From Bacteroidota bacterium (lineage in GTDB: Bacteria; Bacteroidota; Bacteroidia; Cytophagales; Cyclobacteriaceae), in contig JAFDZA010000015.1 in assembly GCA_018267135.1 (NCBI GenBank), forward strand, positions 29,402 to 93,401: a stretch of DNA of 64,000 nucleotides, given 5' to 3'. The notes beneath the pieces were generated by a model that made no database searches, had not been told where the DNA came from, and saw only the letters and a program-made list of their open reading frames with translations. A program made the translations under genes and the position numbers. Shown here one piece after another: positions 1-64,000 of this stretch; position 1 is the stretch's first letter, and the number at the start of each line of letters is the position of its first letter.

Positions 1-344
1 AAAGCCATCATGCCATGTTTTTGAAAATATTCTTGGGTGAGGTCCACATATTTTTTTCGATAAAAAAAATTTTCTTTCCGGTGGCTGAAATAATTTCCAA
101 ACCACCGGCCGAAAAAATAACCGGTAGTGGTACCCAGCGTAGCGGCTATAATAAGTAAAATCATCAGCTCGGCTACAGGTAGTTTTATGAAATCGGTTTG
201 GCAAAACAGACCGGCTGTAAACAAGAGGGAATCGCCCGGAAGGAAGAAGCCAAAAAAGAGGCCTGTTTCGACAAATACAATAATGAGCAGGAGGGCAACC
301 CCGCCCAGACGAATGATGGTTTCAGGACTTAAAGATTCAGGCAT
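1..344 (-). CDS. DedA/VTT family membrane protein (partial, runs off the window start)
   Basis: Not in the ORF track; translated by hand from ATG at 344: MPESLSPETIIRLGGVALLLIIVFVETGLFFGFFLPGDSLLFTAG...; the FVETGL...LPGDSLLF motif is typical of DedA; in-frame TGA immediately upstream. Confidence 0.85.
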   Translation of the reverse strand, partial: MPESLSPETIIRLGGVALLLIIVFVETGLFFGFFLPGDSLLFTAGLFCQTDFIKLPVAELMILLIIAATLGTTTGYFFGRWFGNYFSHRKENFFYRKKYVDLTQEYFQKHGMMA

Positions 345-481
345 CGTTCAGATTTTTTGCAAAATACAAATTTCGAAGTTGACACGGCTTCTTTTGATCG
401 GGCCGCCATCAGTATGAATGAATTGAGTTTGGTACTAAAAAAATTAGAAGGCGAAGACTGTATGTTTAAATATAGGCACCT

Positions 482-516
482 GCAATCGGTTGCTTTGCTT
501 TTTTGGAATCGTTTGC
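482..516. promoter_or_regulatory. Two putative LacI-family operators upstream of susC
   Basis: GCAATCGGTTGC (482-493) and GGAATCGTTTGC (505-516) fit the LacI-type palindrome GCAAnCGnTTGC; a similar site lies upstream of the first GH65 gene. Confidence 0.5.
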
Positions 517-662
517 GTAAAAAAATATGTAAATTTTTAAAGAAAATACACATTACAACCTTACCTTTAGTTGTAGTGGAGTAGTAGATTCTTTTTTTAC
601 TGCTCTGCTTAAGTAAACCCTAATTTTTAGTACTTATAATCAAAAACCCTAAATTCAATTCT

Positions 663-3600
663 ATGATCAAATTGTATCTGAATGCGTGCAGGTACCTTTC
701 GGTTTTGTTGTTGCTCATGGCTACTACGGCCTTTGCCCAGCAAACCGTAACAGGTAAAGTAACCTCAGCGGACGATGGCAGTGTCGTACCCGGAGCGAAT
801 ATTCTCGAAAAAGGCACCGGCAATGGTGCGGTAACCGATGCCGATGGCAAGTTTACTATTTCGGTAGGAGCCAATGCTACTCTGGTGGTATCGTTTGTTG
901 GGTACACTACAGCCGAAGTAGCCGTGGGAAGCCAAACTACCTTAAATATTGTGCTTAATCCCGATATTCAGGCATTGTCTGAAGTAGTTGTGGTAGGATA
1001 TGGCACGACTAAGAGTAAAGACCTGACCGGTTCGGTAGCTGTGGTTGACAATGAGAATTTTAATAAAGGGGTTATTCAAACACCCGATCAACTATTTCAG
1101 GGAAGAACACCGGGTATTAACGTTCTTCCTTCCAGCGGGGAGCCCGGAGCAGCTTCTACTATTACCATTAGGGGTTCCTCTTCCGTTAGAGGAAATCAGG
1201 ATCCATTGTATATTATAGATGGTGTTCCGTTAGATAACAGCAACGCCATGCTATCCAGCCAAAGCGGAGTAGAAGGTTCTACCACCCCTAAAAACCCGTT
1301 ATTGTTTCTAAACCCGAACGATATAGAGAGTATTACGGTATTGAAAGATGCGTCTTCGGCTGCTATTTATGGTTCGCGTGCGGCCAATGGCGTTATTATC
1401 GTAACTACGAAAAGCGGAAAAGGAGCCGGTAAGAAAGGGTCGTTTTCTTTTAGTACCTATGTTGGTCTCTCAAATCCGTTAAAAACATATAACCTTCTCA
1501 ATGCGCAAGATTTCTCCAAAGGTGTTGCCAAAGAGTTGGTATCGGTAGGGGTAAATGCCGACTCGGCAGCCGCTCAGGTAATGCGGGCACCCTTGTACAG
1601 AGGAAGTTCTACCGATTGGCAAAAACAAATTTATAGAACAGGCGGAGCCGTTTCTAAAGGCTATAACTTGGGATGGGCCATGTCTAACAAAGGAACCATG
1701 CTCCGGTTAAGTGGTGCTTACGATAACCAGGAGGGGATTGTAAAAAACAGCAACATGGAAAGGCTGACCGGAAGAATAAATTTTGCACAAAAGTTTTTGG
1801 ATGACCGCCTCAAACTGGATGTGAGCGGTACCTATGCCAACATTAAAAACTCGTATGTGCCCAATTCAAACAATGCCGGTTACCAAGGCAGTTTAATAGG
1901 AGCGGCCATTATTTTTAACCCGACTGCCCCCATCCATAACCCTGATGGTACGTTCTTCGACCCGGGCGATGGAAACCGGAACCCGGTAGAAATGCTCTCT
2001 TACTTTACAGATAATGATGTAACCAAGCGGTTGGTTTCCAGCGTTCAGTTGAGCTACGAAATAGTAAAAGGCTTAACCGCGAAAGGCACGTTTGGTTATA
2101 ACTTTGTTAATACCGAGCGCAAATCGTTTGCCGACCCGCGGCTGAGCAGCAATGCCTTTGGCGGATTTACTTCAGTAGCGGGCGTAAATTATCCCAACAC
2201 CATTCAGGGAAATGGCCGCGCTGTTTACCAATACCTTACCAACAATTCGTTGCTGACGGAGTGGACACTAAACTATACTAAAAAGTTTGGTGAAAATACC
2301 ATTGATGCCGTAGGCGGGTTTGCCTATCAATCTTTTGAAACGTATAACCATGCCGATGTAGCCTGGGGGCAGCAAATGACAGACCCGCTCACCCATACCA
2401 TGCGCCCCATTACGTATGCCAGCGATCCGTTCATTAAAGATATTAACGCCTTCCGCTACAAAGGAGATGCCTACATTCCGTCATATACCAAATACACGTT
2501 GGCTTCTTATTTTGCCCGTGTAAATTATAACATCAGCGAGAAATACTACTTTACCGGTACGGTTCGGGCCGATGGGTCATCTAAATTCGGAAGCAATAAT
2601 AAATATGGTATTTTCCCGGCCGGTGCGGTGAAGTGGAAATTTTTGAAAGAAGATTTTGGATCTGCGCTAACCGGTTTGTTCTCTGATTTTAGTTTGCGTG
2701 CCAACTATGGTAAAATGGGTAGCCAGGATGGATTGCCTCCCTATGCGGCTGTAAATCTTTACCAGAATTACACTCCTTACGGAAAGATTACACCTCAACA
2801 AATCTTTGTTAATCAGGCTAACAATAACCTGAAGTGGGAGTCGGCCACTACCTTAGGTGTAGGGTTAGACTGGGCCATTAAGAGCGGACGCTTGTCGGGT
2901 ACGATTGATTACTTTAACACTCAACGCAAAGACATGATTTTCTATGGCCCTACTCCGGGTGGTTTTGGAGGCGGACCTAACGAGTGGCAAAACTTATCGG
3001 GTGTGGTAATTAACTCCGGGTTGGAGTTTAACATGAAATATGAAGTGATTCAGCGCAGTAAGTTCAACTGGAATATTGCTTACAATATGACCTTCTACCA
3101 CAACACGTTAAAGCAATTTAACCAGCCTCCGTTGCAGACCGGGGCTGTAAGCGGCCAAGGTCTGTCGGGCGCTTATGCTCAGGTAATACAGAACGGGCAA
3201 TCGTTATTTAGCTGGAATATGCCGGTTTACCAAGGGCTTGATGCCAATGGCTATGCGCAATATGCAGATGGTGCCGCCAATAAAATTGTGGGAAGTGCGT
3301 TGCCTAAATTTGGTGCCGGTTTAACTAACAATTTTAGCTATGGAAATTGGAGTTTATCCGTGTTCGTTAATTCATCAACCGGTTTCTATACCTATAACAA
3401 TACAGCCAATGCCTATTTTCTGGCAGGAAGTTTAAAGACCGCCCACAACGTATCGTACTCCGTATATAACTCGAACGAGAACGGCATTAACCCCGGAGCG
3501 GTTTCTACCCGGTTCCTGGAAAAAGGCGATTTCATCCGGTTATCAAACGTTACGCTCAGTCATAATTTCAAAGTAGATGGCAAGTACATCAAATCTTTGT

Positions 3601-3767
3601 CGTTGAGTTTGTCTGGTCAGAACTTGTATTTGTGGACCAAATACACCGGGTTAGACCCGGAAGTGAACGTGGATAAAAACATGAACGGGGTGCCTTCTCG
3701 TGGCTTTGATTATGCGGGCTACCCGAAACCACGGACGTATACGCTTGGTTTGAACATTGGCTTCTAA
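663..3767 (+). CDS. susC: SusC/RagA family TonB-dependent outer-membrane transporter
   Basis: 1034 aa; signal peptide, N-terminal CarboxypepD_reg-like domain, plug motifs (PLYIIDGVP, NPNDIESITVLKDASSAAIYGSRAANGVIIVTTK), C-terminal YPKPRTYTLGLNIGF; followed by SusD. Confidence 0.95.
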   Translation: MIKLYLNACRYLSVLLLLMATTAFAQQTVTGKVTSADDGSVVPGANILEKGTGNGAVTDADGKFTISVGANATLVVSFVGYTTAEVAVGSQTTLNIVLNPDIQALSEVVVVGYGTTKSKDLTGSVAVVDNENFNKGVIQTPDQLFQGRTPGINVLPSSGEPGAASTITIRGSSSVRGNQDPLYIIDGVPLDNSNAMLSSQSGVEGSTTPKNPLLFLNPNDIESITVLKDASSAAIYGSRAANGVIIVTTKSGKGAGKKGSFSFSTYVGLSNPLKTYNLLNAQDFSKGVAKELVSVGVNADSAAAQVMRAPLYRGSSTDWQKQIYRTGGAVSKGYNLGWAMSNKGTMLRLSGAYDNQEGIVKNSNMERLTGRINFAQKFLDDRLKLDVSGTYANIKNSYVPNSNNAGYQGSLIGAAIIFNPTAPIHNPDGTFFDPGDGNRNPVEMLSYFTDNDVTKRLVSSVQLSYEIVKGLTAKGTFGYNFVNTERKSFADPRLSSNAFGGFTSVAGVNYPNTIQGNGRAVYQYLTNNSLLTEWTLNYTKKFGENTIDAVGGFAYQSFETYNHADVAWGQQMTDPLTHTMRPITYASDPFIKDINAFRYKGDAYIPSYTKYTLASYFARVNYNISEKYYFTGTVRADGSSKFGSNNKYGIFPAGAVKWKFLKEDFGSALTGLFSDFSLRANYGKMGSQDGLPPYAAVNLYQNYTPYGKITPQQIFVNQANNNLKWESATTLGVGLDWAIKSGRLSGTIDYFNTQRKDMIFYGPTPGGFGGGPNEWQNLSGVVINSGLEFNMKYEVIQRSKFNWNIAYNMTFYHNTLKQFNQPPLQTGAVSGQGLSGAYAQVIQNGQSLFSWNMPVYQGLDANGYAQYADGAANKIVGSALPKFGAGLTNNFSYGNWSLSVFVNSSTGFYTYNNTANAYFLAGSLKTAHNVSYSVYNSNENGINPGAVSTRFLEKGDFIRLSNVTLSHNFKVDGKYIKSLSLSLSGQNLYLWTKYTGLDPEVNVDKNMNGVPSRGFDYAGYPKPRTYTLGLNIGF

Positions 3768-3771
3768 AAAA

Positions 3772-5412
3772 ATGAATAGAAATACTATGAAAACAACATA
3801 TAGCTTAGTTTGGAAGAAAGGAATGGTGGTGCTGATGGTGGTTGCGCTGGTATCTTGTAATCTGGATGTTAAGATTAAAGACCCCAACGTAATATTGCCT
3901 GTATCGGCTTCGGGGGCTCCCCAGCCTCAAAGTATATCACAGATATATAACCAGTTGAGCGGCCTCACCACCGATCAGGGAGACTGGTTTGCCTTAGGCG
4001 AGCATACAACGGATGAAATGATGGGCCCCACCCGCGGAACGGACTGGGATGATTTTGGAACCTGGCGCAAGTTGCACCTCCATACCTGGGATGGAACCCA
4101 TAATCAAATCGTAACAGCCTGGAACAATCTGCAAGCCGGCTTGTTTCAGACTACCCTGTTGGCCGAAAGCACAACGGCTGCTGCTTCAGATATTGCGGCT
4201 GCCAAATTTTTGCGGTCTTTCTGGAGATACATGTCCATGGATTTGTTTGGTGTAGTGCAACACCGCCCGGCTACGGCTGCATCATTAGATTTGCCACAAG
4301 TATATACCCGCTCGCAAGGGTGGAGTGCTACCGTGGGCGAACTGAGAGGAGCTATTGCCAACCTGCCCGCCTATAACGGAACCAACCGCGGGTTGGCCAC
4401 CAAAGAAGCGGCCTATTTTCTGCTGGCTAAATTGTATTTAAACCGGGCCGTGTTTCAGGGCGACCCCACTAAACCGGCCGGGCCTTTTAATTTTGCCAAA
4501 ACCGATATGGACTCGGTGGTTTACTATGTAGATCAGATTACAGCCAACGGTATGTTTTCCATTGCCAGCCACTACTGGGATAATTTCTCGTGGCAGAACG
4601 GAACCAACTCCACCGAAAATATTTTTGTAAGACGCGTGCAGGACGGGGGCAATATGCGCTGGCCTACCTACATGGGCAACCACTATAACATGGTGCCCAG
4701 CGGGTGGAACGGATTTGTTATCCTGTCAGACTTCTACAATAAATTTGATACGCTGAACGACTCGCGCGCTTTCGATACACTTAAAAACCACACCCGTTAT
4801 TTATTCCGGAATGTGGGCTTCTTAACCGGGTTGCAATACGGCCCGACAGATCCTTCCACCGGTAAACACTATGTAGGCGCACCCAAAGCTGCTTTAACAG
4901 ACCGAAGCGGAAGCCCGCTGGTATTTACTAAATCGGCCAGCCTTTTCTTCTCTACCGAGGCCAAAGGATATCGCTCAAATAAATACCCGTTAGATCCTAA
5001 TTCTTTAACAGGCTCAGGCGATGGCAGCTCCAGCACCAACGATTATGTTTTTTACCGGTATGCCGATGCCAAATTGATGAAAGCCGAAGCGATTTTGAGA
5101 GGAAGTACTATTTCCAATACCGGCAGCGAAACAGCCACAACCATCGTTAATGCGATTCGTGCTAACCGAAGCAATTATAAAAATAATGCTTTGGCTACCG
5201 TTAGCAATGCCGCCCTGCAAGATGTGCTGGACGAACGCGGAAGAGAGTTGTATCTGGAAACCGTACGAAGAAATGATTTAGTTCGTTTCGGAATATTTAA
5301 CCAACCGGTAACACAACGCAGTGTGGCATCAGACCCTACTCGTTGCTTGTTCCCTATTCCGTACGTAGCACTATCGTCAAACCCTAATTTAAAACAGAAC
5401 CCCGGCTATTAA
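3772..5412 (+). CDS. susD: SusD/RagB family nutrient-binding lipoprotein
   Basis: Lipobox LVSC, FYRYADAKLMKAEA and ERGRELYLE..RRNDLVRF motifs, C-terminal QNPGY. ORF track starts at TTG 3757; ATG 3772 or 3787 is more likely. Confidence 0.93.
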   Translation: MNRNTMKTTYSLVWKKGMVVLMVVALVSCNLDVKIKDPNVILPVSASGAPQPQSISQIYNQLSGLTTDQGDWFALGEHTTDEMMGPTRGTDWDDFGTWRKLHLHTWDGTHNQIVTAWNNLQAGLFQTTLLAESTTAAASDIAAAKFLRSFWRYMSMDLFGVVQHRPATAASLDLPQVYTRSQGWSATVGELRGAIANLPAYNGTNRGLATKEAAYFLLAKLYLNRAVFQGDPTKPAGPFNFAKTDMDSVVYYVDQITANGMFSIASHYWDNFSWQNGTNSTENIFVRRVQDGGNMRWPTYMGNHYNMVPSGWNGFVILSDFYNKFDTLNDSRAFDTLKNHTRYLFRNVGFLTGLQYGPTDPSTGKHYVGAPKAALTDRSGSPLVFTKSASLFFSTEAKGYRSNKYPLDPNSLTGSGDGSSSTNDYVFYRYADAKLMKAEAILRGSTISNTGSETATTIVNAIRANRSNYKNNALATVSNAALQDVLDERGRELYLETVRRNDLVRFGIFNQPVTQRSVASDPTRCLFPIPYVALSSNPNLKQNPGY

Positions 5413-5431
5413 ATCCGGATAGATTTTAACC

Positions 5432-5470
5432 GAAAAGGCCATTACATTTGATGGCCTTTTCTTTTTTCTT
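5432..5470 (+). terminator. Rho-independent terminator after susD
   Basis: Perfect 11-bp stem GAAAAGGCCAT/ATGGCCTTTTC (5432-5461), 8-nt loop, followed by a long T tract. Confidence 0.8.
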
Positions 5471-5477
5471 TTTTTTG

Positions 5478-8400
5478 ATGAAATACATTTTTTTCTCTCT
5501 TGCATTTTTTTTGTTTTTCTCTTGCCAACAAGACAATAAAAAATCACTGTTTACACTGCTCAATCATACAGGGATTGAGTTTGCCAACACCCTGCACGAA
5601 AGCAACGAAGCCAACGTGTTTCGGTACCGCAATTTTTATAACGGTGGCGGAGTAGCCATAGGCGATCTAAACAACGATGGGCTAGCCGATGTATTCTTTA
5701 CCGGCAATCAGGTGTCTAACCGGTTGTACCTCAATCTGGGGGAAATGAAATTTAAAGACATTTCCGCTTCGGCCGGCTTTGGCGAAAAAAAACAGTGGAG
5801 CACCGGAGTAACATTTGTCGATATTAATAACGATGGCTGGTTAGATATATACGTTTGCAATGCCGGCAATATGGCAGACAGTACGCTCCGAAAAAACCAA
5901 CTCTTCATCAATCATCATGATTTAACTTTTACAGAAGAAGCCCGGCAATACGGACTGGACGAAAACGGCTATACCACACAAGCTTCGTTTTTTGATTACG
6001 ACCTCGATGGCGATTTAGATTGCTTTCTGGTAGATAATTCGCCCATTCCGGTGAACTCATTAAACTATGCCAACAAGCGCGATATACCGGCCAAGCAGTG
6101 GAAAGTTCCTTCCATATTAAAAGGCGGAGGCGATCATTTATACCGAAATGATAACGGCCGGTTTAAAGAAGTAACCCAAGAAGCCGGCATCCACGGAAGT
6201 TTAATCAGCCTGGGGTTGGGCGTTATTGTGGGCGATGTTAATCAGGACGGCTATCCGGATATTTTTGTATCGAACGATTTTTTTGAGCGAGATTACCTCT
6301 ACATCAACCAACAGAACGGAACTTTTAAAGACGAGCTGGAAACGTGGGTACAGCACATTAGCTTAGCCTCGATGGGTGCCGACATTCAGGATATTAACAA
6401 CGATGGCTACCCTGATTTGTTTACCACCGATATGCTGCCCGATAATGATTACCGCTTAAAAACAACCGCCACGTTCGATAACTACGATACCTATCACCTT
6501 AAAGAAACATCGGGGTTCTATCATCAGTTTATGCAAAATACGTTGCAGTTAAACAACCAGAACGGAAAGTTTATGGAGATCGCCAATTACAGCAATGTTT
6601 TTGCGTCTGACTGGAGTTGGGGTGCACTGTTCTTCGATGCCGACAGCGATGGCCATAACGACCTCTACATCTGCAATGGAATTCGCTACGATTTAACGGA
6701 TCAAGATTTTATCAATTTTTTTTCCAGCACCATTATTCAGCAACTGGCGGTAGCCGGCCGCAAAGAAGAAGTAAATGATATCATTACGAAAATGTCGTCC
6801 ACCCCGTTGAAGAAAAAAGTATTTAAAAATAATGGCAACTTAACTTTTTCAGAAGTGGGCGATGCGTGGGGCCTTACCCAAACTTCTTTTTCAAATGGTG
6901 CGAGTTATGGCGATCTGGATAATGATGGCGATCTGGATCTGGTGGTAAACAACATCAACCAAAATGCGTTCGTCTATCAAAACAATAGCCGCGAATTAAC
7001 CACTCATTCCTACATAGGATTTTCGTTGAAAGGAAAAGAAAAAAATACTTTCGCTTTGGGCAGTAAAGTAGCGGTTTATTTTGATGGACAAATTGCTACC
7101 CGCGAAATGATTCCCAGCCGCGGGTTTCAGTCGTCTATGGATTACAAAATCCTGATTGGTATAGGCAACCGAACCGCGATTGATTCCGTGAACATTACCT
7201 GGCCCGACCGGGCTGTTACTAAATTAATTTCTCCGGCTATTAACAAAGTGCATGAACTAACCCAGCCCGGCCATCAGGGCGAGGCGCTTAACCCTAATAC
7301 AGCAAAACCCGAAGAGTCGCCTCTTTTTTCGATAGTTCGCTCGAACTTTAAAAAGCATGAAGAAGATGAGTATGTCGATTTTTATACAGAGCGGAATATT
7401 CCGCGCATGCTTTCTAAAGAAGGCCCGCGAGCAGCCGTGGGCGATGTAAATGGCGATGATCTGGAAGATATTTTTATTGGCGGAGCATTGGGGCAGGCGG
7501 GCACGTTATATCTCCAAACCCGATCGGGCGAATTTTTACCCACCAATCAAAGGGCGTTTAAAGATAACACCCAGGAGCAGGTAGTGAGTTTGTTTTTTGA
7601 CAGCGATGGCGATGGCGATTTAGATTTGTATGTAGGAGCAGGGGGCAATAACCAGCCTCCTCGTTCGCCTAAGCTGGCACACCAGCTTTTTAAAAATGAT
7701 GGCCACGGAAATTTTAGTTTAGAAACCGGTGCTTTTCCTGAAAACAATTCTAACGTAGGCACGGTTCAGGCTTTTGATTTTGATGCTGATGGCGACCTGG
7801 ATTTATTTGTAGGCGGCCGCAATACTTCGTATTTATATGGCGTAGTGCCCGACAGCTACTTTTTTATAAACAATGGCCACGGCCGTTTTAGCGAATGGAA
7901 ACAACCAAAAGAGAAGACTAAGTTAGGAATGTTAACCGGGTCTGTTTGGGCCGATGTAACCGGAGACAAAGCTAAAGAACTAATTGTAGTAGGGGAGTGG
8001 ATGCCCCCCACCATACTGCAAGTAACAACTGCTGGTATTACCGAAATAAAATCGTCTCTCAGCAATCGGTGGGGCTGGTACCAAAGTGTAGCTGCCTCCG
8101 ACCTGGATGGCGATGGCCGTACAGATTTAATTTTGGGAAACCTAGGCGAGAATTTTTACCTGAAACCCGACAGCCTGAAACCGGTAAAACTTTGGATTAA
8201 TTTTTTTGGTGTGGACGGCAGCATTCAACAGTTTATGACCCGAACGGTGGACGGCAAAGATGTACCTGTTTTTATGAAGCGTACGATGGAAGAACAATTT
8301 GCTTACTTAAAAAAAGAAAACCTGAAATACACTTCGTATGCCACGAAATCGGCTGAAGAACTTTTTGGAGAAAAGCTAACACGCGAAGCCGTAAAAAAAT

Positions 8401-8795
8401 ATTTTAATTTTTGCCCTTCCGTCATAGCCTGGAATGAGGGAAATGGAAAATTCACAATTCAAAAATTGCCCCCGCAGGTTCAGTTTTCATCCGTTAATGC
8501 CATACAAGTGGCAGATATTACACACGATGGCAAACCCGATATTATTACAGGCGGAAATATTGTTGATTTTACCCCTCAGTTTGGAAGACTCGATTCTAAT
8601 TTTGGAAGTGTATTGATAAATGAAGGCAGCCGATCTTTTAAAGCGCTCACCACCCGGCAAGCGGGCATTCAGGTTTCGGGCCCGGTGCGCGATCTAAAAT
8701 ACATCCAACAAAAAAATAATTACCGGTTATTGTTTCTCCGCAATAATGATTTTCCTGTGCTGTTTCAAAATAATTACCGGCCGCAGGGCAACTGA
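5478..8795 (+). CDS. VCBS/FG-GAP repeat, ASPIC/UnbV (CRTAC1-like) lipoprotein 1
   Basis: Many DxDxDGxxD Ca-binding repeats, central ASPIC/UnbV segment (RGFQSSMD), lipobox FFSC. Start moved from 5448 (inside the terminator) to ATG 5478. Confidence 0.85.
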   Translation: MKYIFFSLAFFLFFSCQQDNKKSLFTLLNHTGIEFANTLHESNEANVFRYRNFYNGGGVAIGDLNNDGLADVFFTGNQVSNRLYLNLGEMKFKDISASAGFGEKKQWSTGVTFVDINNDGWLDIYVCNAGNMADSTLRKNQLFINHHDLTFTEEARQYGLDENGYTTQASFFDYDLDGDLDCFLVDNSPIPVNSLNYANKRDIPAKQWKVPSILKGGGDHLYRNDNGRFKEVTQEAGIHGSLISLGLGVIVGDVNQDGYPDIFVSNDFFERDYLYINQQNGTFKDELETWVQHISLASMGADIQDINNDGYPDLFTTDMLPDNDYRLKTTATFDNYDTYHLKETSGFYHQFMQNTLQLNNQNGKFMEIANYSNVFASDWSWGALFFDADSDGHNDLYICNGIRYDLTDQDFINFFSSTIIQQLAVAGRKEEVNDIITKMSSTPLKKKVFKNNGNLTFSEVGDAWGLTQTSFSNGASYGDLDNDGDLDLVVNNINQNAFVYQNNSRELTTHSYIGFSLKGKEKNTFALGSKVAVYFDGQIATREMIPSRGFQSSMDYKILIGIGNRTAIDSVNITWPDRAVTKLISPAINKVHELTQPGHQGEALNPNTAKPEESPLFSIVRSNFKKHEEDEYVDFYTERNIPRMLSKEGPRAAVGDVNGDDLEDIFIGGALGQAGTLYLQTRSGEFLPTNQRAFKDNTQEQVVSLFFDSDGDGDLDLYVGAGGNNQPPRSPKLAHQLFKNDGHGNFSLETGAFPENNSNVGTVQAFDFDADGDLDLFVGGRNTSYLYGVVPDSYFFINNGHGRFSEWKQPKEKTKLGMLTGSVWADVTGDKAKELIVVGEWMPPTILQVTTAGITEIKSSLSNRWGWYQSVAASDLDGDGRTDLILGNLGENFYLKPDSLKPVKLWINFFGVDGSIQQFMTRTVDGKDVPVFMKRTMEEQFAYLKKENLKYTSYATKSAEELFGEKLTREAVKKYFNFCPSVIAWNEGNGKFTIQKLPPQVQFSSVNAIQVADITHDGKPDIITGGNIVDFTPQFGRLDSNFGSVLINEGSRSFKALTTRQAGIQVSGPVRDLKYIQQKNNYRLLFLRNNDFPVLFQNNYRPQGN

Positions 8796-8798
8796 TCA

Positions 8799-11700
8799 AT
8801 GATAAAACCAACCCTTCTACATATTGTATGGCCGGGCATTTTGCTAACGGTTTTTCTTTTTTCTTGCGAAAAGAAAGAAGAGGATATACTTTTCAAAACG
8901 CTGTCATCCGACCGCACCGGCCTTACATTTGAAAACCGGCTAAAGCCCACGCCTGAATTTAACATGTTTAAGTACATGTATTTTTATAATGGAGCCGGCA
9001 TAGGCGCAGGCGATTTTAATAACGATGGCCTCATAGATCTTTTCTTTTCGGCTAATCAGGGAGAAAATAAATTATACCTCAATGAGGGAGATCTGCGGTT
9101 TAAAGATGTAACAGCCCAGGCTGGTTTTGTAAACGATGGCGGCTGGTATTCGGGCGTGTCGGTGGTAGATATTAATGCGGATGGGTTATTGGATATTTAT
9201 GTGTGCCGGGTAAGTGGAATAGAAACCTTGGCTGGCGAAAATGAACTGTGGATAAACCGGGGAAATAAAAATGGAATTCCGTTTTTTGAAAACCAGGCCA
9301 GCCAATATGGATTAAATTATTCCGGATACTGCACACAAGCTGCTTTTTTTGATTACGATCTGGATGGCGATCTCGATCTGTTTTTGCTTAACCATGCCAT
9401 AGACCAAAACGGAACGTTTGCTCCACGTCATAAATTTGCCGGTACGTATGCCGAAAAAGCAGGCGACCGGATGTATCGCAATGAGGGCACTCACTTTACC
9501 GATGTTACAAAAGATTCTAAAATCAATAGTTCAGCCATCAGCTTTGGGCTAGGCGTGGTGGTTACCGATATCAACCTCGATGGCTGGCCCGATATATATG
9601 TGGCCAACGATTTTCATGAAAACGATTACCTGTACATCAACCAAAAAAACGGAACGTTTGCCGATGAATCTTCCGAAGCGTTTATGCACACCAGTATGTA
9701 TTCAATGGGCGTAGATGCCGGTGATTTTAATAATGACGGACTTACCGATGTAGTAACGATGGATATGCTCCCGTCTGATCCGTACATGATCCGCAGGTCG
9801 TTGGCCGAAGATGATTATGATATTTATTACTATAAAATTAAAACCGGTTACTCGTATCAATATACACGCAACAACTTACAACTAAACCGCGGCCACGGAG
9901 TGTTTAGCGAGATGGGTACCTATGCCGGAATTTATGCTACTGACTGGAGTTGGAGCACCCTATGGATCGACTTTGATAACGATGGATGGAAAGATCTTTT
10001 TGTTTCGAACGGAATACCCAAGCGGATGAACGACATAGATTATGTCAATTATATTTCTAACCGTGCCATACAAGAAAAATTACGAGCCAATAAAATCGAG
10101 CAAAAAGATATGGCGCTGATCAATAAATTTCCGGAGATTAAATTGGCCAACCGTTTTTTTCTGAATACCCACAATTATCGCTTTGCCGATATTTCAGATC
10201 GCATTCAAAATAATGTACCTTCCTTTTCTAACGGAGCTATTTATGCCGACCTGGATAATGATGGCGATTTAGATGTGGTAGTAAACAATGTAGATGATCA
10301 TGCCATGCTATATGAGAATGGCACCAACTCAAAAAAAACGAAATCACATTACTTAGATATCCGGCTAATCGGTGAACGGGGTAATGTGTGGGCGCTCGGA
10401 GCCAAAATTTTTGTGTTCAGCGGAAACGAAACACAAGTGGTAGAGAATTACCCCGTGCGGGGGTTTCAATCTAGTATGCAAATACCGATGCACTTCGGCT
10501 TAGGCCAAGGCAAGGTAGATTCTATTACCCTGGTATGGCCCGATAATACGTTTCAAAAAATTAATCCAATTGTTTCCGATACGGTTATTACGATCCGTAA
10601 AACGGCCAGTCCGAATTTCAATTACAACTTAGTAAACGGAAAAAGAAATAGATCGCCTCATCAATTTGCCGACATTACCCGCCAGTTGAATATTCAGGTT
10701 AAGCACGAAGAAAATTTTTTTCCCGAGTTTACCCGCGAACCGCTCATTCCCAAAATGATTTCTACCGAAGGCCCGGCTCTGGCCGTGGCCGATATTAACC
10801 ACGATGGCCGCGAAGATATTTTTTTAGGATCGTCTAAAACAAGCGTGCCGGTTATTCTGCTGCAGCAAACATCGGGCGAATTTAAACTGTTGCCTCAACC
10901 CGAATTTGAAAACGACTTGATGAACGAAGAGGTAGATGCCTGCTGGGCCGATGTTAATAACGATGGCCACTTAGATTTAGTGGTAGCCAATGGCGGCAAT
11001 GAATTTTTTGGAAAAAACAATCACTTGTCTCCGGTCATTTATCTGAATGATGGCAAAGGCGCATTGAAAAAAAAGACCGATGCCTTTGATGCTATTTTTG
11101 TAAATGCCTCAGCCGTTTGCCCGTATGATTTTGACGGAGACGGAGACCTCGATCTTTTTTTAGCCGGCAGGTCGGTGCCGTGGGAATACGGGGCATCTCC
11201 GTCATCATTCTTACTTCAAAACGATGGTTCGGGAAAATTTACTGATGTTACAAAGTCGGTGGCACCCGACTTGGCCCAAGCGGGCATGATAACAGGCGCT
11301 GCCTGGTGCGACCTGGATCAAGATGGATTGAAGGAACTGATTACGTGTGAAGATTGGGGCGGAATAAATCTCTACTCATACCATAACGGGAAGTTTATTC
11401 AAACAAAATTAACCGAGCGGAAAGGATGGTGGAATTTTGTGTTGCCCGTAGATATTGATAAAGATGGCGACCTAGACATTATAGCCGGCAACCAGGGGCT
11501 TAACAGCAAACTACAGGCAACCGAAAAGCAGCCCGTGCGACTGTATTACAACGACTTTGATGGTAATGGCAAGAAAGAGCAAATTGTTACGTACTATGTA
11601 CAAGGCGAAGAGATTCCATTTATGGGCAAAGGCGATTTACAAAAACTAATACCCACGCTGAAGAAAAAATTTTTGTACGCGGAAGATTATGCCAAGGCTC

Positions 11701-12122
11701 CGTTGCGGGAAATTTTTCCGATTGATAAACTGGATCAGGCAAAACAACTTTCGGCCGGTTTTTTTGCGAATGCCATTTTATTGAATGACGGAAAAGGAAA
11801 ATTTACCTTGAAGGAACTGCCTGCACAAAATCAATTCAGCAGCCTGAAAACAGGCGTGCCTGTTTCGCTCAGCTCGGATGAAGCAGGTGTTATGCTTTTT
11901 GGAAACTTCTATCAAAACAACATTCAAATAGGCCGCCATGATGCCGACTTTGGTTCATTGCTTAGGCTGAATGCCAAAGGCGAATTAGATACCGAATTGC
12001 TGAACGGCCTGATTCTGAAAGGGCAGGTAAGGCACATAACCCCCATAACCATCCTAGGGAAACGCAGTTATGTATTAGCCATGAACAACGACAGCCTTCG
12101 GGTAATCAGGCAGATACATTAA
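8799..12122 (+). CDS. VCBS/FG-GAP repeat, ASPIC/UnbV (CRTAC1-like) lipoprotein 2
   Basis: Paralogue of the previous gene (shared YFYNGxGxxxGD, DWSW, SNGAxYxDLDNDGDLD, RGFQSS motifs); lipobox LFSC. Confidence 0.85.
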   Translation: MIKPTLLHIVWPGILLTVFLFSCEKKEEDILFKTLSSDRTGLTFENRLKPTPEFNMFKYMYFYNGAGIGAGDFNNDGLIDLFFSANQGENKLYLNEGDLRFKDVTAQAGFVNDGGWYSGVSVVDINADGLLDIYVCRVSGIETLAGENELWINRGNKNGIPFFENQASQYGLNYSGYCTQAAFFDYDLDGDLDLFLLNHAIDQNGTFAPRHKFAGTYAEKAGDRMYRNEGTHFTDVTKDSKINSSAISFGLGVVVTDINLDGWPDIYVANDFHENDYLYINQKNGTFADESSEAFMHTSMYSMGVDAGDFNNDGLTDVVTMDMLPSDPYMIRRSLAEDDYDIYYYKIKTGYSYQYTRNNLQLNRGHGVFSEMGTYAGIYATDWSWSTLWIDFDNDGWKDLFVSNGIPKRMNDIDYVNYISNRAIQEKLRANKIEQKDMALINKFPEIKLANRFFLNTHNYRFADISDRIQNNVPSFSNGAIYADLDNDGDLDVVVNNVDDHAMLYENGTNSKKTKSHYLDIRLIGERGNVWALGAKIFVFSGNETQVVENYPVRGFQSSMQIPMHFGLGQGKVDSITLVWPDNTFQKINPIVSDTVITIRKTASPNFNYNLVNGKRNRSPHQFADITRQLNIQVKHEENFFPEFTREPLIPKMISTEGPALAVADINHDGREDIFLGSSKTSVPVILLQQTSGEFKLLPQPEFENDLMNEEVDACWADVNNDGHLDLVVANGGNEFFGKNNHLSPVIYLNDGKGALKKKTDAFDAIFVNASAVCPYDFDGDGDLDLFLAGRSVPWEYGASPSSFLLQNDGSGKFTDVTKSVAPDLAQAGMITGAAWCDLDQDGLKELITCEDWGGINLYSYHNGKFIQTKLTERKGWWNFVLPVDIDKDGDLDIIAGNQGLNSKLQATEKQPVRLYYNDFDGNGKKEQIVTYYVQGEEIPFMGKGDLQKLIPTLKKKFLYAEDYAKAPLREIFPIDKLDQAKQLSAGFFANAILLNDGKGKFTLKELPAQNQFSSLKTGVPVSLSSDEAGVMLFGNFYQNNIQIGRHDADFGSLLRLNAKGELDTELLNGLILKGQVRHITPITILGKRSYVLAMNNDSLRVIRQIH

Positions 12123-12128
12123 AAAAAA

Positions 12129-13082
12129 TTATAAAATCGGAAAATAAATTTCCGTGATCCACTGGTTGGAGTCGGTCTGTTCGAGTCGGTTCGTCATCAG
12201 CGTTTCAAATGGAATGGCAACCGTTACTTTATGATGATCGAAGATATAGTTTTGCATTTGTTGTTTGGCCTGAGCTATTGAGGTAGGTCCGCCTTTCACT
12301 TTCGCCCTGAGAATATGCCCGCCTTTTAGCATCCATTTCGATTTTACTCCATCTTCTTCGGGAAGTTGCACATCGGTAGGAAGGGCAACTTGCACATAGT
12401 ATTCTTGGGCTGAAAGAGGGGTAACATTCAGCATAGGGTATCCCTTTTCATTGGCTTTATTTTCTCGAATGTATTTTTTTACCCTGTCAATCATAGCATA
12501 TTGTTCGGCCGCAGTGGGAGCGTGCCTAAAATTTTGGGTAAAGGTGGCATAGTATTGAAACTGAACGGTGGTTTCCTCGATGGCAATGCCGTACAGATTT
12601 TGGATAGATGAAAAATAGGTTGACTGACTGCGGAGGATTGTCTGAAAAGCTTTTTTTAAAGTGGACGATACCCATAGCATTTTAACTCGTTGAATCGGAT
12701 TATGATCTAATTGAATGGTAGAACGCAACGTTAGTATAACACGATCGGCACTATCCTGAACAACCGTAAGGGTTGCCGGGGTAGAAAAAGAATCAGCGGA
12801 AACCTGAAGCTCTACTGTATTTAATAAATTTTTTTTTATATAAAACCGGAATCCTTCGAAATGAAGCACCATTTCCCTTTCTAATCGTTCTACTTTTCCC
12901 GGCCACCAGTTAAACCAAACACTGTCGGGCAGCAATTGCCGGTTTAGTGCACTGATGTTAGAATTAAACCTTACTTGTTCGTGCACATCCGACTGTAAGG
13001 GCAGGGCACACGCTAAAACCACCACCAGAAGGAGTACAAGCCCCACCAATAACCCTGTCTTTTTTAAACGAAATGTCATCAT
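12129..13082 (-). CDS. Membrane-anchored protein with C-terminal GyrI-like small-molecule-binding domain
   Basis: 317 aa, N-terminal hydrophobic helix; C-terminal segment ending IPFETLMTNRLEQTDSNQWITEIYFPIL resembles GyrI-like/effector-binding domains. Confidence 0.6.
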   Translation of the reverse strand: MMTFRLKKTGLLVGLVLLLVVVLACALPLQSDVHEQVRFNSNISALNRQLLPDSVWFNWWPGKVERLEREMVLHFEGFRFYIKKNLLNTVELQVSADSFSTPATLTVVQDSADRVILTLRSTIQLDHNPIQRVKMLWVSSTLKKAFQTILRSQSTYFSSIQNLYGIAIEETTVQFQYYATFTQNFRHAPTAAEQYAMIDRVKKYIRENKANEKGYPMLNVTPLSAQEYYVQVALPTDVQLPEEDGVKSKWMLKGGHILRAKVKGGPTSIAQAKQQMQNYIFDHHKVTVAIPFETLMTNRLEQTDSNQWITEIYFPIL

Positions 13083-13262
13083 CTTTTTAGCTCATTGTGA
13101 AACAACGGAAAAATAATATGGAAATCAGTGAAAACCATAATAAATAATACCGGCCTCTACCAGGAGCTCCCTCAACGTTAATTTTTCTCCGGTTGTATCA
13201 GCTTGTATGGTCGAAACCATTCATTTTTCTAACGCCTACTTTTTTGCCTATAAATAGCTTCC

Positions 13263-13274
13263 TCAAGCGTTTGC
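13263..13274. promoter_or_regulatory. Putative LacI-family operator upstream of the GH65 operon
   Basis: TCAAGCGTTTGC matches the same nCAAnCGnTTGC pattern seen upstream of susC. Confidence 0.4.
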
Positions 13275-13409
13275 GGGAGCGTTGTAGGCTGTTTTTTTAT
13301 AGACTTACGATTTATAAAAACAGGTGAGGGAACAAATAAAAACTTTGTTTTTTTTGATGCGGAATGGAGAAATATTCTGCATTAACACATAATTTTAACA
13401 GTCAATACT

Positions 13410-15449
13410 ATGTCAGTAAAACACACCGGATTAGTACTTGTATTCATCCTAATTATAGGGGGAACAATTCATGCCCAACCGGATGATGCCTGGCATATTT
13501 CGGCCAATAAAATAGATACTAAAAATTACTATGGTGTAACAGTAGCCAACGGAATGATTGGGTTGGTGTCGTCTTCCGAGCCCATGAAAGTGAAAGACGT
13601 AGTACTGAACGGAGCATACGACTACTACCAGCGCGGGCGAGTATCTAATATTCTGAAAATATTCAATCATGTAAACATGAATCTGGAAGTGGATGGGCAA
13701 CGCATCAGCCGCTCGTCCATTTCTAATTATGCCCAATCGTTAGACATGAAGCAGGCATCCTTAACCACTACGTTTGAGGTAGCCGATAAAATAACCGTTA
13801 CCCATACGCTCATAGCGTTGCGCCATCTTCCCTATACCGCTTTAACGTTGGTCGAGATCAAAGCCAGAAAAAATGTAATGATCACCCCAATGAGCGTAAT
13901 TGAAGCGCCCGACCACCTGGCAGAGGTTCGTAATTTTTACAGTGAAATAGACCGGCCTCATGTGCTCATTCCACTGCTGACATCAGTAGCTAAAAGCCCT
14001 TCGGGGAAACTGACGGTGGCCGTAAGCAACAGTATTATTTTTGAGGAGCCGCACGGACAAGAACCTCGCCTGATTCACGAAGATTGGGATTACAATATGC
14101 ACCTGATGAAATTTTCCCGGCCATTGAAAGCCGGAGAAACCTATCGGTTTGCCGTAGTTTCTTCGGCAACCTCGTCAGCTCAGTATAACGACCCAATGAA
14201 TGAGGCCGAGCGGCTTACCATTTTTGCCAAATTAGAAGGAACACAACGTCTGCTTCAGCGACATGTGGAGGCGTGGAATGAATTATGGAAAAGCGATTTG
14301 GTAATAGAAGGCGATGAGCAGGTTCAACGCGATGTGCGCTTAGCATTGTATCATTTGTATTCCTTTGCCCGGGCGGGCACCGCACTCAGTTTATCGCCCA
14401 TGGGGCTCTCCGGCCTGGGCTACAACGGCCATGTGTTTTGGGATACTGAACTGTGGATGTACCCACCCTTGTTGGTATTGCACCCCGAAATAGCCAAATC
14501 ATTTTTAGAGTACCGGTTTCAGCGATTAGAGGCAGCCCGTAAAAACGCGTTCTCTCATGGCTACAAAGGAGCCATGTTTCCATGGGAATCTTCTGCCGAA
14601 GGAAGTGAAGATACCCCCGTGTGGGCACTGACGGGGCCCTTTCAGCAACACATTACCGCCTGTGTGGGGTGGGCATTCTGGAAATATTATCAGGTAACGA
14701 AAGATAAAGTTTGGTTGCAGGAGCGAGGCTACCCGGTGCTGAAAGAGGTAGCCGATTTTTGGGCGAGCCGGGTGGAGCGGAACGGCCCCGGAAAATTTGA
14801 AATTAATAATGTGATTGGCGCCAATGAGTGGCAAGAAAATATTGACAACAATGCTTTTACCAATGGTATTGTAAAACTGGTGCTGAAATATGCATCGCAG
14901 GCAGCCCGCGAACTGGGAATGACACCGGATTCTGATTGGGAAACCGTAGCGCAGAACATCCCGATTCTGAAATTCCCCGATGGCACCACGAAAGAAAATG
15001 CCACCTACGATGGCGTCATGATTAAACAAGCAGATGTAAATTTGCTGGCCTACCCGTTAGATGTAACTACCAACCAAGACCAGATAGAAAAAGATTTGAA
15101 ATACTACGAAGGACGCATGTCGCCTGCAGGCCCGGCTATGGGTTACTCGGCTTTATCAACGTTGTATTCCAAACTGGGAAACCCGGAGAAGGCCTATGAG
15201 TTGTTTAATAAAAGTTATAAACTAAACCAGGTTCCGCCCTTTGGGGTGTTGGCCGAAACCCCCGGAGGAACAAACCCCTATTTTGCTACCGGGGCGGGCG
15301 GTTTTTTACAAGCCGTAATTTTCGGCTTTGGCGGATTACAACTTACCGATCAGGGAATTGTTCAAACAAAAAGTAAGCTGCCAAAAAATTGGAAAAGTTT
15401 AACGATGAAAGGAATGGGGCCGGCCCGCACAGATTACCGAGTTAAATAG
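13410..15449 (+). CDS. GH65 glycoside hydrolase, hydrolase-type (alpha-1,2-glucosidase/kojibiose hydrolase-like)
   Basis: Signal peptide; GHVFWDTELW, GANEW (catalytic acid region) and IKQADV motifs; carries GPAM where phosphorylases have the phosphate-binding HESSLS motif. Confidence 0.8.
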   Translation: MSVKHTGLVLVFILIIGGTIHAQPDDAWHISANKIDTKNYYGVTVANGMIGLVSSSEPMKVKDVVLNGAYDYYQRGRVSNILKIFNHVNMNLEVDGQRISRSSISNYAQSLDMKQASLTTTFEVADKITVTHTLIALRHLPYTALTLVEIKARKNVMITPMSVIEAPDHLAEVRNFYSEIDRPHVLIPLLTSVAKSPSGKLTVAVSNSIIFEEPHGQEPRLIHEDWDYNMHLMKFSRPLKAGETYRFAVVSSATSSAQYNDPMNEAERLTIFAKLEGTQRLLQRHVEAWNELWKSDLVIEGDEQVQRDVRLALYHLYSFARAGTALSLSPMGLSGLGYNGHVFWDTELWMYPPLLVLHPEIAKSFLEYRFQRLEAARKNAFSHGYKGAMFPWESSAEGSEDTPVWALTGPFQQHITACVGWAFWKYYQVTKDKVWLQERGYPVLKEVADFWASRVERNGPGKFEINNVIGANEWQENIDNNAFTNGIVKLVLKYASQAARELGMTPDSDWETVAQNIPILKFPDGTTKENATYDGVMIKQADVNLLAYPLDVTTNQDQIEKDLKYYEGRMSPAGPAMGYSALSTLYSKLGNPEKAYELFNKSYKLNQVPPFGVLAETPGGTNPYFATGAGGFLQAVIFGFGGLQLTDQGIVQTKSKLPKNWKSLTMKGMGPARTDYRVK

Positions 15450-15460
15450 CAATATGTAAT

Positions 15461-16792
15461 ATGAAAATGAACCGACTATTAATTTTTTTGATTGGCGTAC
15501 TGTTGATGGCTTCTTGTAAGAAAGATTCCGGTCAGTACAAAGCACAGGTGCAAGACCCTGAATTTTTTCATCGTTCGATGAAGGAAGTTACAGACCGTAT
15601 CGTGCACGATATTTTTTCTCCGCCTGTAGCCAGCCGTATATATGCCTATGCTTCAGTGGCCGGATATGAAGCAATTATCCATCAAGATAAAAAATTCAAC
15701 AGCCTGGCCGGGCAGTTGAATGGACTGAAAAAATTTCCTCAGCCCGACACAACGCAGGAATACTGTTACCCGCTGGCGGCTACCGAAGCCATGCTGAAGG
15801 TAGGCAGGGCATTGGTGTTTTCGGAAGAAGAACTCGACAAGTTCTACCAGCACCAGATGGAGTTATTTAAAAAGACAGGCATTCCGGATGAAGTCTTCAC
15901 CCGCTCCGTTGCCTTTGGCGACAGCGTGGCTAAACATGTGCTGGCCTGGGCCAACCAGGACAACTATAAGCAATCGCGCACCTTCCCCAAATACACCATC
16001 GAAAAAAACCCGGCTACCTGGCAGCCCACCCCCCCGGCCTACATGGATGCCGTAGAACCACATTGGAATAAAATTCGAACCTTCGTAACTGATTCGGCCT
16101 CTCAATATAAACCGGTACCGCCTCCGCCTTTTTCGAAAGACAAGAACAGCGAATTTTATAAGATGGCCGACTATGTGTATCAAACGGGTGTACACTTAAC
16201 CGAAGAGCAGCGAGCCATTGCCAGCTTCTGGGATTGCAATCCGTTCGTGATGAACGTAAAAGGGCATGTGATGTTCGCCACCAAAAAAATTTCGCCCGGA
16301 GGCCATTGGATGAACATCACCCGCGTAGCCTGCACCAACATCAAATATAATATGGTGCAATTGGCCGAAGCCTATGTGCGCGTTTCATTGGCAGTGGCCG
16401 ATGCGTTTATCAGTTGCTGGGATGAAAAATACCGCTCCAAATTAGTGCGCCCCGAAACGTATATTCATGACAATATAGATCCGGAGTGGACACCGTTATT
16501 GCAAACTCCGCCTTTCCCCGAATACACCAGTGGCCATAGTATTATTTCGGCCGCTGCCCAAGAACAACTTACCAAGCTGCTGGGCGATAACTATGCGTTT
16601 ACCGATTCTACCGAAGTAGAGTATGGCATGCCTCCGCGCAGTTTTAAATCGTTTAGGTTAGCTTCAGAAGAAGCGGCCATCAGCCGGGTGTATGGGGGCA
16701 TACATTATATGCCGGCTTGCGAAGTAGGCAAACAGCAGGGGATAGAGCTGGGAAAATTTGTTTGGGAACGGATAAAAACAAGAAAAGAATAA
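15461..16792 (+). CDS. Vanadium-dependent haloperoxidase / PAP2 superfamily lipoprotein
   Basis: Vanadate/phosphate-binding motifs all present: WDEKY...RPETY, PPFPEYTSGHS, SRVYGGIHY; lipobox MASC. Confidence 0.85.
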   Translation: MKMNRLLIFLIGVLLMASCKKDSGQYKAQVQDPEFFHRSMKEVTDRIVHDIFSPPVASRIYAYASVAGYEAIIHQDKKFNSLAGQLNGLKKFPQPDTTQEYCYPLAATEAMLKVGRALVFSEEELDKFYQHQMELFKKTGIPDEVFTRSVAFGDSVAKHVLAWANQDNYKQSRTFPKYTIEKNPATWQPTPPAYMDAVEPHWNKIRTFVTDSASQYKPVPPPPFSKDKNSEFYKMADYVYQTGVHLTEEQRAIASFWDCNPFVMNVKGHVMFATKKISPGGHWMNITRVACTNIKYNMVQLAEAYVRVSLAVADAFISCWDEKYRSKLVRPETYIHDNIDPEWTPLLQTPPFPEYTSGHSIISAAAQEQLTKLLGDNYAFTDSTEVEYGMPPRSFKSFRLASEEAAISRVYGGIHYMPACEVGKQQGIELGKFVWERIKTRKE

Positions 16793-16805
16793 CCAACTCT
16801 GATCT

Positions 16806-17777
16806 GTGAAACGAATTGCCATAGCAGGTCCCATTCCGCGAGATCATATTACTACCTATCAAGGTGAGTTGATCCAAAAATGGGGATGTGTTACCCACCC
16901 GGTCATAGCGTTATCTGTTATGGCAGGTGCCAAAATGGAAATCATTCCCGTTTCGCATTTGCGCCAAACTGATCTGGATCCCGTAAAAGAAATATTTAAA
17001 GGATACAAAGGGGTGAATCTAAACCACCTGACGGTAAAAAACGATCAGGGCGATATTATCAGTTTACGTTTTGTAGATGTAAACAACCGACTGGAAAGAC
17101 AAACCGGATTTATGGATCCGATCGTGCCGGATGATTTTAAAAAATTAGTGTCGTGCCAGGTATTTGTGTTCATTCCCATCAGCGATTATGAAATCGCTCT
17201 TGATACGCTGAAATATCTGAAGAAAAAAAGCAAAGGAATTATTGTGTTTGATGCCCACGGCCCCACCACGGCTTGCCTGGTATCGGGCGAGCGACAACGT
17301 AAGTTTTGGATTGACCGCGATTTGTGGTTGCCCTATATTGATGTATTAAAAATGAATTTAGAAGAAGCCCAGTCTTCGTGGTTTAAAAAAGAATATCAGG
17401 CTTCTGATTTTTCTATTTCTGAAGAACCCGATCGTGCTTCGTTACGTGCTTTTGCCGACCATTGCCTCAACCACGGAGTGAAAGCCGTCTATATTACGGT
17501 AGACTCGCGGGGCTGTCTGGTATATTTCAGGCAGCGAAAAAAAACCACAGAAGAAATGGTGCCGGCTATAAAAGTGAAACAAGTAATAGATACCACCGGC
17601 TGCGGAGATTCGTTTGCCGGTGGCCTCGGCTTTAGCTTGCTACAAAAACCAACCGATTACATCCGTGCCGCACAATATGGAAATGCGTTGGGTGCTTTAC
17701 GAACACAGGGGAAAACATTCGATGTGTTTAAGCCGGAAAAAGAAATTAATGAGATAGTTAAAAAAGGATATATCTGA
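16806..17777 (+). CDS. PfkB/ribokinase family carbohydrate kinase
   Basis: C-terminal signature DTTGCGDSFAGG; KMNLEEA; GTG start. Confidence 0.85.
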   Translation: MKRIAIAGPIPRDHITTYQGELIQKWGCVTHPVIALSVMAGAKMEIIPVSHLRQTDLDPVKEIFKGYKGVNLNHLTVKNDQGDIISLRFVDVNNRLERQTGFMDPIVPDDFKKLVSCQVFVFIPISDYEIALDTLKYLKKKSKGIIVFDAHGPTTACLVSGERQRKFWIDRDLWLPYIDVLKMNLEEAQSSWFKKEYQASDFSISEEPDRASLRAFADHCLNHGVKAVYITVDSRGCLVYFRQRKKTTEEMVPAIKVKQVIDTTGCGDSFAGGLGFSLLQKPTDYIRAAQYGNALGALRTQGKTFDVFKPEKEINEIVKKGYI

Positions 17778-17827
17778 GCCCCTTGTTGATGGGCTATTTT
17801 TTTAAAACAATTTCAGTTCCTGTGAAA

Positions 17828-18475
17828 ATGATTCAAGCCGTAATTTTTGATTTAGATGGTGTGTTGGTAGATACAGCCCGTTATCATTTTATGGCATGGC
17901 AACGGTTGGCCCATGAGTTGGGCATTGAGTTTACCGAGAAGGAAAACGAGCAACTAAAAGGCGTAAGCCGCATGCGCTCGCTGGAAATTATTCTGGAGAT
18001 GGGAAACCTTCAGTTGAGTTTTGATGAAATGAACAAACTGGCCGACAAAAAAAATAAATGGTTCGTGCAATACATTAGCCGCATACAGGCTACCGAAATA
18101 TTTCCCGGAATAAAGGAATTAATGGGTGCCATCCGCCAAAGCGGATTAAAGATAGCACTGGCTTCCAGCAGTAAAAATGCCGACACGGTAATAACCTTAC
18201 TTGGTATTAAAGATTTTTTTGATGTTATGATAGACGGCACTATGATTACCCACACCAAACCCGATCCGGAAATATTTCTTTTGGCCGCTCAAAAATTAGG
18301 CGTTCACCCATCGCATTGCCTGGTTTATGAAGATGCCGAAGCCGGTGTAGAGGCCGCTCACGCAGCCGGAATGAAATGTGTAGGCATCGGGCTGCCCGAG
18401 CAACTGCGCACAGCCGATTACCGGGTAACCCAGGCTCCTGAATTTTCCATCGAAAAAATTAAAAGCGTTCTTTAA
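17828..18475 (+). CDS. pgmB: Beta-phosphoglucomutase
   Basis: HAD motif I FDLDGVLVDT, LKGVSRM, ASSSKNA, KPDPEIF; adjacent to a GH65 phosphorylase. Start moved to ATG 17828. Confidence 0.92.
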   Translation: MIQAVIFDLDGVLVDTARYHFMAWQRLAHELGIEFTEKENEQLKGVSRMRSLEIILEMGNLQLSFDEMNKLADKKNKWFVQYISRIQATEIFPGIKELMGAIRQSGLKIALASSSKNADTVITLLGIKDFFDVMIDGTMITHTKPDPEIFLLAAQKLGVHPSHCLVYEDAEAGVEAAHAAGMKCVGIGLPEQLRTADYRVTQAPEFSIEKIKSVL

Positions 18476-18490
18476 ACATCTACTATTAAA

Positions 18491-20773
18491 ATGAAACAGT
18501 ACCTGAAGCACCATGAGTGGCAAATAATAGAAGAAGGATTTGATCCACACCTCCACCGGGTCTCCGAAAGCATTTTTAGTTTAGGCAACGGAAGAATGGG
18601 GCAGCGGGCCAATTTTGAAGAAACCTACTCGGGCGATACCCACCAGGGAACGTATGTGGCCGGAATTTACTACCCCGACAAAACCCGTGTGGGCTGGTGG
18701 AAAAACGGATACCCTGAATATTTTGCCAAAGTGCTGAACGCCCCATCGTGGATAGGCATCGGTTTTAATTTTGAAGGCCAGGAACTGGATCTGGCTCACG
18801 CATCGGTAGAAAAATTTGTACGTGTGCTCGACATGAAACAAGGATTGCTGACACGTTCGTTTGAGGCCACCTTACCCGATGGAAAAAAAATAGCAGTGCA
18901 GGCGCAGCGGTTTTGCAGCATGGCCGATGGCGAAGTAGGAGCTATTCGTTATGCTCTTACGCCCATCAATTTTTCGGGCACAGTTAAAATCAAACTATCA
19001 ATTGATGCAGACGTGGCCAACAAAGATTCTAACTACGATGAAAAATTTTGGGACCGGGTGTATGAAGAATCGCAGATGGGCTGGGCGGTGGTAAATGCCC
19101 AAACCAAAAAGACACAATTTCAGGTTTGCACCGGCATGGAATATAAAATAGAGATAGATGGCCAGCGGGTGGGCGGTAAAGTATTTACCCACAACAAAGA
19201 AAAATATGCCGATAACATAGTAGAAATCACCTTAGTTCAGGGAAAAGAGTTAGTGGTTTATAAATACGCAGCCGTGTTGTCGTCCGAAAATCATCCAAAA
19301 GAAAAATTAGTAAAACATTGTTTGGCTAAAGTAGATGAAGCGAGCAAAAAAGGATTTGCCACCCTGCTGCAAGACCATGTAGCCAAGTGGAATCGTACCT
19401 GGCAAGACTGCGATATTACGATAGAAGGAGATGTGGCCGCCCAGCAGGGTATCCGGTTTAATATTTTTCAGTTGATGCAAACCTATACCGGAGAAGACGA
19501 GCGCCTCAACATCGGGCCGAAAGGATTTACCGGAGAAAAATATGGCGGCTCTACTTATTGGGATACCGAAGCCTATTGCCTCCCATTTTATTTAGGCACA
19601 ACCAACCCTGCCGTGGCGCGTAACTTATTAATCTACCGGTATAAGCATTTGCCCAAAGCGATTGAGAATGCCAAAAAACTGGGCTTTAAAAATGGCGCTG
19701 CTTTTTATCCGTTTGTAACAATGAACGGAGAAGAGTGCCACAATGAATGGGAGATTACTTTTGAAGAAATTCATCGCACCAGTGCCATGGCGTATGCTAT
19801 GCGCGACTATATAGATTATACGGGCGATAAAAATTATTGGATTGACTACGGACTGGAAGTACTGATTGGCATTTCACGATTTTGGTCGCAGCGGGTAAAC
19901 TGGTCGGGCGATAAAAACCGGTATGTTATTTTGGGAGTAACCGGCCCTAATGAATACGAAAACAATGTTAATAACAACTGGTACACCAATTACCTCTGCG
20001 CCTGGACGCTGCGGTTTACCATGGAAGCCATAGACTATGTAAAAAAGAATGCCTCCGACAAACTGGTTTCTCTCTTTTCGAAAATTACTTTTAACGAAGC
20101 TACTGAAGTAGCCCGATGGAAAGACATTGCCGAAAAGATGTATTACCCCGAAGATAAAACACGGGGTGTATTTCTGCAGCAAGATGGATTTTTAGATAAA
20201 GAATTAATACCAACAAAGGATTTGCCTGCCGAGGATCGCCCGCTCAATCAAAAGTGGTCGTGGGATCGAATCCTCCGTTCTTGTTTTATTAAGCAAGCCG
20301 ATGTATTACAGTGTATGTATTTGTTTGAAGATGATTTTACACAAGATCAGATCAAGCGCAATTTCGATTTCTACGAACCCATGACAGTACATGAGTCTTC
20401 CCTGTCGCCCTGCGTACACGTTATTCTCGCCTCAAAACTCGGCTATGAAGACAAAGCCTATGAAATGTACCTGCGCACGTCTCGTCTCGATTTGGATGAT
20501 TATAACAACGACACGGAAGATGGGTGCCACATTACCAGTATGGCGGGCACGTGGATGAGCGTAGTAAAAGGTTTTGGTGGGATGCGGGTACGCCAAGGTC
20601 AATTGCATTTTAATCCGTTCATCCCCGGCCAATGGAAATCGTATTCATTCCGGATCGAATTCAGAGGCCGAGTACTGAAAGTGAAAGTATCGCAAGCCCA
20701 AACGGAAGTGTTGCTGGAGTCGGGCGAGCCATTGGAAATAATCGTAAACAATAAGCCCGCAAAAATTAGTTAG
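18491..20773 (+). CDS. GH65 disaccharide phosphorylase (maltose phosphorylase-like)
   Basis: KGFTGEKYGGSTYWDTE, GPNEY, IKQADV and phosphate-binding HESSLS motifs; no signal peptide; next to pgmB. Confidence 0.9.
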   Translation: MKQYLKHHEWQIIEEGFDPHLHRVSESIFSLGNGRMGQRANFEETYSGDTHQGTYVAGIYYPDKTRVGWWKNGYPEYFAKVLNAPSWIGIGFNFEGQELDLAHASVEKFVRVLDMKQGLLTRSFEATLPDGKKIAVQAQRFCSMADGEVGAIRYALTPINFSGTVKIKLSIDADVANKDSNYDEKFWDRVYEESQMGWAVVNAQTKKTQFQVCTGMEYKIEIDGQRVGGKVFTHNKEKYADNIVEITLVQGKELVVYKYAAVLSSENHPKEKLVKHCLAKVDEASKKGFATLLQDHVAKWNRTWQDCDITIEGDVAAQQGIRFNIFQLMQTYTGEDERLNIGPKGFTGEKYGGSTYWDTEAYCLPFYLGTTNPAVARNLLIYRYKHLPKAIENAKKLGFKNGAAFYPFVTMNGEECHNEWEITFEEIHRTSAMAYAMRDYIDYTGDKNYWIDYGLEVLIGISRFWSQRVNWSGDKNRYVILGVTGPNEYENNVNNNWYTNYLCAWTLRFTMEAIDYVKKNASDKLVSLFSKITFNEATEVARWKDIAEKMYYPEDKTRGVFLQQDGFLDKELIPTKDLPAEDRPLNQKWSWDRILRSCFIKQADVLQCMYLFEDDFTQDQIKRNFDFYEPMTVHESSLSPCVHVILASKLGYEDKAYEMYLRTSRLDLDDYNNDTEDGCHITSMAGTWMSVVKGFGGMRVRQGQLHFNPFIPGQWKSYSFRIEFRGRVLKVKVSQAQTEVLLESGEPLEIIVNNKPAKIS

Positions 20774-20786
20774 CTATTTAAAATCC

Positions 20787-22400
20787 ATGTTCATGAAAAA
20801 GATACTGTACACCTTTCTGTTGTCTTTTTTGGCGGCCGGGCTTTCTGCCCAGCAAAAAATAATTCGCCTTTACCCGGGCCCGGCACCCGGCTCTGAACGC
20901 TGGACTTGGGATGAAGCCGAGTTGGAACAAAATGCGTGGAACACCAAAATTGTTTACAACCTAAGTCAACCCACACTTACCGTTTTTCAGCCCGAGGCAG
21001 GAAAAGCCAATGGAACCGGAATTGTAATTTGCCCGGGCGGTGGGTTTCATGCGCTCTCGATCAACAGCGAAGGGTTTGATGTAGCCAAATGGCTGGTGCA
21101 AAAAGGAGTTACCTGTTTTGTATTAAAATACCGGTTGGTACACAGCCAAACCAACGACCCTATTGGCGAGATGAATGCCAAAATGGGGAAGGAAGAATGG
21201 GATAACGACATCAATGCGGTCATTCCATTAAGTATAGCCGATGGCCGGGCGGCCATTGCCTATGTGCGCCAACATGCAGACGAATATAACCTCGAAGCCG
21301 ACCGCATCGGCATTATGGGATTTTCTGCAGGGGGCACCGTAGCTGCCGCATCTTTGTTTAATTATTCTCCTGAAAACAAACCCAATTTTGTGGCGCCCAT
21401 TTACCCCTATTTTCCCTCGGCTATGATTGGCGCTATTGCCGATGATGCCCCCCCTTTGTTTATAACCGCGGCCACCGATGACGGACTGAATCTGGCACAA
21501 CACAGCGTTAATTTGTATAACGCCTGGCTGAAAGAAAAGAATGATGCCGAATTGCACATGTACGCCCGTGGCAACCATGGGTTTGGCATGCGCAAACAAA
21601 ACCTGCCCACCGATACGTGGATAGAACGGTTTGGCGAATGGCTCGGAGTGCAAGGATTGCTGGCGATGCCCGATCCGGTACTAAAACCTTTTCAGAAAAA
21701 ATATTTTGAGTATGGTGGCCACACGTTGCCCTACCGCATTCTATATCCGGAAGGGTATGATAAATCCAAAAAATACCCACTGGTTTTATTTTTGCATGGA
21801 GCAGGCGAGCGCGGCAACGACAACCAAAAGCAACTGGTACACGGAGCTAAATTATTTGCTAAAGAAGAAAACCGAAAAGCATTTCCGGCCATCGTTGTGT
21901 TTCCACAATGCCCGGAGGACAGCTATTGGGCTTCGGCCAAAATCGAACGATCGAAACAGCCTCTTCAAATTGAACTTGATTACACAACAGCCCCTCCGTG
22001 GCCTTTAGTATCGGCCAATGAGTTGGTAAAAAAACTATTGACCGAAGAAGCCGTAGATAAAACGAAAGTATATATCAGCGGGCTTTCGATGGGAGGCATG
22101 GGCACCTTTGAAGCCGTGTACCGCTATCCCACACTGTATGCAGCTGCCCTGCCTATTTGTGGCGGGGGCGATACCCAACATTACGATAAGCGCGTAGCTA
22201 AAACAGCCTTCTGGATTTTTCACGGCTCGGCCGATGAAATTGTAGATCCTAAATTGTCGCAGGCCATGCAGACGAAGCTGAAGCTATTAAAAACAGAAAA
22301 TAAATACACCGAATATCCGGGGGTAAACCACAACAGTTGGGACAGTGCCTTTGCCGAACCCGATTTCCTCGCCTGGATGTTTTCGCACAAAAGAAAGTGA
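20787..22400 (+). CDS. Two-domain alpha/beta-hydrolase (tandem esterase)
   Basis: Two nucleophile elbows (GFSAGG and GLSMGG), each with its own oxyanion motif (CPGGG; LHGAGERG) and late His (HGFG; HNSW); signal peptide. Confidence 0.8.
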   Translation: MFMKKILYTFLLSFLAAGLSAQQKIIRLYPGPAPGSERWTWDEAELEQNAWNTKIVYNLSQPTLTVFQPEAGKANGTGIVICPGGGFHALSINSEGFDVAKWLVQKGVTCFVLKYRLVHSQTNDPIGEMNAKMGKEEWDNDINAVIPLSIADGRAAIAYVRQHADEYNLEADRIGIMGFSAGGTVAAASLFNYSPENKPNFVAPIYPYFPSAMIGAIADDAPPLFITAATDDGLNLAQHSVNLYNAWLKEKNDAELHMYARGNHGFGMRKQNLPTDTWIERFGEWLGVQGLLAMPDPVLKPFQKKYFEYGGHTLPYRILYPEGYDKSKKYPLVLFLHGAGERGNDNQKQLVHGAKLFAKEENRKAFPAIVVFPQCPEDSYWASAKIERSKQPLQIELDYTTAPPWPLVSANELVKKLLTEEAVDKTKVYISGLSMGGMGTFEAVYRYPTLYAAALPICGGGDTQHYDKRVAKTAFWIFHGSADEIVDPKLSQAMQTKLKLLKTENKYTEYPGVNHNSWDSAFAEPDFLAWMFSHKRK

Positions 22401-22465
22401 ACGACTGCCGTTAGCGTAGAAAAAGGAGTTACCCTATCTTTGGCCATGGTATTTATCAGGCAAGC

Positions 22466-25400
22466 ATGAAGCGTGGGGTAACTTTTCTCTTTTTTTTAAC
22501 CGCAATTATATTCCCGGGAATTCTGTTGGCTCAATACAGCAATGGCTGGATTAACTTTAGCCAACCGTATTACAAAATTCCTGTTGCTCAGAATGGTATT
22601 TACCGGCTTACCTATTCCAATTTGCAATCGTCCGGCTTTCCGGTGGGCTCAGTAGATCCTCGGTTTATACGGGTTTACCATCGCGGGCAAGAGCAATCTA
22701 TTTATGTGCGGGGGCAAGCCGATGGGGTGTTTAATAGTTCTGATTATATTGAATTTTACGGCACTAAAAATGACGGTACATTAGATAGCTTGCTATACCG
22801 CCCTTCTTCTTTACAGCCGCACAAATACTACAATCTTTATTCTGATACCACGGCTTATTTTTTAACGTACGGAGCGGCTCCGCCTCGTGGTTTGCGCATG
22901 GACTCGGTTCAGTTTGTTAATGTTAGCGGTTTGCCGGCCGAGGCTTACCAGTATTCGCAGCGAAGGCTGATCAACCATGATCAATATTCTGCCGGGCTTA
23001 CCTTAAACGATGTAACCCAGTCCACATATTTTGATCAGGGCGAAGGGTGGACAGGGGTTGCATTACAGCAATCACAATCTGCTTATTACACCATTGACTC
23101 CCTGTTTAATGGGGTGGCCGCAGGCGGAAATCCCAAATTAGAAATGATGTTGGTAGGCCGCGACTTTATGCCGCATGCCTTGCAAATAAGTGTAGGAGCT
23201 ACTTTGGGTGGGCTGCGCACGCTGGTGTCTCCTAATTTTTCCGGATTTCAAACCTATCTGCTTACAGCCGATTTAAACTGGAGCGATATTGGTGCAGACG
23301 GAAAATTGGTAGTACAGATAACTGCTTTAAATGCCTCTACCAATCGGTATCAGGCCAGCGTATCATATATTAAGGTTACGTTTCCCCAGTCGTATAACTT
23401 TTCGGGGGTAAGCACTAAAAATTATGAGATGGCCATCAATGCCGGTGGGCAATCGTATGTATCCATTTCAAATGTACCGCCCGGCTTGCGGATGTTCGAT
23501 GTTACCAACCTGCAGGATATTGTGCGGATCCTTCCTTCTTCACCTCCTGTGTCTTCTTTTAATGCGATCGTGCCGGGCACATCGGCTACTAAAAATATAC
23601 TGGTATCAAATCAATTTTTTACTCCCCCTGTTATTCCGGTTTCATTTCGGCTGATTAACCCGGCCGGTGCTAATTATATCATCATCACAAATAAAATTTT
23701 ACAAGGCCCTGGACTCTCATATGCCAACCCGGTAAAAGCGTATGCAGCTTATCGTGCTTCAGCAGCCGGTGGCGCTTACGACACGCTGGTGGTAAATATA
23801 GATCAATTGTATAATCAGTTTAACTATGGAGAAACATCTCCGGCAGCGATTTATAGTTTTATGAAATTTATGGTAGGGCAGGGAAATATTAAATATCTTT
23901 TTTTAATAGGGAAGGGGCGAGACATTACTTACTCAGCGTATCAGCGTTTGCCGGTGCCGCCTACTGAATTGCGCGACCTGGTGCCTTCAGCCGGATACCC
24001 CGGAGGCGATGCCGCCTATACTGCTCACTTAGGGGTGGCAGGCGATGAAGAGGCTGTACCTACTGGCCGGCTGCCTGCGATTAGTGCCACGCAGGTAGCA
24101 GCTTACTTAAATAAAATAAAGGATCATGAATCCAAATCCATTCAGCCATGGATGAAAAATATTTTGCATTTGAGTGGAGGTGGCTATGATGCGGGGCAAT
24201 CAGAATTAACTGCATTTCGTGCTGTTATGGATGGGTTTGCATCCATTGCACGCGGGCCTTATTTAGGTGGGCTGGTATCTACCATTTCAAAGCAGACTAC
24301 CGATGTTCAGAAAATCAATGTATCTACCAGCGTGAACCAAGGCGTAAATCTGGTTACCTTCTTTGGCCACTCCTCGTCCAGTACGATCGATATAGATATT
24401 GGCAATGTGGATGACCCCACGCTGGGTTACAGCAATCAGGGAAAATACCCGGTATTTCTGATTAACGGCTGCAATGCCGGAACCATTTTTGCCAACGAAG
24501 TAACCTTTGGCGAAAACTGGTTGCTGGCTACGCAGTTGGGTTCGCGAAATTTTATAGGCAGTACTTCGTTTGGATATTCTAACGAACTTCAAATTTATTC
24601 TAACTTGTTTTATACGGTAGGCTTTGCCGATTCTACTTTTATAAAAAAAGGAATTGGCGACATTCAGCGCGAATTAGGAAAACGCTTTCTGGCACAAAAT
24701 GGAGTTACCATGATCAGCATAGGGCAGGTGCAGCAGATGGTACTCTCGGGCGACCCGGCCGTAAAGCTCTTTGGCACAAACCTGCCCGACTATTCGGTGG
24801 ATAATAGTTCACTGTTCATAGCTTCATTGGATGGGAAACCGGTAACGGCTATCAGTAATTCGTTTGCTTTAAAAATTATTATAAAAAACCTGGGGGCGAC
24901 CCATGCTATCCCCATGAAAGTGCGTGTCATCAGAACATTTAACGACAACTCCACCCAATCCTACGATTCTACCTTTGCTCCGGTAACCAATCTGGATACA
25001 CTTACTTTTATTCTTCATAAAGTAGCTACAAATGGATATGGCAATAATCTGTTTACCGTAATTGTAGATCCGTTAAATACCATCAAAGAAATTTCAAAAA
25101 CCAACAATACCGCTTCGCTCAGTTATTTTATGCCATCTAATGGAACGCTGAATTTATTCCCACCCGATTTCGGAATTGTTAATTCAGGCTCTCTAAACGT
25201 AGTGTTTCAAGATGCCAACCTGCTGGGGCAGACGCGAAGTTTTACCGTACAAATAGATACGGTGAATACATTTAACAGCCCCTTTCTGCAGACACAAACG
25301 ATTAATGGAAAAGTGCTGGTGAAATGCCCCGTTACTATCACTCCGAAAGACTCGTTAGTTTATTATTGGCGAACGAAACCCGTGCCGCTCAATACTTCGG

Positions 25401-27406
25401 ACAATGCCAACTGGTCCACTTCTTCTTTTGTCGTTATTTTTGGCAGCCGCACAGGTTGGGCGCAAACTAAATTTGCTCAGCTAACGGAAAACACATTAAC
25501 GAATGTCGGCCCCGACTACTCCAAACAAAAAATCAATTTTATAAAAAATGTTTCGCAGGTAAATGTTAAATCTATCGGCTCTACCAGCGCATCGCCTTTT
25601 ACAGAGGCGTCTATAAAAATAAACGGAGTAGAGTACGATGTGGGCGTGCAGGTAGTTTGCCGACCTAATACAATTAACCTGGTGGCATTTAATAAAAAAA
25701 CTGCGTTGCCGTATGCCGGGGTAGTTTTATATGATAACGATCCGCGCGGGTGCGGCCTTTTTCCTTCGGTTATCAACAGTTTTCTTTCTACCGAACTGCA
25801 AGCTCCGGATGGCATTAACTTAATGACGTATGTAGATAATGTAAGCCCCGGAGATTCGGTAATTTTATTTACGGAAGGCAATGCTGCTTTTTCTACGTGG
25901 TCATCCACGGTGTTAACAAAGCTGAATAACCTGGGCATAGCTTCTTCGCAAATTACTTCACTGCAGGATGGGGAGCCGGTTATTATTTTAGCCCGGAAAA
26001 ACGCACCGGCCGGAACGGCAAAGGTGATCCGTTCGCCTTTAACACCCTCTACATCGGCCGACTTGGCCGTGACCACCACCATCACCGGAGGATTTTCTTC
26101 GGGCACGATCCGATCTCCTTTAATTGGCCCGGCACACAGTTGGGGCACATTTTCTTACAAGACGGCCACGCCCGATGCCACCGATCAAGTTACTTTTTCA
26201 ATTTTTGGAGAATCGCTTACCGGACAGGAAACTCTCTTGCAGGCCAACGCTACATCCGGATTGGATTTGTCGTTTATTAACCCGGTGCAATACCCACAAT
26301 TGAAAGTTCAGGTTTCGGTAGCTGATACGGTTAATTTTTCGGCCCCTCAACTTCGTCAGTGGTTTGTGTTTTATCAACCCGTGGCCGATGGGTTATTATA
26401 TTTCAATGGCTCCACAACCCTCCAAACTCTTCACGAAGGGCAACTCTTTACCGGGCAATATGGGTTTGTAAATATTTCCTCACAAAATTTTACCGATTCA
26501 CTGCTGGTGCAACGCGATGTAAAAAATTTGACGAAAGCATCGGATGAAATGCAACTCTTTAAGATTAAACAACCGGCTCCGGGCGATACCACAAAATTTT
26601 CTATACAGGTGAACACGGTAGGAAAAGCCGGGCTAAACGATGTTACGGTTTTTGTTAACCCCAAAATACAACCGGAGCAATACTATGAGAATAATATTAT
26701 TTCGCTGAGCAGCTATCTGAATGTGTTGGCAGATAAGTCGGCTCCGGCATTAGAGGTAACGGTAGATGGCCGGTATCTTCAAAATGGAGATTTTGTTTCG
26801 CCCAGTCCCTTCATTAAAGCCAAACTGATAGATGGAAATCCGTTCTTACCCGTTCAGGATACAACCCATCTTAATTTATTTCTTACCTATCCATGCACGA
26901 ACACCCCATGCCCTATACAACGCATTGCCTTTAGCCGCAGCGATGTAACCTGGACACCCGCCACGGCCAACTCTGATTTTTTCATTTCTTTTCACCCAGC
27001 TAATTTGCCGGAAGGAGAATATACTCTTTTGGCCACCGGGTCTGATGAAAGCGGCAACCGTAGTGGGGCACAACCTTATGCTGTCAGCTTTCAGGTAAAA
27101 GATGAAACTACGTTGTCTTTAAAATCGGTGTACCCCAATCCTTCAAATGATTTGTTCAATTTTAATTTTGTGCTTTCGGGCAATGTGCTGCCCGATGAGT
27201 TCTCGCTTCAACTGTTTTCAGCCGAAGGAAATCTGTTGAGTCAGTTTAATCAAAACGATATAGGTCGCTTTATTATAGGGAATAACATTTTGCCGTGGAG
27301 CGCGGGGCAGGCTAATGTGGCTGCCGGACTCATTATTTATAAAATGAGCATTCGTGCCAACGGAAAAATGGTTACCCAAACGGGTAAACTGATCGTTACC
27401 CGGTAG
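22466..27406 (+). CDS. C25 (gingipain-family) peptidase-domain protein, PorU-like, with type IX secretion C-terminal domain
   Basis: 1646 aa; C25 dyad motifs FFGHSS and INGCNAG; GRLP; CARDB-like segment; C-terminal YPNP...GKLIVTR sorting signal. Confidence 0.8.
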   Translation: MKRGVTFLFFLTAIIFPGILLAQYSNGWINFSQPYYKIPVAQNGIYRLTYSNLQSSGFPVGSVDPRFIRVYHRGQEQSIYVRGQADGVFNSSDYIEFYGTKNDGTLDSLLYRPSSLQPHKYYNLYSDTTAYFLTYGAAPPRGLRMDSVQFVNVSGLPAEAYQYSQRRLINHDQYSAGLTLNDVTQSTYFDQGEGWTGVALQQSQSAYYTIDSLFNGVAAGGNPKLEMMLVGRDFMPHALQISVGATLGGLRTLVSPNFSGFQTYLLTADLNWSDIGADGKLVVQITALNASTNRYQASVSYIKVTFPQSYNFSGVSTKNYEMAINAGGQSYVSISNVPPGLRMFDVTNLQDIVRILPSSPPVSSFNAIVPGTSATKNILVSNQFFTPPVIPVSFRLINPAGANYIIITNKILQGPGLSYANPVKAYAAYRASAAGGAYDTLVVNIDQLYNQFNYGETSPAAIYSFMKFMVGQGNIKYLFLIGKGRDITYSAYQRLPVPPTELRDLVPSAGYPGGDAAYTAHLGVAGDEEAVPTGRLPAISATQVAAYLNKIKDHESKSIQPWMKNILHLSGGGYDAGQSELTAFRAVMDGFASIARGPYLGGLVSTISKQTTDVQKINVSTSVNQGVNLVTFFGHSSSSTIDIDIGNVDDPTLGYSNQGKYPVFLINGCNAGTIFANEVTFGENWLLATQLGSRNFIGSTSFGYSNELQIYSNLFYTVGFADSTFIKKGIGDIQRELGKRFLAQNGVTMISIGQVQQMVLSGDPAVKLFGTNLPDYSVDNSSLFIASLDGKPVTAISNSFALKIIIKNLGATHAIPMKVRVIRTFNDNSTQSYDSTFAPVTNLDTLTFILHKVATNGYGNNLFTVIVDPLNTIKEISKTNNTASLSYFMPSNGTLNLFPPDFGIVNSGSLNVVFQDANLLGQTRSFTVQIDTVNTFNSPFLQTQTINGKVLVKCPVTITPKDSLVYYWRTKPVPLNTSDNANWSTSSFVVIFGSRTGWAQTKFAQLTENTLTNVGPDYSKQKINFIKNVSQVNVKSIGSTSASPFTEASIKINGVEYDVGVQVVCRPNTINLVAFNKKTALPYAGVVLYDNDPRGCGLFPSVINSFLSTELQAPDGINLMTYVDNVSPGDSVILFTEGNAAFSTWSSTVLTKLNNLGIASSQITSLQDGEPVIILARKNAPAGTAKVIRSPLTPSTSADLAVTTTITGGFSSGTIRSPLIGPAHSWGTFSYKTATPDATDQVTFSIFGESLTGQETLLQANATSGLDLSFINPVQYPQLKVQVSVADTVNFSAPQLRQWFVFYQPVADGLLYFNGSTTLQTLHEGQLFTGQYGFVNISSQNFTDSLLVQRDVKNLTKASDEMQLFKIKQPAPGDTTKFSIQVNTVGKAGLNDVTVFVNPKIQPEQYYENNIISLSSYLNVLADKSAPALEVTVDGRYLQNGDFVSPSPFIKAKLIDGNPFLPVQDTTHLNLFLTYPCTNTPCPIQRIAFSRSDVTWTPATANSDFFISFHPANLPEGEYTLLATGSDESGNRSGAQPYAVSFQVKDETTLSLKSVYPNPSNDLFNFNFVLSGNVLPDEFSLQLFSAEGNLLSQFNQNDIGRFIIGNNILPWSAGQANVAAGLIIYKMSIRANGKMVTQTGKLIVTR

Positions 27407-27407
27407 C

Positions 27408-27878
27408 TTAATGATGATGCCCCCCGGGACCGTGTACGTGGCCATGGTCTAATTCTTCCGGAGTAGCTTCGCGCACGCTCACGACCTCAACTGCAAAATT
27501 TAATTCTACACCCGCCAGCGGATGATTGGCATCTACTGTTACTTCGCTTAGCCCCACCTCGGTTACGGTTACCACCTGCCCGTGGTCGGTGTGAAACTGC
27601 ATCCCCTTTTTTACTTCGGCATTGCCAAATGCTGAACGCGGCACTCGCTGTACCATGTTTGGGTCTTTAGCGCCATATCCTTTTTCAGGACTTACTTTTA
27701 GATTTAGTTTATCTCCTTTTTGTTTGCCTTCTAATCCTTCTTCCATTCCGGGGATGAGGTTGCCGATTCCCTGAATATAAATAAGGGGGTCGCGTCCTTC
27801 GCTGCTGTCCAATACTTTGCCCGAGTTATCGGTAAGGGTGTAATGAATGGAGGCTACTTTGTGTTTTGAAATTTGCAT
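27408..27878 (-). CDS. slyD: FKBP-type peptidyl-prolyl isomerase SlyD
   Basis: VASIHYTL, GNLIPGMEEGL, DANHPLAG, His-rich tail HGHVHGPGGHHH. Real start ATG 27878; the ORF-track extension to 28019 overlaps the kinase gene. Confidence 0.92.
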   Translation of the reverse strand: MQISKHKVASIHYTLTDNSGKVLDSSEGRDPLIYIQGIGNLIPGMEEGLEGKQKGDKLNLKVSPEKGYGAKDPNMVQRVPRSAFGNAEVKKGMQFHTDHGQVVTVTEVGLSEVTVDANHPLAGVELNFAVEVVSVREATPEELDHGHVHGPGGHHH

Positions 27879-27922
27879 ATTGATTTTTTTTTGTAAAACT
27901 ACTTTTATTATTGAATAGATAA

Positions 27923-29311
27923 TCAGGCCTGATGGAAATACAAGCTGACGGTGGTGCCTTCGCCTGGTTGGGATTCCATATTCATCTGGCCGCCATGTAC
28001 ATTTACAATTTGTTTGCATAAATAGAGCCCGATTCCATTCCCTGCTACCTGATCTTTGGATTTACTGCTTCGGTAAAAAGGCTTGAATATTTTACTTATT
28101 TCAGACTGGTCAATTCCTTGTCCCCGGTCTTTAATGGTTATTCTTACTTCACTACTGGTATAATCAATGAGCACATCTACCGGCTTATTGTCATCGCTGT
28201 ATTTGAGGGCGTTTTCGATCAGGTTGATAAATAAGGCGCGCAGCAAATCGGCATTGCCCTCTACCATCAGCACGCTGTCGTCCACCGGGTCTTTGCTGTA
28301 TTCAATATTTATTTTTCGGTTTCCCCGGGGAATACGTGTAATAGAATGAACGGCTTCAAAAACAATTTCGTCCATGCGCACTTTAGAGAAATAGATCTCA
28401 TATTTATCGCGGGTAACTTGGGCCAGCCATAAAAGCTGTTCGCTTAACCGCACCAGCCGTTTTACTTCGGCCCGAAAAGAGGTAAGTTGTGTTTTTAGAG
28501 CTTCCTCATTTTTTTCCAACATGGCCACCTCCAGTTCGCCCAGAATAATGGATAGGGGGGTGCGGATTTCGTGCGATACGTTGGCAATAAAAACCTTTTG
28601 AGTTTGAAACGATCGTTCCAGCCGCGAGATCAGCCCGTTAATATTTTTTATTAACAACATTATTTCTTTGGCCTCATTTTCAGTAGCCAACCGTTTGCTG
28701 AGGTTGTGCTCCGATATTTCTTTCAGTCCCGTGTTAATGCGGGTAAAGGGCATCACCAGCCGGTAGGCAAACAACCACCCCACCAAAGCGGTTACGACCA
28801 TAGAAACTAAAGCAGATATAATGAGTAAATATTTAAGGCTGGATGTTTTTTGCGCTCCTACCGTATCAGGAGCCTCAACAAAAATAATGTGGTTGCCTTC
28901 GTTATCGCGGTAAAGTATTCCTAGCGATTGGTGCTCACCCGAAACCGCCATCATGGTTTCCTTAAAGTGTACATCCGCTAAAACGGAAGCCGGTTTGGGT
29001 TTCCTTAACAGGGTAGCCGGCTCGGAAAAAATCCGTTCGTTTTTTGAGTTATAGACTTCAATGGTTTCACCGGGCAACCCGTTTGCAAAAATTTCCTCTG
29101 CTTTTTTAAAGGAAAGAGAATCCAGTTCGTCTTTTTCCAAAATCAGGTTGGCGGTGGTTTTGGCCCGCTCCTGAAGCCGTTCAAAAAAAAGATTCTGTTG
29201 TGTCTCTTTAGAAAAAAAATAAATGAACCAGGCAAAAAGTCCCAGCAGAAGAGAAACAATCAGGGTAAATACAATTGTTATCCGAAACTTGAGACTTATT
29301 CCGCTGGGCAT
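27923..29311 (-). CDS. Sensor histidine kinase (HAMP-HisKA-HATPase)
   Basis: Two TM helices, H-box VSHEIRTPL, N-box NLIENALKYS, G-boxes DRGQGI and GNGIGL. Confidence 0.93.
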   Translation of the reverse strand: MPSGISLKFRITIVFTLIVSLLLGLFAWFIYFFSKETQQNLFFERLQERAKTTANLILEKDELDSLSFKKAEEIFANGLPGETIEVYNSKNERIFSEPATLLRKPKPASVLADVHFKETMMAVSGEHQSLGILYRDNEGNHIIFVEAPDTVGAQKTSSLKYLLIISALVSMVVTALVGWLFAYRLVMPFTRINTGLKEISEHNLSKRLATENEAKEIMLLIKNINGLISRLERSFQTQKVFIANVSHEIRTPLSIILGELEVAMLEKNEEALKTQLTSFRAEVKRLVRLSEQLLWLAQVTRDKYEIYFSKVRMDEIVFEAVHSITRIPRGNRKINIEYSKDPVDDSVLMVEGNADLLRALFINLIENALKYSDDNKPVDVLIDYTSSEVRITIKDRGQGIDQSEISKIFKPFYRSSKSKDQVAGNGIGLYLCKQIVNVHGGQMNMESQPGEGTTVSLYFHQA

Positions 29312-29315
29312 AATG

Positions 29316-29984
29316 CTACCGGATTACATAGCCTACCCCCACTACGGTTTGAATCAACGGAATGTCATACCCCTTATCTACTTTTTTGCGGAGCATATTG
29401 ATATATACATCTACATTGTTGTCGTTCAGGTCGTAAGGTCTTTCCCAGGCACGCTCTGAAATTTGAGAGCGGGAGAGCACCCGCCCCTGGTTGCGCATCA
29501 GGTATTCAAGCAGGGTAAATTCTTTCAGGGTGAGTTGAATTACTTTTCCTCCTCGTTTGGCCTGCCGCCCCGATAGGTCCAGTTCCAGATCATTACATTT
29601 TAGTATAGTATTTTGTTTCAGGTCGCTGCCTCTGCGCAGCAAAGCCCGGATGCGGGCAATGAGTTCGACCGACTCAAATGGCTTGGACATGTAGTCGTCT
29701 GCCCCAGCTTCCAGCCCGCGCACGGTGTCGTCAGTGGCATCTAATGCCGAAAGGATCAGGATCGGAATAGAGGCATCGGTTTCCCGAATTTTTTTACATA
29801 ACGTGAGGCCGCTTTCGCCCGGAAGCATCACATCAATAATCAGTATGTCGTACTGGTTTTCGTTGAAGTGCTGCAAGCCTACTATTCCATTGCTGGCCAG
29901 GTCAACAATGTACCCGTGTTCGCTTAAAATGCGCTTAATTACTTGCGCCATTTTGTCTTCGTCTTCTACTGCTAAGATTCTCAT
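29316..29984 (-). CDS. OmpR/CusR-family response regulator
   Basis: Receiver domain (VEDE, DVMLP, KPF) plus winged helix (LTLKEFTLLEYL, TVVGVGY). Confidence 0.95.
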   Translation of the reverse strand: MRILAVEDEDKMAQVIKRILSEHGYIVDLASNGIVGLQHFNENQYDILIIDVMLPGESGLTLCKKIRETDASIPILILSALDATDDTVRGLEAGADDYMSKPFESVELIARIRALLRRGSDLKQNTILKCNDLELDLSGRQAKRGGKVIQLTLKEFTLLEYLMRNQGRVLSRSQISERAWERPYDLNDNNVDVYINMLRKKVDKGYDIPLIQTVVGVGYVIR

Positions 29985-29995
29985 AATTTGTTTTT

Positions 29996-32900
29996 TTATT
30001 TAGCTATGTTTTTAGAGCGGCCATAGACCCACTCTACAATAAGAGGAAATACGTGTAAGGCCAAGATCATGTCGGTAAATAAGCCACCGATCACGACAAT
30101 AGCAAGCGGTTTTTGTGTTTCAGACCCGATGCCGGTACTGAGGGCAGCCGGACTTAATCCACAAATAGACATTAAAGCTGTCATAAATACGGGTCTTACT
30201 CTTCGCAAAGTTCCGTAAAATACCGCTTGCCGCAAGGTCATGCCTTCTTGCAGGTTTAGTTTAAATATAGAAATCAAGATTACCCCTGCTTGTACGGCAA
30301 TTCCAAACAGACAAATGAAGCCAATGCCCGCAGCAATACTGAAGTTGGTACCGGTAAGGTGTAGAGCCAATATTCCCCCCATCAATGAAAAAGGAACATT
30401 TAAAAATATTAAGGCGGCATCTCGTATGTTACCAAAAGCAGTAAAAAGAAGAATAAAAATTATGGCCAAACTGATGGGGATTACTTGCTTTAGGCGGGCA
30501 GTGGCTCTTACTTGGTTTTCAAATTCACCTCTCCACTCAATACTCATACCTTTTGGTAGCGAAGGCAAAATTTTGTTTATTCTTTTTTGAGCTTCGGCTA
30601 CGGTGCTGCCTAGATCGCGGCCACTTACCGAAAATTTTACAGCAATGAAGCGTCTGTTATTTTCCCGGTATAAAAAGGCATTTCCCGAAACGGCTTTAAT
30701 GTCGGCAATGCTGCCCAGTTTTACCTGGGTGTTATTTACGGTTGGCACTAATAGGTTGCCCAAAGCGGAAGGAGAGTTTCTGTACTCGGGCAGGTAGCGC
30801 ACGCGGATGTCGAACTTACGCTCCCCCTCAAATTTTTCGGTTACGGTTTTTCCGCCTACAGCCATTTCAATAACCGCGCTGGCATCAACGGTGGTTACTC
30901 CGTAAGCGGCCATCTTATCCTGATCGAGCAGGATTTGGATTTCAGGTTGCCCTTTGAGGTGAATAGTGCCCAAGTCGGCTACACCAGGCACTTTGCGTAG
31001 TTCATTGTTTACTATAGAAGCATAACTTTCCAGTTGCTCGGGGTCGTAGCCAAAAATTTTAACCGCCAGCGATCCTTTTACACCCGATACAGCTTCTTCC
31101 ACATTGTCCATAATCGGCTGAGAGAAATTAAAAATGATACCGGGGTATTCTTCTAAACGAATTCTCATTTCGGCAATTAAATCATCCTTGCTAATAGGGC
31201 GTTTCCATTCTTTTTTTGGTAAAAGCTCTGCATGCAACTCAATATTAAAAAAACCGGTAGCATCTGTTCCGTCATTAGGTCGGCCGGTTTGCGAGAGTAC
31301 GCGTTTCACTTCCGGGTATGAAGCCATAATGCTGCGCAGCTTTTCGCTGATGTCAATGCTTTGCTGTAAACTGGTGCTGTATGGCATTTGGGCGCGGATG
31401 TAGATGGCTCCTTCATTGAGATGGGGAAGAAATTCGGTTCCTAAGGTGAAGGCCGAAATGATGGCAATGATCCACGACAGAGCGGCTATTGAATAGCTAA
31501 CTTTTCTATTTTTATCCACCCAGGTAAGGGTACGTTCAAAAACCCACGATAACCCCCGAGTCATAAAAGTATGCTTTTCAACTACATTTTTATCCAATAA
31601 AAAACTTACTAATACAGGCACGATAGTAAGTGCAGAAATAAGGGCTCCGATTAATGCAAAACCAAGTGTAAAGGCCAGCGGTGAAAACATTTTACCTTCT
31701 ACACGCTGAAAAGCAAAAATAGGGATGAGAGCCGTGAGAATAATAAGAGCAGCAAAAAATACGGAACGAGATAAATTTCTGCCTGCTTTACGTAGTGTAC
31801 CTAATTTTAATATTTTATTGTAACGCTCCATGCCAAGTTCATGAGCTTTTTTGTCAAGTACAATAAAAAGACCTTCCGTCATAACCACGGTTCCATCTAC
31901 GATAATGCCAAAGTCTATGGCGCCCAGCGAGAGCAGGTTGGCCGACATGCCCATTAAACGCAAACAGAAGAATGCAAACAGTAATGCAAAGGGAATAGTG
32001 AATGAGGCTACCAGCGTAGCTCGCCAGTCGCCTAGAAACAGCATTACTACTAAACAGACTAAAAACATCCCCTCCAGCAAATTGTGGGTTACGGTTTCAA
32101 CGGTGTAATTGATCAGGTTAGAGCGATCGTAAAACGGAACGATTTTTAAATCGCCCGGCAGTACATTCTCGTTCAGGTCTTTAATTTTTTCTTTCAGGGC
32201 GGCAATAACCGGGCTCGGGTTTTCGCCTTTGCGTAAGATAACAATTCCTTCTACCGTATTTTTTATGGAATCGCGCCCCACATACCCCAGCGGAGGCAGG
32301 TTAGATTCTTGCACTTTGCCCACATCTTTTAAAAATACGGGCGATCCTCCGTAGGTATCGATAATGACGTTGCGAATACTATTAATATCGGTTAGCAGCC
32401 CGATACCTCGCACTACATAGGCCTGCTGGCTGTGGGTAATGACATCGCCCCCTACGTTGATGTTGCTTTTAGAAACCGCATTGAACACATCGGATATGGT
32501 AATATCGTAACGAACGAGCAGAGCCGGATCAATTGATATCTCGTATGTTTTTACTTCTCCGCCAAAGCTCACGAGATCGGCCACCCCGGGTACGGATTTG
32601 ATCCCCCGGTCAATGACCCAATCCATAACGGATTTCATATCGCGGGCATTGAACTGTTTAGACTCCAGCGTGAACCGGTAAATTTCGTCTGTTGGCCCTT
32701 GCGGTGGATTTAGAGTAGGCTGAACATTGTCTGGAAAATCTACATTGGCCAACCGGTTAATAACATATTGGCGGCCTTCAAAGTCTTGCACGTTGTCATC
32801 AAAAATGATATACACCACCGACAATCCAAATAAAGAAATAGATCGTACCTGGGTGCGCTTCGGCACGGTGTTCATTTCGATTTCAATCGGGATGGTGATA

Positions 32901-33100
32901 AACCGCTCAATCTCCTGTGCGCTTCGGCCCGGCCATTGCGTAATAACGGTAATGCGCGTGTTGGTTAGATCAGGAAATGCAACGATGGGGGTATTTAAGT
33001 AGGCAATGTAGCCGGCAATAATCAGGGCTACGGCCATCAGCAGTACATACACCCGGTTGTGTAAAGAAAATGTAATGATCCCTTTTAGTAGGCGAAGCAT
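29996..33100 (-). CDS. CusA/CzcA family heavy-metal RND efflux permease
   Basis: 1034 aa; AFPDLTN, GAIDFGIIVDG, RVRPVFMT, GSETQKPLA motifs. Confidence 0.92.
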   Translation of the reverse strand: MLRLLKGIITFSLHNRVYVLLMAVALIIAGYIAYLNTPIVAFPDLTNTRITVITQWPGRSAQEIERFITIPIEIEMNTVPKRTQVRSISLFGLSVVYIIFDDNVQDFEGRQYVINRLANVDFPDNVQPTLNPPQGPTDEIYRFTLESKQFNARDMKSVMDWVIDRGIKSVPGVADLVSFGGEVKTYEISIDPALLVRYDITISDVFNAVSKSNINVGGDVITHSQQAYVVRGIGLLTDINSIRNVIIDTYGGSPVFLKDVGKVQESNLPPLGYVGRDSIKNTVEGIVILRKGENPSPVIAALKEKIKDLNENVLPGDLKIVPFYDRSNLINYTVETVTHNLLEGMFLVCLVVMLFLGDWRATLVASFTIPFALLFAFFCLRLMGMSANLLSLGAIDFGIIVDGTVVMTEGLFIVLDKKAHELGMERYNKILKLGTLRKAGRNLSRSVFFAALIILTALIPIFAFQRVEGKMFSPLAFTLGFALIGALISALTIVPVLVSFLLDKNVVEKHTFMTRGLSWVFERTLTWVDKNRKVSYSIAALSWIIAIISAFTLGTEFLPHLNEGAIYIRAQMPYSTSLQQSIDISEKLRSIMASYPEVKRVLSQTGRPNDGTDATGFFNIELHAELLPKKEWKRPISKDDLIAEMRIRLEEYPGIIFNFSQPIMDNVEEAVSGVKGSLAVKIFGYDPEQLESYASIVNNELRKVPGVADLGTIHLKGQPEIQILLDQDKMAAYGVTTVDASAVIEMAVGGKTVTEKFEGERKFDIRVRYLPEYRNSPSALGNLLVPTVNNTQVKLGSIADIKAVSGNAFLYRENNRRFIAVKFSVSGRDLGSTVAEAQKRINKILPSLPKGMSIEWRGEFENQVRATARLKQVIPISLAIIFILLFTAFGNIRDAALIFLNVPFSLMGGILALHLTGTNFSIAAGIGFICLFGIAVQAGVILISIFKLNLQEGMTLRQAVFYGTLRRVRPVFMTALMSICGLSPAALSTGIGSETQKPLAIVVIGGLFTDMILALHVFPLIVEWVYGRSKNIAK

Positions 33101-33106
33101 AATAAA

Positions 33107-34195
33107 TTAATTGAGACCGCTTAGTTCGTTGTAAATTAAAAGTTGGTATTTAGACACGATTACCGTGCCGGGGGTAATCGTGTTGTTGAGGTACATGGTA
33201 TTTCCAACGATCGATTGCGGGCTGATCGGCAACACTTCCAGATGGCATTTGTCTTTATAGGCCACCACAAAATAGCGGTTCTCATTGAAGATAGAAGCCT
33301 CTGCCGGGATTGCCGAAAGATCGCGCTCGATGGGGGCATGCACGGTAACGGTGGCATACATTTCCGGCTGCAGTTTAAAATCGGGGTTATCAATAATTAC
33401 GCGCACTTTGTTGGCTTTAGTAGAGGGGTCTATCGTGCGCGAGATTTTGTTCACCTTGCCTTTATAGGTTTTTTCGTAAGCCAGTGTTTTTACATCTACG
33501 GGGTCGCCCACTTCAATGCCCTCCAGGTCGCGCTCAAAAGCGTTGCCCAGCACCCATACTTCTTTTAAATCGGAAATGGTAAGCGCATAGTCTGACGCAT
33601 CCGGACGGATAATGGTGCCTTCAGTAATTTTTTTCTCTACAATAAATCCCGGAATGGGAGATTTTAAATAGTAAAATTCGGCACTTCCTCCGCCATAAAG
33701 AGACAATACTTGTTTAATGCGGTTTACTTCTGCTTCGGCTACTTTTGTGTTATCGCGCGCTACGGATAAGTCTTTTTCGGAGGCTGCTCCCGACTTAAAA
33801 AGTTCTTCGGTAAAATCCTGGGTGCGTTTGGCGATGGAGAGGTTGGCCAGGGAGGTGGCGTATTGCGAATTGTAGGCGGCAATATCCGAACTTTTAATCT
33901 TTGCTAAAACCTGACCGGGCTGAACATAATCGCCCAGCGAAACGGTTACGTCTTGTACAATACCCGATACCGGAGGAAACACGTGCACCACTTTGTCTTC
34001 ATCAAAGGAAATTTTTCCCGTCATGCGCACTTCGCGAAACAGCGGCTTGGTTTTTACGGTATCAAACCGGATAATTTTGGCCAGCGAATCAGACAAGCAG
34101 TAGCCGGCTGTTTGGGTTTTGTTTTTATCGGGCTTGCCACAACCCACGGCCAGCAAGAGCAGGATAAAGAAAACCGAGAAAGAAAATCGTATCAT
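33107..34195 (-). CDS. RND periplasmic adaptor (membrane fusion protein)
   Basis: Lipobox AVGC; biotinyl-lipoyl-like VSLGDYVQPGQVLAKI; LKSPIPG; between TolC and RND genes. Confidence 0.92.
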   Translation of the reverse strand: MIRFSFSVFFILLLLAVGCGKPDKNKTQTAGYCLSDSLAKIIRFDTVKTKPLFREVRMTGKISFDEDKVVHVFPPVSGIVQDVTVSLGDYVQPGQVLAKIKSSDIAAYNSQYATSLANLSIAKRTQDFTEELFKSGAASEKDLSVARDNTKVAEAEVNRIKQVLSLYGGGSAEFYYLKSPIPGFIVEKKITEGTIIRPDASDYALTISDLKEVWVLGNAFERDLEGIEVGDPVDVKTLAYEKTYKGKVNKISRTIDPSTKANKVRVIIDNPDFKLQPEMYATVTVHAPIERDLSAIPAEASIFNENRYFVVAYKDKCHLEVLPISPQSIVGNTMYLNNTITPGTVIVSKYQLLIYNELSGLN

Positions 34196-34199
34196 AAGT

Positions 34200-35519
34200 T
34201 TATTTCGTGTTTATTACTTCCGTGCCAACTTTAAAATTTAACAGCTCCATGGCTTCAAAATAATCTTGCTCCAGATTGAAGGAAGAAAGTTTAGTGTCGC
34301 GATAGGTTTCAAAAAAATCAATGAACTCAATCAGGCCGATTACCCTTCGTTGGAAATTAATCAACAACTTTTTGAAATAGGTATCAAACTTACCAATGAA
34401 GGGGCGGTCAAAACTTTCGTAAGCACTTTTGCTGTTTTGCAACTGGCTATAGGCAGCTACCACTTCGTTGTTTACCTGCTTTTGATAATTAGAGTAACTC
34501 GACTGCTGCGATTTAACCGATTCTTTGGCATTGCGGATGTTGCCCTGGTTTTGGTTGAGCAAAGGCAAACTTACGCGCAATCCTAACCCGATGTAGTCAA
34601 TAATATAGTTGGAATACCGGGTGTAGTTAACTGTAACATCGGCATCGGGTACGGCTAATGATTTTTGCAGGCGCACGTTCATTTCGGCTGCCCGGAACTG
34701 GCCTTCCATGGCTTTTAAGTCGGCCCGTTTTTCCTGTGCGGTTTCAAGCAAAGGCTCGACTACCGGTGGAATAGGCCGTGAGTAGATGGCGGTATCGCGA
34801 ACAGCCACCAGATATACATTGGGTTTCACGCCCAGTAAGGTTTTCATTTCGGCTTGTGTGTCGGCTGATTGTTTCAAAAAATCGCGCTTCATCATTTGCA
34901 AAGAAAACTCTAACGCTTGCAGGCGGATTAAATCTTTTTCGGCAAAATTCCCTTTCAGCAATTGTTCTTGTGTAATGTTTACCAGCCGGTCGGCCGCTAC
35001 AATTTCTTCGTTCAGCAGTTTGATGGATTGCTGAAACTGAATGAGCAACGAAAAATCATCGCGAAGAGTGTATTTTAAACTACGCAGGGCATCATAAAAA
35101 ACGTATTCGGCAATTTCGGCATTGATCCGGTTTAATTTTACCAGGTTACTGCGTTTGCCAGCCGTTTTAATTACCTGATCAATAGATCCGATGGTTTCAT
35201 TGCCCATGTATTGCCCGTTGGCATTTACCTGGTCGCTGGGGAAGTAAGCAAAGAACTTTCGGGTTTGCCCGTTATACGGGTTGGTTTCCAAATACATGGA
35301 AGGGTTATCCCACAATTTGGCCTGAAGTACCAAGGCCCGGGCAGCCGAGATATCGTATTGCCGGGCCAGCAAAATCAAATTTTGGCTGATCATGATTTTT
35401 TCGGCATCAGCTAATGCAAGCGTGAGCGTATCGGGCACGGAAGAAACATTGTTACCTTGTGCATAAACCGAACCCACTAAATGAATGAAAATAACAAACC
35501 CTAAGAGCCTTAAATACAT
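34200..35519 (-). CDS. TolC-family outer-membrane efflux protein (CzcC-like)
   Basis: Signal peptide, AKLWDNP, LPLLNQNQGNI; first gene of the tripartite pump operon. Confidence 0.88.
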   Translation of the reverse strand: MYLRLLGFVIFIHLVGSVYAQGNNVSSVPDTLTLALADAEKIMISQNLILLARQYDISAARALVLQAKLWDNPSMYLETNPYNGQTRKFFAYFPSDQVNANGQYMGNETIGSIDQVIKTAGKRSNLVKLNRINAEIAEYVFYDALRSLKYTLRDDFSLLIQFQQSIKLLNEEIVAADRLVNITQEQLLKGNFAEKDLIRLQALEFSLQMMKRDFLKQSADTQAEMKTLLGVKPNVYLVAVRDTAIYSRPIPPVVEPLLETAQEKRADLKAMEGQFRAAEMNVRLQKSLAVPDADVTVNYTRYSNYIIDYIGLGLRVSLPLLNQNQGNIRNAKESVKSQQSSYSNYQKQVNNEVVAAYSQLQNSKSAYESFDRPFIGKFDTYFKKLLINFQRRVIGLIEFIDFFETYRDTKLSSFNLEQDYFEAMELLNFKVGTEVINTK

Positions 35520-35790
35520 TACCGGAAATTTTAGTGCAACAATCTAAAAGAATAATAAAACGGTGTTACAAAGAAAGTTAAAATTGAATTAAATACAGCG
35601 TACGGAGCCTGCCAAGAGGAGCTTACTGTAATTATTCAGGAGGGAAAGTGCCAACAGATACTTTTACCATATATTTGGTTTCATTGCCCTCAACGGCAGA
35701 AAGAGGTTGGTGTTGCCTGATTATAAAAAAAATATTTTTACCGAAATGAAATGTACTACACCGAGAGTATTAGCATAGCATCCCCCCCGG

Positions 35791-38280
35791 TTAATTTCTT
35801 TTGATTAGTACGCCCGGAAAGTGGGCTATTGCCTTCTGATCGTGGTACACCAGTTGGCCATTTACCCACACGTATTCGATACCGGCCGATAGTGCCGTGG
35901 GGTTTTCAATCGTAGCATGATCTATTACCGTATCCGGATTAAATAATACCAGATCGGCAAAATACCCGGGCGCAATTAATCCCCGGTTTTGCAGCCCTGC
36001 ATTTTCGGCTGCCAGGCTTGTCATTTTTTGTATGGCTGTTTCTAGTGGCATCCGTTTTTGTTCGCGCACGTAACGGCCCAGCACCCGTGTAAACGATCCG
36101 TGCCCGCGCGGATGCCCGCGCATAGTTCCGTCTGAGCAAAAACTGGTATAGGGCCACTTCATAAAATTACTGATGTCGGATTCGCTCATACTTTTAGCTA
36201 CGATGGTGCTGCCCAGCCCGGGGGCAGCGCTTTCGCGTATAATGCGCATCAATGCCTGGGCAGAAGTTTCTTGGTTGAGAGCGGCTATTTCGCTTACGGT
36301 TTTTCCCTGCCAGGCCGGCTGAGGCGGGTAGCGCACCATTACCGAAGCAGCTGGATCGAATAATTCCCGAGTGGCAAATTCGGCACTGGCCAGGTTTTCA
36401 AAATCTTTTTTAGGGAAAAGTACACGTGGGGTAGAGTTCCACATGGTGTAAGGGTAAACATCGGCCGTAATTTCTACACCCTGCTGCCGGGCCTGATTGA
36501 GTTGACGAAGAATTTTTTCCGCATTGCCCCACTTGCTGCGCATGGCAATTTTAATATGTGTAACCTGCACCGGTATTTTGGCTTCCCGGCCAATATGAAT
36601 AATTTCTTCCAAGGCTTCTTCCAGATTCAGGTCTTCACTGCGCAGGTGGCTGATGTATCGCCCTCCATATTGGGCAGCTGTTTTTGCTAAGGCTACTACT
36701 TCCTCGCGGGTACTGTAAAAAGCCGCTTCGTATTCCAGGCCAGTGCTTAACCCTAACGAACCTCTTTTCATTTCGTGCGCTAATAGTACTTTCATTGAGT
36801 CTATTTCGGCCGGAGTTGCTTTGCGCAGCACATCGCCTTTCATTACTTTTTCGCGTAATGAAGCTTGCCCGGTAAAAGAGGCAAGATTGATACTTACCGG
36901 AGTTTTTTGAATTGCCAACTGAAGGGAGTCTATCAGATCGGAACTTCCATCTTGCCCCACCACAATTGTGGTAACTCCCTGACTGGTTACCGCCAGTGCC
37001 GAAGGATTTTGGCTGAGCCCTCCGTCATGGTGGCTGTGGTTATCAATAAAGCCCGGGGCTAAAATATTTCCATCTCCATTGGTAACTGATTCTCCTGTAA
37101 AGGGAGTTAATGCGCCTACTTGCCAAATCCGGTTGTTTAGTATGCGCACGCTTCCGGTGGTGGCCGGTAAACCGGTGCCATCTATAATTTTTACATGGGT
37201 AATCAGATGTGTCTGCGGTAGTGAATAAGATTTGTCTTCCCATATTTTTTTTATTAATTCATGCGCCTGCATGTTAGTCGAGTTATCCAACACAATAATC
37301 GTCTGATTCTTGTCGAGGTACCGGGTTATCTCGGTGCGAAACCCAACCCATCCACCGGTGTGTGAAACTATTTTTCCTCCTTCGCGGATAAACCACCCGA
37401 ACCCATAGCCGGTACTTTTGCCATTGTTCAGTTTGCCCGGAGTAAGGGCAGCAGCAAATGTTTCTTTTGTAACCGGCTTTCCTGCATAAAGCGCCTGATC
37501 CCATTTATATAAATCTTCGGCTGATGTGTACACATTGCCATCGCCCGTTATACCGTCTAAGCGAATTAAATCGTTCAGTAGGAATTGATTGCCGTCATAG
37601 CTAAAACCCTTTACGCGCGATGCCGGGCTCGACTTCATTTTAATTGTATAAATGTAGGTGTTACTAAGGTGGAGCGGGGTTGCTATGTGCATCTTAAAAT
37701 ATTGATCAACGGGAATCCCGGAAATTTTTTCAATAACAGAGGCCAGTGTGGTGTAGTTGGTGTTGCAATATTGCCAGCGTTCGCCTGGCATAAATTCAAG
37801 TGCCGGTTTTTTAGTGACCAGTAATTCTAACAAGGATTGATTGGTAAGCGTATCTAGCGGGTTCATGGCTCCTTGCGCTATATCAAAATATTCGGGTAAG
37901 CCCGAAGTCTGGTTTAGAAGGTGGCGAAGGGTAATGTTGCCATAAGGAAATTCGGGTAGATATTTTTGTACAGCATCATCGTATTGTAGTTTTCCTTGTT
38001 CTTTCAACTTCATAATCTGGACAGCATAAAACTGTTTGCTAATGGAGGCAAGGTTAAAAGCCGAAGTAGCGGTAAGAGGTGCTTGGGTAGATGGCTCGGC
38101 TATACCCAATGCTTTTTTATAAAGTATTTTCCCTTTTTCACCAATTAATACAACCCCATTAAATAAGTGCCGCTGGTACAGGTAAGTAAGGACTGAATCA
38201 ATGCGCACGATTTTAGATGGGTGTTGTGCGCAGGCCATACTAGGTATCCACAATAACAGAAGAAGAGTATATTTTTTCAT
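35791..38280 (-). CDS. Fusion: beta-lactamase-like serine hydrolase + N-acyl-D-amino-acid deacylase (amidohydrolase)
   Basis: N-half SISK (SxxK), YCN (YxN), HTGG; C-half PGFIDNHSH, HLRSE, HIKI, CSDG, ADLVLF. Likely start ATG 38280. Confidence 0.82.
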   Translation of the reverse strand: MKKYTLLLLLWIPSMACAQHPSKIVRIDSVLTYLYQRHLFNGVVLIGEKGKILYKKALGIAEPSTQAPLTATSAFNLASISKQFYAVQIMKLKEQGKLQYDDAVQKYLPEFPYGNITLRHLLNQTSGLPEYFDIAQGAMNPLDTLTNQSLLELLVTKKPALEFMPGERWQYCNTNYTTLASVIEKISGIPVDQYFKMHIATPLHLSNTYIYTIKMKSSPASRVKGFSYDGNQFLLNDLIRLDGITGDGNVYTSAEDLYKWDQALYAGKPVTKETFAAALTPGKLNNGKSTGYGFGWFIREGGKIVSHTGGWVGFRTEITRYLDKNQTIIVLDNSTNMQAHELIKKIWEDKSYSLPQTHLITHVKIIDGTGLPATTGSVRILNNRIWQVGALTPFTGESVTNGDGNILAPGFIDNHSHHDGGLSQNPSALAVTSQGVTTIVVGQDGSSDLIDSLQLAIQKTPVSINLASFTGQASLREKVMKGDVLRKATPAEIDSMKVLLAHEMKRGSLGLSTGLEYEAAFYSTREEVVALAKTAAQYGGRYISHLRSEDLNLEEALEEIIHIGREAKIPVQVTHIKIAMRSKWGNAEKILRQLNQARQQGVEITADVYPYTMWNSTPRVLFPKKDFENLASAEFATRELFDPAASVMVRYPPQPAWQGKTVSEIAALNQETSAQALMRIIRESAAPGLGSTIVAKSMSESDISNFMKWPYTSFCSDGTMRGHPRGHGSFTRVLGRYVREQKRMPLETAIQKMTSLAAENAGLQNRGLIAPGYFADLVLFNPDTVIDHATIENPTALSAGIEYVWVNGQLVYHDQKAIAHFPGVLIKRN

Positions 38281-38405
38281 AGCTCGAAAAGAAAAGAAAT
38301 GTAACGCATAATTCAAAATTATTCAATGGCTAAACAGACAACAGAATAAGCGCAGGTAAACAAGAAATTTTACTTTGAAATGCGGGGTTAATGTCATATC
38401 TACGT

Positions 38406-38419
38406 ATGACGAAAATCAT
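38406..38419. promoter_or_regulatory. Putative CRP/FNR-family site upstream of the nos operon
   Basis: ATGACGAAAATCAT = ATGAY-N4-RTCAT; a second copy lies at 44867. Confidence 0.5.
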
Positions 38420-38533
38420 GTTTATGTCTTTCTACCCCTACCTACTTTTATGATGTAAAATTTTGATGACAACAAGGTTTACGCTGAAACTCAAATGACC
38501 AATGAAAACACACTTTAAACTATAAACTAAACT

Positions 38534-39016
38534 ATGAAACACGTGTTATTAATGGGATTGGCAGCACTACTGTTTGCGTGTGCTCCCGACCGATCTAAAA
38601 AAAATGCGGAAGATTATCCCGACCAACCGGCACAACCTACCACCAAGTCGGCTGTGGAAGAAGTGATTGCAAACCCCACAAAGGGTATTGGGGCAGTAAA
38701 GAGCGTAACACTTAAAACGCCATTGGAAAAAGAAAGAGTAGATCGGGGCTCGGCCATCTATGAAATGAAATGCCAGGCATGCCATAAACTAACTACCGAG
38801 CGGCTGGTGGGCCCGGGCTGGAAAGATGTTACCCAGAGAAGACACCCCGAGTGGATTATGAACATGATTACCAATGTGGATGTGATGCTTGAAAAAGATA
38901 ATGAAGCCCAAAAAATGCTTGAGCTTTGTCTGGTAAGAATGCCCAATCAAAACATTTCCATTGGCGATGCCCGCGATGTGCTCGAGTTTATGCGCAATAA
39001 CGATGGACAGAAATAA
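38534..39016 (+). CDS. Monoheme cytochrome c lipoprotein of clade II nos cluster
   Basis: Lipobox LFAC, CQACH heme motif, distal RMP; directly upstream of nosZ. Confidence 0.88.
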   Translation: MKHVLLMGLAALLFACAPDRSKKNAEDYPDQPAQPTTKSAVEEVIANPTKGIGAVKSVTLKTPLEKERVDRGSAIYEMKCQACHKLTTERLVGPGWKDVTQRRHPEWIMNMITNVDVMLEKDNEAQKMLELCLVRMPNQNISIGDARDVLEFMRNNDGQK

Positions 39017-39039
39017 AAACCAAACTAAATATACCTACC

Positions 39040-41028
39040 ATGAAAATCCACAATAAATTATTTTTACTCTTTGCGTATGCCCTGGCCTTGGCTATGCTCA
39101 ATGGTTGTAAGCCTAAAGGGCCGCAAGAAGCCATTACCGGAAACGCGGCTGAAAAAGTATATGTAGCTCCGGGTAAATACGATGAATTTTATAACATCGT
39201 ATCGGGTGGTTTCAATGGACAGATGTCTGTTTATGGCATTCCGTCTGGCCGGCTGTTCCGCATTATCCCGGTGTTCTCTCAGTTTCCTGAAAACGGATAC
39301 GGGTATAGTGAAGAAACTAAACCCATGCTCAACACGTCTCACGGCTATGTGCCTTGGGACGACCTCCACCACATCTCATTGTCGGTTACAAATGGAGAGC
39401 ACGATGGCCGGTGGGCTTTTGGCAATGCCAACAATACACCTCGTGTGGCCCGCGTAAACTTAAAAACGTTTAGAACGGAAGAAATCCTTGAGTTGCCCAA
39501 CAGTGGTGGTAATCACTCCTCTCCGTTTATTACCGAAAACAGCGAGTACATTGTAGCCGGTACCCGGTTTAGCGTGCCGCTTGGCGACAAGCGCGATGTG
39601 CCCATCACTTCTTATAAAGAGAATTTTAAAGGCACAATCAGTTTCATAAAAATTGATCCGCAAAGTGGTAAGATGAACATTGGTTTCCAGTTGAAAACCC
39701 CCGGTGTTGATTTCGACCTTTCGAGAGCCGGCAAAGGCCCATCTCACGGTTGGTTCTTTTTCTCTTGTTATAACACCGAGCGTGCCTATACTTTGTTGGA
39801 AGTGAACGCATCGCAGAAAGACAAAGACTTTATCTTAGCCGTAAACTGGAAGAAAGCAGAGGAATATGTGGCGCAAGGAAAAGCTACCAAATCGAAAGTA
39901 AAGTATGCTCATAACGTGTTAGATGAGAAAACGCATACAGCTACTTCTGAGATGCTGACCGAAGTGTTGCAATTAGATCCTACCATTTTAAAAGATATTG
40001 CTTATTTTATTCCTTGCCCTAAATCCCCGCACGGTTGCGATACCGACCCTTCGGGCGAGTACATTGTAGCCTCCGGCAAGTTGGCGGCATTAATCCCTGT
40101 CTTTTCATTTACCAAAATGCAAAAAGCAATTGCCGACAAAGACTTTGAAGGTGAATACGATGGTATTCCGGTAATTAAATATGAATCGGCTCTGTATGGG
40201 GAAGTAAAGAAACCCGGCTTAGGCCCGTTGCATACCGAGTTTGATAATAATGGAAATGCGTACACTTCTTTCTTTGTGTCGTCAGAAATTGTAAAATGGA
40301 ATGTTAAATCTCTTCAGGTATTAGACCGGGTTCCTACTTACTATTCCATTGGTCACTTAAGTGTGCCCGGAGGCCCCACCCGCAAGCCACATGGAAAGTA
40401 TGTGATCGCCTACAACAAAATTACGAAAGACAGGTACTTGCCTACCGGCCCCGAAATGACACAGTCAGCGCAACTCTATGATATCTCAGGAGATAAAATG
40501 CAATTGTTGCTCGATTTTCCCACCACCGGAGAACCGCACTATGCCGAAGCCATACCGGCCAGTTTAGTGATGCCGAACTCAACCAAAATTTATAAGATTG
40601 AAGAAAATAATCACCCATACGTAACGAAGGGCGAGAAGATGGCTAAAGTAGAGCGGAAAGGAAATGAAGTACACGTGTACATGACAGCCATTCGCTCGCA
40701 CTTAGTGCCTGATAATATTGAAGGAATTAAATTAGGTGATGTAGTGTACTTCCACGTTACCAACTTAGAGCAAGATTGGGATGTACCGCATGGGTTTGCT
40801 GTGAAAGGAGCATCGAACGCAGAGATATTGATTATGCCGGGCGAAACACAAACCTTGAAATGGGTGCCTGATGAAGTGGGCGTTTCCCCTTTCTATTGTA
40901 CCGATTTTTGTTCGGCATTACACCAGGAAATGCAAGGGTATGCCCGTGTATCAGCACCGGGGAGCAATGTACCGTTGAAGTTTTCCACCGGGGTGATTGC
41001 AGACGAATCCAAAAGCTCACCTAAGTAA
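39040..41028 (+). CDS. nosZ: Sec-dependent (clade II) nitrous-oxide reductase
   Basis: CuZ His motifs DLHH, GNHS, PHG, PLH, IGH, EPH; CuA HGF...CTDFCSALHQEM; lipoprotein-type leader (LNGC), no twin-arginine. Confidence 0.97.
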   Translation: MKIHNKLFLLFAYALALAMLNGCKPKGPQEAITGNAAEKVYVAPGKYDEFYNIVSGGFNGQMSVYGIPSGRLFRIIPVFSQFPENGYGYSEETKPMLNTSHGYVPWDDLHHISLSVTNGEHDGRWAFGNANNTPRVARVNLKTFRTEEILELPNSGGNHSSPFITENSEYIVAGTRFSVPLGDKRDVPITSYKENFKGTISFIKIDPQSGKMNIGFQLKTPGVDFDLSRAGKGPSHGWFFFSCYNTERAYTLLEVNASQKDKDFILAVNWKKAEEYVAQGKATKSKVKYAHNVLDEKTHTATSEMLTEVLQLDPTILKDIAYFIPCPKSPHGCDTDPSGEYIVASGKLAALIPVFSFTKMQKAIADKDFEGEYDGIPVIKYESALYGEVKKPGLGPLHTEFDNNGNAYTSFFVSSEIVKWNVKSLQVLDRVPTYYSIGHLSVPGGPTRKPHGKYVIAYNKITKDRYLPTGPEMTQSAQLYDISGDKMQLLLDFPTTGEPHYAEAIPASLVMPNSTKIYKIEENNHPYVTKGEKMAKVERKGNEVHVYMTAIRSHLVPDNIEGIKLGDVVYFHVTNLEQDWDVPHGFAVKGASNAEILIMPGETQTLKWVPDEVGVSPFYCTDFCSALHQEMQGYARVSAPGSNVPLKFSTGVIADESKSSPK

Positions 41029-41054
41029 TCGTTTCATAGTTGTACAGGTTGAGT

Positions 41055-41082
41055 GGGTGCCTCATCACAAAATGAGGCACCC
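41055..41082 (+). other. Perfect intra-operon hairpin after nosZ
   Basis: GGGTGCCTCAT-CACAAA-ATGAGGCACCC, 11-bp stem, no + strand T tract. Confidence 0.7.
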
Positions 41083-41103
41083 TTAATAAAAAAACAAAAA
41101 ACC

Positions 41104-41676
41104 ATGAAAAAGTTAAGTTACATTACGAGAATAATCATAGCCGTAAGTTCGCTGAGCCTTGTAATTACTTACTTTGTTCCGCTCTGGCAAATTTTGATGT
41201 GGGCACCTCAATACCCCGAAGGGTTGGAAATGAAGATATGGCACAACACCCTGACCGGAGAAGTAAGAACCATCAGCGCCCTCAACCACTACATCGGGAT
41301 GAGGCCCATTGAAGTAAGCATGTTCCCCGAACTCGGGTACATCAAATACATCATTGGCTTCTTAGTTACGTTTGGGCTGGCCACCGCACTCATAGGAAAA
41401 CGATATATGTTGTTTTCATTTTTAGGATTGCTCTGCGCCACCGGAGTAAGTGCCTTGGTAGATTTCTATCTTTGGGGCTACGATTACGGCCACACTCTAA
41501 ACCCCGAAGCACCCATACGGATTGAGGGGATGTCGTACCAGCCGCCATTGATCGGCACTAAACAGTTGCTTAATTTCACCGCTTTTTCAGGGCCGGACAT
41601 AGGAGGATGGATTTTCATTGTTTCTGCTTCCGTACTATTTGCCTCCCTGTTTTATGAGTGGAAGAAGAATAAATAA
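41104..41676 (+). CDS. NosB-like membrane protein of clade II nos clusters
   Basis: APQYPEGL, LNHYIGM, DYGH, YQPPLIG motifs; four hydrophobic segments; position right after nosZ. Start moved to ATG 41104. Confidence 0.8.
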   Translation: MKKLSYITRIIIAVSSLSLVITYFVPLWQILMWAPQYPEGLEMKIWHNTLTGEVRTISALNHYIGMRPIEVSMFPELGYIKYIIGFLVTFGLATALIGKRYMLFSFLGLLCATGVSALVDFYLWGYDYGHTLNPEAPIRIEGMSYQPPLIGTKQLLNFTAFSGPDIGGWIFIVSASVLFASLFYEWKKNK

Positions 41677-41678
41677 TT

Positions 41679-42110
41679 ATGAATAAAGTATTTTGTTTAG
41701 CGTGTGCTTTAATTCTCTTTTCCTGCTCGGCCAATCCGGAAGCACTGAACTTCGGAAAAGACACTTGCCATTTTTGTAAAATGACATTAATGGACAATAA
41801 ATTCGGGGCTGAATTAGTAACCAAAAAAGGAAAGGTTTTTAAGTTTGATGATGTGCGCTGTTTTCTGGATTTTTATAATGCCGCTGATAACACCATCACC
41901 GAATACGAACATATACTGGTAGTAGATTTTTCTAAACCCGGAAATTTAATAGATGCCCGAAACGCATTTTACCTGAAGTCGGGACAAATACAAAGCCCGA
42001 TGAATGGACAAGTGGCAGCCTTTGAAACGAAAACGGAAATGACAAACCACCAAAAGCAATGGCAAGCTATGTACTTAACCTGGGGCGAGGCGGTTACCCA
42101 ATTTAAGTAA
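41679..42110 (+). CDS. nosL: NosL copper chaperone lipoprotein
   Basis: Lipobox LFSC, CHFCKM, FDDVRC, SPMNG. Confidence 0.9.
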   Translation: MNKVFCLACALILFSCSANPEALNFGKDTCHFCKMTLMDNKFGAELVTKKGKVFKFDDVRCFLDFYNAADNTITEYEHILVVDFSKPGNLIDARNAFYLKSGQIQSPMNGQVAAFETKTEMTNHQKQWQAMYLTWGEAVTQFK

Positions 42111-43348
42111 TGAAGATCACCACAGCGGCCTGCCTGCTTTTTATTACGTTTCTATCGCAAGCCAAAACATGGATAGTTGATCAACGTAAGAATATAACAT
42201 CTATACAAAAAGCCATAGCATTGGCTTCTTCCGGAGATACCATCCGCGTAATGCCCGGCCTTTATCGTGAAGGGAATCTCATCGTAAAGAAAACACTCGC
42301 ACTCATGGGAGTGGATTATCCGGTTTTAGACGGAGAAAACAAATACGAAATTTTTACCGTAACAGGTAAGAACATTTTAATATCCGGCTTTAAACTCATC
42401 AACACCGGCCGCGGAAGCTTAGAGGATATTTCAGGTATTAGTGCGGTGCAAACCAAAGGGCTTATTGTTCGCAACAATAAATTTGAAAATACATTTTTTG
42501 GAATTCACCTGGCTAATTCATCGAAAAGCCTGATTGAAAACAATACTCTCCGGGCCAATGCCGAAGCCGAATATCAGATTGGCAACGGCATACATGCCTG
42601 GAAATGCGATTCGCTCAACATTCGGGGTAATGATATTGCGGGCCACCGCGATGGAATATATTTTGAGTTTGTTACACACTCTCACATCGAAAAAAATTTT
42701 AGTCATGGCAATATGCGCTATGGGCTGCACTTTATGTTTTCGCACCACGATGCGTACGTAGCCAACACGTTTCACAACAACGGAGCGGGAGTGGCCGTAA
42801 TGTACACCCAGGATGTGAATATGATAGCAAACCGGTTTGAAGATAACTGGGGTTCGTCTTCGTTTGGGCTTTTACTAAAAGATATTCGCGACAGCCGCAT
42901 AGAAGGAAACTTATTCGCAAAAAATACGGTAAGCATTTTTATGGATGGATCGAGCCGATGCCATTTCGAGAAGAATGTTTTCAGAGAAAACGGATGGGCC
43001 GTAAAAATTCAAGCCAATTGCGATGAAAATATTTTTAAGGCAAACAGTTTCCTTTCGAACACTTTCGATATGGCCACCAATGGTTCTTTAGTATTGAACA
43101 AAGTAGATTATAACTATTGGGATAATTACCAGGGGTACGACTTAAACAAAGACGGAATTGGCGATTTACCTTTTCATCCTGTAAGTTTGTATTCGATGGT
43201 GGTAGAAAAAATGCCTTCTTCCATTGTGTTGTGGCGGAGTTTTTTGGTTTACTTGTTAGATCGTTCCGAAAAAGTAGTTCCTTCCATCACACCCGAAAGC
43301 TTAAAAGACAGCCATCCTGTTATGAAAAATTATGATTACCATTTCTAA
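42110..43348 (+). CDS. nosD: NosD periplasmic maturation protein
   Basis: Beta-helix repeats, GNGIH, RDGIYFE, RYGLHFMFS, NYWDNYQGYD. Confidence 0.93.
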   Translation: MKITTAACLLFITFLSQAKTWIVDQRKNITSIQKAIALASSGDTIRVMPGLYREGNLIVKKTLALMGVDYPVLDGENKYEIFTVTGKNILISGFKLINTGRGSLEDISGISAVQTKGLIVRNNKFENTFFGIHLANSSKSLIENNTLRANAEAEYQIGNGIHAWKCDSLNIRGNDIAGHRDGIYFEFVTHSHIEKNFSHGNMRYGLHFMFSHHDAYVANTFHNNGAGVAVMYTQDVNMIANRFEDNWGSSSFGLLLKDIRDSRIEGNLFAKNTVSIFMDGSSRCHFEKNVFRENGWAVKIQANCDENIFKANSFLSNTFDMATNGSLVLNKVDYNYWDNYQGYDLNKDGIGDLPFHPVSLYSMVVEKMPSSIVLWRSFLVYLLDRSEKVVPSITPESLKDSHPVMKNYDYHF

Positions 43349-44054
43349 CCTCAACAAACAATTCGGTAAACTTCGCGTACTAAACTCTATTTCGGTTCAA
43401 TTTAATTCGGGCATATCGTATGCGGTAATCGGCCCTAATGGATCGGGGAAAACTACGATGATTAAGTGCATCTTAGGAATGGTAGTGCCCGACCGGGGCG
43501 AGATAAAAGTAGGAGGCGAATCGATTGCCCAAAATTCTGGCTATCGTAAAAAAATTGGATATATGCCTCAGATTGGGCGATACCCCGAACAAATGAAAAT
43601 TGGACAAGTTTTTGATATGATCCGCGACTTGCGCCACGATGAAAAAAATCTGGATGAAGATCTGATTCGTGAATTTAAACTAGATAAGTTAAAAGATAAA
43701 CGAATGCATACCTTATCGGGCGGCACCCGGCAAAAGGTAAGTGCCTCGCTGGCCTTTTTGTTCAACCCACCCATTTTAATTTTAGATGAACCTACGGCCG
43801 GGCTCGACCCGGTATCGGTAGAAATACTCAAAACCAAAATCCATTCAGAAAAAAACAGAAATAAACTTTTTTTAATTACCTCGCACATCATGAGCGATTT
43901 AGACGAGCTTGCTTCGCACCTGGTTTATCTGGAAGAAGGAAAAATTTTGTTTAACGACACCATTGATTTGCTCAAAGAAGAAACCGGTGAACGAAAATTA
44001 GGACGCGCGGTAGCCACCATTATGCAGCGCAACCTGAAAGCCGAAACATTATGA
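43332..44054 (+). CDS. nosF: NosF ABC transporter ATPase
   Basis: Walker A GPNGSGKT, signature LSGG, Walker B LILDEP; nos context. Confidence 0.9.
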   Translation: MITISNLNKQFGKLRVLNSISVQFNSGISYAVIGPNGSGKTTMIKCILGMVVPDRGEIKVGGESIAQNSGYRKKIGYMPQIGRYPEQMKIGQVFDMIRDLRHDEKNLDEDLIREFKLDKLKDKRMHTLSGGTRQKVSASLAFLFNPPILILDEPTAGLDPVSVEILKTKIHSEKNRNKLFLITSHIMSDLDELASHLVYLEEGKILFNDTIDLLKEETGERKLGRAVATIMQRNLKAETL

Positions 44055-44818
44055 TGAAGATAGCTAAATATGTGGCGTACGATATTATACGAAACCGCTT
44101 CGTATTATTATATACACTTTTTTTACTGATTGTTACTGTCAGCATGTACAGCCTTGACAGCGATGCCGGCAAATCTACACTGAGCCTGCTCAATATTATT
44201 TTGCTGGTAGTGCCACTGGTTAGTGTCATTTTTACGACCATGCATTTTTTTAATTCGTATGAATTTATCGAATTGTTGCTTTCACAACCCGTTAATCGCG
44301 AGAAGGTATTTATTTCTGAGTTTCTTTCGGTAGCCTTAGCCTTGTCATTAGCTTTTATTATTGGAGTAGCTCTGCCTACGGTATTGCTGGCGAATAACGC
44401 GGCCGCAGTTTATCTTATTTTTTCAGGTGTGCTATTAACATTTGTTTTTGTTTCGTTGGCTTCGCTGGCTTCTGTTCTAACCCGCGATAAAGCAAAAGGC
44501 ATTGGCATCGCCCTTTTGTTTTGGATTTATTTTACCCTGATTTATGATGGACTGATTTTATACGTAATCTATAGCTTTAGCGATTATCCATTAGAAAAAG
44601 TAACGCTGTTGCTGAGTTCTTTAAACCCGGTTGACTTAGCCCGGATTGTTATTCTATTAAAATTAGATATCTCTGCTTTGATGGGCTACACCGGTGCGTT
44701 TTATCAGAATTTTTTTGGTAGCAGCACAGGCGCCATCTATGCCTTTTTACTTTTGCTTGCCTGGATTATCATCCCGCTCTGGGTAGCGTTACGAAAATTC
44801 ATTCGAAAAGACATCTGA
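44051..44818 (+). CDS. nosY: NosY ABC permease
   Basis: Six hydrophobic helices, ELLLSQP, LNPVDLAR; follows nosF with ATGA overlap. Confidence 0.88.
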   Translation: MMKIAKYVAYDIIRNRFVLLYTLFLLIVTVSMYSLDSDAGKSTLSLLNIILLVVPLVSVIFTTMHFFNSYEFIELLLSQPVNREKVFISEFLSVALALSLAFIIGVALPTVLLANNAAAVYLIFSGVLLTFVFVSLASLASVLTRDKAKGIGIALLFWIYFTLIYDGLILYVIYSFSDYPLEKVTLLLSSLNPVDLARIVILLKLDISALMGYTGAFYQNFFGSSTGAIYAFLLLLAWIIIPLWVALRKFIRKDI

Positions 44819-44866
44819 GATTTTTTTTCAATCATTTTGAAAAGTGAACAAACCTCATTTTGGTTT

Positions 44867-44880
44867 ATGATCAAAGTCAT
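44867..44880. promoter_or_regulatory. Putative CRP/FNR-family site upstream of the fasciclin gene
   Basis: ATGATCAAAGTCAT = ATGAY-N4-RTCAT, same pattern as 38406. Confidence 0.5.
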
Positions 44881-44939
44881 GGTTAGATACAAGATAAATG
44901 CAGAATCTTGTTTAAAGAAAATCTAACCCCAAACAAGAT

Positions 44940-45506
44940 ATGAAAGTATTAAAATCCATGTCAGTGGCAATGCTCGTTGTGTTGTCATTTATCTTTTTCT
45001 CTTGTGGTAATAAACCACAGCAAGCAGTTGAGGTCACCAGCACACCGGTAGCTGATGGCGGTGGCCAGTCATCCGTAAAAGATGATGAGTCGCAAAAAGA
45101 TGTTGTTCGCGTAGCCGAATCATCTAAAGACCACACCACATTGGTAACGGCATTAAAGGCAGCAGCCTATGTAGATGCGTTATCTAACGCGGGGCCGTTT
45201 ACAGTGTTTGCCCCCACCAACGAAGCTTTTGGTAAGTTGCCGGCCGGCACGGTTGATGGCTTGTTAAAACCAGAAAGCAAGGATGCCTTGCGTAATATAT
45301 TGGAATACCATGTTTCAGTAGGGGTTTACAAAATGGAAAACATGAAAGACGGACAGAAGATTAATCAGGTAAACCTGGACGATATTGTTATTGGTATTAA
45401 AGATGGGAAATATACCGTAAACGGAGCGGCTGTCTTAGCTACCGTTAACGCATCAAATGGTATTGTTTATGTGCTCGATCAGGTATTACTTCCTCCAAAA
45501 AAGTAA
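44940..45506 (+). CDS. Fasciclin (FAS1) domain lipoprotein
   Basis: Lipobox FFSC; H1 GPFTVFAPTNEAF, ILEYHV, H2 NGIVYVLDQVLLP. Confidence 0.92.
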   Translation: MKVLKSMSVAMLVVLSFIFFSCGNKPQQAVEVTSTPVADGGGQSSVKDDESQKDVVRVAESSKDHTTLVTALKAAAYVDALSNAGPFTVFAPTNEAFGKLPAGTVDGLLKPESKDALRNILEYHVSVGVYKMENMKDGQKINQVNLDDIVIGIKDGKYTVNGAAVLATVNASNGIVYVLDQVLLPPKK

Positions 45507-45522
45507 ACCAGAAATAAAATAG

Positions 45523-45558
45523 AAAACAGACCGGGTAATTTATCCGGCCTGTTTTTTT
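45523..45558 (+). terminator. Terminator after the fasciclin gene
   Basis: Imperfect stem AAAACAGACCGG...CCGGCCTGTTTT followed by T run. Confidence 0.65.
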
Positions 45559-45572
45559 ATTTATGAGAACAT

Positions 45573-45604
45573 AAAAAATGCTGACGTTTCCATCAGCATT
45601 TTTT
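45573..45604 (-). terminator. Terminator after nrdJ (possibly bidirectional)
   Basis: Perfect 12-bp stem AAAAAATGCTGA/TCAGCATTTTTT with 8-nt loop. Confidence 0.75.
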
Positions 45605-45626
45605 CTTTGAGTTTATTATTTTACTA

Positions 45627-47477
45627 TTACACAATGGCGCAAGCTCCACCCGCACAGGCGGCCTCTGCTTGCAAGTCGGTAGCATCATCGGGCTCATACA
45701 CCAAAGAAAGATCAATGTTCTTCAGTGATCTTTCCAGTTCTTCATAACGTTCTTCAGAGATATCTTCAAAGGGAGGCTGTTTATAGTTTCCACTATCAAA
45801 CGGAAGTACACTCAAACCATTATACGAGGCTTTGTTTTCCCACATCCATTCGCCTACTAATTCCCATTCGTGATTTTTAATGGATACCGTAGCCGAAACG
45901 TTGTTTGCATTATATCCTAATCGATATCCGCTGCGTACCCATTCCAGATTAAACGCTTTAATTCGTTCCAGCAAGTCCATTACACTTTCTGTGCGCAGGG
46001 TACTGCCCGAAGGTGCTTTTTGAGGGATGCAAACTATACCTTGCTTACTGTTCAAGAGATCATCTTCTATTAATTCGGGATGCCGGATTTTTAAATATTC
46101 GTATAGGGCTTCATTTTTCCCAATACGCATACGCCTTAAATAAAAATCGTTGTGCCAGGCGTGGATACCCGATGAAGTTCCTAACACGAGCGAGCTGGTG
46201 CCCGATGGTTTGATGGTAGTGCAGCGGGCTGCAAATTCAATATTAATTTTTTTCGAGATTACCGTGTTAATGTGCTTTACTTCGGCTGCGGCCTCCAGCA
46301 GATCTAATTTTGATACGCGGTTGCTGGCTATGCCTGTCATCCCCACGCCAATGAGTGCATCTTGCTCGGTGGTTTGTTTCCATACATCGCGCAGGTAGTG
46401 AAAATCAGTAAAGCCTGCTTGTAAGGTTCCGAGAAAACTGGCGGCACGTGCCCGCGCATTTAGTTCTTCCTGCGTTTCAACATCGGAAACATTTATTTCG
46501 CATAGATTGCAAAACTGAAACGGCCTAAGGGCTATTTCACAGCAGGGATTCGTGCCCCAGTCAATGTGGTTGCTGAAATAGAACCCCGGCTCTCCGGCAC
46601 CCGATAGTTCAATTTTTTTCCACAGGGATAAAAATTCTTCTTTGGTAGTGTGTTCCCTCGAAAGCACCGCTGAGTTATTGGCCCGGCCTCGTTGTTCGTT
46701 TAGTTCCCACCAGTTGCCAAACTTGCATGTAAGCATTTCTTCATCTCCCGGTGTGAATAACGAGATCATGGCAGATCTGCGTATGCCACCGGCCAGAACG
46801 GCATTGGCAATGTAGCACATGATGTCGTGGCACTCGAGGGGAGTAAGCCGTTCGCCATCTTTTTTTCGGTCTAACACGGCCACGAGGTGGGCGTGGCAAA
46901 CCTTTAACGGTTCGGGGCCGGGAGCTTTCCCTCCGGCCGTTACTAAACGGGCCCCTTTGGGGCGGACATCCGAATAATCAAAATCGGGGTGTGCATCGCT
47001 TTGGCCAAAGTTTGCTTTCATAATCATTTTGATGGAGTCGGCCCATCCTTCCAGGCTATCACCAATTAAAAAGCGTCTATGTTTAGTAGCCTTTTTTATG
47101 AGAGGAAGTTTGGCCACATGATGTTGCTGAACGGAAAAACCAACACCGGTACCTCCCAGTAACAAGAACATGGCTTCAGAAAATGCCCGGATGTCATCTA
47201 CCGGCATGTAGGCACAATTGTATATGCGGCTGTTGTTTTTTATGATGGGGGCTCCGGCAAATTGCATGGCACGCATGGAAGGGAGCACTTTTTTCTGATG
47301 AACAAATTGCATCACATCGTGTATCTCCTCGGTCATGTGTGGATATTTGGCCGCCATCATTGATTCGTAGCGGTCGCAGATTTCACTCCATAGCTCTCTG
47401 CGTTGTAATTCGGGTAGATAACGAGCGTATTTCATGTGGATGACAATGTCGCTCAGGATCTCTTGGTTTAGTTCCAT
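45627..47477 (-). CDS. nrdJ: Class II (adenosylcobalamin-dependent) ribonucleotide reductase, short monomeric type
   Basis: 616 aa; PSMRAMQFAG, YNCAY, active-site finger GTNPCCEI, TIKPSGT, C-terminal CAGGAC redox pair; no ATP cone seen. Confidence 0.9.
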   Translation of the reverse strand: MELNQEILSDIVIHMKYARYLPELQRRELWSEICDRYESMMAAKYPHMTEEIHDVMQFVHQKKVLPSMRAMQFAGAPIIKNNSRIYNCAYMPVDDIRAFSEAMFLLLGGTGVGFSVQQHHVAKLPLIKKATKHRRFLIGDSLEGWADSIKMIMKANFGQSDAHPDFDYSDVRPKGARLVTAGGKAPGPEPLKVCHAHLVAVLDRKKDGERLTPLECHDIMCYIANAVLAGGIRRSAMISLFTPGDEEMLTCKFGNWWELNEQRGRANNSAVLSREHTTKEEFLSLWKKIELSGAGEPGFYFSNHIDWGTNPCCEIALRPFQFCNLCEINVSDVETQEELNARARAASFLGTLQAGFTDFHYLRDVWKQTTEQDALIGVGMTGIASNRVSKLDLLEAAAEVKHINTVISKKINIEFAARCTTIKPSGTSSLVLGTSSGIHAWHNDFYLRRMRIGKNEALYEYLKIRHPELIEDDLLNSKQGIVCIPQKAPSGSTLRTESVMDLLERIKAFNLEWVRSGYRLGYNANNVSATVSIKNHEWELVGEWMWENKASYNGLSVLPFDSGNYKQPPFEDISEERYEELERSLKNIDLSLVYEPDDATDLQAEAACAGGACAIV

Positions 47478-47559
47478 GATGTAGTGGGTTTAGTTGAAGT
47501 TTAAAAAAATGATTACTCAGGTTGTTCATGTGCCGGGTATGAAAAGAGGTTATGTATAT

Positions 47560-49923
47560 CTATTCTGCTTCGGTTACGGAAATCACAGTTTTGGCACTTC
47601 TAACGAAGGCATGGCTTTGGCCATTTCCATTTACAGTAGTTTTCTGTGGTTTTAAATTTTTTCTACGCGAAAGAATAAACCAAGTAAGTGGAATAACGCC
47701 CCCCAGCACAAAAATGGACCCGCCTACAATGCGCATCCACGTAAGCGTTTGAAATGCCTGGCTGTCAATAAACTCACTGCTGCGGGCAAACCATAATCCT
47801 TTTTTTATTACCACGCTGATTTGTAATAACCCGGCTGGAAATAGATCGAGTAATACCATTAACAGCAAGCCGATGTTAATACTCCAAAAAGCTATTGTAA
47901 TTAATTTTGGATTCCACTTAGACGATGTAAACAGAAGTTGACAGCAAAACAGCACAGCGGCCAGCGACAAATTTCCATACACACCCATTAAGGCCGCATG
48001 GCCGTGGTTTACGGTTAAGTAGGTGCCGTGTTCATAGTAATTGGCAATCGGCAGGTTAATGATAAAACCTAACACACCGGCTCCAAAAAAATTCCAAAAA
48101 TTGACGGCTACCAAAAAAAGAAACACCTGCGGAAATCCAAACGATTGGAGAGAGGAGGAAGGAACATTACCACTTAGCTGCTTGGGTAATTTTCTAAACC
48201 GCCAGGCCTCCAGCGTTAATAAAATCAAAGGCACTACCTGTAACGTAGAAAATACCGAACCAAGTGCCATGGTGAAAACCGGCTTGGCATTCCAATAGAA
48301 ATTATGTGAAATGCCTAAGAGCCCCGATCCCAGAAAAAGAAGACAGGCAATATAGATTACTCGCGTGGCTGCCTGCACGCTGACTAAGCCCATCAGCACC
48401 ATAAAATATCCGATCAGCACGGTGGTAAATACTTCAAAGAAAGCTTCAGCCCACATATGGATCACCATCCACCGCCAGAAGTCGGCAATGACAAAGTTGG
48501 TTTGAGGATTAAATAAAAATCCGGATACTAATAATAACAAGATACAAGCTGTGGTGTACACCAGCCAGTTGGGCAATGCCCATGGTTGTTTAAGGCTGAT
48601 GACCGGCTTCAGGCCGCGATAGAGGATTATCACCCAGGTTAAAAACACACTATACAGAAGCACTTGCCAGATTTTACCAGGCTCAAGGTATTCCCACCCT
48701 TGGTGGCCCAACCAATACCACTTTTCACCGGCCAAACCTTTGGGGCCTATAAAAATTCCCACTAACCCACCGGCTACTAAAACAACGATCATAACAAACA
48801 GAGCATTTACCCATTTTACCTGATTTTTAGGCTGCGCCTGACAAAGCATAGGCATTACAAACAAAGAAGCTCCAATCCAACAGGCGGAGATCCACAACAA
48901 TGAAAGTTGCACATGCCAACTTCGGGTAATGGTTATAGGGAGGGGCTCGGATATGTTAAATCCAAAGAAATTAACAAAGCCTACGAAATCGTGTACAGTT
49001 AATATGCCTGCCAATACCTGAACTGAAAACAGAATGATTGCGGCAAAGAAAAATTTGTAAGTAGCCCGCTGCAGCTGGCTGGGCTGAAAGGAGGAAACAT
49101 CTTGCCGCGTCATAAGGGGTGCGGCATTTTTAGTAAAAGAGGAGTCATCCAGTTTTTCCAGTTTTCCGTGGTAATACAGCACCAGCCCCAGAACAAGAAC
49201 AAGACCCAATGATCCGATAATACTCCAGGTTATTACGGCTGTGCTGGGTGTGTTTCCGGCTGTGGGGTCATAAGGCCAATTGTGTGTGTAGCTGTAATCT
49301 TCACCGGGCCGTTCTACTCCGCACACCCAGCTCCCCCAAAAGAAAAATGCAGTAAGCGATCTTATTTCATCAGCTCCTTTCATATACCGGCCCGGCTTAC
49401 CCGAATTTTTCCCTTCTGCACTCAGGTATTCTTGCTGATAGTATTTCTCTAATTCTTTTCCTGCAAAAGATTGGGCATCGGTTAAAGTTACGGTATTGTT
49501 GCCCGATTGGTAAGTGTTTGATTTTATTTCACGCTTTACCATTTCAGCTATGCCGTAGCGTTGCAAGGTTTGGTCGCCTGCATCGGTAGCGATTGATTTC
49601 AGGTAATAGTCTTTCATGAAAAAGGTTACCTGGTGCAGGGCTTCAGCGGTGTAGTCTGGCCCCCGATTGGCGCCATCGCCAAACATAGAGCCATATTCCA
49701 TCAGCCCATATTTTTGAAATACCTGTTGCCCGCTCATGATGTCAGCCTGCGAGAACAAGGTAACTCCATCTGCACTTTTAAAATCAGGAATAGGGGGGGC
49801 TTCCGTATAGGTATGCAGGCCTATCTGGGTTACCCCCATCAGGCTGACTACAAAAATTACAGAGAGGGAGATCCACCAATTGCGCGGCTTCAATAAGGAA
49901 GCCACAAAATCTTGCTTTGCCAT
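47560..49923 (-). CDS. Quinol-type NO reductase family protein with NO-dismutase (Nod)-like substitutions
   Basis: qNor architecture (YGSMFGDG, RSWHVQL, HMWAEAFFE, HGH) but SHNFYW, STLQVVP and RIVGG replace canonical HH, LE and GD. Start ATG 49923 (TAAGTTTG promoter element covers the ORF-track TTG). Confidence 0.9.
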   Translation of the reverse strand: MAKQDFVASLLKPRNWWISLSVIFVVSLMGVTQIGLHTYTEAPPIPDFKSADGVTLFSQADIMSGQQVFQKYGLMEYGSMFGDGANRGPDYTAEALHQVTFFMKDYYLKSIATDAGDQTLQRYGIAEMVKREIKSNTYQSGNNTVTLTDAQSFAGKELEKYYQQEYLSAEGKNSGKPGRYMKGADEIRSLTAFFFWGSWVCGVERPGEDYSYTHNWPYDPTAGNTPSTAVITWSIIGSLGLVLVLGLVLYYHGKLEKLDDSSFTKNAAPLMTRQDVSSFQPSQLQRATYKFFFAAIILFSVQVLAGILTVHDFVGFVNFFGFNISEPLPITITRSWHVQLSLLWISACWIGASLFVMPMLCQAQPKNQVKWVNALFVMIVVLVAGGLVGIFIGPKGLAGEKWYWLGHQGWEYLEPGKIWQVLLYSVFLTWVIILYRGLKPVISLKQPWALPNWLVYTTACILLLLVSGFLFNPQTNFVIADFWRWMVIHMWAEAFFEVFTTVLIGYFMVLMGLVSVQAATRVIYIACLLFLGSGLLGISHNFYWNAKPVFTMALGSVFSTLQVVPLILLTLEAWRFRKLPKQLSGNVPSSSLQSFGFPQVFLFLVAVNFWNFFGAGVLGFIINLPIANYYEHGTYLTVNHGHAALMGVYGNLSLAAVLFCCQLLFTSSKWNPKLITIAFWSINIGLLLMVLLDLFPAGLLQISVVIKKGLWFARSSEFIDSQAFQTLTWMRIVGGSIFVLGGVIPLTWFILSRRKNLKPQKTTVNGNGQSHAFVRSAKTVISVTEAE

Positions 49924-49941
49924 TACTTTAATATTGTCTAA

Positions 49942-49973
49942 CAAACTTAATAAAAGATAAATTAGTCCTGTAC
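49942..49973 (-). promoter_or_regulatory. Bacteroidota -7 element (49942-49949) plus adjacent putative Rrf2 operator (49950-49973)
   Basis: Minus-strand TAAGTTTG; ATAAAAGATA-AATT-AGTCCTGTAC shares 17 identical bp (GACTAATTTATCTTTTA, reverse strand) with the 53403 site. Confidence 0.7.
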
Positions 49974-50004
49974 TAAATCAAGCTATTTTTTTATTTTGAC
50001 AGGA

Positions 50005-51015
50005 TTATTTCAGCCAGCCGTTTTGTTTATACCAGGCAGCTGTTTCGCGAATGGCATCCGCTAAATGGTAGCGAGGCTGAAGGCGGGTTTCTTCCCATAC
50101 GGGGCGGCTGTTGCAAGCCCAATTAACGGCCGAGATTTCAGTCAGTTTTTCAGAGTTGAGGAACCGTGTGTTCCCCGAGTGTGCCAGCCATTTTTCATGA
50201 GTCTTAACAATAGCCTGCAAAGGTTTTAAGGGTACTGAAAGTCGTATTGTTCTTTTGTTTAGAGCCGATCGGATGATGCCGTTCAATTCTTCGTTGGTGT
50301 AGTGCTGCCCGTCCGAAACCAGAAATGTTTGGTTGGCTGCCGGCTCTTTAAGCAAGGTAATGGCGATGTGCGAAAAATCTTTTACATAAATGAGAGAGAG
50401 TATTTGCCGGTGGCTCCCCAGGGTAATCTCAAATCCATGGTTAATCATTTTAAACAATCGTAAAAAATCTTTATCACGCGGGCCAAAAACAGCGGTAGGT
50501 TTTAGAATGGTAGTAGGAAAATATCCGGATGATTTCACAAATTCTTCTGCCATTTTTTTACTCCGGGCATAAGCCGATACCGGGCACTCGTCATCCGTTA
50601 CGTCAATCGGCTTAAGTGTAATAGGGCAGCCCGGCCCATACGTAGCCAGCGAACTGATCAGCATGAAGCGGGTAAGCGGCATGGCCGTGCGATGCAGGGC
50701 CTTCATCAGGTTTTTTGTGTACAGACAATTTACCTCATAAAATTCATTTGGATGATGAGCAGAAGTAATGCCTGCATTATGAATGACATAGTCGAAAGAA
50801 CCATGTTGGATTTGAAAATCGGAAAGGGCTTTCGTCAACTCATCGGGTGCGGAGAGGTTCAGTTCAAGTAACTGAATATTGTATAGATTTAAAAATTCTA
50901 AACGGCTTGATTTCCGGATGCCGGCATAAACCTCAAGCCCCTGCCGGATAGCTTCTTCCACTAAAAAACTACCTATAAAACCGCTGGCTCCTGTGATAAG
51001 GATTTTCCGGCTCAT
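50005..51015 (-). CDS. NAD-dependent epimerase/dehydratase (extended SDR); candidate ceramide/3-oxoceramide reductase
   Basis: GASGFIG, HNAG, SSLA, YARSK (YxxxK); ATGA-coupled to the GNAT gene in an operon with spt. Confidence 0.75.
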   Translation of the reverse strand: MSRKILITGASGFIGSFLVEEAIRQGLEVYAGIRKSSRLEFLNLYNIQLLELNLSAPDELTKALSDFQIQHGSFDYVIHNAGITSAHHPNEFYEVNCLYTKNLMKALHRTAMPLTRFMLISSLATYGPGCPITLKPIDVTDDECPVSAYARSKKMAEEFVKSSGYFPTTILKPTAVFGPRDKDFLRLFKMINHGFEITLGSHRQILSLIYVKDFSHIAITLLKEPAANQTFLVSDGQHYTNEELNGIIRSALNKRTIRLSVPLKPLQAIVKTHEKWLAHSGNTRFLNSEKLTEISAVNWACNSRPVWEETRLQPRYHLADAIRETAAWYKQNGWLK

Positions 51016-52136
51016 CGAATTGACTTAAAATAACACCGCCTGCGTTTGTGCTGTTCTGTTTCAAAGTAATCCCACATGGCTTGCACTTTTGTATTTTTTT
51101 CCAACTCGGGATTGGTTTCGGCATATTCTACTCCGTGTTTAATGCACGATTTGGTTAGTTCATCAATAAGAATGGCGTTAACGCCTTTCCCCTGTAGATC
51201 GGGCCGTATGGCTACGATATACAAATCAATAATATTATTTTTTCGCAAGGCTTTAAGCAAATGAAAAATGCCAAACGGAAAAAGTTGGCCATTGGCTTTT
51301 TGCAGGGCTTTTGATAGGGAGGGCATGGTAATGCCAAAGGCAGCTAATTTTCCGTCATGGTCAGTAATGAGCGATACAAAATCTGTTTTGATGAATGAAA
51401 AGTATTGCTGTGTATAGTAATCGATTTGCTTATCGGTTAAGGGCACTACCCCAAACAGATCGGCATAGGTAATATTAATTAGTTGAAAGACATCTTTTGC
51501 GTAGGGTAAAACATCTTTGGCTCTGCGTAATTTTACCACTTGCAACTGGCATCGTTTTTTTACCAATGAAGCAATACGCTCTAAGTTTTCGGGTGGTTGT
51601 TTAGGAAGATGAATCAGGTACTCTACCCAGTCGGCCTCTTTTTGGTAGCCCATTTCTTCCATGTATTTTGGGTAGTAGGGATGGTTATAAATGGTAGCCA
51701 GTGTACCTACCCGGTCATACCCCTCTACCAGCATACCTTCGTGGTCTAAGTCGGTAAACCCCATGGGGCCGTGCACGGCTTCCATATTCATTTCGCGTGC
51801 CCACGATTCTACTTTGGCTAACAGTTCTTCAGCTACACCCCGGTCATCTACAAAATCAAACCATCCAAACCGCAAGTAATTTTTTTTCCATTTTTCAATA
51901 AAAGCATGGTTTAAGATGCCTGCTATACGCCCGGCTACCCGGCCGTTTTTATAAGCAAGCCAATACCGGGCTTCACAATAGTCAAATGCCGGGTTTTTTT
52001 CTTTGCGCAATGTATTGAGTTCGTCAAACTGCAAAGGAGGTACGTAATAAGGATTTCCCTTATACAAGTGGTATGGAAAATTAACAAAGTCTTTAAGTTC
52101 TTTAGAGGATGATACTTCTTTTACCAGTAAACTCAT
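51012..52136 (-). CDS. YghO-like GNAT-fold protein; candidate bacterial ceramide synthase
   Basis: FVNFPYHLY...YVPPL, RFGWFDF, VHGPMGFTDLD, YNHPYY motifs; 8 bp downstream of spt. Confidence 0.7.
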   Translation of the reverse strand: MSLLVKEVSSSKELKDFVNFPYHLYKGNPYYVPPLQFDELNTLRKEKNPAFDYCEARYWLAYKNGRVAGRIAGILNHAFIEKWKKNYLRFGWFDFVDDRGVAEELLAKVESWAREMNMEAVHGPMGFTDLDHEGMLVEGYDRVGTLATIYNHPYYPKYMEEMGYQKEADWVEYLIHLPKQPPENLERIASLVKKRCQLQVVKLRRAKDVLPYAKDVFQLINITYADLFGVVPLTDKQIDYYTQQYFSFIKTDFVSLITDHDGKLAAFGITMPSLSKALQKANGQLFPFGIFHLLKALRKNNIIDLYIVAIRPDLQGKGVNAILIDELTKSCIKHGVEYAETNPELEKNTKVQAMWDYFETEQHKRRRCYFKSIR

Positions 52137-52144
52137 AGCTACGG

Positions 52145-53362
52145 TTAGATGATTTCCAGTTTTCGGGAGATGGAATAGATTTTTGAAAGAGCACGGTCTA
52201 TTTGCTCAAAAGTGTGCGTGGCCATCAAACTGAACCGGATCAACGAACTATCGGAAGGCACCCCGGGCGAGCAAACCGGATTTACGAAAACACCTTCATT
52301 TAGCAACCGGATGGCTAACTGAAAAGTTTTTAAATCATCGCGCACATAGATGGGTATAATGGGAGTACAAGAGTGGCCCAGATCAAACCCCATTTGTTTT
52401 AAATTTTGTAAAGCATAGTGGGTGTTATCCCACAAACGCTCGATGCGTTCCGGTTCTCGTTTTATAATGTTCAGGGCTGCCCGGGCACTGGCTGCGGCAG
52501 GGGGCGATATACTGGCGCTAAACATGAGCGACCGGGCATGATGTTTCAAAAAATTGATAACTGATTTATCGGCCGCAATAAACCCTCCGATGGAAGCCAA
52601 TGATTTGCTGAAGGTGCCCATGATTAGATCTGTCTTTCCGGTCAGGCCAAAATGCGAAGCTGTGCCGCGGCCGCCTTGCCCGATTACGCCCAGTGCATGG
52701 GCATCGTCTACCATGATGTTTGCCCCGTACTGCTCGGCCAGCTTTGCTATTTCCGGCAGATTGGCAATATCGCCATCCATGCTGAAAATCCCATCCACTA
52801 CGATCAATTTAATTCGATCGTCATCGTGCGATTGCAAAATTTTTTCGAGCGAAGCCATGTCGTTATGCTTAAACTTCAGCGTTTTACTGAAACTCAGACG
52901 GCTCCCTTCAATAATGGATGCATGGTCTAACTCATCCAGAATTAAACAATCGTGGCGGTTCAGTAGTGCGGGAATCACCCCAATGTTTACCTGAAAGCCC
53001 GTGCTAAAAACTAAAGCAGCCTCTTTACCCACAAACTCGGCCAGTTGCTCCTCCAAATCAAGATGAATGTCTAAAGTACCGTTTAAAAAGCGTGAGCCGG
53101 CACAGCCTGTGCCATATAGACGAACCGCTTCATTGGCAGCCCACTTTACTTCCGGATGGTTGGTAAGCCCCAAATAACTGTTAGAACCGAACATAAGAAC
53201 CGGTTTTCCGTCAATCATCACTTCCGTGTCCTGATCCGACTCAATCACCCGAAAATAGGGGTAAAGCCCAAGCCGTTTCAGATTATCGGGCAAATCAAAA
53301 TCGGTGGCTCGCTGCACCAGCCGGTTCTTCCGGGTAGCCGGGCTTTTCAATAAAGTGTTCAT
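52145..53362 (-). CDS. spt: Serine palmitoyltransferase (alpha-oxoamine synthase family)
   Basis: GLYPYFRVIESDQDTEV, MFGSNSYLGLT, DHASII, DDAH, PLP lysine in GTFSKS; N-terminus resembles Bacteroidota SPT rather than BioF. Confidence 0.8.
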   Translation of the reverse strand: MNTLLKSPATRKNRLVQRATDFDLPDNLKRLGLYPYFRVIESDQDTEVMIDGKPVLMFGSNSYLGLTNHPEVKWAANEAVRLYGTGCAGSRFLNGTLDIHLDLEEQLAEFVGKEAALVFSTGFQVNIGVIPALLNRHDCLILDELDHASIIEGSRLSFSKTLKFKHNDMASLEKILQSHDDDRIKLIVVDGIFSMDGDIANLPEIAKLAEQYGANIMVDDAHALGVIGQGGRGTASHFGLTGKTDLIMGTFSKSLASIGGFIAADKSVINFLKHHARSLMFSASISPPAAASARAALNIIKREPERIERLWDNTHYALQNLKQMGFDLGHSCTPIIPIYVRDDLKTFQLAIRLLNEGVFVNPVCSPGVPSDSSLIRFSLMATHTFEQIDRALSKIYSISRKLEII

Positions 53363-53390
53363 GAATTTATTTTTTTATGTAAAAAACAGT

Positions 53391-53426
53391 CAAAAATAAA
53401 TAATAAAAGACTAATTTATCTTTTAA
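53391..53426. promoter_or_regulatory. Divergent promoter: spt -7 element (53391-53398, minus) and putative Rrf2 operator (53403-53426)
   Basis: Minus-strand TATTTTTG; palindrome ATAAAAGACT-AATT-TATCTTTTAA. Confidence 0.7.
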
Positions 53427-53480
53427 ATATTAGAATTTAATTTGCACCTGAATTAGGCTTAATTTTTTAGGCAGGATAGT

Positions 53481-53864
53481 ATGAAAATTTTTGCTGGTTG
53501 TTTAATTGTTTCGTTTTCTGTTTACTCGGCCGTGATCTATTGGCTGCCGAATACGGAAGCAGCTATGCTCCCTAAGGCGGTTGCCGGAAAAATGGTATGG
53601 CAACAAAAAAACTGTGTGGCATGCCATCAGATTTACGGATTAGGCGGCTTCTTGGGGCCGGATTTAACGAACGTATATTCGGGTAAAGGGCCTGATTATA
53701 TAAAAGCTTTTGTGCAGGCAGGCACTATTACGATGCCCGCCTTTAATCTGACAGACGAGGAATTGGAAAACCTAACATCTTTTTTGCAACAGGTGGATGC
53801 CTCAGGATACTCTGATCCCCGAAAACACAAAATAAATTTTGATGGAACAATTGAAAGAAAATAA
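53481..53864 (+). CDS. NorC-like membrane-anchored monoheme cytochrome c
   Basis: One N-terminal TM helix, GKMVWQQKNCVACHQIYGLGGFLGPDLT, distal MP. Confidence 0.85.
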   Translation: MKIFAGCLIVSFSVYSAVIYWLPNTEAAMLPKAVAGKMVWQQKNCVACHQIYGLGGFLGPDLTNVYSGKGPDYIKAFVQAGTITMPAFNLTDEELENLTSFLQQVDASGYSDPRKHKINFDGTIERK

Positions 53865-55227
53865 ACTGCCCCCCCCCAAACGCCTGATTATTACCGGTAT
53901 GGTAATGTTGGTAGTGGGTATGTTTTTTGGTGTGATAGGAAGTTTGCAATATGTTAGCCCGGGCTTATGGAAGAGTATTTTATCCTTTGATAAAGTAAGA
54001 CCGCTCCATGTTTCGTCTATTGTATTTTGGATATTGCTGACGGCCTCGGGAGGGGTGCTCACTTATGCCGGTGAATATGCAGGACGCCTTTTTTCTACGC
54101 GCTTATCCCAATTTCAATGGCTCTTTTTTTTAGTGGCTATAGTAGCCATCGGTATTAGTTATGTAAACGGAGTTTTTGGCGGCCGGGAGTATTGGGAGTG
54201 CCCGCCCATACTGGCTCTCTTTGTTGTTGCCGGTTGGCTGCTGTTTGCCATCAATATTATTGGCACCCTCCGCACATTAAAAAATCAACCGGTATATGTC
54301 TGGATGTGGCTTACGGGAGCTGTTGGATTTTTACTTATTTTTTTAGAATCCTATTTATGGCTGCTGCCGTATTTTCAGCAAACTATTGTGCGTGATATGA
54401 CGGTGCAGTGGAAATCGTATGGCTCGATGGTAGGTTGTTGGAATATGCTGATTTACGGATCGGGTATATTTCTTATGGAAAAAATCAGTTGCGATCAATC
54501 GTATGCTCGTTCGCGCATTGCTTTTGTCCTTTTTTTTCTTGGACTGATAAATCTGATGTTTAACTGGAGCCATCACATTTATATATTGCCTATTCAGCCT
54601 GTAATTAAGCATATCGGCTATTTAATCAGCATGACCGAGCTGTATATTTTAGGGCGTATTATTTATAAATGGAAAGAATCGTTGAGCTCTGTTCAAAAGT
54701 ATAAACACTTACTTGCTTTTCGTTTTTTATCGACAGCCGATGTATGGGTTTTTATTAATCTTGGGTTGGCTATCCTTATGTCGGTACCGGCCGTAAATCT
54801 ATACACGCATGGCACGCACATTACAGTGGCACATGTTATGGGCACTACCATTGGCATTAATTCTATGATTTTGATGGCCGTTGTTGTAGATGTGTTGGAG
54901 GGCACGTGCCTTAGCTTAGCCGCGATGCGCAATCGTATTTCAACTTGGCTGCTGGTGGCCAACGTTGCGCTCGTTGTTTTTTTTGGTTCGTTAATTACAG
55001 CCGGGGTATTGCGGGCACGCTGGCAGATGAGTAACCAAACCATTCCGTTCGGAGAAATGATGAAAGGACTTGCTCCCTATTTTGTTATTTTTTCTATTTC
55101 AGGCATTATTCTGTTTGTCTGTTTTTTTGCTATGGTTTTCCTTGTATTGAAAAGTACACTAAGTTGTTATTTTTACCGATCCTCCGTTCAGGAAGTGCGC
55201 CTAAAATCGCAGTGGCAATTAAAATGA
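53842..55227 (+). CDS. Atypical heme-copper oxidoreductase subunit I (NorB-like) with non-canonical metal ligands
   Basis: About 12 TM; RPLH, GREYWE, NWSHH, MTE and HGTHITVAHVMG motifs; helix VI reads QWKSYGSMVGCWN with no His. Confidence 0.82.
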   Translation: MEQLKENKLPPPKRLIITGMVMLVVGMFFGVIGSLQYVSPGLWKSILSFDKVRPLHVSSIVFWILLTASGGVLTYAGEYAGRLFSTRLSQFQWLFFLVAIVAIGISYVNGVFGGREYWECPPILALFVVAGWLLFAINIIGTLRTLKNQPVYVWMWLTGAVGFLLIFLESYLWLLPYFQQTIVRDMTVQWKSYGSMVGCWNMLIYGSGIFLMEKISCDQSYARSRIAFVLFFLGLINLMFNWSHHIYILPIQPVIKHIGYLISMTELYILGRIIYKWKESLSSVQKYKHLLAFRFLSTADVWVFINLGLAILMSVPAVNLYTHGTHITVAHVMGTTIGINSMILMAVVVDVLEGTCLSLAAMRNRISTWLLVANVALVVFFGSLITAGVLRARWQMSNQTIPFGEMMKGLAPYFVIFSISGIILFVCFFAMVFLVLKSTLSCYFYRSSVQEVRLKSQWQLK

Positions 55228-55655
55228 TATCGGTTACTAAAATATTCCGTTTTGAAGCGGCTCATGCCATCTATGCTTACCCGGGGCCGTGTGGCCATAT
55301 TCATGGCCATTCGTATGAGTTACACGTTACCGTTAGTCATCGGCATTATGAAAATAAATACTTGGAAGGGCAGGGGATGATTATTGATTTTAAGGAATTG
55401 AAAAAACGGGTGATGGTGAATGCCATTGATATGCTGGATCACAAACTGATTTTGTCAGACACCTTTCTGAGTCATTCTACTCAAACTTTCGATACAAATC
55501 AATTGGTAATTTTTCCGGTTGAGCCTACGGCCGAGAATATGCTGATTTTTTTGCGCGACCGAATTTCGGCAGTATTACCCGATGAAATTTTATTAGATTC
55601 ACTGAAGTTGTGGGAAACACGAGATTCCTATGCCACCTGGACAACCGATGTGTGA
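55224..55655 (+). CDS. queD: 6-carboxytetrahydropterin synthase (PTPS/QueD family)
   Basis: FEAAH, CGHIHGHSY (CxxxHGH), IDFKELK, PTAEN, LWET; ATGA overlap with the upstream gene. Confidence 0.85.
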   Translation: MISVTKIFRFEAAHAIYAYPGPCGHIHGHSYELHVTVSHRHYENKYLEGQGMIIDFKELKKRVMVNAIDMLDHKLILSDTFLSHSTQTFDTNQLVIFPVEPTAENMLIFLRDRISAVLPDEILLDSLKLWETRDSYATWTTDV

Positions 55656-55663
55656 AGTTCGCT

Positions 55664-56128
55664 TCATCTTATCATCCCTTTCATGTTTCCAAGTTTGTAG
55701 TTTTTTAAATAGGTTTTCCCTTTTACAAACTCGTCTCTCAATTCCTGAATTGTCTTTTTAAGCAGAATATCGCGCAACCGGGTTTTGCTTTCTTTTACTT
55801 GCCAATGTACCGGGCACGGAAAGGTATCGGAACACTCCTTTAATCCTAACACACAAGATTTTAATATATCGGTGCCATCAATGGCTTTCACGATAGAATT
55901 CAGCATAATAGGTTTGGCTTTGGGTTTGACATAAAAGCCGCCATTGGGACCTTTTGAGGAAGAGATAATTTTCTCGCGTACCAGAGTTTGAAGAATTTTG
56001 GCAGTAAACGATTGGGGCGAATCAGCCTCTCTCGCAATTTCTTTTACACTTAGCTTGGCACCATCGGCACTGCGTATAACAATGTATAATACTGCCCGAA
56101 TAGCATACTCGCATGCTCTTGAAAACAT
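55664..56128 (-). CDS. Rrf2-family transcriptional regulator (three Cys)
   Basis: MFSRACEYAIRA, SSKGPNGGF, CVLGLKECSDTFPCPVH. Start moved to ATG 56128. Confidence 0.92.
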   Translation of the reverse strand: MFSRACEYAIRAVLYIVIRSADGAKLSVKEIAREADSPQSFTAKILQTLVREKIISSSKGPNGGFYVKPKAKPIMLNSIVKAIDGTDILKSCVLGLKECSDTFPCPVHWQVKESKTRLRDILLKKTIQELRDEFVKGKTYLKNYKLGNMKGMIR

Positions 56129-56207
56129 AGACCGTTGGATTAAGAATAGATGGGTTCTCCCCGAAAGATAAAAATAACTTCCAAGAATATTCCCATACCG
56201 CAAAAGG

Positions 56208-58013
56208 TTAAGATACTTCTACTTTGGGCATCATTATTTCATACTCTTGGTGCAGTCGCTTTTCAGCCAGATCTATTCCATTTCTGATTCGGTTTTTAAG
56301 CTCATTTTTAAAGTCAACCCCAGCTATAAGTTCCCGGTAATAAAGTATGCCGTTCGAAATGTTTTGATATACATTTTGCACATATTTTACAGCCTTTTCA
56401 TCGAAAGTTTTGTGTGTCTTTTCAATAAGCTCTACGAGGTAGTCAATGTAGAGTGAAAGTTCCTTCACAAACATATTGGGACGCTTAGGGTCAGTAGGAA
56501 TGCCTACTTTCCCATAGATATGGTCGAGCATTTCCTTTAGTGAAACAATTTTTGAGAAGTAAGCAATATTAGGCCCCGGGCAAATATCTACCGATTCCAG
56601 TTTTTTAATGGGCTTCAGTTCATATTTTTTAATGGCTGCGTTGCTCAAACCGATGCAGAGACACTCTTTATCCAGTACGTCCTTTTTTTGCCGCTGAAAT
56701 TCTTCTTCGGGCAGGTTGAGCGAATGAAGCTGCTCCAATTTTTTCTTTTGATAGGTATGCGATGCCGTGCAAATAGGCTCGGTGGTAAATTCTGTGTTAG
56801 ACACTAAATATTTTTCGGTGCAAGGGCTTCCCGGTTTTCCTTTTTTTATACGTTCAAATTTTTCCAATTCGCCCGAGGTCCCTTTCAGGTAATGGAACCG
56901 AATACCCAGCGGTGAGTTTTTACTTAAAAAAACATCTTGTTCGGTAGCCCGGCTCAGCAGATTCAGAGTTGAGTCGTCAACGGTGGTTGCCTCGGGCACC
57001 AGTAAAAAGGGGGTTCCCCAGCCGGTGCTGTTTACCCCATAGTAGCTTCTCAGAAACTGATCTTCATCAGCTGTGCCTATGCCTCCCTGAACAGAGATAT
57101 GAATAGATGGGGCATAGGGCAATTGCCTTTTACCTTTTGTATGTAGTGCCTGATTGTACAGATTAAATAATTCACGGATTAACTCCTGACGTTTCAATTT
57201 GAATTCTTCCAAAATAGGCCCTATTAGATACCCATCGGTAGCAAAGGCATGCCCCCCGCAGTTTAAGCCGGATTCTATTCTAAACTCACTAACCCAAAGA
57301 CCCTTTTTGGCCAGCATTTTACCCTGCACATAGGCCGAACGGAAATCAGAAACTTTAATGATAATTTTTTTATCGAATACCCCGTTCGTGTCGGCATCAA
57401 ATGCCGAAAGTGTTTCCATGTAGTTGAACAGCCGAAGGTTTAGCCCGGCCGAGAGAACCACTGAAGAGTGGGAGAGGGTACTTTTAGCATATCCCCTAAG
57501 AGCGGTTACGGCATCGGACCCGTTTTCGATAACGTTTCCGTTGACATCTTTTGTATTCCGGTCCAGTTTAGTCATAATATTTACATCAATACTTCCGGCT
57601 ACGATTTGTCTGCGCAGCCACTGACTCAACTGTTCTTTTTTTTGGGGTTCAGTGGTGGTAGTCATTTGCCGGTAAACCCGATAAAGCCAACTGCTGCCCG
57701 GCTGCATTTCAAAATATTTATCTATTTCTAAACTTTCTCCGAACGGTTGTTTTTTAAGTTGCTCTATTTGCTCGGATACCATTCGCTGCACCAGATTTAA
57801 GTAATCCGTTATGCGTTTGGCCCGGTAATCTGCTTCTTTTGAAGAGATGGGGTAATAGTTTTCCTTTTTTAAGTGGTAATAATACCCTCTCATTTTTTCA
57901 ATAAGATTATCTTCGATAATTGACATTACCGATGAAATACCAAATCGAGCCACCTTTACGGGAGTGTCAATAGTGTAAGCCAGCCCCATTACCGGAATAT
58001 GAAACGAATGCAT
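56208..58013 (-). CDS. Uncharacterised protein with nitronate monooxygenase/FabK-like flavin-barrel motifs and a Cys-rich C-terminus
   Basis: ESGLNCGGHAF, VQGGIGT and GWGTPFL resemble EGxxAGGH, AGGI and GTRF; Cys in PCTEKYL, PICTAS, ECLCIGL, ICPGPN. Start ATG 58013. Confidence 0.6.
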   Translation of the reverse strand: MHSFHIPVMGLAYTIDTPVKVARFGISSVMSIIEDNLIEKMRGYYYHLKKENYYPISSKEADYRAKRITDYLNLVQRMVSEQIEQLKKQPFGESLEIDKYFEMQPGSSWLYRVYRQMTTTTEPQKKEQLSQWLRRQIVAGSIDVNIMTKLDRNTKDVNGNVIENGSDAVTALRGYAKSTLSHSSVVLSAGLNLRLFNYMETLSAFDADTNGVFDKKIIIKVSDFRSAYVQGKMLAKKGLWVSEFRIESGLNCGGHAFATDGYLIGPILEEFKLKRQELIRELFNLYNQALHTKGKRQLPYAPSIHISVQGGIGTADEDQFLRSYYGVNSTGWGTPFLLVPEATTVDDSTLNLLSRATEQDVFLSKNSPLGIRFHYLKGTSGELEKFERIKKGKPGSPCTEKYLVSNTEFTTEPICTASHTYQKKKLEQLHSLNLPEEEFQRQKKDVLDKECLCIGLSNAAIKKYELKPIKKLESVDICPGPNIAYFSKIVSLKEMLDHIYGKVGIPTDPKRPNMFVKELSLYIDYLVELIEKTHKTFDEKAVKYVQNVYQNISNGILYYRELIAGVDFKNELKNRIRNGIDLAEKRLHQEYEIMMPKVEVS

Positions 58014-58034
58014 TTTTTTATTTTTTTGAACATG

Positions 58035-58073
58035 CAAAGATACAATAAAAGATAATTTTATCCTTTATTTTTG
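58035..58073. promoter_or_regulatory. Divergent promoter pair flanking a putative Rrf2 operator (58045-58068)
   Basis: Minus -7 TATCTTTG (58035-58042), plus -7 TATTTTTG (58066-58073), palindrome ATAAAAGATA-ATTT-TATCCTTTAT. Confidence 0.72.
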
Positions 58074-58103
58074 CAAAAACAAAAACAGATTAAGATAAAG
58101 GAG

Positions 58104-58763
58104 ATGGAGAACAAACAAAATGGAGAGGTACTACAAACTACGAAAGAAGAGATAGCCAATACTGTAACTCATGGTTTGGCCATTGCTTTGAGCCTGGTAG
58201 GGGCCGTTTTTATCTATCATTGGCTAGCCGCTGATCCGGGTTCTGGTTGGCGAAAATGGTTTTCGGGCAGCGTTTACCTGTTATCGCTTATTATTTTATA
58301 TACAGCTTCTACTCTATACCATGCTGTAAATAACCTTAAATGGAAGCAATTCTTGCGCATAGGCGACCACAGTGCTATTTATATTAAAATAGCCGGTACC
58401 TACACTCCTTTCCTTCTTTTGGCATTTCCGTTAAGTAAAGGCTTGCCGTGGCTTGTGTTTTTATGGGTATTGGCCGGAGCCGGAATTGCCTTTAAAGTTT
58501 TTTTCACAAAGCGCTTTAGTGCCATTTCCGTGCTATTGTATTTGTTTATGGGCTGGACGGCCTTGTTTATGATTCACTCGCTGTACACGGCTGTTTCTTC
58601 TCCTGTATTTTGGTGCATCTTGGTGGGTGGACTTTTTTTCACATCCGGCTTACTTTTCTTTTTTGCTAAAAAAATACCTTATCATCATTCCATCTGGCAC
58701 CTATTCGTTATGACCGGCAGTGCGTTTCATTATGCCGGAATCTTTATGCTTTTTTTTAACTGA
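58104..58763 (+). CDS. Hemolysin III / PAQR (TrhA-like) membrane protein
   Basis: EEIANTVTHG, STLYH, DHSAIY, IAGTYTP, HSIWHLFV; AAGGAG just upstream of ATG 58104. Confidence 0.92.
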   Translation: MENKQNGEVLQTTKEEIANTVTHGLAIALSLVGAVFIYHWLAADPGSGWRKWFSGSVYLLSLIILYTASTLYHAVNNLKWKQFLRIGDHSAIYIKIAGTYTPFLLLAFPLSKGLPWLVFLWVLAGAGIAFKVFFTKRFSAISVLLYLFMGWTALFMIHSLYTAVSSPVFWCILVGGLFFTSGLLFFFAKKIPYHHSIWHLFVMTGSAFHYAGIFMLFFN

Positions 58764-58834
58764 TCGCACTCGATTGCAAAACTGATTTCTGTAAATTTTT
58801 TTACTTTATTTTCATCTTCGCCCTTTAAACAAAA

Positions 58835-58881
58835 ATAAAAGTATGTAAATACTTTTATTAAAGACAATCGCTGTATATTTG
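58835..58881 (+). promoter_or_regulatory. Perfect palindromic putative Rrf2 operator (58835-58858) and -7 element (58874-58881) of the ric operon
   Basis: ATAAAAGTAT-GTAA-ATACTTTTAT (perfect 10-4-10); TATATTTG. Confidence 0.78.
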
Positions 58882-58900
58882 TGCTGTTAAATAAAACACT

Positions 58901-59857
58901 ATGAATACCGCACAAGAAAATATTCTGAATGTAACCTTGCTGGAGCCCCGGATGAAGCATCCTACTATTTTCGCCTATTTCGACCGGCTAAACGGAAGCG
59001 AAACCCTAACCATTTTAAACGACCACGACCCCAAACCGTTGTATTATCAATTACTGGGTGAGAGGGGAAATATATTTAGCTGGGAATATGCCGAGCAGGG
59101 CCCCGAACAATGGCGTGTGCGAATTAGCAAACATAAAACAGGTGGCTCCGAAGAAACCCTGGGCCAATTGGCTACACACGATTTGCGCAAAGCGCAGGTT
59201 TTTAAAAAATACGGACTCGATTTTTGCTGCGGTGGAAAGAAAACTGTAAAACAAGCCTGTGCTGAAAAAGGCATTGATGTATCGGTAGTAGAAACCGAAC
59301 TGCAGCAAGCCGAACGGCAGGCAGCTCCCTCCACGCGTCCACTGGCTTACCATGAATGGAAGTTAGATTTTTTAGCCGACTACATCGTGCAGGTGCACCA
59401 TAGTTACATCAAAAAAAATTTACCTATTATTATAGACTTAACGCATAAAGTAATGGCACGACACGGCCATGCGCACACTGAGTTAGGCCGGGTGCATGAG
59501 TTGGTAGAAGCAATACGAGCCGAATTGCTTGAACATCTGCAAAAGGAAGAACAAATTATCTTCCCATTTATTAAGTCGCTCGCTTTGGCCTCCGGCTCTT
59601 CTAAGGAATTTTCGGCTCCGGCCGGTACGGTGCACACCCCGGTAAAGACGATGGAAAAAGAACATGAAAGGATAGGAAAATATTTAGAAGAGCTTCGTGC
59701 AGCAACTGATCAATACACCGCTCCGGCTGATGCTTGTGCTTCGTACAATATGCTGTATCGCTTGTTGGCAGAGTTTGAAGAAGATATGTTACAGCACATT
59801 CATCTGGAAAACAATATTCTTTTTCCTAAAGCGATAGAGATGGAGCAGACTGTTTAA
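58901..59857 (+). CDS. ric: Iron-sulfur cluster repair di-iron protein (Ric/YtfE/ScdA) with extra N-terminal DUF2249 domain
   Basis: NDHDPKPL (DUF2249), GLDFCCGG (ScdA_N), hemerythrin-like HH...H..KEE..FP...HIHLENNILFP. Confidence 0.92.
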   Translation: MNTAQENILNVTLLEPRMKHPTIFAYFDRLNGSETLTILNDHDPKPLYYQLLGERGNIFSWEYAEQGPEQWRVRISKHKTGGSEETLGQLATHDLRKAQVFKKYGLDFCCGGKKTVKQACAEKGIDVSVVETELQQAERQAAPSTRPLAYHEWKLDFLADYIVQVHHSYIKKNLPIIIDLTHKVMARHGHAHTELGRVHELVEAIRAELLEHLQKEEQIIFPFIKSLALASGSSKEFSAPAGTVHTPVKTMEKEHERIGKYLEELRAATDQYTAPADACASYNMLYRLLAEFEEDMLQHIHLENNILFPKAIEMEQTV

Positions 59858-59866
59858 CTTTGATGT

Positions 59867-60682
59867 ATGGCTACCATTAATGCGCGCACCAAAATAGCCG
59901 CGATACTCAAAGCAAACCCCGAAGCGCTGGAGGCAATCGTCAGTATTTCGCCTCACTTTAAAAAACTTCGCAATCCGGTGCTGAGAAAGATACTGGCTTC
60001 GCGTGCCACCCTGCAAATGGCCAGTAAGCTGGGAGGCTGCCGGGTAGAAGATTTTTTTGAAAAACTACGACCGCTCGGGTTTGAGATAGATGAGATGCCG
60101 TCCTCTCAGGAACACAAGAACGAAGGGCCACCTCCCGCTTTTATGAATGACCTGCGCCTAAAACAAATAACCGAACTGGACGTGCGCCCGGTAATGGAGG
60201 CCGGACAAGACCCCTTCAAAATAATTTCAGAAAAAATAAAACAACTGGAGCCGGGGCAGGTATTAAAACTTATCAATAGTTTTGAACCAGTGCCGTTGAT
60301 TGAATTGCTGGCTAAACAAGGTATTGAGAGCCATGTAGAGTTTGCAGACGAAAACTGTGTAGTTACGTATTTTAATAAAACATCCCGGTCGGTTCCTCAC
60401 AATGAAAAAGTGGCTATATCCAATCAATCAACCTGGAACGAGACACTTCACCGGTTTGAAGGAAAATTGCAATATGTGGATGTCCGCTCATTAGAAATGC
60501 CTTTGCCCATGTTCACTATTTTAGATGAACTAACAAAACTTCCCACGGGATATGCTTTGTTTGTTTATCATAAACGGGTGCCTGTATTTTTGCTGCCCGA
60601 ACTCCAGCAGAGAGGATTTAAGTATTTGATTTTGGATATCAGCGAAGCAGAAGTTCACCTGTTGATATTCCATTCGATATGA
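59867..60682 (+). CDS. DUF1858 + tandem DUF2249 domain protein
   Basis: N-terminal KIAAILK...FKKLRNP; LDVRPVMEAGQDPF and VDVRSLEMPLPM repeats. Confidence 0.75.
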   Translation: MATINARTKIAAILKANPEALEAIVSISPHFKKLRNPVLRKILASRATLQMASKLGGCRVEDFFEKLRPLGFEIDEMPSSQEHKNEGPPPAFMNDLRLKQITELDVRPVMEAGQDPFKIISEKIKQLEPGQVLKLINSFEPVPLIELLAKQGIESHVEFADENCVVTYFNKTSRSVPHNEKVAISNQSTWNETLHRFEGKLQYVDVRSLEMPLPMFTILDELTKLPTGYALFVYHKRVPVFLLPELQQRGFKYLILDISEAEVHLLIFHSI

Positions 60683-61944
60683 TCATGACCGATATTCCTG
60701 TTAAAACTACCCATGCACGAGTAATTATTCCTTTTTATGTATATGCCGGTATTAGTTTTTTAGCTGCATCCATCACCCTCCTGTTTTCTACCGAGGCTTT
60801 TCATAAACACTATTTTCATCCACATCTGTTGGCCATCACACATCTGATGGCTATTGGTTGGGGTACCATGATCATTATGGGAGCCAGCTACCAGTTGGTG
60901 CCGGTAGTGGCCGAGGGAAAACTGTATAGCGATAAACTGGCGTATGCTTCTTTTGTGTTGGCAGCCGTGGGGTTGCCTTTATTGGTTATTAGTTTTTTTG
61001 AATTTGATATGGGCTCACCGGCCAAGTGGGGTGGGCGTTTGCTGGCCCTCTCCGTTATCTGTTACCTCTTCAATATTGGCAAAACCATTGTGCGAGGAAA
61101 AAGTGAAAATGTGCATGCTACTTTTATTTTTACTGCGGTGGTTTGGCTTTTAATCACTTTCCTTTTTGGGTTGGCATTAGTTTATAATTTTACCTACCCG
61201 ATATTCCCGCATGATTCCATACACTATCTTCCGCTGCACGCCCATGCCGGAGTAGTGGGGTGGTTTTTGTTGCTTGTTATGGGGGTAGGCTCGCGCCTTA
61301 TTCCTATGTTTTTAATTTCGAAATACACTAATGCCCGTTTGTTATGGATCATTTATTATTGCCTTAACGGAGCATTGATCAGCTATATATTCATTTTTTA
61401 TTTTGCCGAAACAAAAGTACTTATTTTCGGCCCCGGGGTATTGCTGCTGTTGTCCATAGTTTTATTTGTGGTGTATTGTTTACGTGCCTACCATGCGCGA
61501 TTACGCAAACAAGTAGATGCCCAGATGAACGTTTCTATGCTTTCGGTGTGGATGATGGGCATTCCGGTTATCCTGTTATTTGCTATCATCGTATCGGTAA
61601 TCGTTACCAAACAGGAGAACATCTCTCTAGTTTTAGCCTATGGGTTTATGATTTTTTTCGGATGGATTACGGCCATCATTCTTGGTATGACATTTAAAAC
61701 CTTACCCTTTATAGTGTGGAACCAAATTCGTCATCGCTATACGCCCGAAAAATTACCCAGCCCCAAAGATCTGGTTCATTCATTTTTATTTCGAATGATG
61801 TCTGTCTGCTATCTGGCCGGATTTATTTTGTTTGCTGTCGGTATACTCTGGCCCTACTCATTACTGCTGCCGGGAGGAGCTTGCTTGTTAGTATTCGCAG
61901 CCGTTTTTTATAATTTAAACGTGTTGAAAATTGTTACGCATTAA
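60679..61944 (+). CDS. 12-TM membrane protein, NnrS/heme-copper oxidase subunit I-like
   Basis: Three-fold internal repeat ending YQLVPV, SRLIPMF, FKTLPF; intramembrane His in THLMAIGW and LHAHAG. Confidence 0.6.
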   Translation: MIMTDIPVKTTHARVIIPFYVYAGISFLAASITLLFSTEAFHKHYFHPHLLAITHLMAIGWGTMIIMGASYQLVPVVAEGKLYSDKLAYASFVLAAVGLPLLVISFFEFDMGSPAKWGGRLLALSVICYLFNIGKTIVRGKSENVHATFIFTAVVWLLITFLFGLALVYNFTYPIFPHDSIHYLPLHAHAGVVGWFLLLVMGVGSRLIPMFLISKYTNARLLWIIYYCLNGALISYIFIFYFAETKVLIFGPGVLLLLSIVLFVVYCLRAYHARLRKQVDAQMNVSMLSVWMMGIPVILLFAIIVSVIVTKQENISLVLAYGFMIFFGWITAIILGMTFKTLPFIVWNQIRHRYTPEKLPSPKDLVHSFLFRMMSVCYLAGFILFAVGILWPYSLLLPGGACLLVFAAVFYNLNVLKIVTH

Positions 61945-61955
61945 CAGAATGTAGG

Positions 61956-62276
61956 ATGGTACAAACAAACAACGAAGTGGAGTGCGAGCGGGCATTGGCT
62001 CCGCTTTATCAAGTTAATGATCCGGAAATAGGATTGAACGTAGTGGACTTAGGACTTATATATGAAATACAATTTGAGGAAGCTATAAAAAAGATAACCT
62101 GCCGGATGACCGTAACTTCGCAGGCATGCCCCATGACGGAGGCCATTACCGATGGCGTGCACCAGGCACTGCATTCGGTTTTTCCCGATGATGAAATTGA
62201 AATCCGTCTTACCTTTGAGCCTCCCTGGAGCCAAGATATGATTACCGAACAAGGCCGTATTTTTTTAAGCCAATAA
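61956..62276 (+). CDS. DUF59 / SufT-like metal-sulfur cluster assembly factor
   Basis: DPEIGLNVVDLGLIY, MTVTSQACP, LTFEPPWS. Confidence 0.9.
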   Translation: MVQTNNEVECERALAPLYQVNDPEIGLNVVDLGLIYEIQFEEAIKKITCRMTVTSQACPMTEAITDGVHQALHSVFPDDEIEIRLTFEPPWSQDMITEQGRIFLSQ

Positions 62277-62280
62277 ATTG

Positions 62281-62715
62281 ATGTTAAGCCTGAGTTGTAA
62301 AGCTTCTATTAAAGCCGTTGTGTATTTAGGCTCGAAGCTGAAACCCGATGAGCGAGCCGGCATTAAATCGGTGGCCCGGTTCATTAATGAAAATGAACAT
62401 ACCGTAGGGAAGATACTACAAAAGATGGTAAAGGCTAATATTATCCACAGCACCAAAGGCCCCAACGGAGGATTTTATATTTCTGCCAAGCAAAAAAGAA
62501 TACCGGTTATGGCCATCGTTCATGCCATTGATGGCCAAGGCGTATTTAATCAGTGCGGGCTGGGCTTTAGTAAATGCAGCGACTCGCACCCATGCCCGCT
62601 TCATACCGATTTTAAACCCGTGCGCGAACAGTTTAAAGAGATGTGCAGCAACAGCACGATAGAAACCCTTTGCTCTCGGGTAGATCAGGGAATCGCTATC
62701 TTAATGAGAAAGTAA
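62281..62715 (+). CDS. Rrf2-family transcriptional regulator (three Cys), second copy
   Basis: STKGPNGGF, CGLGFSKCSDSHPCPLH. Confidence 0.92.
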   Translation: MLSLSCKASIKAVVYLGSKLKPDERAGIKSVARFINENEHTVGKILQKMVKANIIHSTKGPNGGFYISAKQKRIPVMAIVHAIDGQGVFNQCGLGFSKCSDSHPCPLHTDFKPVREQFKEMCSNSTIETLCSRVDQGIAILMRK

Positions 62716-62901
62716 CGCAGGCTTAACCTTTACAATATTCAATATTTTTTGATCGCAAAATTTTGTGAATGAAGCTGGCGACCGGCTGAGCTCCACAAAT
62801 GCATCAAGGCCATTAAAATTGCAATCCACTTTTCAGACAATATTTTCTGCCTCCTACGTGTCCCTTTTTACATCTCGGCTGGCTTTTTCTATTTTTGCAG
62901 G

Positions 62902-63660
62902 ATGCAGTTCCATTTGCCACCGGGTAAAAAAATTTATTTTGCTTCCGATTTTCACCTGGGCGCGCCCGATGCGGCTTCAAGTTTAGAGCGAGAAAAAAAA
63001 GTAGTGGCTTGGCTGGATCAGATAAAGCAGGATGCACATGCTGTTTTTCTACTGGGCGATATTTTTGATTTTTGGTTTGAATACCGGCAGGCTGTTCCTA
63101 AAGGGTTTATCCGATTTCAGGGAAAACTGGCCGAGCTGCGCGATCGCCACATCCTTATTTATTTCTTTACCGGCAACCACGACATGTGGCTGTTTGATTA
63201 TTTTACTAAAGAATTAGGTATTGAAATTTTTCGCCACCCCGTTACAATAACGGTTGATAACTTGAAACTATTGGTAGGCCATGGTGATGGTCTGGGCGAC
63301 CCCAGCTTTTCGTATCATATTTTGAAGTGGTTCTTTAATAGTAAAATTTGCCAATGGCTATTTGCGCGGATACACCCCAACCTGGGCATTGGCATCGCTA
63401 AATTTTGGAGCCGCAGAAGCCGTGTGGCCAATACCCGTAAAGAAGAAAAATTCAGAGGAGAAGAAAAGGAATATCTATTGGTGTATTGTAAAAAATTAGA
63501 ACAACAAACTCATCACGATTTTTATATTTTCGGTCACCGTCATCTGCCACTCGATCTGAAAGTAACTGACCACAGCCGGTATATTAATTTAGGCGAGTGG
63601 GTTCATTTCAGCCCCTATTTTGAAATAGCCGATGGCCAGGCTGAACTTAAATCGTTTTAA
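62902..63660 (+). CDS. lpxH: UDP-2,3-diacylglucosamine diphosphatase
   Basis: SDFHLG, LGDIFDFW, GNHD, HGD, FGHRH, NLGEW metallophosphoesterase motifs. Confidence 0.9.
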   Translation: MQFHLPPGKKIYFASDFHLGAPDAASSLEREKKVVAWLDQIKQDAHAVFLLGDIFDFWFEYRQAVPKGFIRFQGKLAELRDRHILIYFFTGNHDMWLFDYFTKELGIEIFRHPVTITVDNLKLLVGHGDGLGDPSFSYHILKWFFNSKICQWLFARIHPNLGIGIAKFWSRRSRVANTRKEEKFRGEEKEYLLVYCKKLEQQTHHDFYIFGHRHLPLDLKVTDHSRYINLGEWVHFSPYFEIADGQAELKSF

Positions 63661-63664
63661 CTCT

Positions 63665-64000
63665 ATGCCCCGGTATTTTGCACTAATCCTTTCACTTTTA
63701 TTTTTTCTAAACGCCCCGGCACAAGCCATAAAAAAGTTCGGTGAATTTAAAACCGATAAGATTGAAAACGCAACGGTTGACAGGCTGGGTAATTTATTCT
63801 TAGAATTTTCAAACGGACAAATCAAAAAGTATGATCCGAACGGAAAGGTACTGGCCCGGTTAAAATCTAAATCGCTGCCCACACTTTTAGAGCCTTGGTT
63901 TCACCCTAAAATTTTTGCTTACTATAAAGAAGGCCAGCGAATAGTTAATTTTAACCGCAATTTTGAGATAACAGACGAAGATAAACTCGATCCCTCGGTG
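63665..64000 (+). CDS. Hypothetical exported protein (partial, runs off the window end)
   Basis: Not in the ORF track; open from ATG 63665 (MPRYFALILSLLFFLNAPAQ...ATVDRLGNLF...KKYDPNG) to the end; signal-peptide-like start. Confidence 0.7.
   Translation, partial: MPRYFALILSLLFFLNAPAQAIKKFGEFKTDKIENATVDRLGNLFLEFSNGQIKKYDPNGKVLARLKSKSLPTLLEPWFHPKIFAYYKEGQRIVNFNRNFEITDEDKLDPSV

Follow-up and report, generated by a model that had tools for sequence, protein, structure and literature searches.

Class II ribonucleotide reductases (RNRs) under NO or hypoxia regulators, beside an O2-dependent class I enzyme, have precedents in two bacteria: Dnr activates nrdJ in P. aeruginosa (PMC4860495), and nrdZ of M. 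tuberculosis is part of the NO/hypoxia DosRS regulon (PMC12713380). Both enzymes are dimeric and have their own promoters. The monomeric type is represented by the RTPR of L. leichmannii (1l1l; TIGR02505). NsrR regulons of Proteobacteria and Firmicutes (hmp, ytfE, norB) are governed by an autoregulated Fe-S Rrf2 protein with ric and nor-type targets, and our literature search for nrdJ and ytfE together returned no description of an RNR as an NsrR-regulon target. Rrf2 regulators adjoining Bacteroidota nod genes have been noted earlier (bioRxiv 10.1101/2023.11.21.568154).

We analysed a 64,000-nt stretch of a Cytophagales genome (the window), in which a gene for a predicted class II RNR lies downstream of a Nod-like gene. 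Like the P. aeruginosa and M. tuberculosis genes, this nrdJ appears to be controlled by NO- or hypoxia-type regulators alongside a class I enzyme; unlike them, it encodes a protein of the monomeric RTPR type and apparently shares an operon, with a Nod-like gene here and usually with ric in relatives. It also differs from the L. leichmannii gene in being an accessory gene within an NO-stress island. We consider it fairly probable that an NO-derepressed nod-nrdJ transcript supplies this cell with an O2-independent RNR that carries no stored radical. Under this model, nod and nrdJ would form one transcription unit, running from a single promoter before nod to hairpins after nrdJ. An NsrR-like Fe-S Rrf2 repressor, bound to a palindrome abutting the -7 box, would keep the promoter shut until NO, or another cluster-damaging signal, frees it. 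The Nod-like NO-consuming haem enzyme and the monomeric adenosylcobalamin RNR would then be made together, and the RNR would maintain dNTP synthesis while the housekeeping class Ia NrdAB is out of action, its radical quenched by NO or not regenerated for want of O2. The RNR could sustain synthesis because an enzyme of this class works without O2 and stores no tyrosyl radical.

Table 1. Features of the nod-nrdJ locus and its putative regulon (positions within the window).
Feature	Coordinates	Strand or location	Details
Terminator hairpins after nrdJ (two)	~45575-45602 and 45523-45555 (45523-45602)	minus	shared with convergent fasciclin gene
nrdJ-like gene	45627-47477	minus	predicted monomeric class II (adenosylcobalamin) RNR of the RTPR type, 616 aa
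nod-nrdJ intergenic gap	47478-47559	minus	82 bp; both flanking genes on minus strand
Nod-like qNOR-family gene	47560-49923	minus	~787 aa from ATG 49923; ORF open to TTG 49944
nod-nrdJ promoter	49942-49970	minus	palindromic operator (49948-49970) and exact Bacteroidetes -7 box, TAAGTTTG
Second operator pair	53401-53428	between divergent SPT-GNAT-SDR genes and cytochrome c / NorCB-like genes	29.0 and 24.9 bits
Rrf2-family regulator	55664-56203	minus	matches PF02082 and TIGR00738; candidate operator binder
Third operator pair	58043-58070	between 609-aa/Rrf2 operon and HlyIII	28.9 and 25.4 bits
DUF2249-RIC (YtfE/ScdA-type di-iron protein)	58901-59857	plus	TIGR03652, 233.7 bits (cut-off 204.7)

The operator before nod follows the consensus AAAGAC-N6-GTCTTT, continues into TATTA, and abuts the -7 box with a two-base overlap. 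A plain search for the consensus was too unspecific, and a position weight matrix (PWM) was used instead. With 31.5 bits, the nod operator ranked top among 6.8 million genome positions, and the five highest matches of the 3.41-Mb genome all fell within the window: before nod, before the NorCB-like/SPT genes, and before the operon in which the gene for a 609-aa protein is followed by the Rrf2 gene. This is the layout of an NsrR-type regulon: a candidate Fe-S Rrf2 repressor, and an operator that precedes nod and the NorCB-like genes as well as the regulator's own operon. Like NsrR sites, the operator is an AT-rich palindrome that covers the core promoter and has outer arms reading AAGA(T/C); it is shorter, however (6-6-6), and the regulator is no NsrR equivalog (29.3 bits on the NsrR model versus a cut-off of 182), with only the Rrf2 superfamily model passing. 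Because the assignment holds at superfamily level and the cluster motif, C-x6-C-x5-C-x2-H, is of the IscR-like Cys3-His kind, the protein could report Fe-S status or O2 instead of NO. The RIC gene of this genome lies 11 kb from nrdJ behind a variant operator, AAAGTA-N6-TACTTT (58838-58855), that occurs once in the genome. One operator match, on contig C4, stands before a gene for a caspase-domain protein and may or may not be relevant.

Comparison with related loci bears on how general this arrangement is. A sample of 201 genomes from the order contained the RNR gene in just 3, which rules out a housekeeping role; the gene is accessory, and its linkage is therefore not a housekeeping accident. 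In about 51 of 80 related loci, ric (ytfE/scdA) is immediately upstream of nrdJ, with short gaps. Nod is found within 8 kb of the RNR in 13 of the 80, and only 5 of the 52 Nod loci have the RNR nearby, counts that exclude Nod as the conserved partner. We conclude from these neighbourhoods that the direct nod-nrdJ link is a lineage-specific, minority arrangement and that the conserved partner is ric. A sequence-only reading of this DNA had proposed a backup coupled directly to NO removal; that coupling is not the conserved feature, and the linkage seen in related genomes is chiefly to ric and the NO-type regulator boxes. Metagenome contig L173 has a nod-ric-RTPR string as well, whose RTPR is a distant but true member of the family (28% identity, score above the TIGR02505 cut-off). 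Five related genomes searched for RIC yielded sub-threshold matches only.

The regulatory boxes of these loci fall into two types. An Rrf2-type operator is present on the nrdJ operon in 32 of 81 loci (directly before nrdJ in 6), and a Crp/Fnr-like box, ATGAY-N4-RTCAT, in 34; one of the two stands at the head of 66 of the 81 operons. The Rrf2-type operator characterises clade A and the Crp/Fnr box clade B, in which a Crp/Fnr regulator lacking the FNR Cys cluster is encoded just after nrdJ. More generally, Rrf2 or Crp regulators adjoin nrdJ operons in relatives, and the operator stands before ric, nod, nrdJ and the 609-aa/Rrf2 operon. Cultured carriers include Ohtaekwangia kribbensis CCUG 58938 (locus L077), with the order ric-nrdJ-crp, and Imperialibacter sp. 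EC-SDR9 (L040), whose nrdJ has the operator immediately in front of it. Membership of nrdJ in an NO-type regulon, as the induction by NO proposed for it would imply, is thus strongly backed by box distribution, usual partner and adjoining regulators. Because the RNR of relatives almost always appears to travel with NO-stress genes, it probably substitutes for the ordinary enzyme, which is sensitive to NO.

In this genome the ordinary enzyme is a eukaryote-like class Ia NrdAB, O2-dependent and using a tyrosyl radical (NrdB versus mouse R2, E=1.9e-148; NrdA is class I), and no class III RNR (NrdD) was found in the genome, in keeping with the suggested role of nrdJ as a backup to class Ia. Of the B12 genes, those for salvage are present; together with a PduO adenosyltransferase, further B12 enzymes and a cobalamin riboswitch they provide a context for the predicted adenosylcobalamin-dependent ribonucleotide reduction, but the genome has no CbiC and no B12 synthesis. 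The RNR backup would therefore rely on an outside supply of B12.

The same observations could reflect an anaerobic or microoxic backup only, with regulators that sense low O2 or Fe-S status and not NO; nrdJ would then neighbour N-oxide genes since all are needed once O2 is exhausted. Class II enzymes are the classic O2-independent backups, the IscR-like cluster motif of the Rrf2 protein would fit such a sensor, and in P. aeruginosa the O2 sensor Anr stands above Dnr (PMC4860495). Sphingopyxis granuli provides a further parallel, as its class II nrdZ is induced 70-365-fold in anaerobic nitrate respiration and at most 3-fold with an NO donor. Against this stand the identity of the conserved partner, ric, the remaining operator targets (Nod-like, NorCB-like and NO-related genes) and the missing FNR Cys cluster of the clade-B Crp regulator. 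In addition, neither NirK nor NirS was found in the genome, which rules out a denitrifier context for the island; it is therefore not a respiratory denitrification programme. We regard an exclusively anaerobic role as rather unlikely.

The nod-nrdJ transcript that we favour requires read-through across the intergenic gap. The sequence-only reading had placed nrdJ 82 bp after the Nod-like stop on the same strand, with which the gene coordinates agree (ORF 47560-49944 for nod), and had seen no obvious terminator and no room for a cobalamin riboswitch between them. Its description of the gap held up: the predicted fold (-13.6 kcal/mol, z = +0.37) is no better than that of shuffled sequence, a scan of the 82 bp revealed no terminator-like and no sigma-70-like site, and an Rfam search gave no match and no cobalamin riboswitch, the only sub-threshold matches being to sRNAs and lying on the downstream terminator. 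The strong hairpin reported after nrdJ proved to be two (-40.1 kcal/mol versus -17.2 +/- 3.2 for shuffles, z = -7.1), with a U-run directly after the first; together they are predicted to terminate transcription in both directions. The sole recognisable promoter for nod and nrdJ is the operator with its exact -7 box upstream of nod. As TTG 49944 falls within this -7 box, the true start of nod is most likely ATG 49923. Because the gap has neither promoter nor terminator and the only operator and -7 box are upstream of nod, co-transcription of nod and nrdJ, as had been suspected, is the simplest reading of the locus.

Alternatively, the adjacency could be incidental, with nrdJ transcribed from its own promoter, constitutive or separately regulated, in the gap or the 3' end of nod, and not co-expressed. 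Bacteroidetes promoters are poorly modelled, and nrdJ could conceivably start from a weak promoter within the nod 3' end or from one of non-canonical type. Gene order near nrdJ is fluid among related loci, and all clade-A loci share, just before nrdJ, a conserved leader, A/T-rich and then C/A-rich, which here makes up the last ~35 nt of the gap and is kept behind ric, behind nod and behind a promoter alike. In loci whose nrdJ has an operator to itself (L007 and L009), however, this leader follows the -7 box, and elsewhere it follows ric; it therefore behaves as a 5' UTR and not as a promoter. No Bacteroidetes -7 box (TAnnTTTG) stands in the 330 nt that precede the nrdJ ATG, and the one match inside nod, with one mismatch, compares with a background of ~8.7 per kb per strand. 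Given also the regulator boxes at the head of most nrdJ operons, incidental adjacency seems distinctly improbable.

The first gene of the proposed transcript encodes a protein that matches PF22085 and PF00115 and aligns with the G. stearothermophilus qNOR (3ayf) at E=1.4e-155. Like the putative Nod proteins of 'Ca. Methylomirabilis oxyfera', HdN1 and Muricauda, it combines a qNOR scaffold with Asn in place of the FeB ligand His560 (motif SHNFYW) and a damaged quinol site (E332G, D746G). The H560N change was found in all Nod-like relatives (roughly 54-90% identity) whose sequence covered the position, whereas canonical qNORs from the same order retain HH. Unlike the putative Nods, the protein keeps His328 and Phe336 of the quinol site, as well as Glu512 and Glu516; His508 and His559 are also kept. 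Replacement of a catalytic-site Glu by Gln, at a position that may or may not be 512 or 516, is a described Nod trait (Ettwig 2012, PMC3413370). The label "Nod-like" therefore fits the three substitutions but not the retained His328, Glu512 and Glu516. The Rrf2 neighbour suggests that the role of the protein is detoxification and not O2 supply, as has been proposed for Bacteroidota nod (bioRxiv 10.1101/2023.11.21.568154).

By its residues and predicted fold, the nrdJ product is a class II RNR of the RTPR type, the class first assigned to it, with every catalytic residue there; we place it in a divergent, compact subfamily. It shares with the L. leichmannii enzyme the fold, the Asn, Cys and Glu of the thiyl loop, a Cys pair 11 residues apart and a C-terminal C-x4-C, and it differs in being only 21% identical, ~120 residues shorter and under the family cut-off (TIGR02505, 255.8 bits versus a curated equivalog threshold of 340.05). 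PF21995 likewise scored slightly below its cut-off (24.7 versus 27 bits). By sequence the protein matches 1l1l at E=1.7e-32, and its AlphaFold model (pLDDT 91.6) has 1l1l as best Foldseek match, end to end (E=8e-36, TMq 0.80), versus a TM of only ~0.5 for dimeric NrdJ. The predicted fold is thus that of RTPR, with the insertion that takes the place of a dimer interface. N310, C312 and E314 align with L. leichmannii N406, C408 and E410, the finger-loop thiyl-radical Cys and its flanking residues (NPCCEI here, NPCGE there), while C88, C323, C608 and C613 correspond to the redox pair (C119/C419) and the C-terminal shuttle (C731/C736). All seven are invariant in 37 relatives (41-88% identity). There are more than 8000 close homologues, mostly "hypothetical protein" in public annotation, which is also what NCBI calls the relatives. 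That label, the short length and the low TIGR02505 score would suit a neofunctionalised RNR-fold enzyme that is no ribonucleotide reductase, an idea we find very hard to credit given the invariant residues, the end-to-end fold match and the intein-sized insertions that many relatives carry precisely at the catalytic Cys, a feature of genuine RNRs.

A B12-dependent enzyme is not obviously NO-proof, since the binding of NO to cob(II)alamin is very rapid, the adenosylcobalamin-dependent methylmalonyl-CoA mutase is inhibited by NO, and cobalamin is inactivated by N2O. The tight and widely conserved association of nrdJ with ric could in principle be a direct partnership, in which the di-iron RIC protects or reactivates the cobalamin cofactor during NO exposure, perhaps by stripping NO off cob(II)alamin or using it up locally, yielding an NO-tolerant B12 radical enzyme system. 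We offer this as a speculative proposal, and doubt that it is correct.

These analyses suggest what a large family of mostly unnamed proteins does and how it is regulated. They define two candidate operators, of the Rrf2 and Crp/Fnr types, and a regulon open to direct testing in cultured relatives. If the RIC-RNR partnership were true, ric and nrdJ would be more than two co-regulated stress genes. The broader prediction is that NO/N2O-consuming Cytophagales of soil and sludge turn to a B12 enzyme for their dNTPs when under nitrosative stress, whereby DNA replication in N2O-reducing Cytophagales would be tied to external cobalamin.

The nod-nrdJ region is best read as a single transcript that is probably repressed by Rrf2 and derepressed by NO. 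The -7 box adjoining the nod operator makes the ATG at 49923 the most likely real start of nod, the qNOR-family gene upstream of nrdJ. An operator PWM, built from sites upstream of nod and ric (ric encodes RIC, a YtfE/ScdA-type di-iron NO-stress protein) in relatives, was used to scan the whole 3.41-Mb genome; its five best hits all fell inside the window, with the nod promoter operator scoring 31.5 bits. Ranked sixth was a match on contig C4 (C4:54827-54849; 24.8 bits), 86 nt ahead of a gene for a caspase-domain (Peptidase_C14) protein. Serine palmitoyltransferase (NF047600, above cut-off), GNAT-like and SDR genes at 50005-53362 (-), oriented toward nod, have a common divergent operator region (53401-53428) with the NorCB-like genes, so the regulon of the latter may extend to sphingolipid-type genes. 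A variant palindrome, AAAGTA-N6-TACTTT (58838-58855), occurs once in the genome, directly upstream of a DUF2249-RIC operon, and also precedes DUF2249-RIC in two related loci (L013, L029); a second Rrf2 paralogue may use this palindrome as its operator.

The Rrf2 protein could be classified at superfamily level only, and is the obvious candidate repressor because its own operon carries the operator. The main alternative has low O2 or Fe-S status, not NO, as the signal. In its favor, the ligand pattern of the Rrf2 protein is IscR-like, the protein is without NsrR equivalog status, and Sphingopyxis nrdZ is up in anaerobic nitrate respiration and not with an NO donor; we nevertheless consider this alternative rather unlikely.

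The sequence-only reading had nrdJ beginning 82 bp past the Nod-like stop on the same strand, with no obvious terminator and no room for a cobalamin riboswitch between them and a strong hairpin after nrdJ, and each point held: the ORF coordinates gave that spacing, no terminator-like or sigma-70-like site and no Rfam family was detected in the gap, and two hairpins were found 3' of nrdJ. Folding of the gap RNA resembled that of shuffled sequence (z = +0.37). The first hairpin carries a U-run, and the pair also serves as terminator of the convergent fasciclin gene. A separate promoter for nrdJ is improbable, as the 330 nt before its ATG lack a Bacteroidetes -7 box (TAnnTTTG), and the ~35-nt leader before this ATG is kept in related loci whether the upstream element is ric, nod or a promoter, and therefore behaves as a 5'-UTR, not a promoter. 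In the window, nrdJ lacks a dedicated operator.

Coordinates of the nod-nrdJ region, its operators and the second RNR of the genome
Feature	Coordinates	Strand	Detail
Nod-like ORF	47560-49944	(-)	
RNR ORF (nrdJ)	45627-47477	(-)	
nod-nrdJ gap	47478-47559		82 bp
Two hairpins 3' of nrdJ stop	~45575-45602 and 45523-45555		folding -40.1 kcal/mol, z = -7.1
nod operator	49948-49970		upstream of nod; consensus AAAGAC-N6-GTCTTT then TATTA
Exact -7 box TAAGTTTG	49949-49942		abuts operator, two-base overlap
Operator hits (PWM)	53401-53428		between SPT-GNAT-SDR genes and cytochrome c / NorCB-like genes
Operator hits (PWM)	58043-58070		between 609-aa/Rrf2 operon and HlyIII
Rrf2 protein	55664-56203		C-x6-C-x5-C-x2-H cluster motif
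nrdB-nrdA	contig C26:52713-55919 (L001, L178)		nrdB before nrdA

The class II RNR identity first assigned to the 616-aa nrdJ product was borne out by alignment, residue conservation and predicted fold. The protein aligned from N- to C-terminus with L. leichmannii RTPR (1l1l; E=1.7e-32), and scored 255.8 bits against the RTPR model TIGR02505, under its cut-off of 340. Its thiyl loop N310-P-C312-C-E314 aligns to RTPR N406/C408/E410, its cysteine pair C88/C323 to C119/C419 and its C-terminal C608-x4-C613 to C731/C736; all of these are invariant across 37 relatives of 41-88% identity. The best structural match to its AlphaFold model (pLDDT 91.6) was 1l1l (E=8e-36, TMq 0.80), whereas dimeric NrdJ reached a TMq of only ~0.5. 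From sequence and model we conclude that the protein is a bona fide RNR of class II, compact, monomeric and of predicted activity; a non-RNR function is very improbable. The family is large, with more than 8000 homologues scored, where named by NCBI mostly as 'hypothetical protein', and 2197 representatives of 50%-identity clusters at E<=1e-30. Many representatives (P0125-P0260) are 750-1600 aa long and have long insertions exactly at the catalytic Cys, where the match breaks off (residues 309-314). Real RNRs classically harbor inteins at this position, and the insertions are consistent with inteins at the active site.

The upstream product belongs to the qNOR family (against 3ayf, E=1.4e-155), and its Nod-like label stood in part: in G. 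stearothermophilus numbering it carries H560N, E332G and D746G, but H328, F336, H508, E512, E516 and H559 are retained. This pattern is common to every relative (~54-90% identity) covering those positions; the canonical qNORs of this order, by contrast, have retained HEFD...HH. The residues suggest a partial Nod signature by the criteria of PMC3413370 and PMC10286720.

We collected 80 genome loci encoding the RNR and clustered their neighbours. RIC (ScdA_N + hemerythrin; TIGR03652 above cut-off) lay directly upstream in 51, with short gaps, and a Crp/Fnr regulator followed in ~29; Rrf2, the 609-aa protein, a NadA paralogue, a beta-eliminating lyase, truncated globin and the nos cluster also recurred. 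Nod-like sequence lay within 8 kb of the RNR in 13 loci, two of them with N-terminal fragments only. Conversely, among 80 metagenome loci encoding Nod-like proteins, an Rrf2 gene was nearby in 51 and RIC in 17; of the 52 with enough downstream sequence, just 5 had the RNR. The linkage sought in related genomes was thus found with RIC, and with the Nod-like gene only in a minority. One metagenome contig (L173:2575-11461) carries Rrf2, then nod-like, RIC, a true RTPR (680 aa; above the TIGR02505 cut-off), a 488-aa protein and an Fnr-like regulator; this RTPR is only 28% identical to that of the window, and the locus represents the module in an independent form, built on another RTPR lineage.

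The RNR tree divides into two clades, both well supported and each with 40 rows. An Rrf2-type operator stands at the operon head in 32 clade-A loci, in 6 of them directly before nrdJ, and an ATGAY-N4-RTCAT box at the operon head in 34 clade-B loci, whose Crp protein lacks an FNR-type Cys cluster; 15 loci, many on truncated contigs, had neither element. Direct nod-nrdJ adjacency changes at least three times on this tree. In two loci (L016, L018; cluster 77, ~109 aa), short genes lie between the operator and ric and nrdJ; they match the Nod-like protein over its N-terminal ~90-140 residues only, and may be remnants or encode the N-terminal domain as a protein in its own right. Also recurrent behind this operator in clade A are a second quinolinate synthase (NadA, 4Fe-4S), a tryptophanase-like beta-eliminating lyase and a PTPS/QueD-like gene, which may substitute for NO-sensitive enzymes or assist them. 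Across 201 sampled genomes of the order, 3 had the RNR, and only the present genome had a close Nod-like homologue; because of this rarity both are accessory, and their repeated co-location with NO-stress genes is therefore meaningful.

NO- or hypoxia-linked class II RNRs are known from P. aeruginosa (nrdJ under Anr/Dnr; PMC4860495) and M. tuberculosis (nrdZ in the DosRS regulon; PMC12713380), and Rrf2 genes adjoining Bacteroidota nod genes have been noted (bioRxiv 10.1101/2023.11.21.568154). Our literature search found no description of the monomeric RTPR-type subfamily as an accessory part of an NO-stress island, of its near-constant operon with ric, of the two alternative operators or of a nod-nrdJ fusion as in the window, and no joint treatment of nrdJ and ytfE.

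Marker genes put the genome at 100% completeness, and it was checked for other nrd and B12 genes, as had been proposed. It encodes a class I NrdA and a strikingly eukaryote-like class Ia NrdB (against mouse R2, E=1.9e-148); in mouse, the tyrosyl radical is the textbook example of quenching by NO. No cobalamin riboswitch was found near nrdB-nrdA. No class III NrdD was found in the genome, so the class II enzyme is its only O2-independent RNR. CbiC was not found, so the genome has no de novo B12 synthesis and the class II enzyme would rely on scavenged cobalamin; a PduO adenosyltransferase, three B12-domain proteins and one cobalamin riboswitch (contig C2, preceding an ORF) are present. NO reacts with cob(II)alamin, and cobalamin is inactivated by N2O; this reactivity is a real chemical weakness of the idea of an 'NO-proof' RNR.

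NosZ (39040-41028, with NosL/D/F/Y), the Nod-like qNOR and a NorCB-like enzyme are encoded, and neither NirK nor NirS was found in the genome; the organism consumes N2O and NO and is not a full denitrifier. In the reading that we favor, Rrf2 would repress one nod-nrdJ transcript and NO would derepress it, and this transcript would supply an NO-consuming enzyme and, with it, an RNR independent of O2 and of any stored radical.

Follow-up and report, generated by a model that had tools for sequence, protein, structure and literature searches.

Four conserved palindromes of two kinds, each travelling with a local Rrf2 gene, appear to switch a cluster of nitric oxide-handling genes in a Bacteroidota genome

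Comparative analysis of a 64,000-nucleotide stretch of DNA (the window) from Bacteroidota bacterium GCA_018267135.1 identified four palindromes as real, conserved candidate operators of two kinds, each of which travels with one local Rrf2 regulator, Rrf2a or Rrf2b. Together, the two kinds appear to switch a cluster of nitric oxide (NO)-handling genes. As the best overall explanation, we consider it likely that they serve as operators for dimeric, Fe-S-type factors of the Rrf2 family, which would form a Bacteroidota-specific subfamily with two specificity classes. A preliminary description of the window had proposed a single recurrent palindrome and an Rrf2 regulon of up to six transcription units. 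The recurrence held, and conservation as well as the pairing of protein clade and site class support the regulon over six units. The palindromes do not form one class, however, but fall into two according to their inner core.

Re-reading of the window reproduced the sequences and positions of the four palindromes exactly (Table 1). Their description as 10-4-10 palindromes was accurate for site 4, which is perfect (arm symmetry of 10/10), but not for sites 1, 2, and 3, with values of 5/10, 7/10, and 9/10, respectively, so that site 1 is only a half-palindrome in the strict 10-4-10 sense. The outer arms, ATAAAAG and CTTTTAT, are common to both classes. The GTA type, ATAAAAGTAT-N4-ATACTTTTAT, is represented by site 4, 5' of the ric-DUF1858/DUF2249-COX-like-DUF59-Rrf2b operon. 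Sites 1 to 3 are of the GA type, ATAAARGAYAA-N2-TTRTCYTTTAT, and are located before the NOD-like qNOR gene, spt and cyt c-HCO-PTPS, and unk609(-Rrf2a) and hlyIII, respectively.

Table 1. Candidate operators, predicted promoter boxes, and transcription units in the window
Feature	Coordinates	Strand	Sequence or content
Site 1	49950-49973	.	ATAAAAGATAAATTAGTCCTGTAC; GA-type candidate operator, touches the qNOR -7 box
Site 2	53403-53426	.	ATAAAAGACTAATTTATCTTTTAA; GA-type candidate operator, flanked by the diverging spt and cyt c-HCO operons
Site 3	58045-58068	.	ATAAAAGATAATTTTATCCTTTAT; GA-type candidate operator, between the divergent unk609(-Rrf2a) and hlyIII
Site 4	58835-58858	.	ATAAAAGTATGTAAATACTTTTAT; GTA-type candidate operator, perfect 10-4-10
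-7 box, qNOR/NOD-like (+ class II RNR) unit	49942-49949	-	TAAGTTTG; 0 bp from site 1
-7 box, spt-GNAT-epimerase operon	53391-53398	-	TATTTTTG; 4 bp from site 2
Candidate -7-like box, cyt c-HCO side	53438-53445		TAATTTGC; 11 bp after site 2
-7 box, unk609	58035-58042	-	TATCTTTG; 2 bp from site 3
-7 box, hlyIII	58066-58073	+	TATTTTTG; shares 3 bp with the end of site 3
-7 box, ric operon	58874-58881	+	TATATTTG; 15 bp beyond site 4
Unit 1	45627-49923	-	NOD-like quinol NO reductase (qNOR) 47560-49923, then class II ribonucleotide reductase (RNR) 45627-47477
Unit 2	50005-53362	-	Serine palmitoyltransferase (spt) 52145-53362, GNAT 51012-52136, NAD-dependent epimerase/SDR 50005-51015 (Pfam)
Unit 3	53481-55655	+	Cytochrome c 53481-53864, atypical heme-copper oxidase (HCO)/NOR-like 53839-55227, PTPS/QueD-like 55224-55655
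Unit 4	55664-58013	-	unk609 56208-58013, 76-bp gap, then Rrf2a 55664-56131
Unit 5	58104-58763	+	Hemolysin-III family membrane protein (hlyIII); Pfam HlyIII, 6e-32
Unit 6	58901-62715	+	ric operon, five genes ending in Rrf2b (Pfam)
Unit 6, genes 1-2	58901-59857; 59867-60682	+	Ric with N-terminal DUF2249; DUF1858/DUF2249 protein
Unit 6, genes 3-5	60679-61944; 61956-62276; 62278-62715	+	COX1-like membrane protein; DUF59/FeS_assembly_P; Rrf2b

The source genome comprises 3.41 Mb, with 252 kb of intergenic DNA at 36.6% GC. It was scanned with scoring matrices trained on sites from other genomes only, a test that is not fully independent because the training sites were chosen partly for their likeness to the pattern in the window. 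Site 4 ranked first genome-wide with the GTA matrix (36.1 bits), while sites 3, 2, and 1 ranked first, second, and third with the GA matrix (32.2, 30.3, and 21.4 bits, respectively). The null consisted of 200 dinucleotide shuffles of all intergenic DNA. The highest score across the shuffled sets was about 26.7 bits, which the three highest-scoring sites all exceeded; a score at the level of site 1 alone was reached in approximately 8% of the sets. Matches of at least 20 bits were expected 0.03 and 0.08 times for the two matrices and observed 2 and 3 times, demonstrating that the sites are more frequent here than in shuffled AT-rich intergenic DNA. Allowing one mismatch, ATAAAAG-N10-CTTTTAT occurred six times in the entire genome, and three of these occurrences fell inside 5.5 kb of this locus. 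Across 26 related genomes, the outer arms alone, again with up to one mismatch, were about as common as a reversed-pattern control and provide no usable signature without the inner core. The site signal is formed by arms and inner core together.

Across families, orthologous promoters carry these sites, always together with an Rrf2 gene. Site 4 kept its position in the 20 related genomes identified, whose Ric identity goes down to approximately 48%, and a GTA-type site lies 5' of the ric operon in all 15 of the 15 Rrf2b-encoding genomes as well as in the near relative L004. In seven of seven aligned ric promoters, ATAAAAGTA-N6-TACTTTTATT was invariant, with both arms symmetrically kept and the flanks diverged. 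Across 201 genomes of the family, the exact GTA pattern was present in two, both copies being located 5' of ric. The gene order of the ric operon was kept in L004-L009, L043-L048, L050, L054, and L055. GA-type sites recur at the same genes as here and at nosZ in genomes possessing an Rrf2a-like gene; in other genomes they precede qNOR, cyt c-HCO, unk609, ric, and cyt c-nosZ. The qNOR orthologues of L005 (ATAAAAGATAAATATATCCTATGT) and L008 (AAGGACAAATTTATCCTT) carry GA-type sites in the same geometry as site 1, and the RNR-qNOR pair is adjacent in L005, too. The cyt c-HCO orthologues of L119 (30.9 bits) and L060-L062 are likewise preceded by GA-type sites. In L120, one such site adjoins spt (15.9 bits) and touches a -7 box. 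Others lie before unk609-Rrf2a in L120 (29.1 bits) and in L005 (23.1 bits, with a 0 bp gap to the -7 box). The order of unk609 and Rrf2a was kept in L004, L005, L119, and L120; L004 and L005 also retain the divergent arrangement of unk609 and hlyIII together with its site. Cyt c-nosZ is preceded by GA-type sites in L049, L051, and L116, and nirK of L005 by a GTA-type site. Since nirK is absent from the genome under study, the nirK link comes from L005 only.

In this genome, the targets with functions in NO detoxification and denitrification are the qNOR/NOD-like, cyt c-HCO, and ric operons, to which relatives add nirK and nosZ; hmp is not among them. Pfam domains support the assignments in unit 1 (COX1 and NorB_cytochrome_c-like for qNOR; Ribonuc_red_lgC/RNR-II_ins_dom for RNR) and unit 3 (Cytochrome_CBB3, COX1, and PTPS), and spt matched the NCBIfam model NF047600 SerpalmtaseCFB with 668 bits (cut-off of 640). 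No match to unk609 was found in Pfam or NCBIfam. The gap between unk609 and Rrf2a contains no terminator-like site, and Rrf2a is probably autoregulated through cotranscription with unk609 from the putatively site 3-controlled promoter.

By sequence, both regulators are members of the Rrf2 superfamily, for which an N-terminal winged helix-turn-helix and a shared dimer fold are predicted. Pfam Rrf2 (PF02082; cut-off of 30) yielded 76.8 bits for Rrf2a (2.2e-21) and 72.2 bits for Rrf2b, and TIGR00738 (cut-off of 73.3) was passed by Rrf2a with 80.0, with Rrf2b falling slightly under at 64.4. A 12-sequence profile aligned approximately 130 residues to the RsrR, IscR, NsrR, and CymR chains, with E values from 4.5e-11 to 1e-6. 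C93, C100, C106, and H109 were invariant in 12/12 aligned a-like and b sequences (Cys-x6-Cys-x5-Cys-x2-His). This pattern is consistent with the three conserved cysteines in the C-terminal half of the Fe-S-binding Rrf2 subgroup (NsrR/IscR/RirA type). NsrR and IscR had been named earlier as examples of the family; a classification of either protein as NsrR or IscR proper is not supported, as both scored far below the equivalog cut-offs of NCBIfam (29.9 and 29.7 bits with the NsrR model NF008240, cut-off of 182; for IscR orthology by TIGR02010/NF008110, 47.6 and 41.2 bits with TIGR02010, cut-off of 207.55).

Because both proteins fall short of the NsrR and IscR cut-offs, it is the content of target genes that points to NO as the signal, toward which we lean with some reserve. 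A signal other than NO specifically, such as Fe-S cluster supply, oxygen, or redox state perceived in an IscR- or RsrR-like manner, is conceivable but doubtful. The ligand set of IscR is 3Cys/1His, which C-x6-C-x5-C-x2-H resembles, RsrR is the best structural-sequence match, and a DUF59 Fe-S assembly protein is encoded in the Rrf2b operon. The targets, however, comprise enzymes of the NO reductase type along with Ric, nirK, and nosZ, and no isc or suf operon was present among the genome-wide top motif matches.

Clade membership of the regulators and the class of their sites were perfectly paired. The Rrf2b clade comprised 15 sequences with 100/100 support, and 15/15 end a ric operon behind a GTA-type site. 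Rrf2a-like proteins outside this clade that have a site of their own adjoin GA-type sites in 9/9 cases. Genomes with Rrf2b only (G243, G461, and G851) contain the GTA site only, and those whose only Rrf2 is a-like (G575 and G207) have GA sites at ric. The recognition helix reads N/S-E-H-T-V-G-K in the b group versus P-x-x-F-T-A/G-K in the a group. Judged from this pairing, Rrf2b probably binds the GTA class, and Rrf2a the GA class, sites 1 to 3. It is unlikely that one Rrf2 protein, be it Rrf2a, Rrf2b, or an unlinked paralogue, binds all four sites, with GA and GTA reflecting tolerated degeneracy, or that cross-talk between the two is extensive. The outer arms shared by both classes would fit such promiscuity, and the genome holds two further Rrf2 paralogues, on contigs C15 and C9. 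In the C15 paralogue, the recognition helix is a-like (SPEAFTAKIL), and this protein could share GA sites; the gene of its G850 orthologue is itself preceded by a GA site of 34.3 bits. Nevertheless, a common binder is difficult to reconcile with the perfect pairing, with the single class seen in one-paralogue genomes, and with the consistent difference between recognition helices.

All five TAnnTTTG boxes of the preliminary description were found in their places, and such boxes adjoin every site. Across the window and its relatives, operators lie either 0 to 5 bp or 11 to 18 bp from the box; for 11 GTA-type sites, the distance was 11 to 16 bp, and the L005 qNOR site repeats the arrangement of site 1 with 1 bp to the -7 box. 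The placement of the box at -12 to -5 was taken from transcription-start maps of flavobacteria (PMC9723704). The repressor-like geometry noted previously was borne out: the operators abut -7 boxes or stand 11 to 16 bp upstream, and, as the sites would extend over the spacer and -33 element of predicted Bacteroidota promoters, repression is fitting. A sigma-70 promoter scan was uninformative for Bacteroidota (32 found versus 32.9 expected). Repression by the Rrf2 proteins is, in our view, the probable mode of action. There is little likelihood that they activate, or act dually, at some promoters, above all at the GTA operator (cf. apo-IscR at suf). With the box at -12 to -5, the GTA operators would extend from about -27 to -51, with their center at about -39, a region where class II activators bind as well, and IscR is a known dual regulator. 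However, the right arm of the GTA operator would occupy the position of the -33 element, activation is not feasible from GA sites situated 0 to 5 bp from the -7 box, and autoregulated NO-stress operons under Rrf2 control are typically repressed (NsrR; PMC1274295).

In the proposed repression mechanism, each operator would lie across the -33 region and the spacer of one sigma-A promoter or of two, each having TAnnTTTG as its -7 box, so that a cluster-bound dimer would block RNA polymerase. NO would damage or nitrosylate the Fe-S cluster and thereby release the dimer. Release would turn on the NOD-like qNOR and class II RNR genes, cyt c-HCO-PTPS, unk609-Rrf2a, hlyIII, the spt operon, and the ric operon, the last of which would be autoregulated since Rrf2b is the last gene of the operon that site 4 precedes. 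A chance origin of the palindromes in AT-rich DNA, or a role as generic promoter elements without a dedicated regulator, might be suggested by the commonness of the outer arms alone and the low GC content of the intergenic DNA but is practically refuted by scores above all shuffles, arms symmetrically kept while flanks diverge, and recurrence at orthologous promoters with an Rrf2 gene.

Several known systems resemble this arrangement. RsrR of Streptomyces venezuelae (6HSD/6Y45) was the solved structure best matched by the profile (4.5e-11) and is likewise a [2Fe-2S] Rrf2 protein with palindromic sites, whereas its regulon is unrelated to NO and its ligands, Cys/Cys/Glu/His, come from two subunits. 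IscR shares the Rrf2 fold, the C...C...C-x2-H pattern, an operator of approximately 25 bp, and autoregulation from inside its own operon; however, one IscR protein reads two motifs, its type 1 and type 2 sites, by cluster state, whereas two proteins appear to read two motifs here, and isc/suf targets were not found. NsrR, the NO-sensing repressor of Proteobacteria, Bacilli, and Streptomyces, has the same fold and three conserved cysteines, and its palindromic AT-rich operators overlap promoters of NO-detoxification and denitrification genes (ric/ytfE/dnrN, nnrS-like, nirK, and nor), the kind of regulon that the targets here represent. In contrast to the 19-bp, oddly spaced NsrR consensus gATGyAT-N5-ATrCATc (PMC1274295), which only the inner core GTAT...ATAC resembles, the operators described here are 24 bp long, evenly spaced (10-4-10), and A-rich in the outer arms. 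The system further differs from NsrR by two nonorthologous paralogues with separate operator cores, the lack of hmp, and predicted promoters of the Bacteroidota -33/-7 type.

Clade II nosZ and NOD-like qNOR make Bacteroidota major sinks for NO and N2O in soils, sediments, and wastewater. The regulation of these genes is essentially undescribed in this phylum; the open literature searched gave remarks on gene adjacency only, such as that Rrf2 genes adjoin clade II nosZ clusters of Bacteroidetes (PMC6264515), without operator, regulon, or paralogue classes. The predicted pair of operators and regulators amounts to a switch that can be tested directly and that would govern expression of NO reductase and ric and, in certain lineages, of nosZ; it also offers a means of regulon prediction in any Bacteroidota genome and a natural system for studying how the DNA specificity of paralogous Rrf2 proteins diverges. 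More tentatively, a phylum-specific Rrf2 pair may split the nitrogen-oxide response via a core difference of two to three bases (GTAT versus GAYA) read by a diverged helix, with the GA branch also controlling clade II nosZ in some lineages and, more surprisingly, spt and class II RNR here. If true, NO exposure would reprogram membrane lipids and dNTP supply besides detoxification. Sphingolipid synthesis and B12-dependent ribonucleotide reductase, apparently wired into the same switch, provide a new physiological lead.

Additional candidate sites were evaluated and set aside. The weak match before Rrf2a at 56161-56184 has the sequence reported earlier, CCGAAAGATAAAAATAACTTCCAA, but does not qualify as a fifth site: it scored -5.9 bits, was not conserved in L005, L119, and L120, and is already mutated in L004, an 89% relative. 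No site of at least 9 bits was found upstream of cyt c/nosZ in the nos cluster of the window (38534-41028), unlike the GA sites of relatives, and no upstream motif was found at the second ric locus, which is located on contig C15 with the third Rrf2 gene. C9:171033 (17.5 bits), before a CoxII/HCO/SCO1 operon, was kept only in the near-identical G848 and was absent at the G853 orthologue. The palindrome at C5:186949 (16.7 bits) was kept in G848 despite three substitutions, with no more distant orthologue found. The neighbors of C4:54829 and C5:147959 are not NO related. C22:223449 has perfect arms (20.4 bits) and a broken inner core in an Rhs/immunity locus and is left unexplained. Most cyt c-HCO orthologues in other families are without the motif, and the regulon is therefore lineage limited. 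Several of these orthologues sit behind genes that, judged from C-terminal sequences, resemble the Crp/Fnr type.

The four 24-bp palindromes of the preliminary description and its five TAnnTTTG boxes were confirmed exactly as claimed, in sequence and in position. The weak fifth palindrome proposed ahead of Rrf2a, one of the two Rrf2 regulator genes in the window, was rejected. Arm symmetry amounted to 5/10, 7/10, 9/10, and 10/10 for sites 1, 2, 3, and 4, respectively. Allowing at most one mismatch, ATAAAAG-N10-CTTTTAT occurred six times in the genome, three times inside 5.5 kb of the window. The surrounding nitrogen-oxide gene island spans 45.6 to 62.7 kb of the window and is adjoined on its upstream side by a nos cluster of clade II type. 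The window corresponds to C6:29402-93401 of the host genome (3.41 Mb, 43% GC, Bacteroidota; closest public relatives, Chitinophagaceae-like MAGs). Besides nosZ and a NOD-like quinol NO reductase (qNOR), this genome encodes at least three other heme-copper-oxidase (HCO) family operons. No copper nitrite reductase domain was detected anywhere in it, and the host appears to be an NO/N2O consumer, not a full denitrifier. The product of unk609 had no Pfam or NCBIfam match.

Palindromes and genes of the nitrogen-oxide island (window positions)
Feature	Position	Strand	Remark
NOD-like qNOR	47560-49923	minus	followed by class II ribonucleotide reductase
Site 1	49950-49973		qNOR unit
Serine palmitoyltransferase-GNAT-epimerase (spt) operon	50005-53362	minus	
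Site 2	53403-53426		spt; cytochrome c-HCO-PTPS
Cytochrome c, atypical HCO, PTPS	53481-55655	plus	
Rrf2a	55664-56131	minus	directly 3' of unk609
unk609 (601 aa)	56208-58013	minus	
Site 3	58045-58068		unk609(-Rrf2a); hlyIII
Hemolysin-III family gene (hlyIII)	58104-58763	plus	
Site 4	58835-58858		ric operon
Operon of Ric (N-terminal DUF2249), DUF1858/DUF2249 protein, COX1-like membrane protein, DUF59, Rrf2b	58901-62715	plus	

The proposal that Rrf2 proteins control six transcription units here was supported, and comparative evidence sharpened it into two operator classes that divide by inner core. The GTA type, ATAAAAGTAT-N4-ATACTTTTAT, is represented in the window by site 4, and the GA type, ATAAARGAYAA-N2-TTRTCYTTTAT, by sites 1 to 3. 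A symmetric matrix for each class was built solely from sites at orthologous promoters of other genomes, leaving out the window sites and an 89%-identical relative. With these matrices, whose training sites had been located in part by resemblance to the window's pattern, site 4 ranked first over 3.41 Mb for the GTA type (36.1 bits; runner-up, 20.4), and sites 3, 2, and 1 took ranks 1 to 3 for the GA type (32.2, 30.3, and 21.4 bits; next, 19.0). The complete intergenic DNA (252 kb, 36.6% GC) was then shuffled 200 times with its dinucleotide composition preserved. On this background, 0.03 GTA-type and 0.08 GA-type hits of 20 bits or more were expected, and the maximum score was 26.7. Sites 2 to 4 (30.3 to 36.1 bits) therefore exceed the AT-rich background, since they outscore every shuffled hit. 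Site 1 alone is not decisive and rests on conservation. Across 26 related genomes, the outer arms by themselves were not commoner than a reversed control, so that the information lies in the arms together with the inner core.

Site 4 was conserved at ric promoters. The pattern ATAAAAGTA-N6-TACTTTTATT was invariant in all seven aligned promoters (Ric identity, 58 to 89%) despite divergence of the remaining intergenic DNA, with a TAnnTTTG box 14 to 15 bp after the palindrome. Among 201 family genomes sampled, the exact site 4 pattern was present in two, the host and one other, in both cases 60 to 70 bp 5' of ric. In a sample of 401 genomes from the phylum, a strong palindrome lay 50 to 95 bp upstream of the long, DUF2249-fused Ric in 10 of 11 loci; for short Ric, 1 of 18 loci had a strong upstream palindrome.

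In flavobacteria, the sigma-A TAnnTTTG box is located at -12 to -5 (PMC9723704). The distance to such a box is 0 to 5 bp for some GA-type operators (in the window, those of qNOR, spt, and unk609; elsewhere, L005, L056, and L119) and 12 to 18 bp for others; for GTA-type operators, it is mostly 11 to 16 bp. Based on this box position and the measured gaps, the operators would span approximately -13 to -41 or -27 to -51, taking in the spacer and the -33 element, where a bound dimer would exclude RNA polymerase. Four operators can suffice for six units, since site 3 reaches into the -7 box of hlyIII as well and site 2 has a divergent promoter on either side. By its position, Rrf2b is predicted to be autoregulated. 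Rrf2a probably is as well, since it lies 76 bp after unk609, no terminator-like site was found in that gap, and four genomes keep the two genes in this order. From the content of the targets, we infer NO to be the predicted signal, which would act on an Fe-S cluster.

The two operator classes are paired with two regulator groups. In extended loci, all ric operons terminated by an Rrf2b-like gene have a GTA-type site, and every locus with a neighboring Rrf2 closer to Rrf2a has GA-type sites. In a maximum likelihood tree of 26 Rrf2 proteins, the 15 GTA-associated proteins formed one clade (support, 100/100), and all nine Rrf2a-like proteins with their own GA-type site fell outside it, these being raw counts that ignore shared ancestry. 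The other two were an unlinked paralogue on host contig C15, which lacks a site, and a divergent Rrf2 of genome G435 that shares a GTA-containing intergenic region. Genomes with a single b-type Rrf2 (G243, G461, and G851) had the GTA site only; those with only an a-like Rrf2 (G575 and G207) had GA-type sites preceding ric; and those with both had both classes. The recognition helix reads N/S-E-H-T-V-G-K-I/L-L-Q in the b group versus P-x-x-F-T-A/G-K-I-L-Q in the a group, and helix 1 also distinguishes them. Aligned to IscR, these differences fall at base-contacting positions of the IscR-DNA structure. Both groups retain C93, C100, C106, and H109, the ligand pattern of cluster-binding Rrf2 proteins. 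A nearly invariant cysteine (C7 in Rrf2b) lies one residue before the aligned position of RsrR Glu8, the trans cluster ligand, a position shared by NsrR Asp8. From the partner subunit, Cys7 could supply the cluster with a fourth ligand, competing with His109.

The host has two further Rrf2 paralogues. One, with the a-like helix SPEAFTAKIL, heads a cluster outside the window (C15:7446-11016) of truncated-globin-like, tryptophan-dioxygenase-like, short Ric, and cupredoxin-like genes, named from N-terminal sequences by eye except for Ric, a tblastn match. Neither a GA nor a GTA site was found upstream of this Rrf2 gene, which might share the GA sites. In the orthologous cluster of genome G850 (L114), a 34.3-bit GA site precedes Rrf2.

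Rrf2a and Rrf2b are both above the Pfam Rrf2 threshold and far under the NCBIfam cutoffs for NsrR, IscR, RirA, and the SUF regulator; among solved structures, their profile matched those of RsrR, IscR, and NsrR to a similar degree. The classical NsrR operator, gATGyAT-N5-ATrCATc, comes from a study whose NsrR set contained no Bacteroidetes (PMC1274295). The GTA core is similar to this operator, but the even spacing and A-rich outer arms are new. Given the failed cutoffs and the different operator, the system, which would work like NsrR, falls outside the NsrR orthologous group. Apart from a remark on Rrf2 genes occurring with clade II nos clusters of Bacteroidetes (PMC6264515), we found no described operator in the open literature. 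A Bacteroidota-specific, two-operator, NsrR-like switch is a well-founded comparative prediction.

In other genomes, GA-type sites precede qNOR or NOD-like genes (L005, L008, and L115), cytochrome c-HCO(-PTPS) (L119, 30.9 bits; L060 to L062), unk609-Rrf2a (L005 and L120), ric-Rrf2a-like genes (L049, L051, L067, and L117), cytochrome c-nosZ (L049, L051, and L116), and a hemN-ctaA-ric-unk609 operon (L056); nirK in L005 is preceded by a GTA-type site. In genome G849 (L120:1-3120), PTPS-Rrf2a-unk609 is once more the neighbor of the spt operon, and a GA-type site abuts the spt -7 box. Since this site is kept where cytochrome c-HCO is absent, the sphingolipid operon looks like a true target rather than a divergent-promoter bystander, on the basis of one moderately distant genome. 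The presence of an spt-GNAT-SDR operon under a GA-type operator both in the window (50005-53426) and in G849 suggests NO-responsive control of sphingolipid synthesis. The unk609 gene accompanies Rrf2a and also ric, in ric-unk609 operons of family f31 (L029, L036, L041, and L056 to L058) and as the final gene of the L050 ric operon; its product is probably an uncharacterized NO-stress protein. In L118 (G379:C2:60435-72458), GA-type sites scoring 30.8 and 25.2 bits stand in front of genes resembling, by N-terminal sequences only, those for tryptophanase, a hemerythrin-like or DGC-domain protein, and a U32 peptidase. If these identities are true, the regulon in that genome extends past N-oxide genes.

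Two GA-like palindromes outside the window (C5:186949-186972 and C9:171033-171056) lie upstream of two further HCO operons with atypical active-site motifs. The C5 palindrome, ATACAGGATAATATTGTCCTGTAT, is kept despite three changes, because its counterpart in genome G848, TTACAGGATAATTTTATCCTGTAT, is still palindromic; its half-site TACAGGAYAA also explains why the right arm of site 1 looks "bad." No conservation of the C9 site was seen in G853. Between genes of an Rhs/YD-repeat toxin-immunity-like locus, the palindrome ATAAAAGTATCTAATACCTTTTAT at C22:223449-223472 (L001:5001-5024) combines perfect outer arms with an inner core that is shifted. The near relative G848 has the identical sequence, and the palindrome may be due to chance.

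No Rrf2-type site was detectable upstream of cytochrome c-nosZ in the host nos cluster, where an inverted repeat, GTCATA-TCTACG-TATGAC, is located at 38388-38412 of the window. TATGAC-N4-GTCATA or TATGAT-N4-ATCATA palindromes occur upstream of cytochrome c-HCO in other families (L063, L065, and L069), and several cytochrome c-HCO loci of other families lie behind putative Crp/Fnr-type genes, judged from C-terminal sequences. The nos and cytochrome c-HCO palindromes may point to an additional regulator of N-oxide genes, different from the Rrf2 proteins.

Follow-up and report, generated by a model that had tools for sequence, protein, structure and literature searches.

A compact three-gene operon in the 64,000-nt stretch of Bacteroidota DNA analysed here (the window) very probably packages a known pathway, that of bacterial ceramide synthesis. 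Its promoter has the same palindrome as neighbouring NO-detoxifying genes, an arrangement that suggests joint induction of sphingolipid synthesis and the NO stress response. Our whole explanation, which we consider probable, is that the operon makes dihydroceramide under the control of a palindrome bound by an Fe-S Rrf2 repressor, and is derepressed together with the NO genes. If true, the response to nitrosative or microoxic stress would include, as an integral and inducible component, remodelling of the envelope sphingolipids.

Three ceramide-type genes in one operon

ORF reading of the minus strand revealed three tightly packed genes: spt (52145-53362; 405 aa), encoding a serine palmitoyltransferase of the PLP-dependent α-oxoamine synthase class; a bcerS-like gene (51012-52136; 374 aa), whose product, a tandem-GNAT N-acyltransferase in the YghO/CC_1154 family, is predicted to be the ceramide synthase; and a cerR-like gene (50005-51015; 336 aa) for an extended SDR of the NAD-dependent epimerase/dehydratase family, the predicted ceramide reductase. 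The tight linkage described in the first-pass annotation was confirmed at both junctions, an 8-nt gap between spt and the GNAT gene (ATC ATC TAA CCGTAGCT ATG AGT) and an ATGA overlap between the GNAT and SDR genes (ATT CGA TGA GCC). The placement between two Nor-like loci was also borne out: a qNor-type gene (47560-49944, minus strand; 794 aa, with NorB_cytochrome_c-like and COX1 domains) starts 60 nt downstream of the SDR gene, and a NorCB-like pair, cytochrome c plus a COX1-family protein, runs divergently to the spt operon from position 53481. Transmembrane segments are not apparent in the three operon proteins, which look soluble or peripheral.

In a profile search the spt product scored 668.1 bits on the NCBIfam equivalog NF047600 (SerpalmtaseCFB), above the cut-off of 640, and residues 12-404 matched the Sphingobacterium multivorum Spt structures 3A2B/8GUH with 512 bits. 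Its GTFSKSLAS segment aligned to the PLP-lysine motif of the S. multivorum enzyme with the lysine kept, and MFSASISP aligned to MFSASMTP, placing Ala at the position of SulA Lys281, which is diagnostic: Lys in cysteate acyltransferases and Ala in Spt (PMC9304779). The first gene is thus by sequence a true serine palmitoyltransferase, as annotated at first pass, and predicted to convert serine and an acyl thioester to 3-ketosphinganine. The other three α-oxoamine synthases of the genome, a Kbl, a SulA/CapB-type cysteate acyltransferase and a BioF-like enzyme, reached 208-328 bits on NF047600, leaving the window spt alone above the Spt cut-off. With a single spt in the genome, the earlier idea of an extra, inducible copy alongside a housekeeping spt fails.

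The GNAT protein (residues 5-373) aligned to residues 10-380 of Escherichia coli YghO with 26% identity (154 bits, E 1e-47) and was the top match when YghO was searched against the genome; a YghO-family paralogue elsewhere in the genome reached 131 bits. The yghO gene (ECD_02850) and CC_1154 have been listed together as the acyl-CoA N-acyltransferase gene 'aca', later cerS (PMC9386255). An AF2 model of the window protein (pLDDT 88.7) showed a tandem GNAT fold, whose closest PDB neighbours were the tandem GNATs 2WPW, 5KF1, 7Q3A and MshD (TM 0.55-0.60); the C-terminal half carries Pfam PF00583 (residues 244-354) and a QGKG acyl-CoA motif. Of 12 genomes with an unlinked GNAT, 9-10 have an Spt-like gene elsewhere. 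We predict a ceramide synthase of the bCerS type, which would N-acylate 3-ketosphinganine or sphinganine.

The SDR protein belongs to Pfam PF01370 (E 1.5e-31), with GASGFIG at residues 9-15 as the NAD(P)-binding GxxGxxG and YARSK as the catalytic YxxxK. Its residues 1-323 matched residues 1-300 of the epimerase-family protein of the E. coli spt cluster over the full length (24% identity, 91.7 bits), and the reverse query against the genome found it best, by a modest margin over a partial runner-up of 72 bits. ECD_02852 and CC_1164 have been paired as the reductase gene (PMC9386255), and the window protein is predicted to be a ceramide reductase of the CerR type, a class of NDUFA9-like extended SDRs. 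Extended SDRs are broadly similar to one another. The KdsR type, that of B. thetaiotaomicron BT_0972, was rejected for the window SDR (28.5 bits versus the NF049977 cut-off of 400), and a profile search of the whole genome for KdsR found none, the top score being 108.6 bits against the same cut-off.

Taken together, the operon comprises the three enzyme types of bacterial ceramide synthesis proposed at first pass, each the genome's top match to its E. coli/Caulobacter-type counterpart, and searches with the E. coli ceramide proteins all landed best on these three adjacent genes, although identity of the GNAT and SDR products to the proteobacterial enzymes is only 24-27%. On this homology the trio very probably makes the membrane lipid ceramide.

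Proposed route to dihydroceramide and comparison with known loci

In the pathway we favour, Spt would supply 3-ketosphinganine, the GNAT enzyme would N-acylate it, and the SDR would reduce the 3-keto group to yield dihydroceramide; the order of the last two steps, acylation before reduction, is taken by analogy with Caulobacter and B. fragilis. A eukaryote-like order, in which the SDR reduces 3-ketosphinganine to sphinganine and the GNAT protein acylates sphinganine afterwards, was the original proposal for Caulobacter (PMC11324152; PMC9386255) and operates with a separate KDSR in B. thetaiotaomicron (bioRxiv 10.1101/2023.05.23.541633). It would also suit the N-terminus of the window SDR, where, in the translation, the Rossmann motif begins from residue 8 with nothing extended before it; no classical signal peptide is therefore visible, and reduction and acylation could both be cytoplasmic. 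However, cerR knockouts of both Caulobacter and B. fragilis build up oxidised ceramide (PMC11087976; bioRxiv 10.1101/2023.05.23.541633), the window SDR falls outside the KdsR type, and no KdsR was found in the genome; we regard the eukaryote-like order as rather unlikely. Far less probable still is that the product is a sulfonolipid of the capnine type, or another N-acyl amino-ketone lipid, instead of ceramide. Bacteroidota do build sulfonolipids by way of an Spt-like enzyme, with reduction and N-acylation as the later steps (PMC9304779), a route that would use the same enzyme classes as the trio. Yet the first gene product has Ala in place of the SulA Lys and matches Spt with 512 bits versus 249 for SulA 7U7H, while a distinct SulA/CapB-type gene lies elsewhere in the genome (579 bits to 7U7H, with the YAKSLP lysine) and such a gene occurred in all 15 relatives tested, including those that lack the trio.

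The Caulobacter and E. coli B ceramide genes, spt (CC_1162), cerS/bcerS (CC_1154 = CCNA_01212; yghO in E. coli) and cerR (CC_1164 = CCNA_01222), belong to the same three enzyme families as the window genes, with only 24-38% identity. In E. coli strain 300709, yghO is divergent from a row of genes annotated as spt, acyl carrier protein, NAD-dependent epimerase/dehydratase and fatty acyl-AMP ligase. In contrast to the Caulobacter and E. coli B systems, a dedicated ACP (AcpR) and a dedicated acyl-ACP synthetase (AasR) are both lacking here, which leaves the pathway in a minimal three-gene form. Moreover, the cerS-like gene is here part of the spt operon, whereas in Rhodobacteria cerS reportedly never shares an operon with spt (PMC11324152), and the window reductase, as read from its sequence, bears no sign of export, in contrast to the periplasmic location reported for Caulobacter CerR (PMC11087976).

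Bacteroides fragilis, with spt, cerS (BF9343_4218) and cerR (BF9343_4240), shares both the phylum and the pathway logic of the window trio, and knockouts in that organism validated the homologues of Caulobacter CerS and CerR (bioRxiv 10.1101/2023.05.23.541633). Bacteroides sphingolipid genes are, however, dispersed (PMC11334938), unlike the single compact operon in the window. Among 61 Bacteroidaceae genomes, a homologue of the GNAT protein was present in 60 (single copy in 55; 41-54% identity) and one of the SDR in 57 (mostly 32-39% identity), the two lying 14-425 kb apart. In a Black Sea metagenome study, co-localised Spt-bCerS-CerR clusters served as the marker of sphingolipid producers, and the window trio is arranged likewise; the same study stated that in sphingolipid-producing Bacteroidota the three genes are not close together (PMC11334938). 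In contrast, we found the trio adjacent and co-directional in ∼55 of 79 loci, drawn from several Bacteroidota groups: Chitinophagaceae, Cyclobacteriaceae, Sediminibacterium, Ferruginibacter-like genomes and one Prevotellaceae genome.

The palindrome at the spt promoter

A palindrome of consensus AArGAy-N6-rTCyTT lies beside the -7 box of spt and recurs twice more in the window. Operator a (53406-53423; AAAGACTAATTTATCTTT), between spt and the NorCB-like operon, scored 23.2 bits with an spt-trained weight matrix and 20.8 bits with a second matrix trained solely on non-spt sites from other genomes. Operator b (49953-49970), followed by TAAGTTTG, is weaker (18.1 and 15.7 bits) and lies within the 60 nt that separate the SDR gene from the qNor-type gene, upstream of the latter; operator c (58048-58065; 24.3 and 25.5 bits) is located between the unk609-Rrf2a and TrhA-RIC operons. 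Both independent matrices ranked operator c first and operator a second in the genome, and a degenerate 18-mer search of the whole 3.41-Mb genome gave no further perfect match. Three copies of the palindrome are far more than expected by chance.

On the spt strand, the core of operator a is followed by TATTATT and then by TATTTTTG (53391-53398, minus strand), a predicted Bacteroidota -7 box of the TAnnTTTG type by its consensus match. The spacing of 4 bp between -7 element and palindrome given at first pass was approximately right, being 7 nt from the 18-nt core and 5 nt from the 22-nt extended palindrome. We propose that a Bacteroidota-type promoter reads the operon and that the 18-22-nt palindrome would cover the region just upstream of the -7 box. 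The same order, operator and then a TAnnTTTG-like box, recurs before spt in other genomes.

The site is conserved and specific. The matrix trained on non-spt sites placed a match before spt in 27 of 57 loci, compared with none of 57 coding controls. Of 37 matrix matches in 1.15 Mb of loci, all but one fell at spt (21), cytc/COX1b, unk609, PTPS, Rrf2a or qNor. Sites equivalent to operator b precede qNor in three loci (L013, L069 and L080), and the NorCB-like pair carries an operator in nine. The operon promoter has its operator in common with NO-related genes, as first suggested, and a large number of other genomes conserve this operator before spt. In about half of the trio loci, neither an operator nor an Rrf2a gene is found nearby, and two members of the family (G199 and G215) possess spt and the GNAT orthologue with no linked Rrf2a; the wiring is therefore lineage-specific. 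In three genomes of the same genus, spt, the GNAT orthologue and Rrf2a are jointly absent.

Since operator a is shared with a divergent promoter, its effect on spt in the window is argued from analogy with other genomes. It could instead act solely on the divergently transcribed NorCB-like operon and the remaining NO genes, with spt being constitutive and merely sharing the intergenic region. This region spans 118 nt with two divergent promoters, the distance from the site centre to the ATG being 52 nt for spt and 66 nt for cytochrome c, and in three loci of the Sediminibacterium type (L032, L037 and L074) the site is much nearer to the cytochrome c gene (29-39 nt) than to spt (∼335 nt). However, in five loci (L034, L090, L085, L052 and L046) the operator precedes spt and the upstream gene is co-directional, so that spt is the sole possible target. 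In the window itself, the TAnnTTTG box adjoins the site on the spt side and the cytochrome c side lacks a fully matching box. A constitutive spt is, on this evidence, improbable.

Candidate regulator and signal

The palindrome is most likely bound by the neighbouring Fe-S-type Rrf2 transcription factor, Rrf2a (55664-56131, minus strand; coordinates from the likely start Met25), acting as a repressor. For its Rrf2 winged-helix domain, Rrf2a scored above cut-off on both PF02082 (76.8 bits) and TIGR00738 (79.3 bits versus 73.3), and it has three Cys spaced C-x7-C-x5-C in the motif CVLGLKECSDTFPC. A homologue lies 1.4-4 kb from spt in ∼30 loci, and operators precede the operons that contain Rrf2a. 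Another possible binder is a second Rrf2 paralogue, Rrf2b (62278-62715). Assignment of Rrf2a as an NsrR equivalog was rejected (NF008240, 29.3 bits versus a cut-off of 182); on the SUF-regulator and IscR models it scored higher (50 and 47 bits), far below their cut-offs, and no equivalog-level score was obtained with the NsrR, IscR, RirA or CymR models.

Besides spt, four units have the palindrome at their promoters: the qNor/NOD-type gene, the NorCB-like pair, the unk609-Rrf2a operon and the TrhA-RIC operon. We envisage that loss or nitrosylation of the Rrf2a cluster would derepress ceramide synthesis along with the NO-handling genes. This would resemble the regulons of NsrR, the Rrf2-family [4Fe-4S] NO-sensing repressor of hmp, norB and ytfE/ric, in that an Rrf2 protein with three Cys ligands is paired with a palindromic operator overlapping promoters, and the targets include an NO-reductase-type gene and RIC. 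It would differ in its regulator, which is not an NsrR equivalog, in the addition of a sphingolipid operon, a PAQR/TrhA gene and an unknown 609-aa protein, and in operator geometry: the window sites are 6-N6-6, whereas the enterobacterial NsrR site is 11-1-11. Extended to Bacteroidota of the Chitinophagales/Cytophagales type, the proposal that an Fe-S Rrf2 repressor co-regulates ceramide synthesis with NO reductase-type enzymes, RIC, PAQR/TrhA and the 609-aa protein is a tentative one. A literature search found no paper tying Rrf2 regulators to sphingolipid genes, nor any description of a transcription factor acting on core sphingolipid synthesis genes in Bacteroidota; the Rrf2 repressor may therefore be the first.

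NO is our candidate signal. Operator and regulator might be real with a different input, Rrf2a sensing Fe-S cluster status, iron, oxygen or redox state, in which case the regulon would be a general programme of envelope-plus-respiration remodelling for microoxic or denitrifying growth. The better scores of Rrf2a on the SUF-regulator and IscR models than on NsrR, none of them near a cut-off, are consistent with such an input, as is the presence in the regulon of TrhA, a membrane-homeostasis protein; furthermore, in many genomes the local core consists of spt-GNAT-SDR, PTPS, unk609 and Rrf2a, with NO reductase absent within 10 kb. Against this, nearby NO genes bear the operator themselves, both qNor and the NorCB-like pair in the loci counted above, and operator c lies directly before the TrhA-RIC operon, whose RIC exceeds its model cut-off (TIGR03652, 234 versus 205 bits). 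A signal other than NO is accordingly possible but on the doubtful side, and NO remains the reading we prefer. Sites precede the qNor gene, the NorCB-like pair and the TrhA-RIC operon in the window and in other genomes alike. As to physiology, one may speculate that ceramide would alter membrane permeability to NO/O2 or supply lipid for the membrane enzymes.

An spt-GNAT-SDR gene trio

The three genes lie on the minus strand of a window that corresponds to C6:29402-93401 of this genome (3.41 Mb, 30 contigs). spt comes first (52145-53362, a 405-aa ORF), followed after an 8-nt gap by a GNAT gene (51012-52136, 374 aa), which joins an SDR gene (50005-51015, 336 aa) by an ATGA stop/start overlap. 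A qNor-type protein of 794 aa, with NorB_cytochrome_c-like and COX1 domains, is encoded on the same strand 60 nt downstream of the trio, and a class II ribonucleotide reductase gene is found 3′ of qNor, also on this strand (45627-50004 region). Upstream of the trio, a c-type cytochrome (127 aa) and a COX1-family protein (462 aa) are encoded divergently and are here called the NorCB-like pair. Farther along the window are genes for a QueD/PTPS-like protein, the Rrf2-type protein Rrf2a, a protein without family match (unk609), a TrhA/PAQR protein and RIC, as well as DUF1858/DUF2249 proteins, another COX1-like membrane protein, a DUF59-type protein and a second Rrf2 protein, Rrf2b. The first-pass annotation of this locus, i.e. 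three linked genes with their gap, overlap and flanks, was correct as written.

Judged by its sequence, the first gene is a genuine Spt gene and the only one in the genome. Its product exceeds the cut-off of the NCBIfam equivalog SerpalmtaseCFB (668 versus 640 bits), can be aligned from residue 12 to residue 404 with the Spt characterised from Sphingobacterium multivorum (512 bits), and is 38% identical to E. coli Spt. The second, inducible spt copy that had been suggested does not exist, as the three other alpha-oxoamine synthases of the genome are a clear Kbl, a BioF-like enzyme and a SulA/CapB-type enzyme. The last of these, a cysteate acyltransferase encoded on the minus strand at G000:C4:33984-35114 (L003:1450-2808), scores 579 bits to 7U7H and carries the diagnostic lysine in the motif YAKSLP. 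Lys281 of SulA is the residue that sets cysteate acyltransferases apart (PMC9304779); the corresponding position of the window Spt is alanine (MFSASISP). In view of this alanine and the separate SulA/CapB-type gene, we rejected a sulfonolipid reading of the operon. With both enzymes encoded in its genome, the organism probably makes sphingolipids as well as sulfonolipids.

The GNAT protein matches the Pfam GNAT profile only weakly; no NCBIfam model recognised it, and sequence searches of the PDB gave no relative. It nonetheless belongs to a very large, conserved family, in which we counted > 7700 close relatives and, at E ≤ 0.001, 6284 representative clusters. AlphaFold, run with an alignment, predicts a tandem GNAT fold (pLDDT 88.7); the closest solved structures are those of other tandem GNAT N-acyltransferases (10-14% identity). 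We compared the trio with known ceramide genes through the E. coli yghO cluster as a bridge. In strain 300709, a row of divergently oriented genes next to yghO carries the annotations serine palmitoyltransferase, acyl carrier protein, NAD-dependent epimerase/dehydratase and fatty acyl-AMP ligase; yghO (ECD_02850) has been grouped with Caulobacter CC_1154 as N-acyltransferase gene, and ECD_02852 with CC_1164 as reductase gene (PMC9386255). The window GNAT aligns end to end with YghO (26% identity, 154 bits, E 1e-47), as does the window SDR with the reductase of the E. coli cluster (24% identity, 91.7 bits). When the whole genome was queried with E. coli Spt, YghO and reductase, the best matches were the three adjacent window genes. 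Neither the dedicated ACP nor the acyl-ACP synthetase had a counterpart in this whole-genome search. By profile, the window SDR falls outside the KdsR type, and no KdsR was detected anywhere in the genome. Of 5426 complete E. coli genomes, 4549 carry yghO; in K-12 (L092, NC_000913.3 3129043-3131340), an IS5 element abuts the 5′ end of yghO, and the spt, ACP, epimerase and acyl-AMP ligase genes seen in 300709 (L093) are absent beside it.

The genome encodes a second YghO-family tandem GNAT (G000:C2:48259-49374; L012:4257-5426), with 131 bits to E. coli YghO and 24% identity to the window GNAT. Homologues occur in 15 of 15 relatives tested, including those without spt, and the same holds for the SulA/CapB-type gene; this second GNAT may serve as the N-acyltransferase in sulfonolipid synthesis. 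Genes for a PAS histidine kinase and a GCS2-family ligase are its neighbours.

Inheritance and packaging of the trio

To compare neighbourhoods, 79 loci encoding a GNAT relative were fetched. In ∼55, the GNAT gene is flanked on the same strand by spt immediately upstream and the SDR gene immediately downstream; these loci belong to Chitinophagaceae, Cyclobacteriaceae, Sediminibacterium, Flavisolibacter-like bacteria and one Prevotellaceae. Because the NF047600 cut-off leaves out many probable Spts, co-occurrence by this model was judged in close relatives only. Three genomes of the same genus (G171, G311 and G379) lack spt, the GNAT orthologue and Rrf2a together and keep only a GNAT paralogue of 24-28% identity, which makes this portion of the island an accessory one in the genus. 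Two family members with an Spt-like gene (G199 and G215) encode a GNAT of 42-46% identity ∼1 kb from it. Where the GNAT gene is unlinked, an Spt-like gene is mostly encoded at another place in the genome (Chloroflexota, Paludibacter, Prevotella, Ferruginibacter). In Bacteroidaceae, GNAT and SDR homologues are present in 60 and 57 of 61 genomes, respectively, and are unlinked; it is in this family that B. fragilis knockouts confirmed the CerS and CerR roles of homologues of the Caulobacter genes (bioRxiv 10.1101/2023.05.23.541633). Linkage and co-inheritance, together with homology to the E. coli yghO-cluster genes, thus make the predicted ceramide operon well supported, in agreement with the pathway first proposed for the trio. 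In the nearest public relative (MAG SZAS-69, L013), gene order is identical and the proteins are 83-98% identical.

The pathway itself is ordinary and already known; its packaging is unusually compact for the phylum. Ceramide genes of sphingolipid-producing Bacteroidota are said to be dispersed (PMC11334938), whereas the window trio is compact, and in contrast to Rhodobacteria, where cerS is said always to be in another operon than spt (PMC11324152), the cerS-like gene here lies inside the spt operon. The literature can be corrected accordingly: dispersal of the three ceramide genes is not universal in Bacteroidota, and one operon can hold both cerS and spt.

A specific operator is kept at spt and NO-related genes

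The palindrome AArGAy-N6-rTCyTT occurs in the 118-nt intergenic region of spt and the cytochrome c gene (53406-53423), before qNor (49953-49970), and between the unk609-Rrf2a and TrhA-RIC operons (58048-58065). On at least one side of every window copy, a TAnnTTTG-type box comes 0-7 nt after the palindrome, a position that fits a repressor. The same order, palindrome then −7-type box (TAnnTTTG or a near match), is seen upstream of spt in other genomes, including a perfect AAGGACAAATTTGTCCTT in L068.

A first matrix was built from these spt-upstream sites of other genomes. Across all 3.41 Mb of this genome it ranked the 58048 site first and the 53406 site second, and in 1.15 Mb of loci it gave 37 matches, 36 of them at regulon genes. 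Counting a site between two genes for both, these matches lie at spt (21), the NorCB-like pair (9), unk609 (7), PTPS (6), Rrf2a (4) and qNor (3). Against circularity, a second matrix was made from ten non-spt sites, leaving out this genome and its near-twin L013. At ≥ 14 bits and within 450 nt upstream of spt, it found sites in 27 of 57 loci versus 0 of 57 size-matched coding controls, and the 58048 and 53406 sites were again top of the genome. Five loci have a co-directional gene ahead of spt, namely Rrf2a (L034, L090) or an unrelated gene (L085, L052, L046), so that spt is the sole promoter the site can serve there. These data bear out the proposal of an operator common to the spt promoter and NO-related genes.

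The strict IUPAC pattern was only weakly enriched, with 12 sites in 9 other genomes versus 6 for the reversed control; seven were at regulon genes, four at seemingly unrelated genes and one, a perfect palindrome AAGGACATTTTTGTCCTT in the Chitinophagaceae locus L097 (G474:C1:3838580-3838597), upstream of a pyridine-nucleotide-disulfide oxidoreductase gene that may be a further regulon member, e.g. a NorW-like reductase. Two genome-wide candidates, C4:54832 beside a caspase-domain gene and the intragenic C5:443770, were taken as chance matches. A sigma-70 promoter scan was uninformative here (20 sites seen, 24 expected). No terminator-like hairpin was found between the SDR stop codon and the qNor-type gene, so read-through from the spt promoter could contribute to qNor transcription besides qNor's own operator and promoter, and long transcripts starting at the spt promoter are possible.

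Candidate regulator, signal and regulon members

An Rrf2a gene is nearby in most operator-bearing loci, and loci without the operator have none nearby. The cysteines of Rrf2a (55664-56131) are spaced as in cluster-binding Rrf2 proteins (C-x7-C-x5-C), and the protein matched no subfamily among the curated Rrf2 subfamily models. We infer that Rrf2a, rather than Rrf2b (62278-62715), would bind the operator, presumably as a repressor. NO is a candidate signal, suggested by the regulon content (a qNor/NOD-type protein, the NorCB-like pair and RIC). Fe-S, redox or oxygen sensing is a serious alternative to NO: in many genomes, the conserved local core consists of spt-GNAT-SDR, PTPS, unk609 and Rrf2a, and no NO reductase is encoded within 10 kb. 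Gene identities by homology, operon conservation and operator retention come directly from the computation; the physiological purpose of the ceramide wiring is an inference.

In bacteria, sphingolipids influence the properties of the outer membrane and the interaction with hosts, and to our knowledge little is known about the regulation of their synthesis. The analysis offers a concrete hypothesis that is cheap to test, comprising a defined 18-22-nt operator, an Fe-S protein as candidate regulator and a small regulon that many genomes have retained, and turns why and when environmental Bacteroidota make ceramide into a directly testable question. Cross-validated comparative evidence supports the predicted wiring of spt to an Fe-S Rrf2 regulon in common with NO-handling genes. 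Within the reach of our search this wiring is new: a literature search found no paper tying sphingolipid synthesis genes to Rrf2 or NO regulators, and the term Bacteroidetes occurs 0 times in the comparison of NO regulons published by Rodionov et al. Such a link between sphingolipids and NO signalling would be unexpected to specialists in either field, though not revolutionary.

The most constant partner of Rrf2a is the QueD/PTPS-like gene (55164-55655), and the pair is divergent from spt in many Chitinophagaceae loci. The Cys-rich, 609-aa unk609 (56208-58037) is co-transcribed with Rrf2a; it is preceded by the operator in the window and in at least seven other genomes, is frequently found immediately 3′ of the spt trio, and gave no match in Pfam, NCBIfam and PDB sequence searches. 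Directly after the 58048-58065 operator is the TrhA/PAQR (hemolysin III family) gene (58071-58763; NF011669, 207 bits versus a cut-off of 80). Since eukaryotic PAQR relatives include ceramidases, its co-regulation with ceramide synthesis may be meaningful. HlyIII homologues are also found at operator sites in L013 and in a further locus, L100.

Follow-up and report, generated by a model that had tools for sequence, protein, structure and literature searches.

A distant FabX relative with a predicted FMN barrel and Cys-rich subdomain under a putative Rrf2 operator in a Bacteroidota genome

FabX is a flavin and iron-sulfur enzyme of unsaturated fatty acid synthesis in Helicobacter, where it converts decanoyl-ACP to cis-3-decenoyl-ACP. 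It carries FMN, a catalytic histidine (H182) and the cysteines C300, C304, C308 and C320, and its cluster subdomain takes the place that the NAD(P)H site has in FabK (PMC8626469). The N. gonorrhoeae homologue, NGO1024, works anaerobically and passes electrons to an unknown acceptor (PMC11300592). We identified a gene for an enlarged, distant FabX relative in a 64,000-nucleotide stretch of a Bacteroidota genome (the window).

The gene is on the minus strand at 56208..58013 and encodes 601 amino acids from an ATG at 58013. The ORF finder gave a minus-strand frame of 56208..58037 from a TTG and of 56208..58013 from the ATG. We place the true start at the ATG, as did the initial annotation, because relatives align only from residue 9-10 of the 609-residue ORF, and we reject the TTG (58037-58035) because it forms the tail of a Bacteroidota-type -7 box (TATCTTTG, minus strand, 58035..58042). 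Residue numbers given here follow the 609-residue ORF (subtract 8 for the ATG-start protein). The unusual length remarked upon from the first is real: the 601 residues compare with 310-370 in FabX, FabK or nitronate monooxygenase (NMO), a ratio of about 1.7-1.9.

Neither Pfam (at E<=0.01) nor NCBIfam returned a match to the protein, and the gene is absent from the genome's own matches to the PF03060 (NMO) model. PDB sequence searches with the single protein, with the profile of its family alignment (A1) and with a 129-residue motif core gave nothing useful; the sole matches, to apolipoprotein helices, were spurious. Matches in the ESM Atlas were all to unnamed Bacteroidota clusters. An FMN TIM barrel had been proposed from motifs, and structure prediction returned this fold rather than another. 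The AF2 model (pLDDT 93.7, pTM 0.93) has 82 PDB matches at E<=0.001 in Foldseek; the best is FabX (E 6e-11), and the top matches listed all belong to the NMO/FabK/FabX superfamily. In VIA, H. pylori FabX superposes with Z 25.9 and rmsd 3.1 over 331 of 366 residues (model 5-510 on FabX 6-363, cluster subdomain included). Superfamily matches span Z 18-26 across 280-350 residues, with FabK at about 23, PA1024 (NADH:quinone reductase) at 22, NMO at 18-22, and PfaD and the fungal FAS enoyl-reductase domain each at 19-21. The protein is thus predicted to fold as an FMN TIM barrel of the NMO/FabK/FabX group and to resemble FabX most closely. Family-specific additions to this fold are a helical insertion of about 100 residues (approximately 44-145) and a 90-residue C-terminal helical extension.

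The same relationship was recovered from profiles by way of a bridge. Comparison of A1 with the genome's single FabK-type protein using hhalign gave no signal, so the alignment of a 420-residue family (A2) was needed. A1 and A2 align with 95.7% probability (E 9e-9, 275 columns), pairing N153, the GGH loop, GGI, GT.F, C406, C423, C459 and C461. In turn, A2 matches FabX (E 2e-32) and FabK (E 3e-13) in the PDB. When the A1 HMM was run with filters off, FabX-type proteins outranked all but one FabK/NMO-type protein.

The three motifs initially picked out of the translation are all present. In the active-site loop ESGLNCGGH (57249..57275, minus strand), E255, G262 and H263 are invariant among the aligned relatives, and H263 corresponds to FabX H182. 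The FMN phosphate-binding strand, QGGIGT (57072..57089, minus strand), aligns with AGGI of FabX and FabK, and the last FMN-binding strand, GWGTPF (57006..57023, minus strand; first reported as GTPF), aligns with QxATRF of FabX. N153 is invariant, 90% or more of sequences have Q317, G318 and G319, and G341-T/S342 is conserved. N153, the GGH loop, GGI and GT.F align with N113, EGPLAGGH, AGGI and ATRF of A2, which aligns with EGPLSGGH, AGGI and ATRF of FabX. With residue roles taken from FabX (PMC8626469), the FMN-binding residues and the catalytic His are present, and an FMN-binding TIM barrel with the E...GGH histidine is strongly indicated.

Also strongly indicated is a Cys-rich subdomain after the barrel, at the position of the FabX [4Fe-4S] cluster. 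This putative cluster site (56580..56822, minus strand; C406-x16-C423-x35-C459-x-C461-x24-C486) superposes on the FabX [4Fe-4S] subdomain and may bind a cluster. The protein contains exactly six Cys (C260, C406, C423, C459, C461 and C486), kept in 51, 52, 52, 51, 52 and 50 of 52 relatives, respectively (30-71% identity). Hence the C-terminal Cys that had drawn attention, five of which are in the subdomain, are conserved. C260 is specific to the family and is located in the active-site loop. The FabX ligand pattern Cx3Cx3Cx11C is absent from the protein. A protein with the canonical Cx3Cx3C...C was found in another genome of the phylum (locus L147). A basic helix (KVSDFRSAYVQGKMLAKKG, K228-G246; 57300..57356, minus strand) aligns with the ACP-docking alpha-7 helix of FabX (K152, R160, R164) and retains R233, K240, K244 and K245, in a register that is uncertain owing to an indel.

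The upstream palindrome and the co-oriented Rrf2 gene, both recorded in the initial annotation, belong to a compact regulatory region. The 26-bp palindromic operator (AATAAAAGATAATTTTATCCTTTATT, 58044..58069) is common to two divergent promoters. The TATCTTTG box serves the FabX-like gene and Rrf2. The opposing -7 box (TATTTTTG, 58066..58073, plus strand) overlaps the operator and serves a PAQR/hemolysin-III (TrhA) membrane-homeostasis gene (58104..58763, plus strand; 219 aa from ATG 58104). A second operator copy (58834..58859) is found 14 nt upstream of the -7 box (TATATTTG, 58874-58881) of the ric operon (58901..62715, plus strand), the other member of the putative regulon. The ric operon encodes a DUF2249-RIC protein, a protein with DUF1858 and two DUF2249 domains, a DUF59 protein, a second Rrf2 and a 421-aa membrane protein with a weak COX1 match. 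Two copies of the palindrome pattern (consensus AATAAAAGWAT-N4-ATWCTTTTATT) lie in the window, where 0.00 are expected, and the 3.41-Mb genome as a whole contains no more than these two; the operator is kept with a TAnnTTTG box in four related loci (L002, L003, L006 and L008). The divergent T-Rrf2 pair of loci L100 and L101 has no upstream palindrome. A third palindrome-like site in the genome (C22:223449), amid unrelated surface-protein genes, is probably due to chance.

The Rrf2 gene (55664..56128, minus strand; 154 aa from ATG 56128) follows the FabX-like gene on the same strand after a 79-nt gap. No terminator-like site was found on the minus strand between them, and the two are probably co-transcribed (scans for sigma-70 promoters and terminators performed at chance level). 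The regulator matches PF02082 (E 2e-21), scores above the TIGR00738 cut-off and has three Cys cluster ligands (C-x6-C-x5-C), but falls far under the NsrR and IscR equivalog cut-offs. Canonical FNR boxes (TTGAT-N4-ATCAA, at most one mismatch) are not enriched upstream of 80 relatives (3/80, versus a background of 3.5%). NO is the presumed signal, read only from regulon content (ric) and neighbouring genes.

Despite its very large size, high conservation and confidently predicted fold, the family lacks a Pfam or NCBIfam model, and the literature library that was searched contained no published account that we could find. At least 8000 clusters at 90% identity were scored, with 963 representatives at 50% identity. 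The gene is present, in single copy, in 37 of 100 sampled genomes of the phylum and is missing from three genomes of the same genus. In 12 clusters the protein is fused to a CysJ-type NADPH diflavin reductase (flavodoxin, FAD and NADPH reductase parts; 1160-1177 aa in total), and one natural fusion is with a PlsB/PlsC-type acyltransferase. All fused forms checked retain every key residue. None was found among 400 sampled genomes of the phylum, and a metagenome scan with the fused homologue P0124 returned unfused relatives only, plus one 222-residue fragment at 86% identity. The reductase fusions suggest that electrons enter via the Cys-rich subdomain.

Genes for Rrf2, NorCB-like proteins, cytochrome c, RIC, nos, qNOR or NrdJ occur within 8 kb in 36 of 103 related loci, and RIC, hemerythrin, DUF2249 and NorCB-like genes recur as neighbours. 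A gene of the YhbP family, which we take to be an FMN-binding fold, is directly upstream on the same strand in at least 11 loci. Where both genes are present (16 sampled genomes), the FabX-like gene is less than 9 kb from nosZ in six. Across 100 genomes there is no association with nosZ (both genes in 16, just one of the two in 21 and 20, and neither in 43); the weak odds ratio of about 1.6 vanishes once the group of genomes termed f24 is removed. In f24 the distributions are complementary: none of 21 genomes yielded the FabX-like family, and 8 of 12 yielded A2. The host genome encodes five FA_desaturase matches and no free FabA, with NrdB and an ordinary 312-aa FabK-type protein elsewhere. 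A true serine palmitoyltransferase gene is located 3 kb from the FabX-like gene, and an NrdJ-like gene is in the same island.

We give about an even chance to the explanation that the product is a cytoplasmic FMN/[Fe-S] acyl-thioester oxidoreductase of the FabX clade, derepressed by NO. The FMN would exchange hydride or electrons with C-alpha/C-beta of an acyl thioester, most likely an acyl- or enoyl-ACP held at the basic helix, and the Fe-S cluster would link the flavin to a one-electron partner outside the protein, a carrier of the flavodoxin or ferredoxin type. The fused homologues would have this partner built in as the CysJ-type reductase, and its presence makes it most likely that the flavin is reduced from outside. 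Candidate reactions are reduced-flavin trans-2/cis-3 isomerisation or C=C reduction, which we prefer to a FabX dehydrogenation that disposes of electrons on O2. The single palindrome sits between back-to-back -7 boxes, and through it the downstream Rrf2 would repress its own operon and the divergent PAQR/TrhA gene until exposed to NO or deprived of its cluster; the same operator would place the ric operon in the regulon. Membrane acyl chains could then be adjusted independently of O2 at times when the cell's five O2-dependent di-iron enzymes of the desaturase family are disabled by NO or anoxia. In parallel, the NrdJ-like gene could back up class I ribonucleotide reductase.

The initial annotation offered either a lipid enzyme or a nitro-compound oxidase. 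A lipid role is plausible because the closest relatives all act on acyl-ACP, and because of the acyltransferase fusion, the operator in common with PAQR/TrhA and the nearby serine palmitoyltransferase. The oxidase is less likely, as NMO structures score below FabX (Z 18-22 versus 25.9) and have no Fe-S subdomain. Several findings count against the NO-derepressed acyl-thioester oxidoreductase: the Cys spacing is unlike that of FabX, Pfam NMO and PDB sequence matches are lacking, about two thirds of related loci have no NO-related neighbour, the family and nosZ are not associated across genomes, three genomes of the same genus lack the gene, and fusion to an NADPH reductase is at odds with the dehydrogenase direction of FabX. 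Many Bacteroidota use branched-chain rather than unsaturated fatty acids, so a back-up for desaturases may be unneeded.

The reductase fusions also bear on a second, less probable explanation, in which the same cofactors make a net reductase with electrons passing from NADPH or flavodoxin through Fe-S and FMN to an activated C=C, wired as in FadH or dihydropyrimidine dehydrogenase. Substrates could be enoyl-ACP, as for FabK but with the electron donor outside the protein, or else a nitro-fatty acid or nitroalkene arising under nitrosative stress. The twelve CysJ-type fusions, with the catalytic residues retained in the forms checked, are consistent with this direction, as are the location of the gene within the putative NO regulon, the upstream YhbP-family gene and the conserved C260 beside the catalytic His, reminiscent of the acid Cys in C=C reductases with an FMN barrel. 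However, the genome already has a normal FabK-type protein, the closest solved relative, FabX, runs oxidatively, and we know of no nitro-lipid reductase with a FabX-like fold.

A true FabX-type dehydrogenase/isomerase, oxidising saturated acyl-ACP and passing electrons via the cluster to O2 or quinone, would agree with FabX being the best structural and sequence-bridge match and with the apparent retention of the basic helix that docks ACP in FabX. Electron transfer from the acyl/enoyl couple to an NADPH reductase is thermodynamically uphill, however, and the fused reductase could not take these electrons. NO control and neighbours of a low-O2 type also disfavour an O2-dependent reaction, and we consider this function unlikely. 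We find it harder still to credit a non-lipid substrate (a small N-oxide, or a quinone as in PA1024) or a role in the NO response as Fe-S/flavin sensor or as repair factor. The Z of 22 for PA1024 and the recurrent RIC, hemerythrin, DUF2249 and NorCB-like neighbours would fit such a role, but the closest structural and profile relatives use acyl-ACP, and the acyltransferase fusion and the operator shared with PAQR/TrhA point to lipids.

An oxidase of the nitronate/nitroalkane monooxygenase type, using O2 that is possibly Nod-made, is very improbable despite the NMO structural matches and one source that labels a family member 'YrpB, nitropropane dioxygenase family', as NMOs have no Cys subdomain and score under both FabX and FabK, a qNOR-like gene occurs in only 5 of 103 loci, and a fused reductase would be superfluous. 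The earlier idea that the enzyme consumes Nod-made O2 is unsupported, in view of the same scarcity of qNOR-like genes, of the fusions, which suggest electron input rather than O2-driven oxidation, and of the anaerobic activity of the Neisseria FabX homologue (PMC11300592).

Returning to the acyl-thioester oxidoreductase, it would give FabX-type flavin/iron-sulfur chemistry, so far described for Helicobacter and Neisseria, a new architecture and place it in NO/denitrification islands of environmental Bacteroidota. More speculatively, and with considerable doubt, the family may be a widespread O2-independent acyl-chain modifier of aerobic Bacteroidota, an Fe-S-wired enzyme with reduced flavin whose electrons come from flavodoxin or from an attached NADPH reductase. 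Its setting would be an NO/anoxia back-up regulon standing in for O2-dependent di-iron enzymes, in which the FabX-like enzyme takes over from desaturases and NrdJ from class I ribonucleotide reductase; or else the family may be the first dedicated nitrated-lipid reductase. The natural NADPH-reductase fusions provide a self-sufficient enzyme for direct assay, and the gene makes it testable how denitrifying aerobes maintain membrane lipids under NO or anoxia.

The proposed regulation resembles that of NsrR/IscR-type regulons in its three-Cys Rrf2 repressor, promoter-overlapping palindromic operator, autoregulated operon and inclusion of ric (ytfE-like), but differs in that the Rrf2 falls below both equivalog cut-offs and the operator sequence is its own. 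FabK (enoyl-ACP reductase II) and the enoyl-reductase domains of PfaD and trans-AT systems have the barrel and the His and act on enoyl-ACP; unlike the protein described here, they take NAD(P)H directly and lack an Fe-S subdomain. We take FadH (2,4-dienoyl-CoA reductase) and dihydropyrimidine dehydrogenase to be architectural analogues of the reductase-fused homologues, in which electrons would presumably pass from NADPH through flavin(s) and Fe-S to the FMN barrel and a C=C substrate. The barrels of these two enzymes are of the OYE and DHODH types, respectively, and their Fe-S part is not homologous.

The A2 family of the f24 genomes has the barrel motifs and the C...C...CxC arrangement (EKTCLCTGM versus DKECLCIGL), but is shorter, without the large insertion or the C-terminal extension, is detected by Pfam NMO and is much nearer to FabX (E 2e-32). 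With FabX itself (HP0773 of H. pylori; PDB 7e1q and 9lt5) and NGO1024, the protein has in common the NMO-type FMN TIM barrel with its E...GGH catalytic histidine. Further features shared with FabX are the flavin strands AGGI and GT.F, an S-P-x-G strand that follows the barrel and a Cys-bearing subdomain in the equivalent position; a basic helix also aligns with the one on which FabX docks ACP. It differs from FabX in length (601 aa, with the 100-residue helical insertion and 90-residue C-terminal helical extension, versus about 360 aa), in identity (about 19%) and in having no Pfam NMO match. The Cys pattern is Cx16C...CxC...x24C rather than Cx3Cx3Cx11C, the active-site loop has one more conserved Cys, and the FabX-like family is further set apart by its NADPH diflavin reductase fusions and Rrf2 operator.

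We identified an open reading frame on the minus strand at 56208-58013, and the motifs ESGLNCGGH, QGGIGT and GWGTPF were all found in its translation, as the initial annotation had proposed (for the third, GTPF). The ORF finder begins the gene at TTG 58037, giving a frame of 609 aa whose numbering is used here for residues. Judged from sequence, the true start is ATG 58013 (601 residues) rather than TTG 58037, because the alignment of relatives begins at residue 9-10 of the longer frame and because the TTG is the final three letters of the -7 box TATCTTTG.

The expectation of an FMN TIM barrel fold was borne out. An AlphaFold2 model built with the family alignment (pLDDT 93.7, pTM 0.93) has H. 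pylori FabX as its top Foldseek match (E 6e-11); after it come PfaD, trans-AT enoyl reductases, FabK and nitronate monooxygenases (NMO). FabX was also ranked first by VIA-align (Z 25.9, rmsd 3.1 A, 331/366 residues), and the aligned span (model 5-510, FabX 6-363) takes in the whole of FabX, including the C-terminal cluster subdomain. Z scores for the other structures were about 23 for FabK, 18-22 for NMO and PA1024, and 19-21 for the fungal/mycobacterial FAS enoyl-reductase domain.

Searches of Pfam and NCBIfam with the protein returned no match, nor did PDB sequence searches with the single protein, a profile or the motif core. A bridge was sought by a Pfam NMO scan over genomes of the phylum. 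This yielded ordinary FabK-type proteins, one canonical FabX-type protein with Cx3Cx3C...C (locus L147) and, in one large family of genomes (f24), a protein family of 418-421 aa (loci L160-L165) with the Cys pattern C-x12-C-x25-CxC. Searched against the PDB, the alignment of this bridge family (A2) reaches E 2e-32 with FabX but only 3e-13 with FabK. In hhalign, the alignment of the 600-aa family (A1) matches A2 with 95.7% probability (E 9e-9, 275 columns), pairing IDVNIMTK with IFLNCMEK, ESGLNCGGH with EGPLAGGH, QGGIGT with AGGIFT and GWGTPF with QVATRF, and C406, C423, C459 and C461 with A2 cysteines (DKECLCIGL/EKTCLCTGM). By transitivity through A2, H263 corresponds to the catalytic H182 of FabX, and E255 to its E175. 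The helix K228-G246 aligns, in an uncertain register, with the basic alpha-7 helix that is the ACP docking site of FabX (K152, R160, R164), with R233, K240, K244 and K245 kept. When an A1 HMM was run with filters off, Fe-S-bearing FabX-type proteins outranked all but one FabK/NMO-type protein, at low scores. Given the bridge, the residue mapping and the HMM ranking, the 600-aa family is therefore placed in the FabX clade, as a branch that is distant and enlarged.

The family is large. At least 8000 clusters scored in a word-index search, every one significant; the name is 'hypothetical' for nearly all of them and 'YrpB, nitropropane dioxygenase family' for one. An exhaustive search gave 963 representatives at 50% identity. 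Relatives are encoded in at least 596 species genomes, and the majority of the best 80 of these are labelled Cytophagales, Chitinophagales, Flavobacteriales or Sphingobacteriales, with a few Ignavibacteria or Planctomycetes. Even sampling of the phylum found one copy each in 37/100 genomes and the 600-aa family in 0/21 f24 genomes (1.8-2.8 Mb), whose FabX-like protein is instead one of 420 aa that shares the C...C...CxC motif. The gene is also absent from three genomes (G171, G311, G379) that belong to the same genus as the window. Among 52 aligned members (30-71% identity), 19 columns are invariant, including N153, K228, D231, E255, G262, H263, S375 and P376. The protein has exactly six cysteines, and their predicted conservation held: C406, C423 and C461 occur in 52/52 members, C260 and C459 in 51/52, and C486 in 50/52.

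Twelve independent clusters of natural fusions (1158-1177 aa; proteins P0124, P0272-P0282) join the FabX-like domain to a C-terminal flavodoxin, FAD and NADPH module, scored as CysJ-like by NCBIfam (548 bits, under the equivalog cut-off). There is also a single 981-aa fusion with a PlsB/PlsC-type acyltransferase (P0146) and a single protein with an N-terminal TetR domain (P0131). Every fused form checked has retained all six Cys along with the His and the FMN residues; metagenome and genome scans contained no fused forms. Diflavin reductases usually pass electrons from NADPH to a partner, and transfer in the opposite direction, from an acyl/enoyl couple to NADP+, would be strongly uphill. The reductase fusions thus suggest an external electron supply that reduces the flavin by way of the Cys subdomain. 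Such wiring would suit a reductase, or an isomerase working with reduced flavin, better than it suits the dehydrogenation linked to O2 that FabX carries out.

Counting neighbours up to 8 kb away in 103 related loci gave Rrf2 (17 loci), PTPS (15), NorCB-like haem-copper oxidase (12) and its cytochrome c (11), RIC (10), nosD, nosY or nosL (7-8), qNOR (5), the 374-aa GNAT (5) and NrdJ-like genes (3; L006, L008, L027). At least one NO/N2O-island gene is present in 36/103. A YhbP-family gene (140-160 aa) precedes the FabX-like gene on the same strand in loci mostly labelled Chitinophagaceae, Ferruginibacter or Sediminibacterium (L007, L009, L011, L015-L017, L022, L029, L042, L052), often with a U32 'peptidase'-family gene, a 4HBT thioesterase, a double-GNAT and a DGC-domain gene also upstream. 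These genes may form a conserved operon serving an acyl pathway. Across the 100 sampled genomes, presence of the family is not linked to that of nosZ (16 with both, 21 and 20 with one only, 43 with neither); in 6 of the 16 the two genes are no more than 9 kb apart.

A 26-bp palindrome (58044-58069) sits between two back-to-back -7 boxes (Bacteroidota consensus TAnnTTTG): TATCTTTG (58035-58042, minus strand) for the FabX-like gene and TATTTTTG (58066-58073, plus strand) for the divergent PAQR/TrhA gene, whose called TTG start (58071) is again the end of its box, the true start being ATG 58104. The genome (3.41 Mb) has just one further copy, 14 nt ahead of the -7 box that serves the ric operon (58901-62715, plus strand), the last gene of which is a second Rrf2. 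Palindrome and TAnnTTTG box are kept in 4/4 related loci with the order gene then Rrf2. The Rrf2 downstream of the FabX-like gene (ATG 56128) follows a 79-nt gap, with no terminator-like site found on its strand; it has a C-x6-C-x5-C ligand motif and scores far under the NCBIfam NsrR and IscR equivalog cut-offs. We infer an NO response of the palindrome regulon from its membership. The island's two Rrf2 genes (55664-56128 and 62278-62715) are paralogous, both with C-x6-C-x5-C, and each ends an operon that starts with the same palindrome. A looser third copy, ATAAAAGTATCTAATACCTTTTAT (G000:C22:223449), lies between genes of apparent secreted/surface proteins and is probably due to chance. Canonical FNR boxes are not enriched upstream of family genes.

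The window's own genome encodes five FA_desaturase-family hits, a normal 312-aa FabK-type protein lacking C-terminal Cys, and a sole FabA-Pfam match within a 495-aa frame, taken from its length to be an LpxC-FabZ fusion. Class I NrdB (G000:C26:52713-53513) is encoded outside the island, and a NrdJ-like (class II) ribonucleotide reductase (45627-47477, minus strand) lies within it, beside the qNOR-like gene. An operon-like trio (50005-53362, minus strand) between the qNOR-like and NorCB-like genes encodes a true serine palmitoyltransferase (668 bits, cut-off 640), a 374-aa double-GNAT without an NCBIfam name and an NAD-dependent epimerase/reductase, and looks like a bacterial ceramide-synthesis set; in 5 other loci its GNAT reappears as a neighbour of the FabX-like gene. 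This lipid and RNR set fits, and does not prove, an island that supplies substitutes independent of O2 or tolerant of NO. DNA comparison of 44900-64000 with G171, G311 and G379 gave matches only to the fasciclin gene and the gene at 62902-63660, plus a piece of the NorCB-like gene in one of the three. The island thus seems largely variable within the genus, although the matched identity (66-70%) is near the detection limit.

The initial observation on this gene is confirmed. A role in lipid metabolism is the best available reading, although unproven, and a nitronate oxidase is the weaker option. The suggested consumption of Nod-made O2 found no support: NGO1024, the N. gonorrhoeae homologue of FabX, functions anaerobically, its electron acceptor being unknown (PMC11300592).

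What sets the modelled protein apart from FabX is an additional insertion of helices at about 44-145 and, at its C-terminus, three long helices (522-608). The Cys spacing of the 600-aa family also differs from that of the FabX ligands C300, C304, C308 and C320, and Fe-S cluster binding by its Cys subdomain is putative. The 420-aa f24 protein resembles H. pylori FabX far more closely (E 2e-32), yet it too lacks the Cx3Cx3Cx11C ligands of that enzyme.
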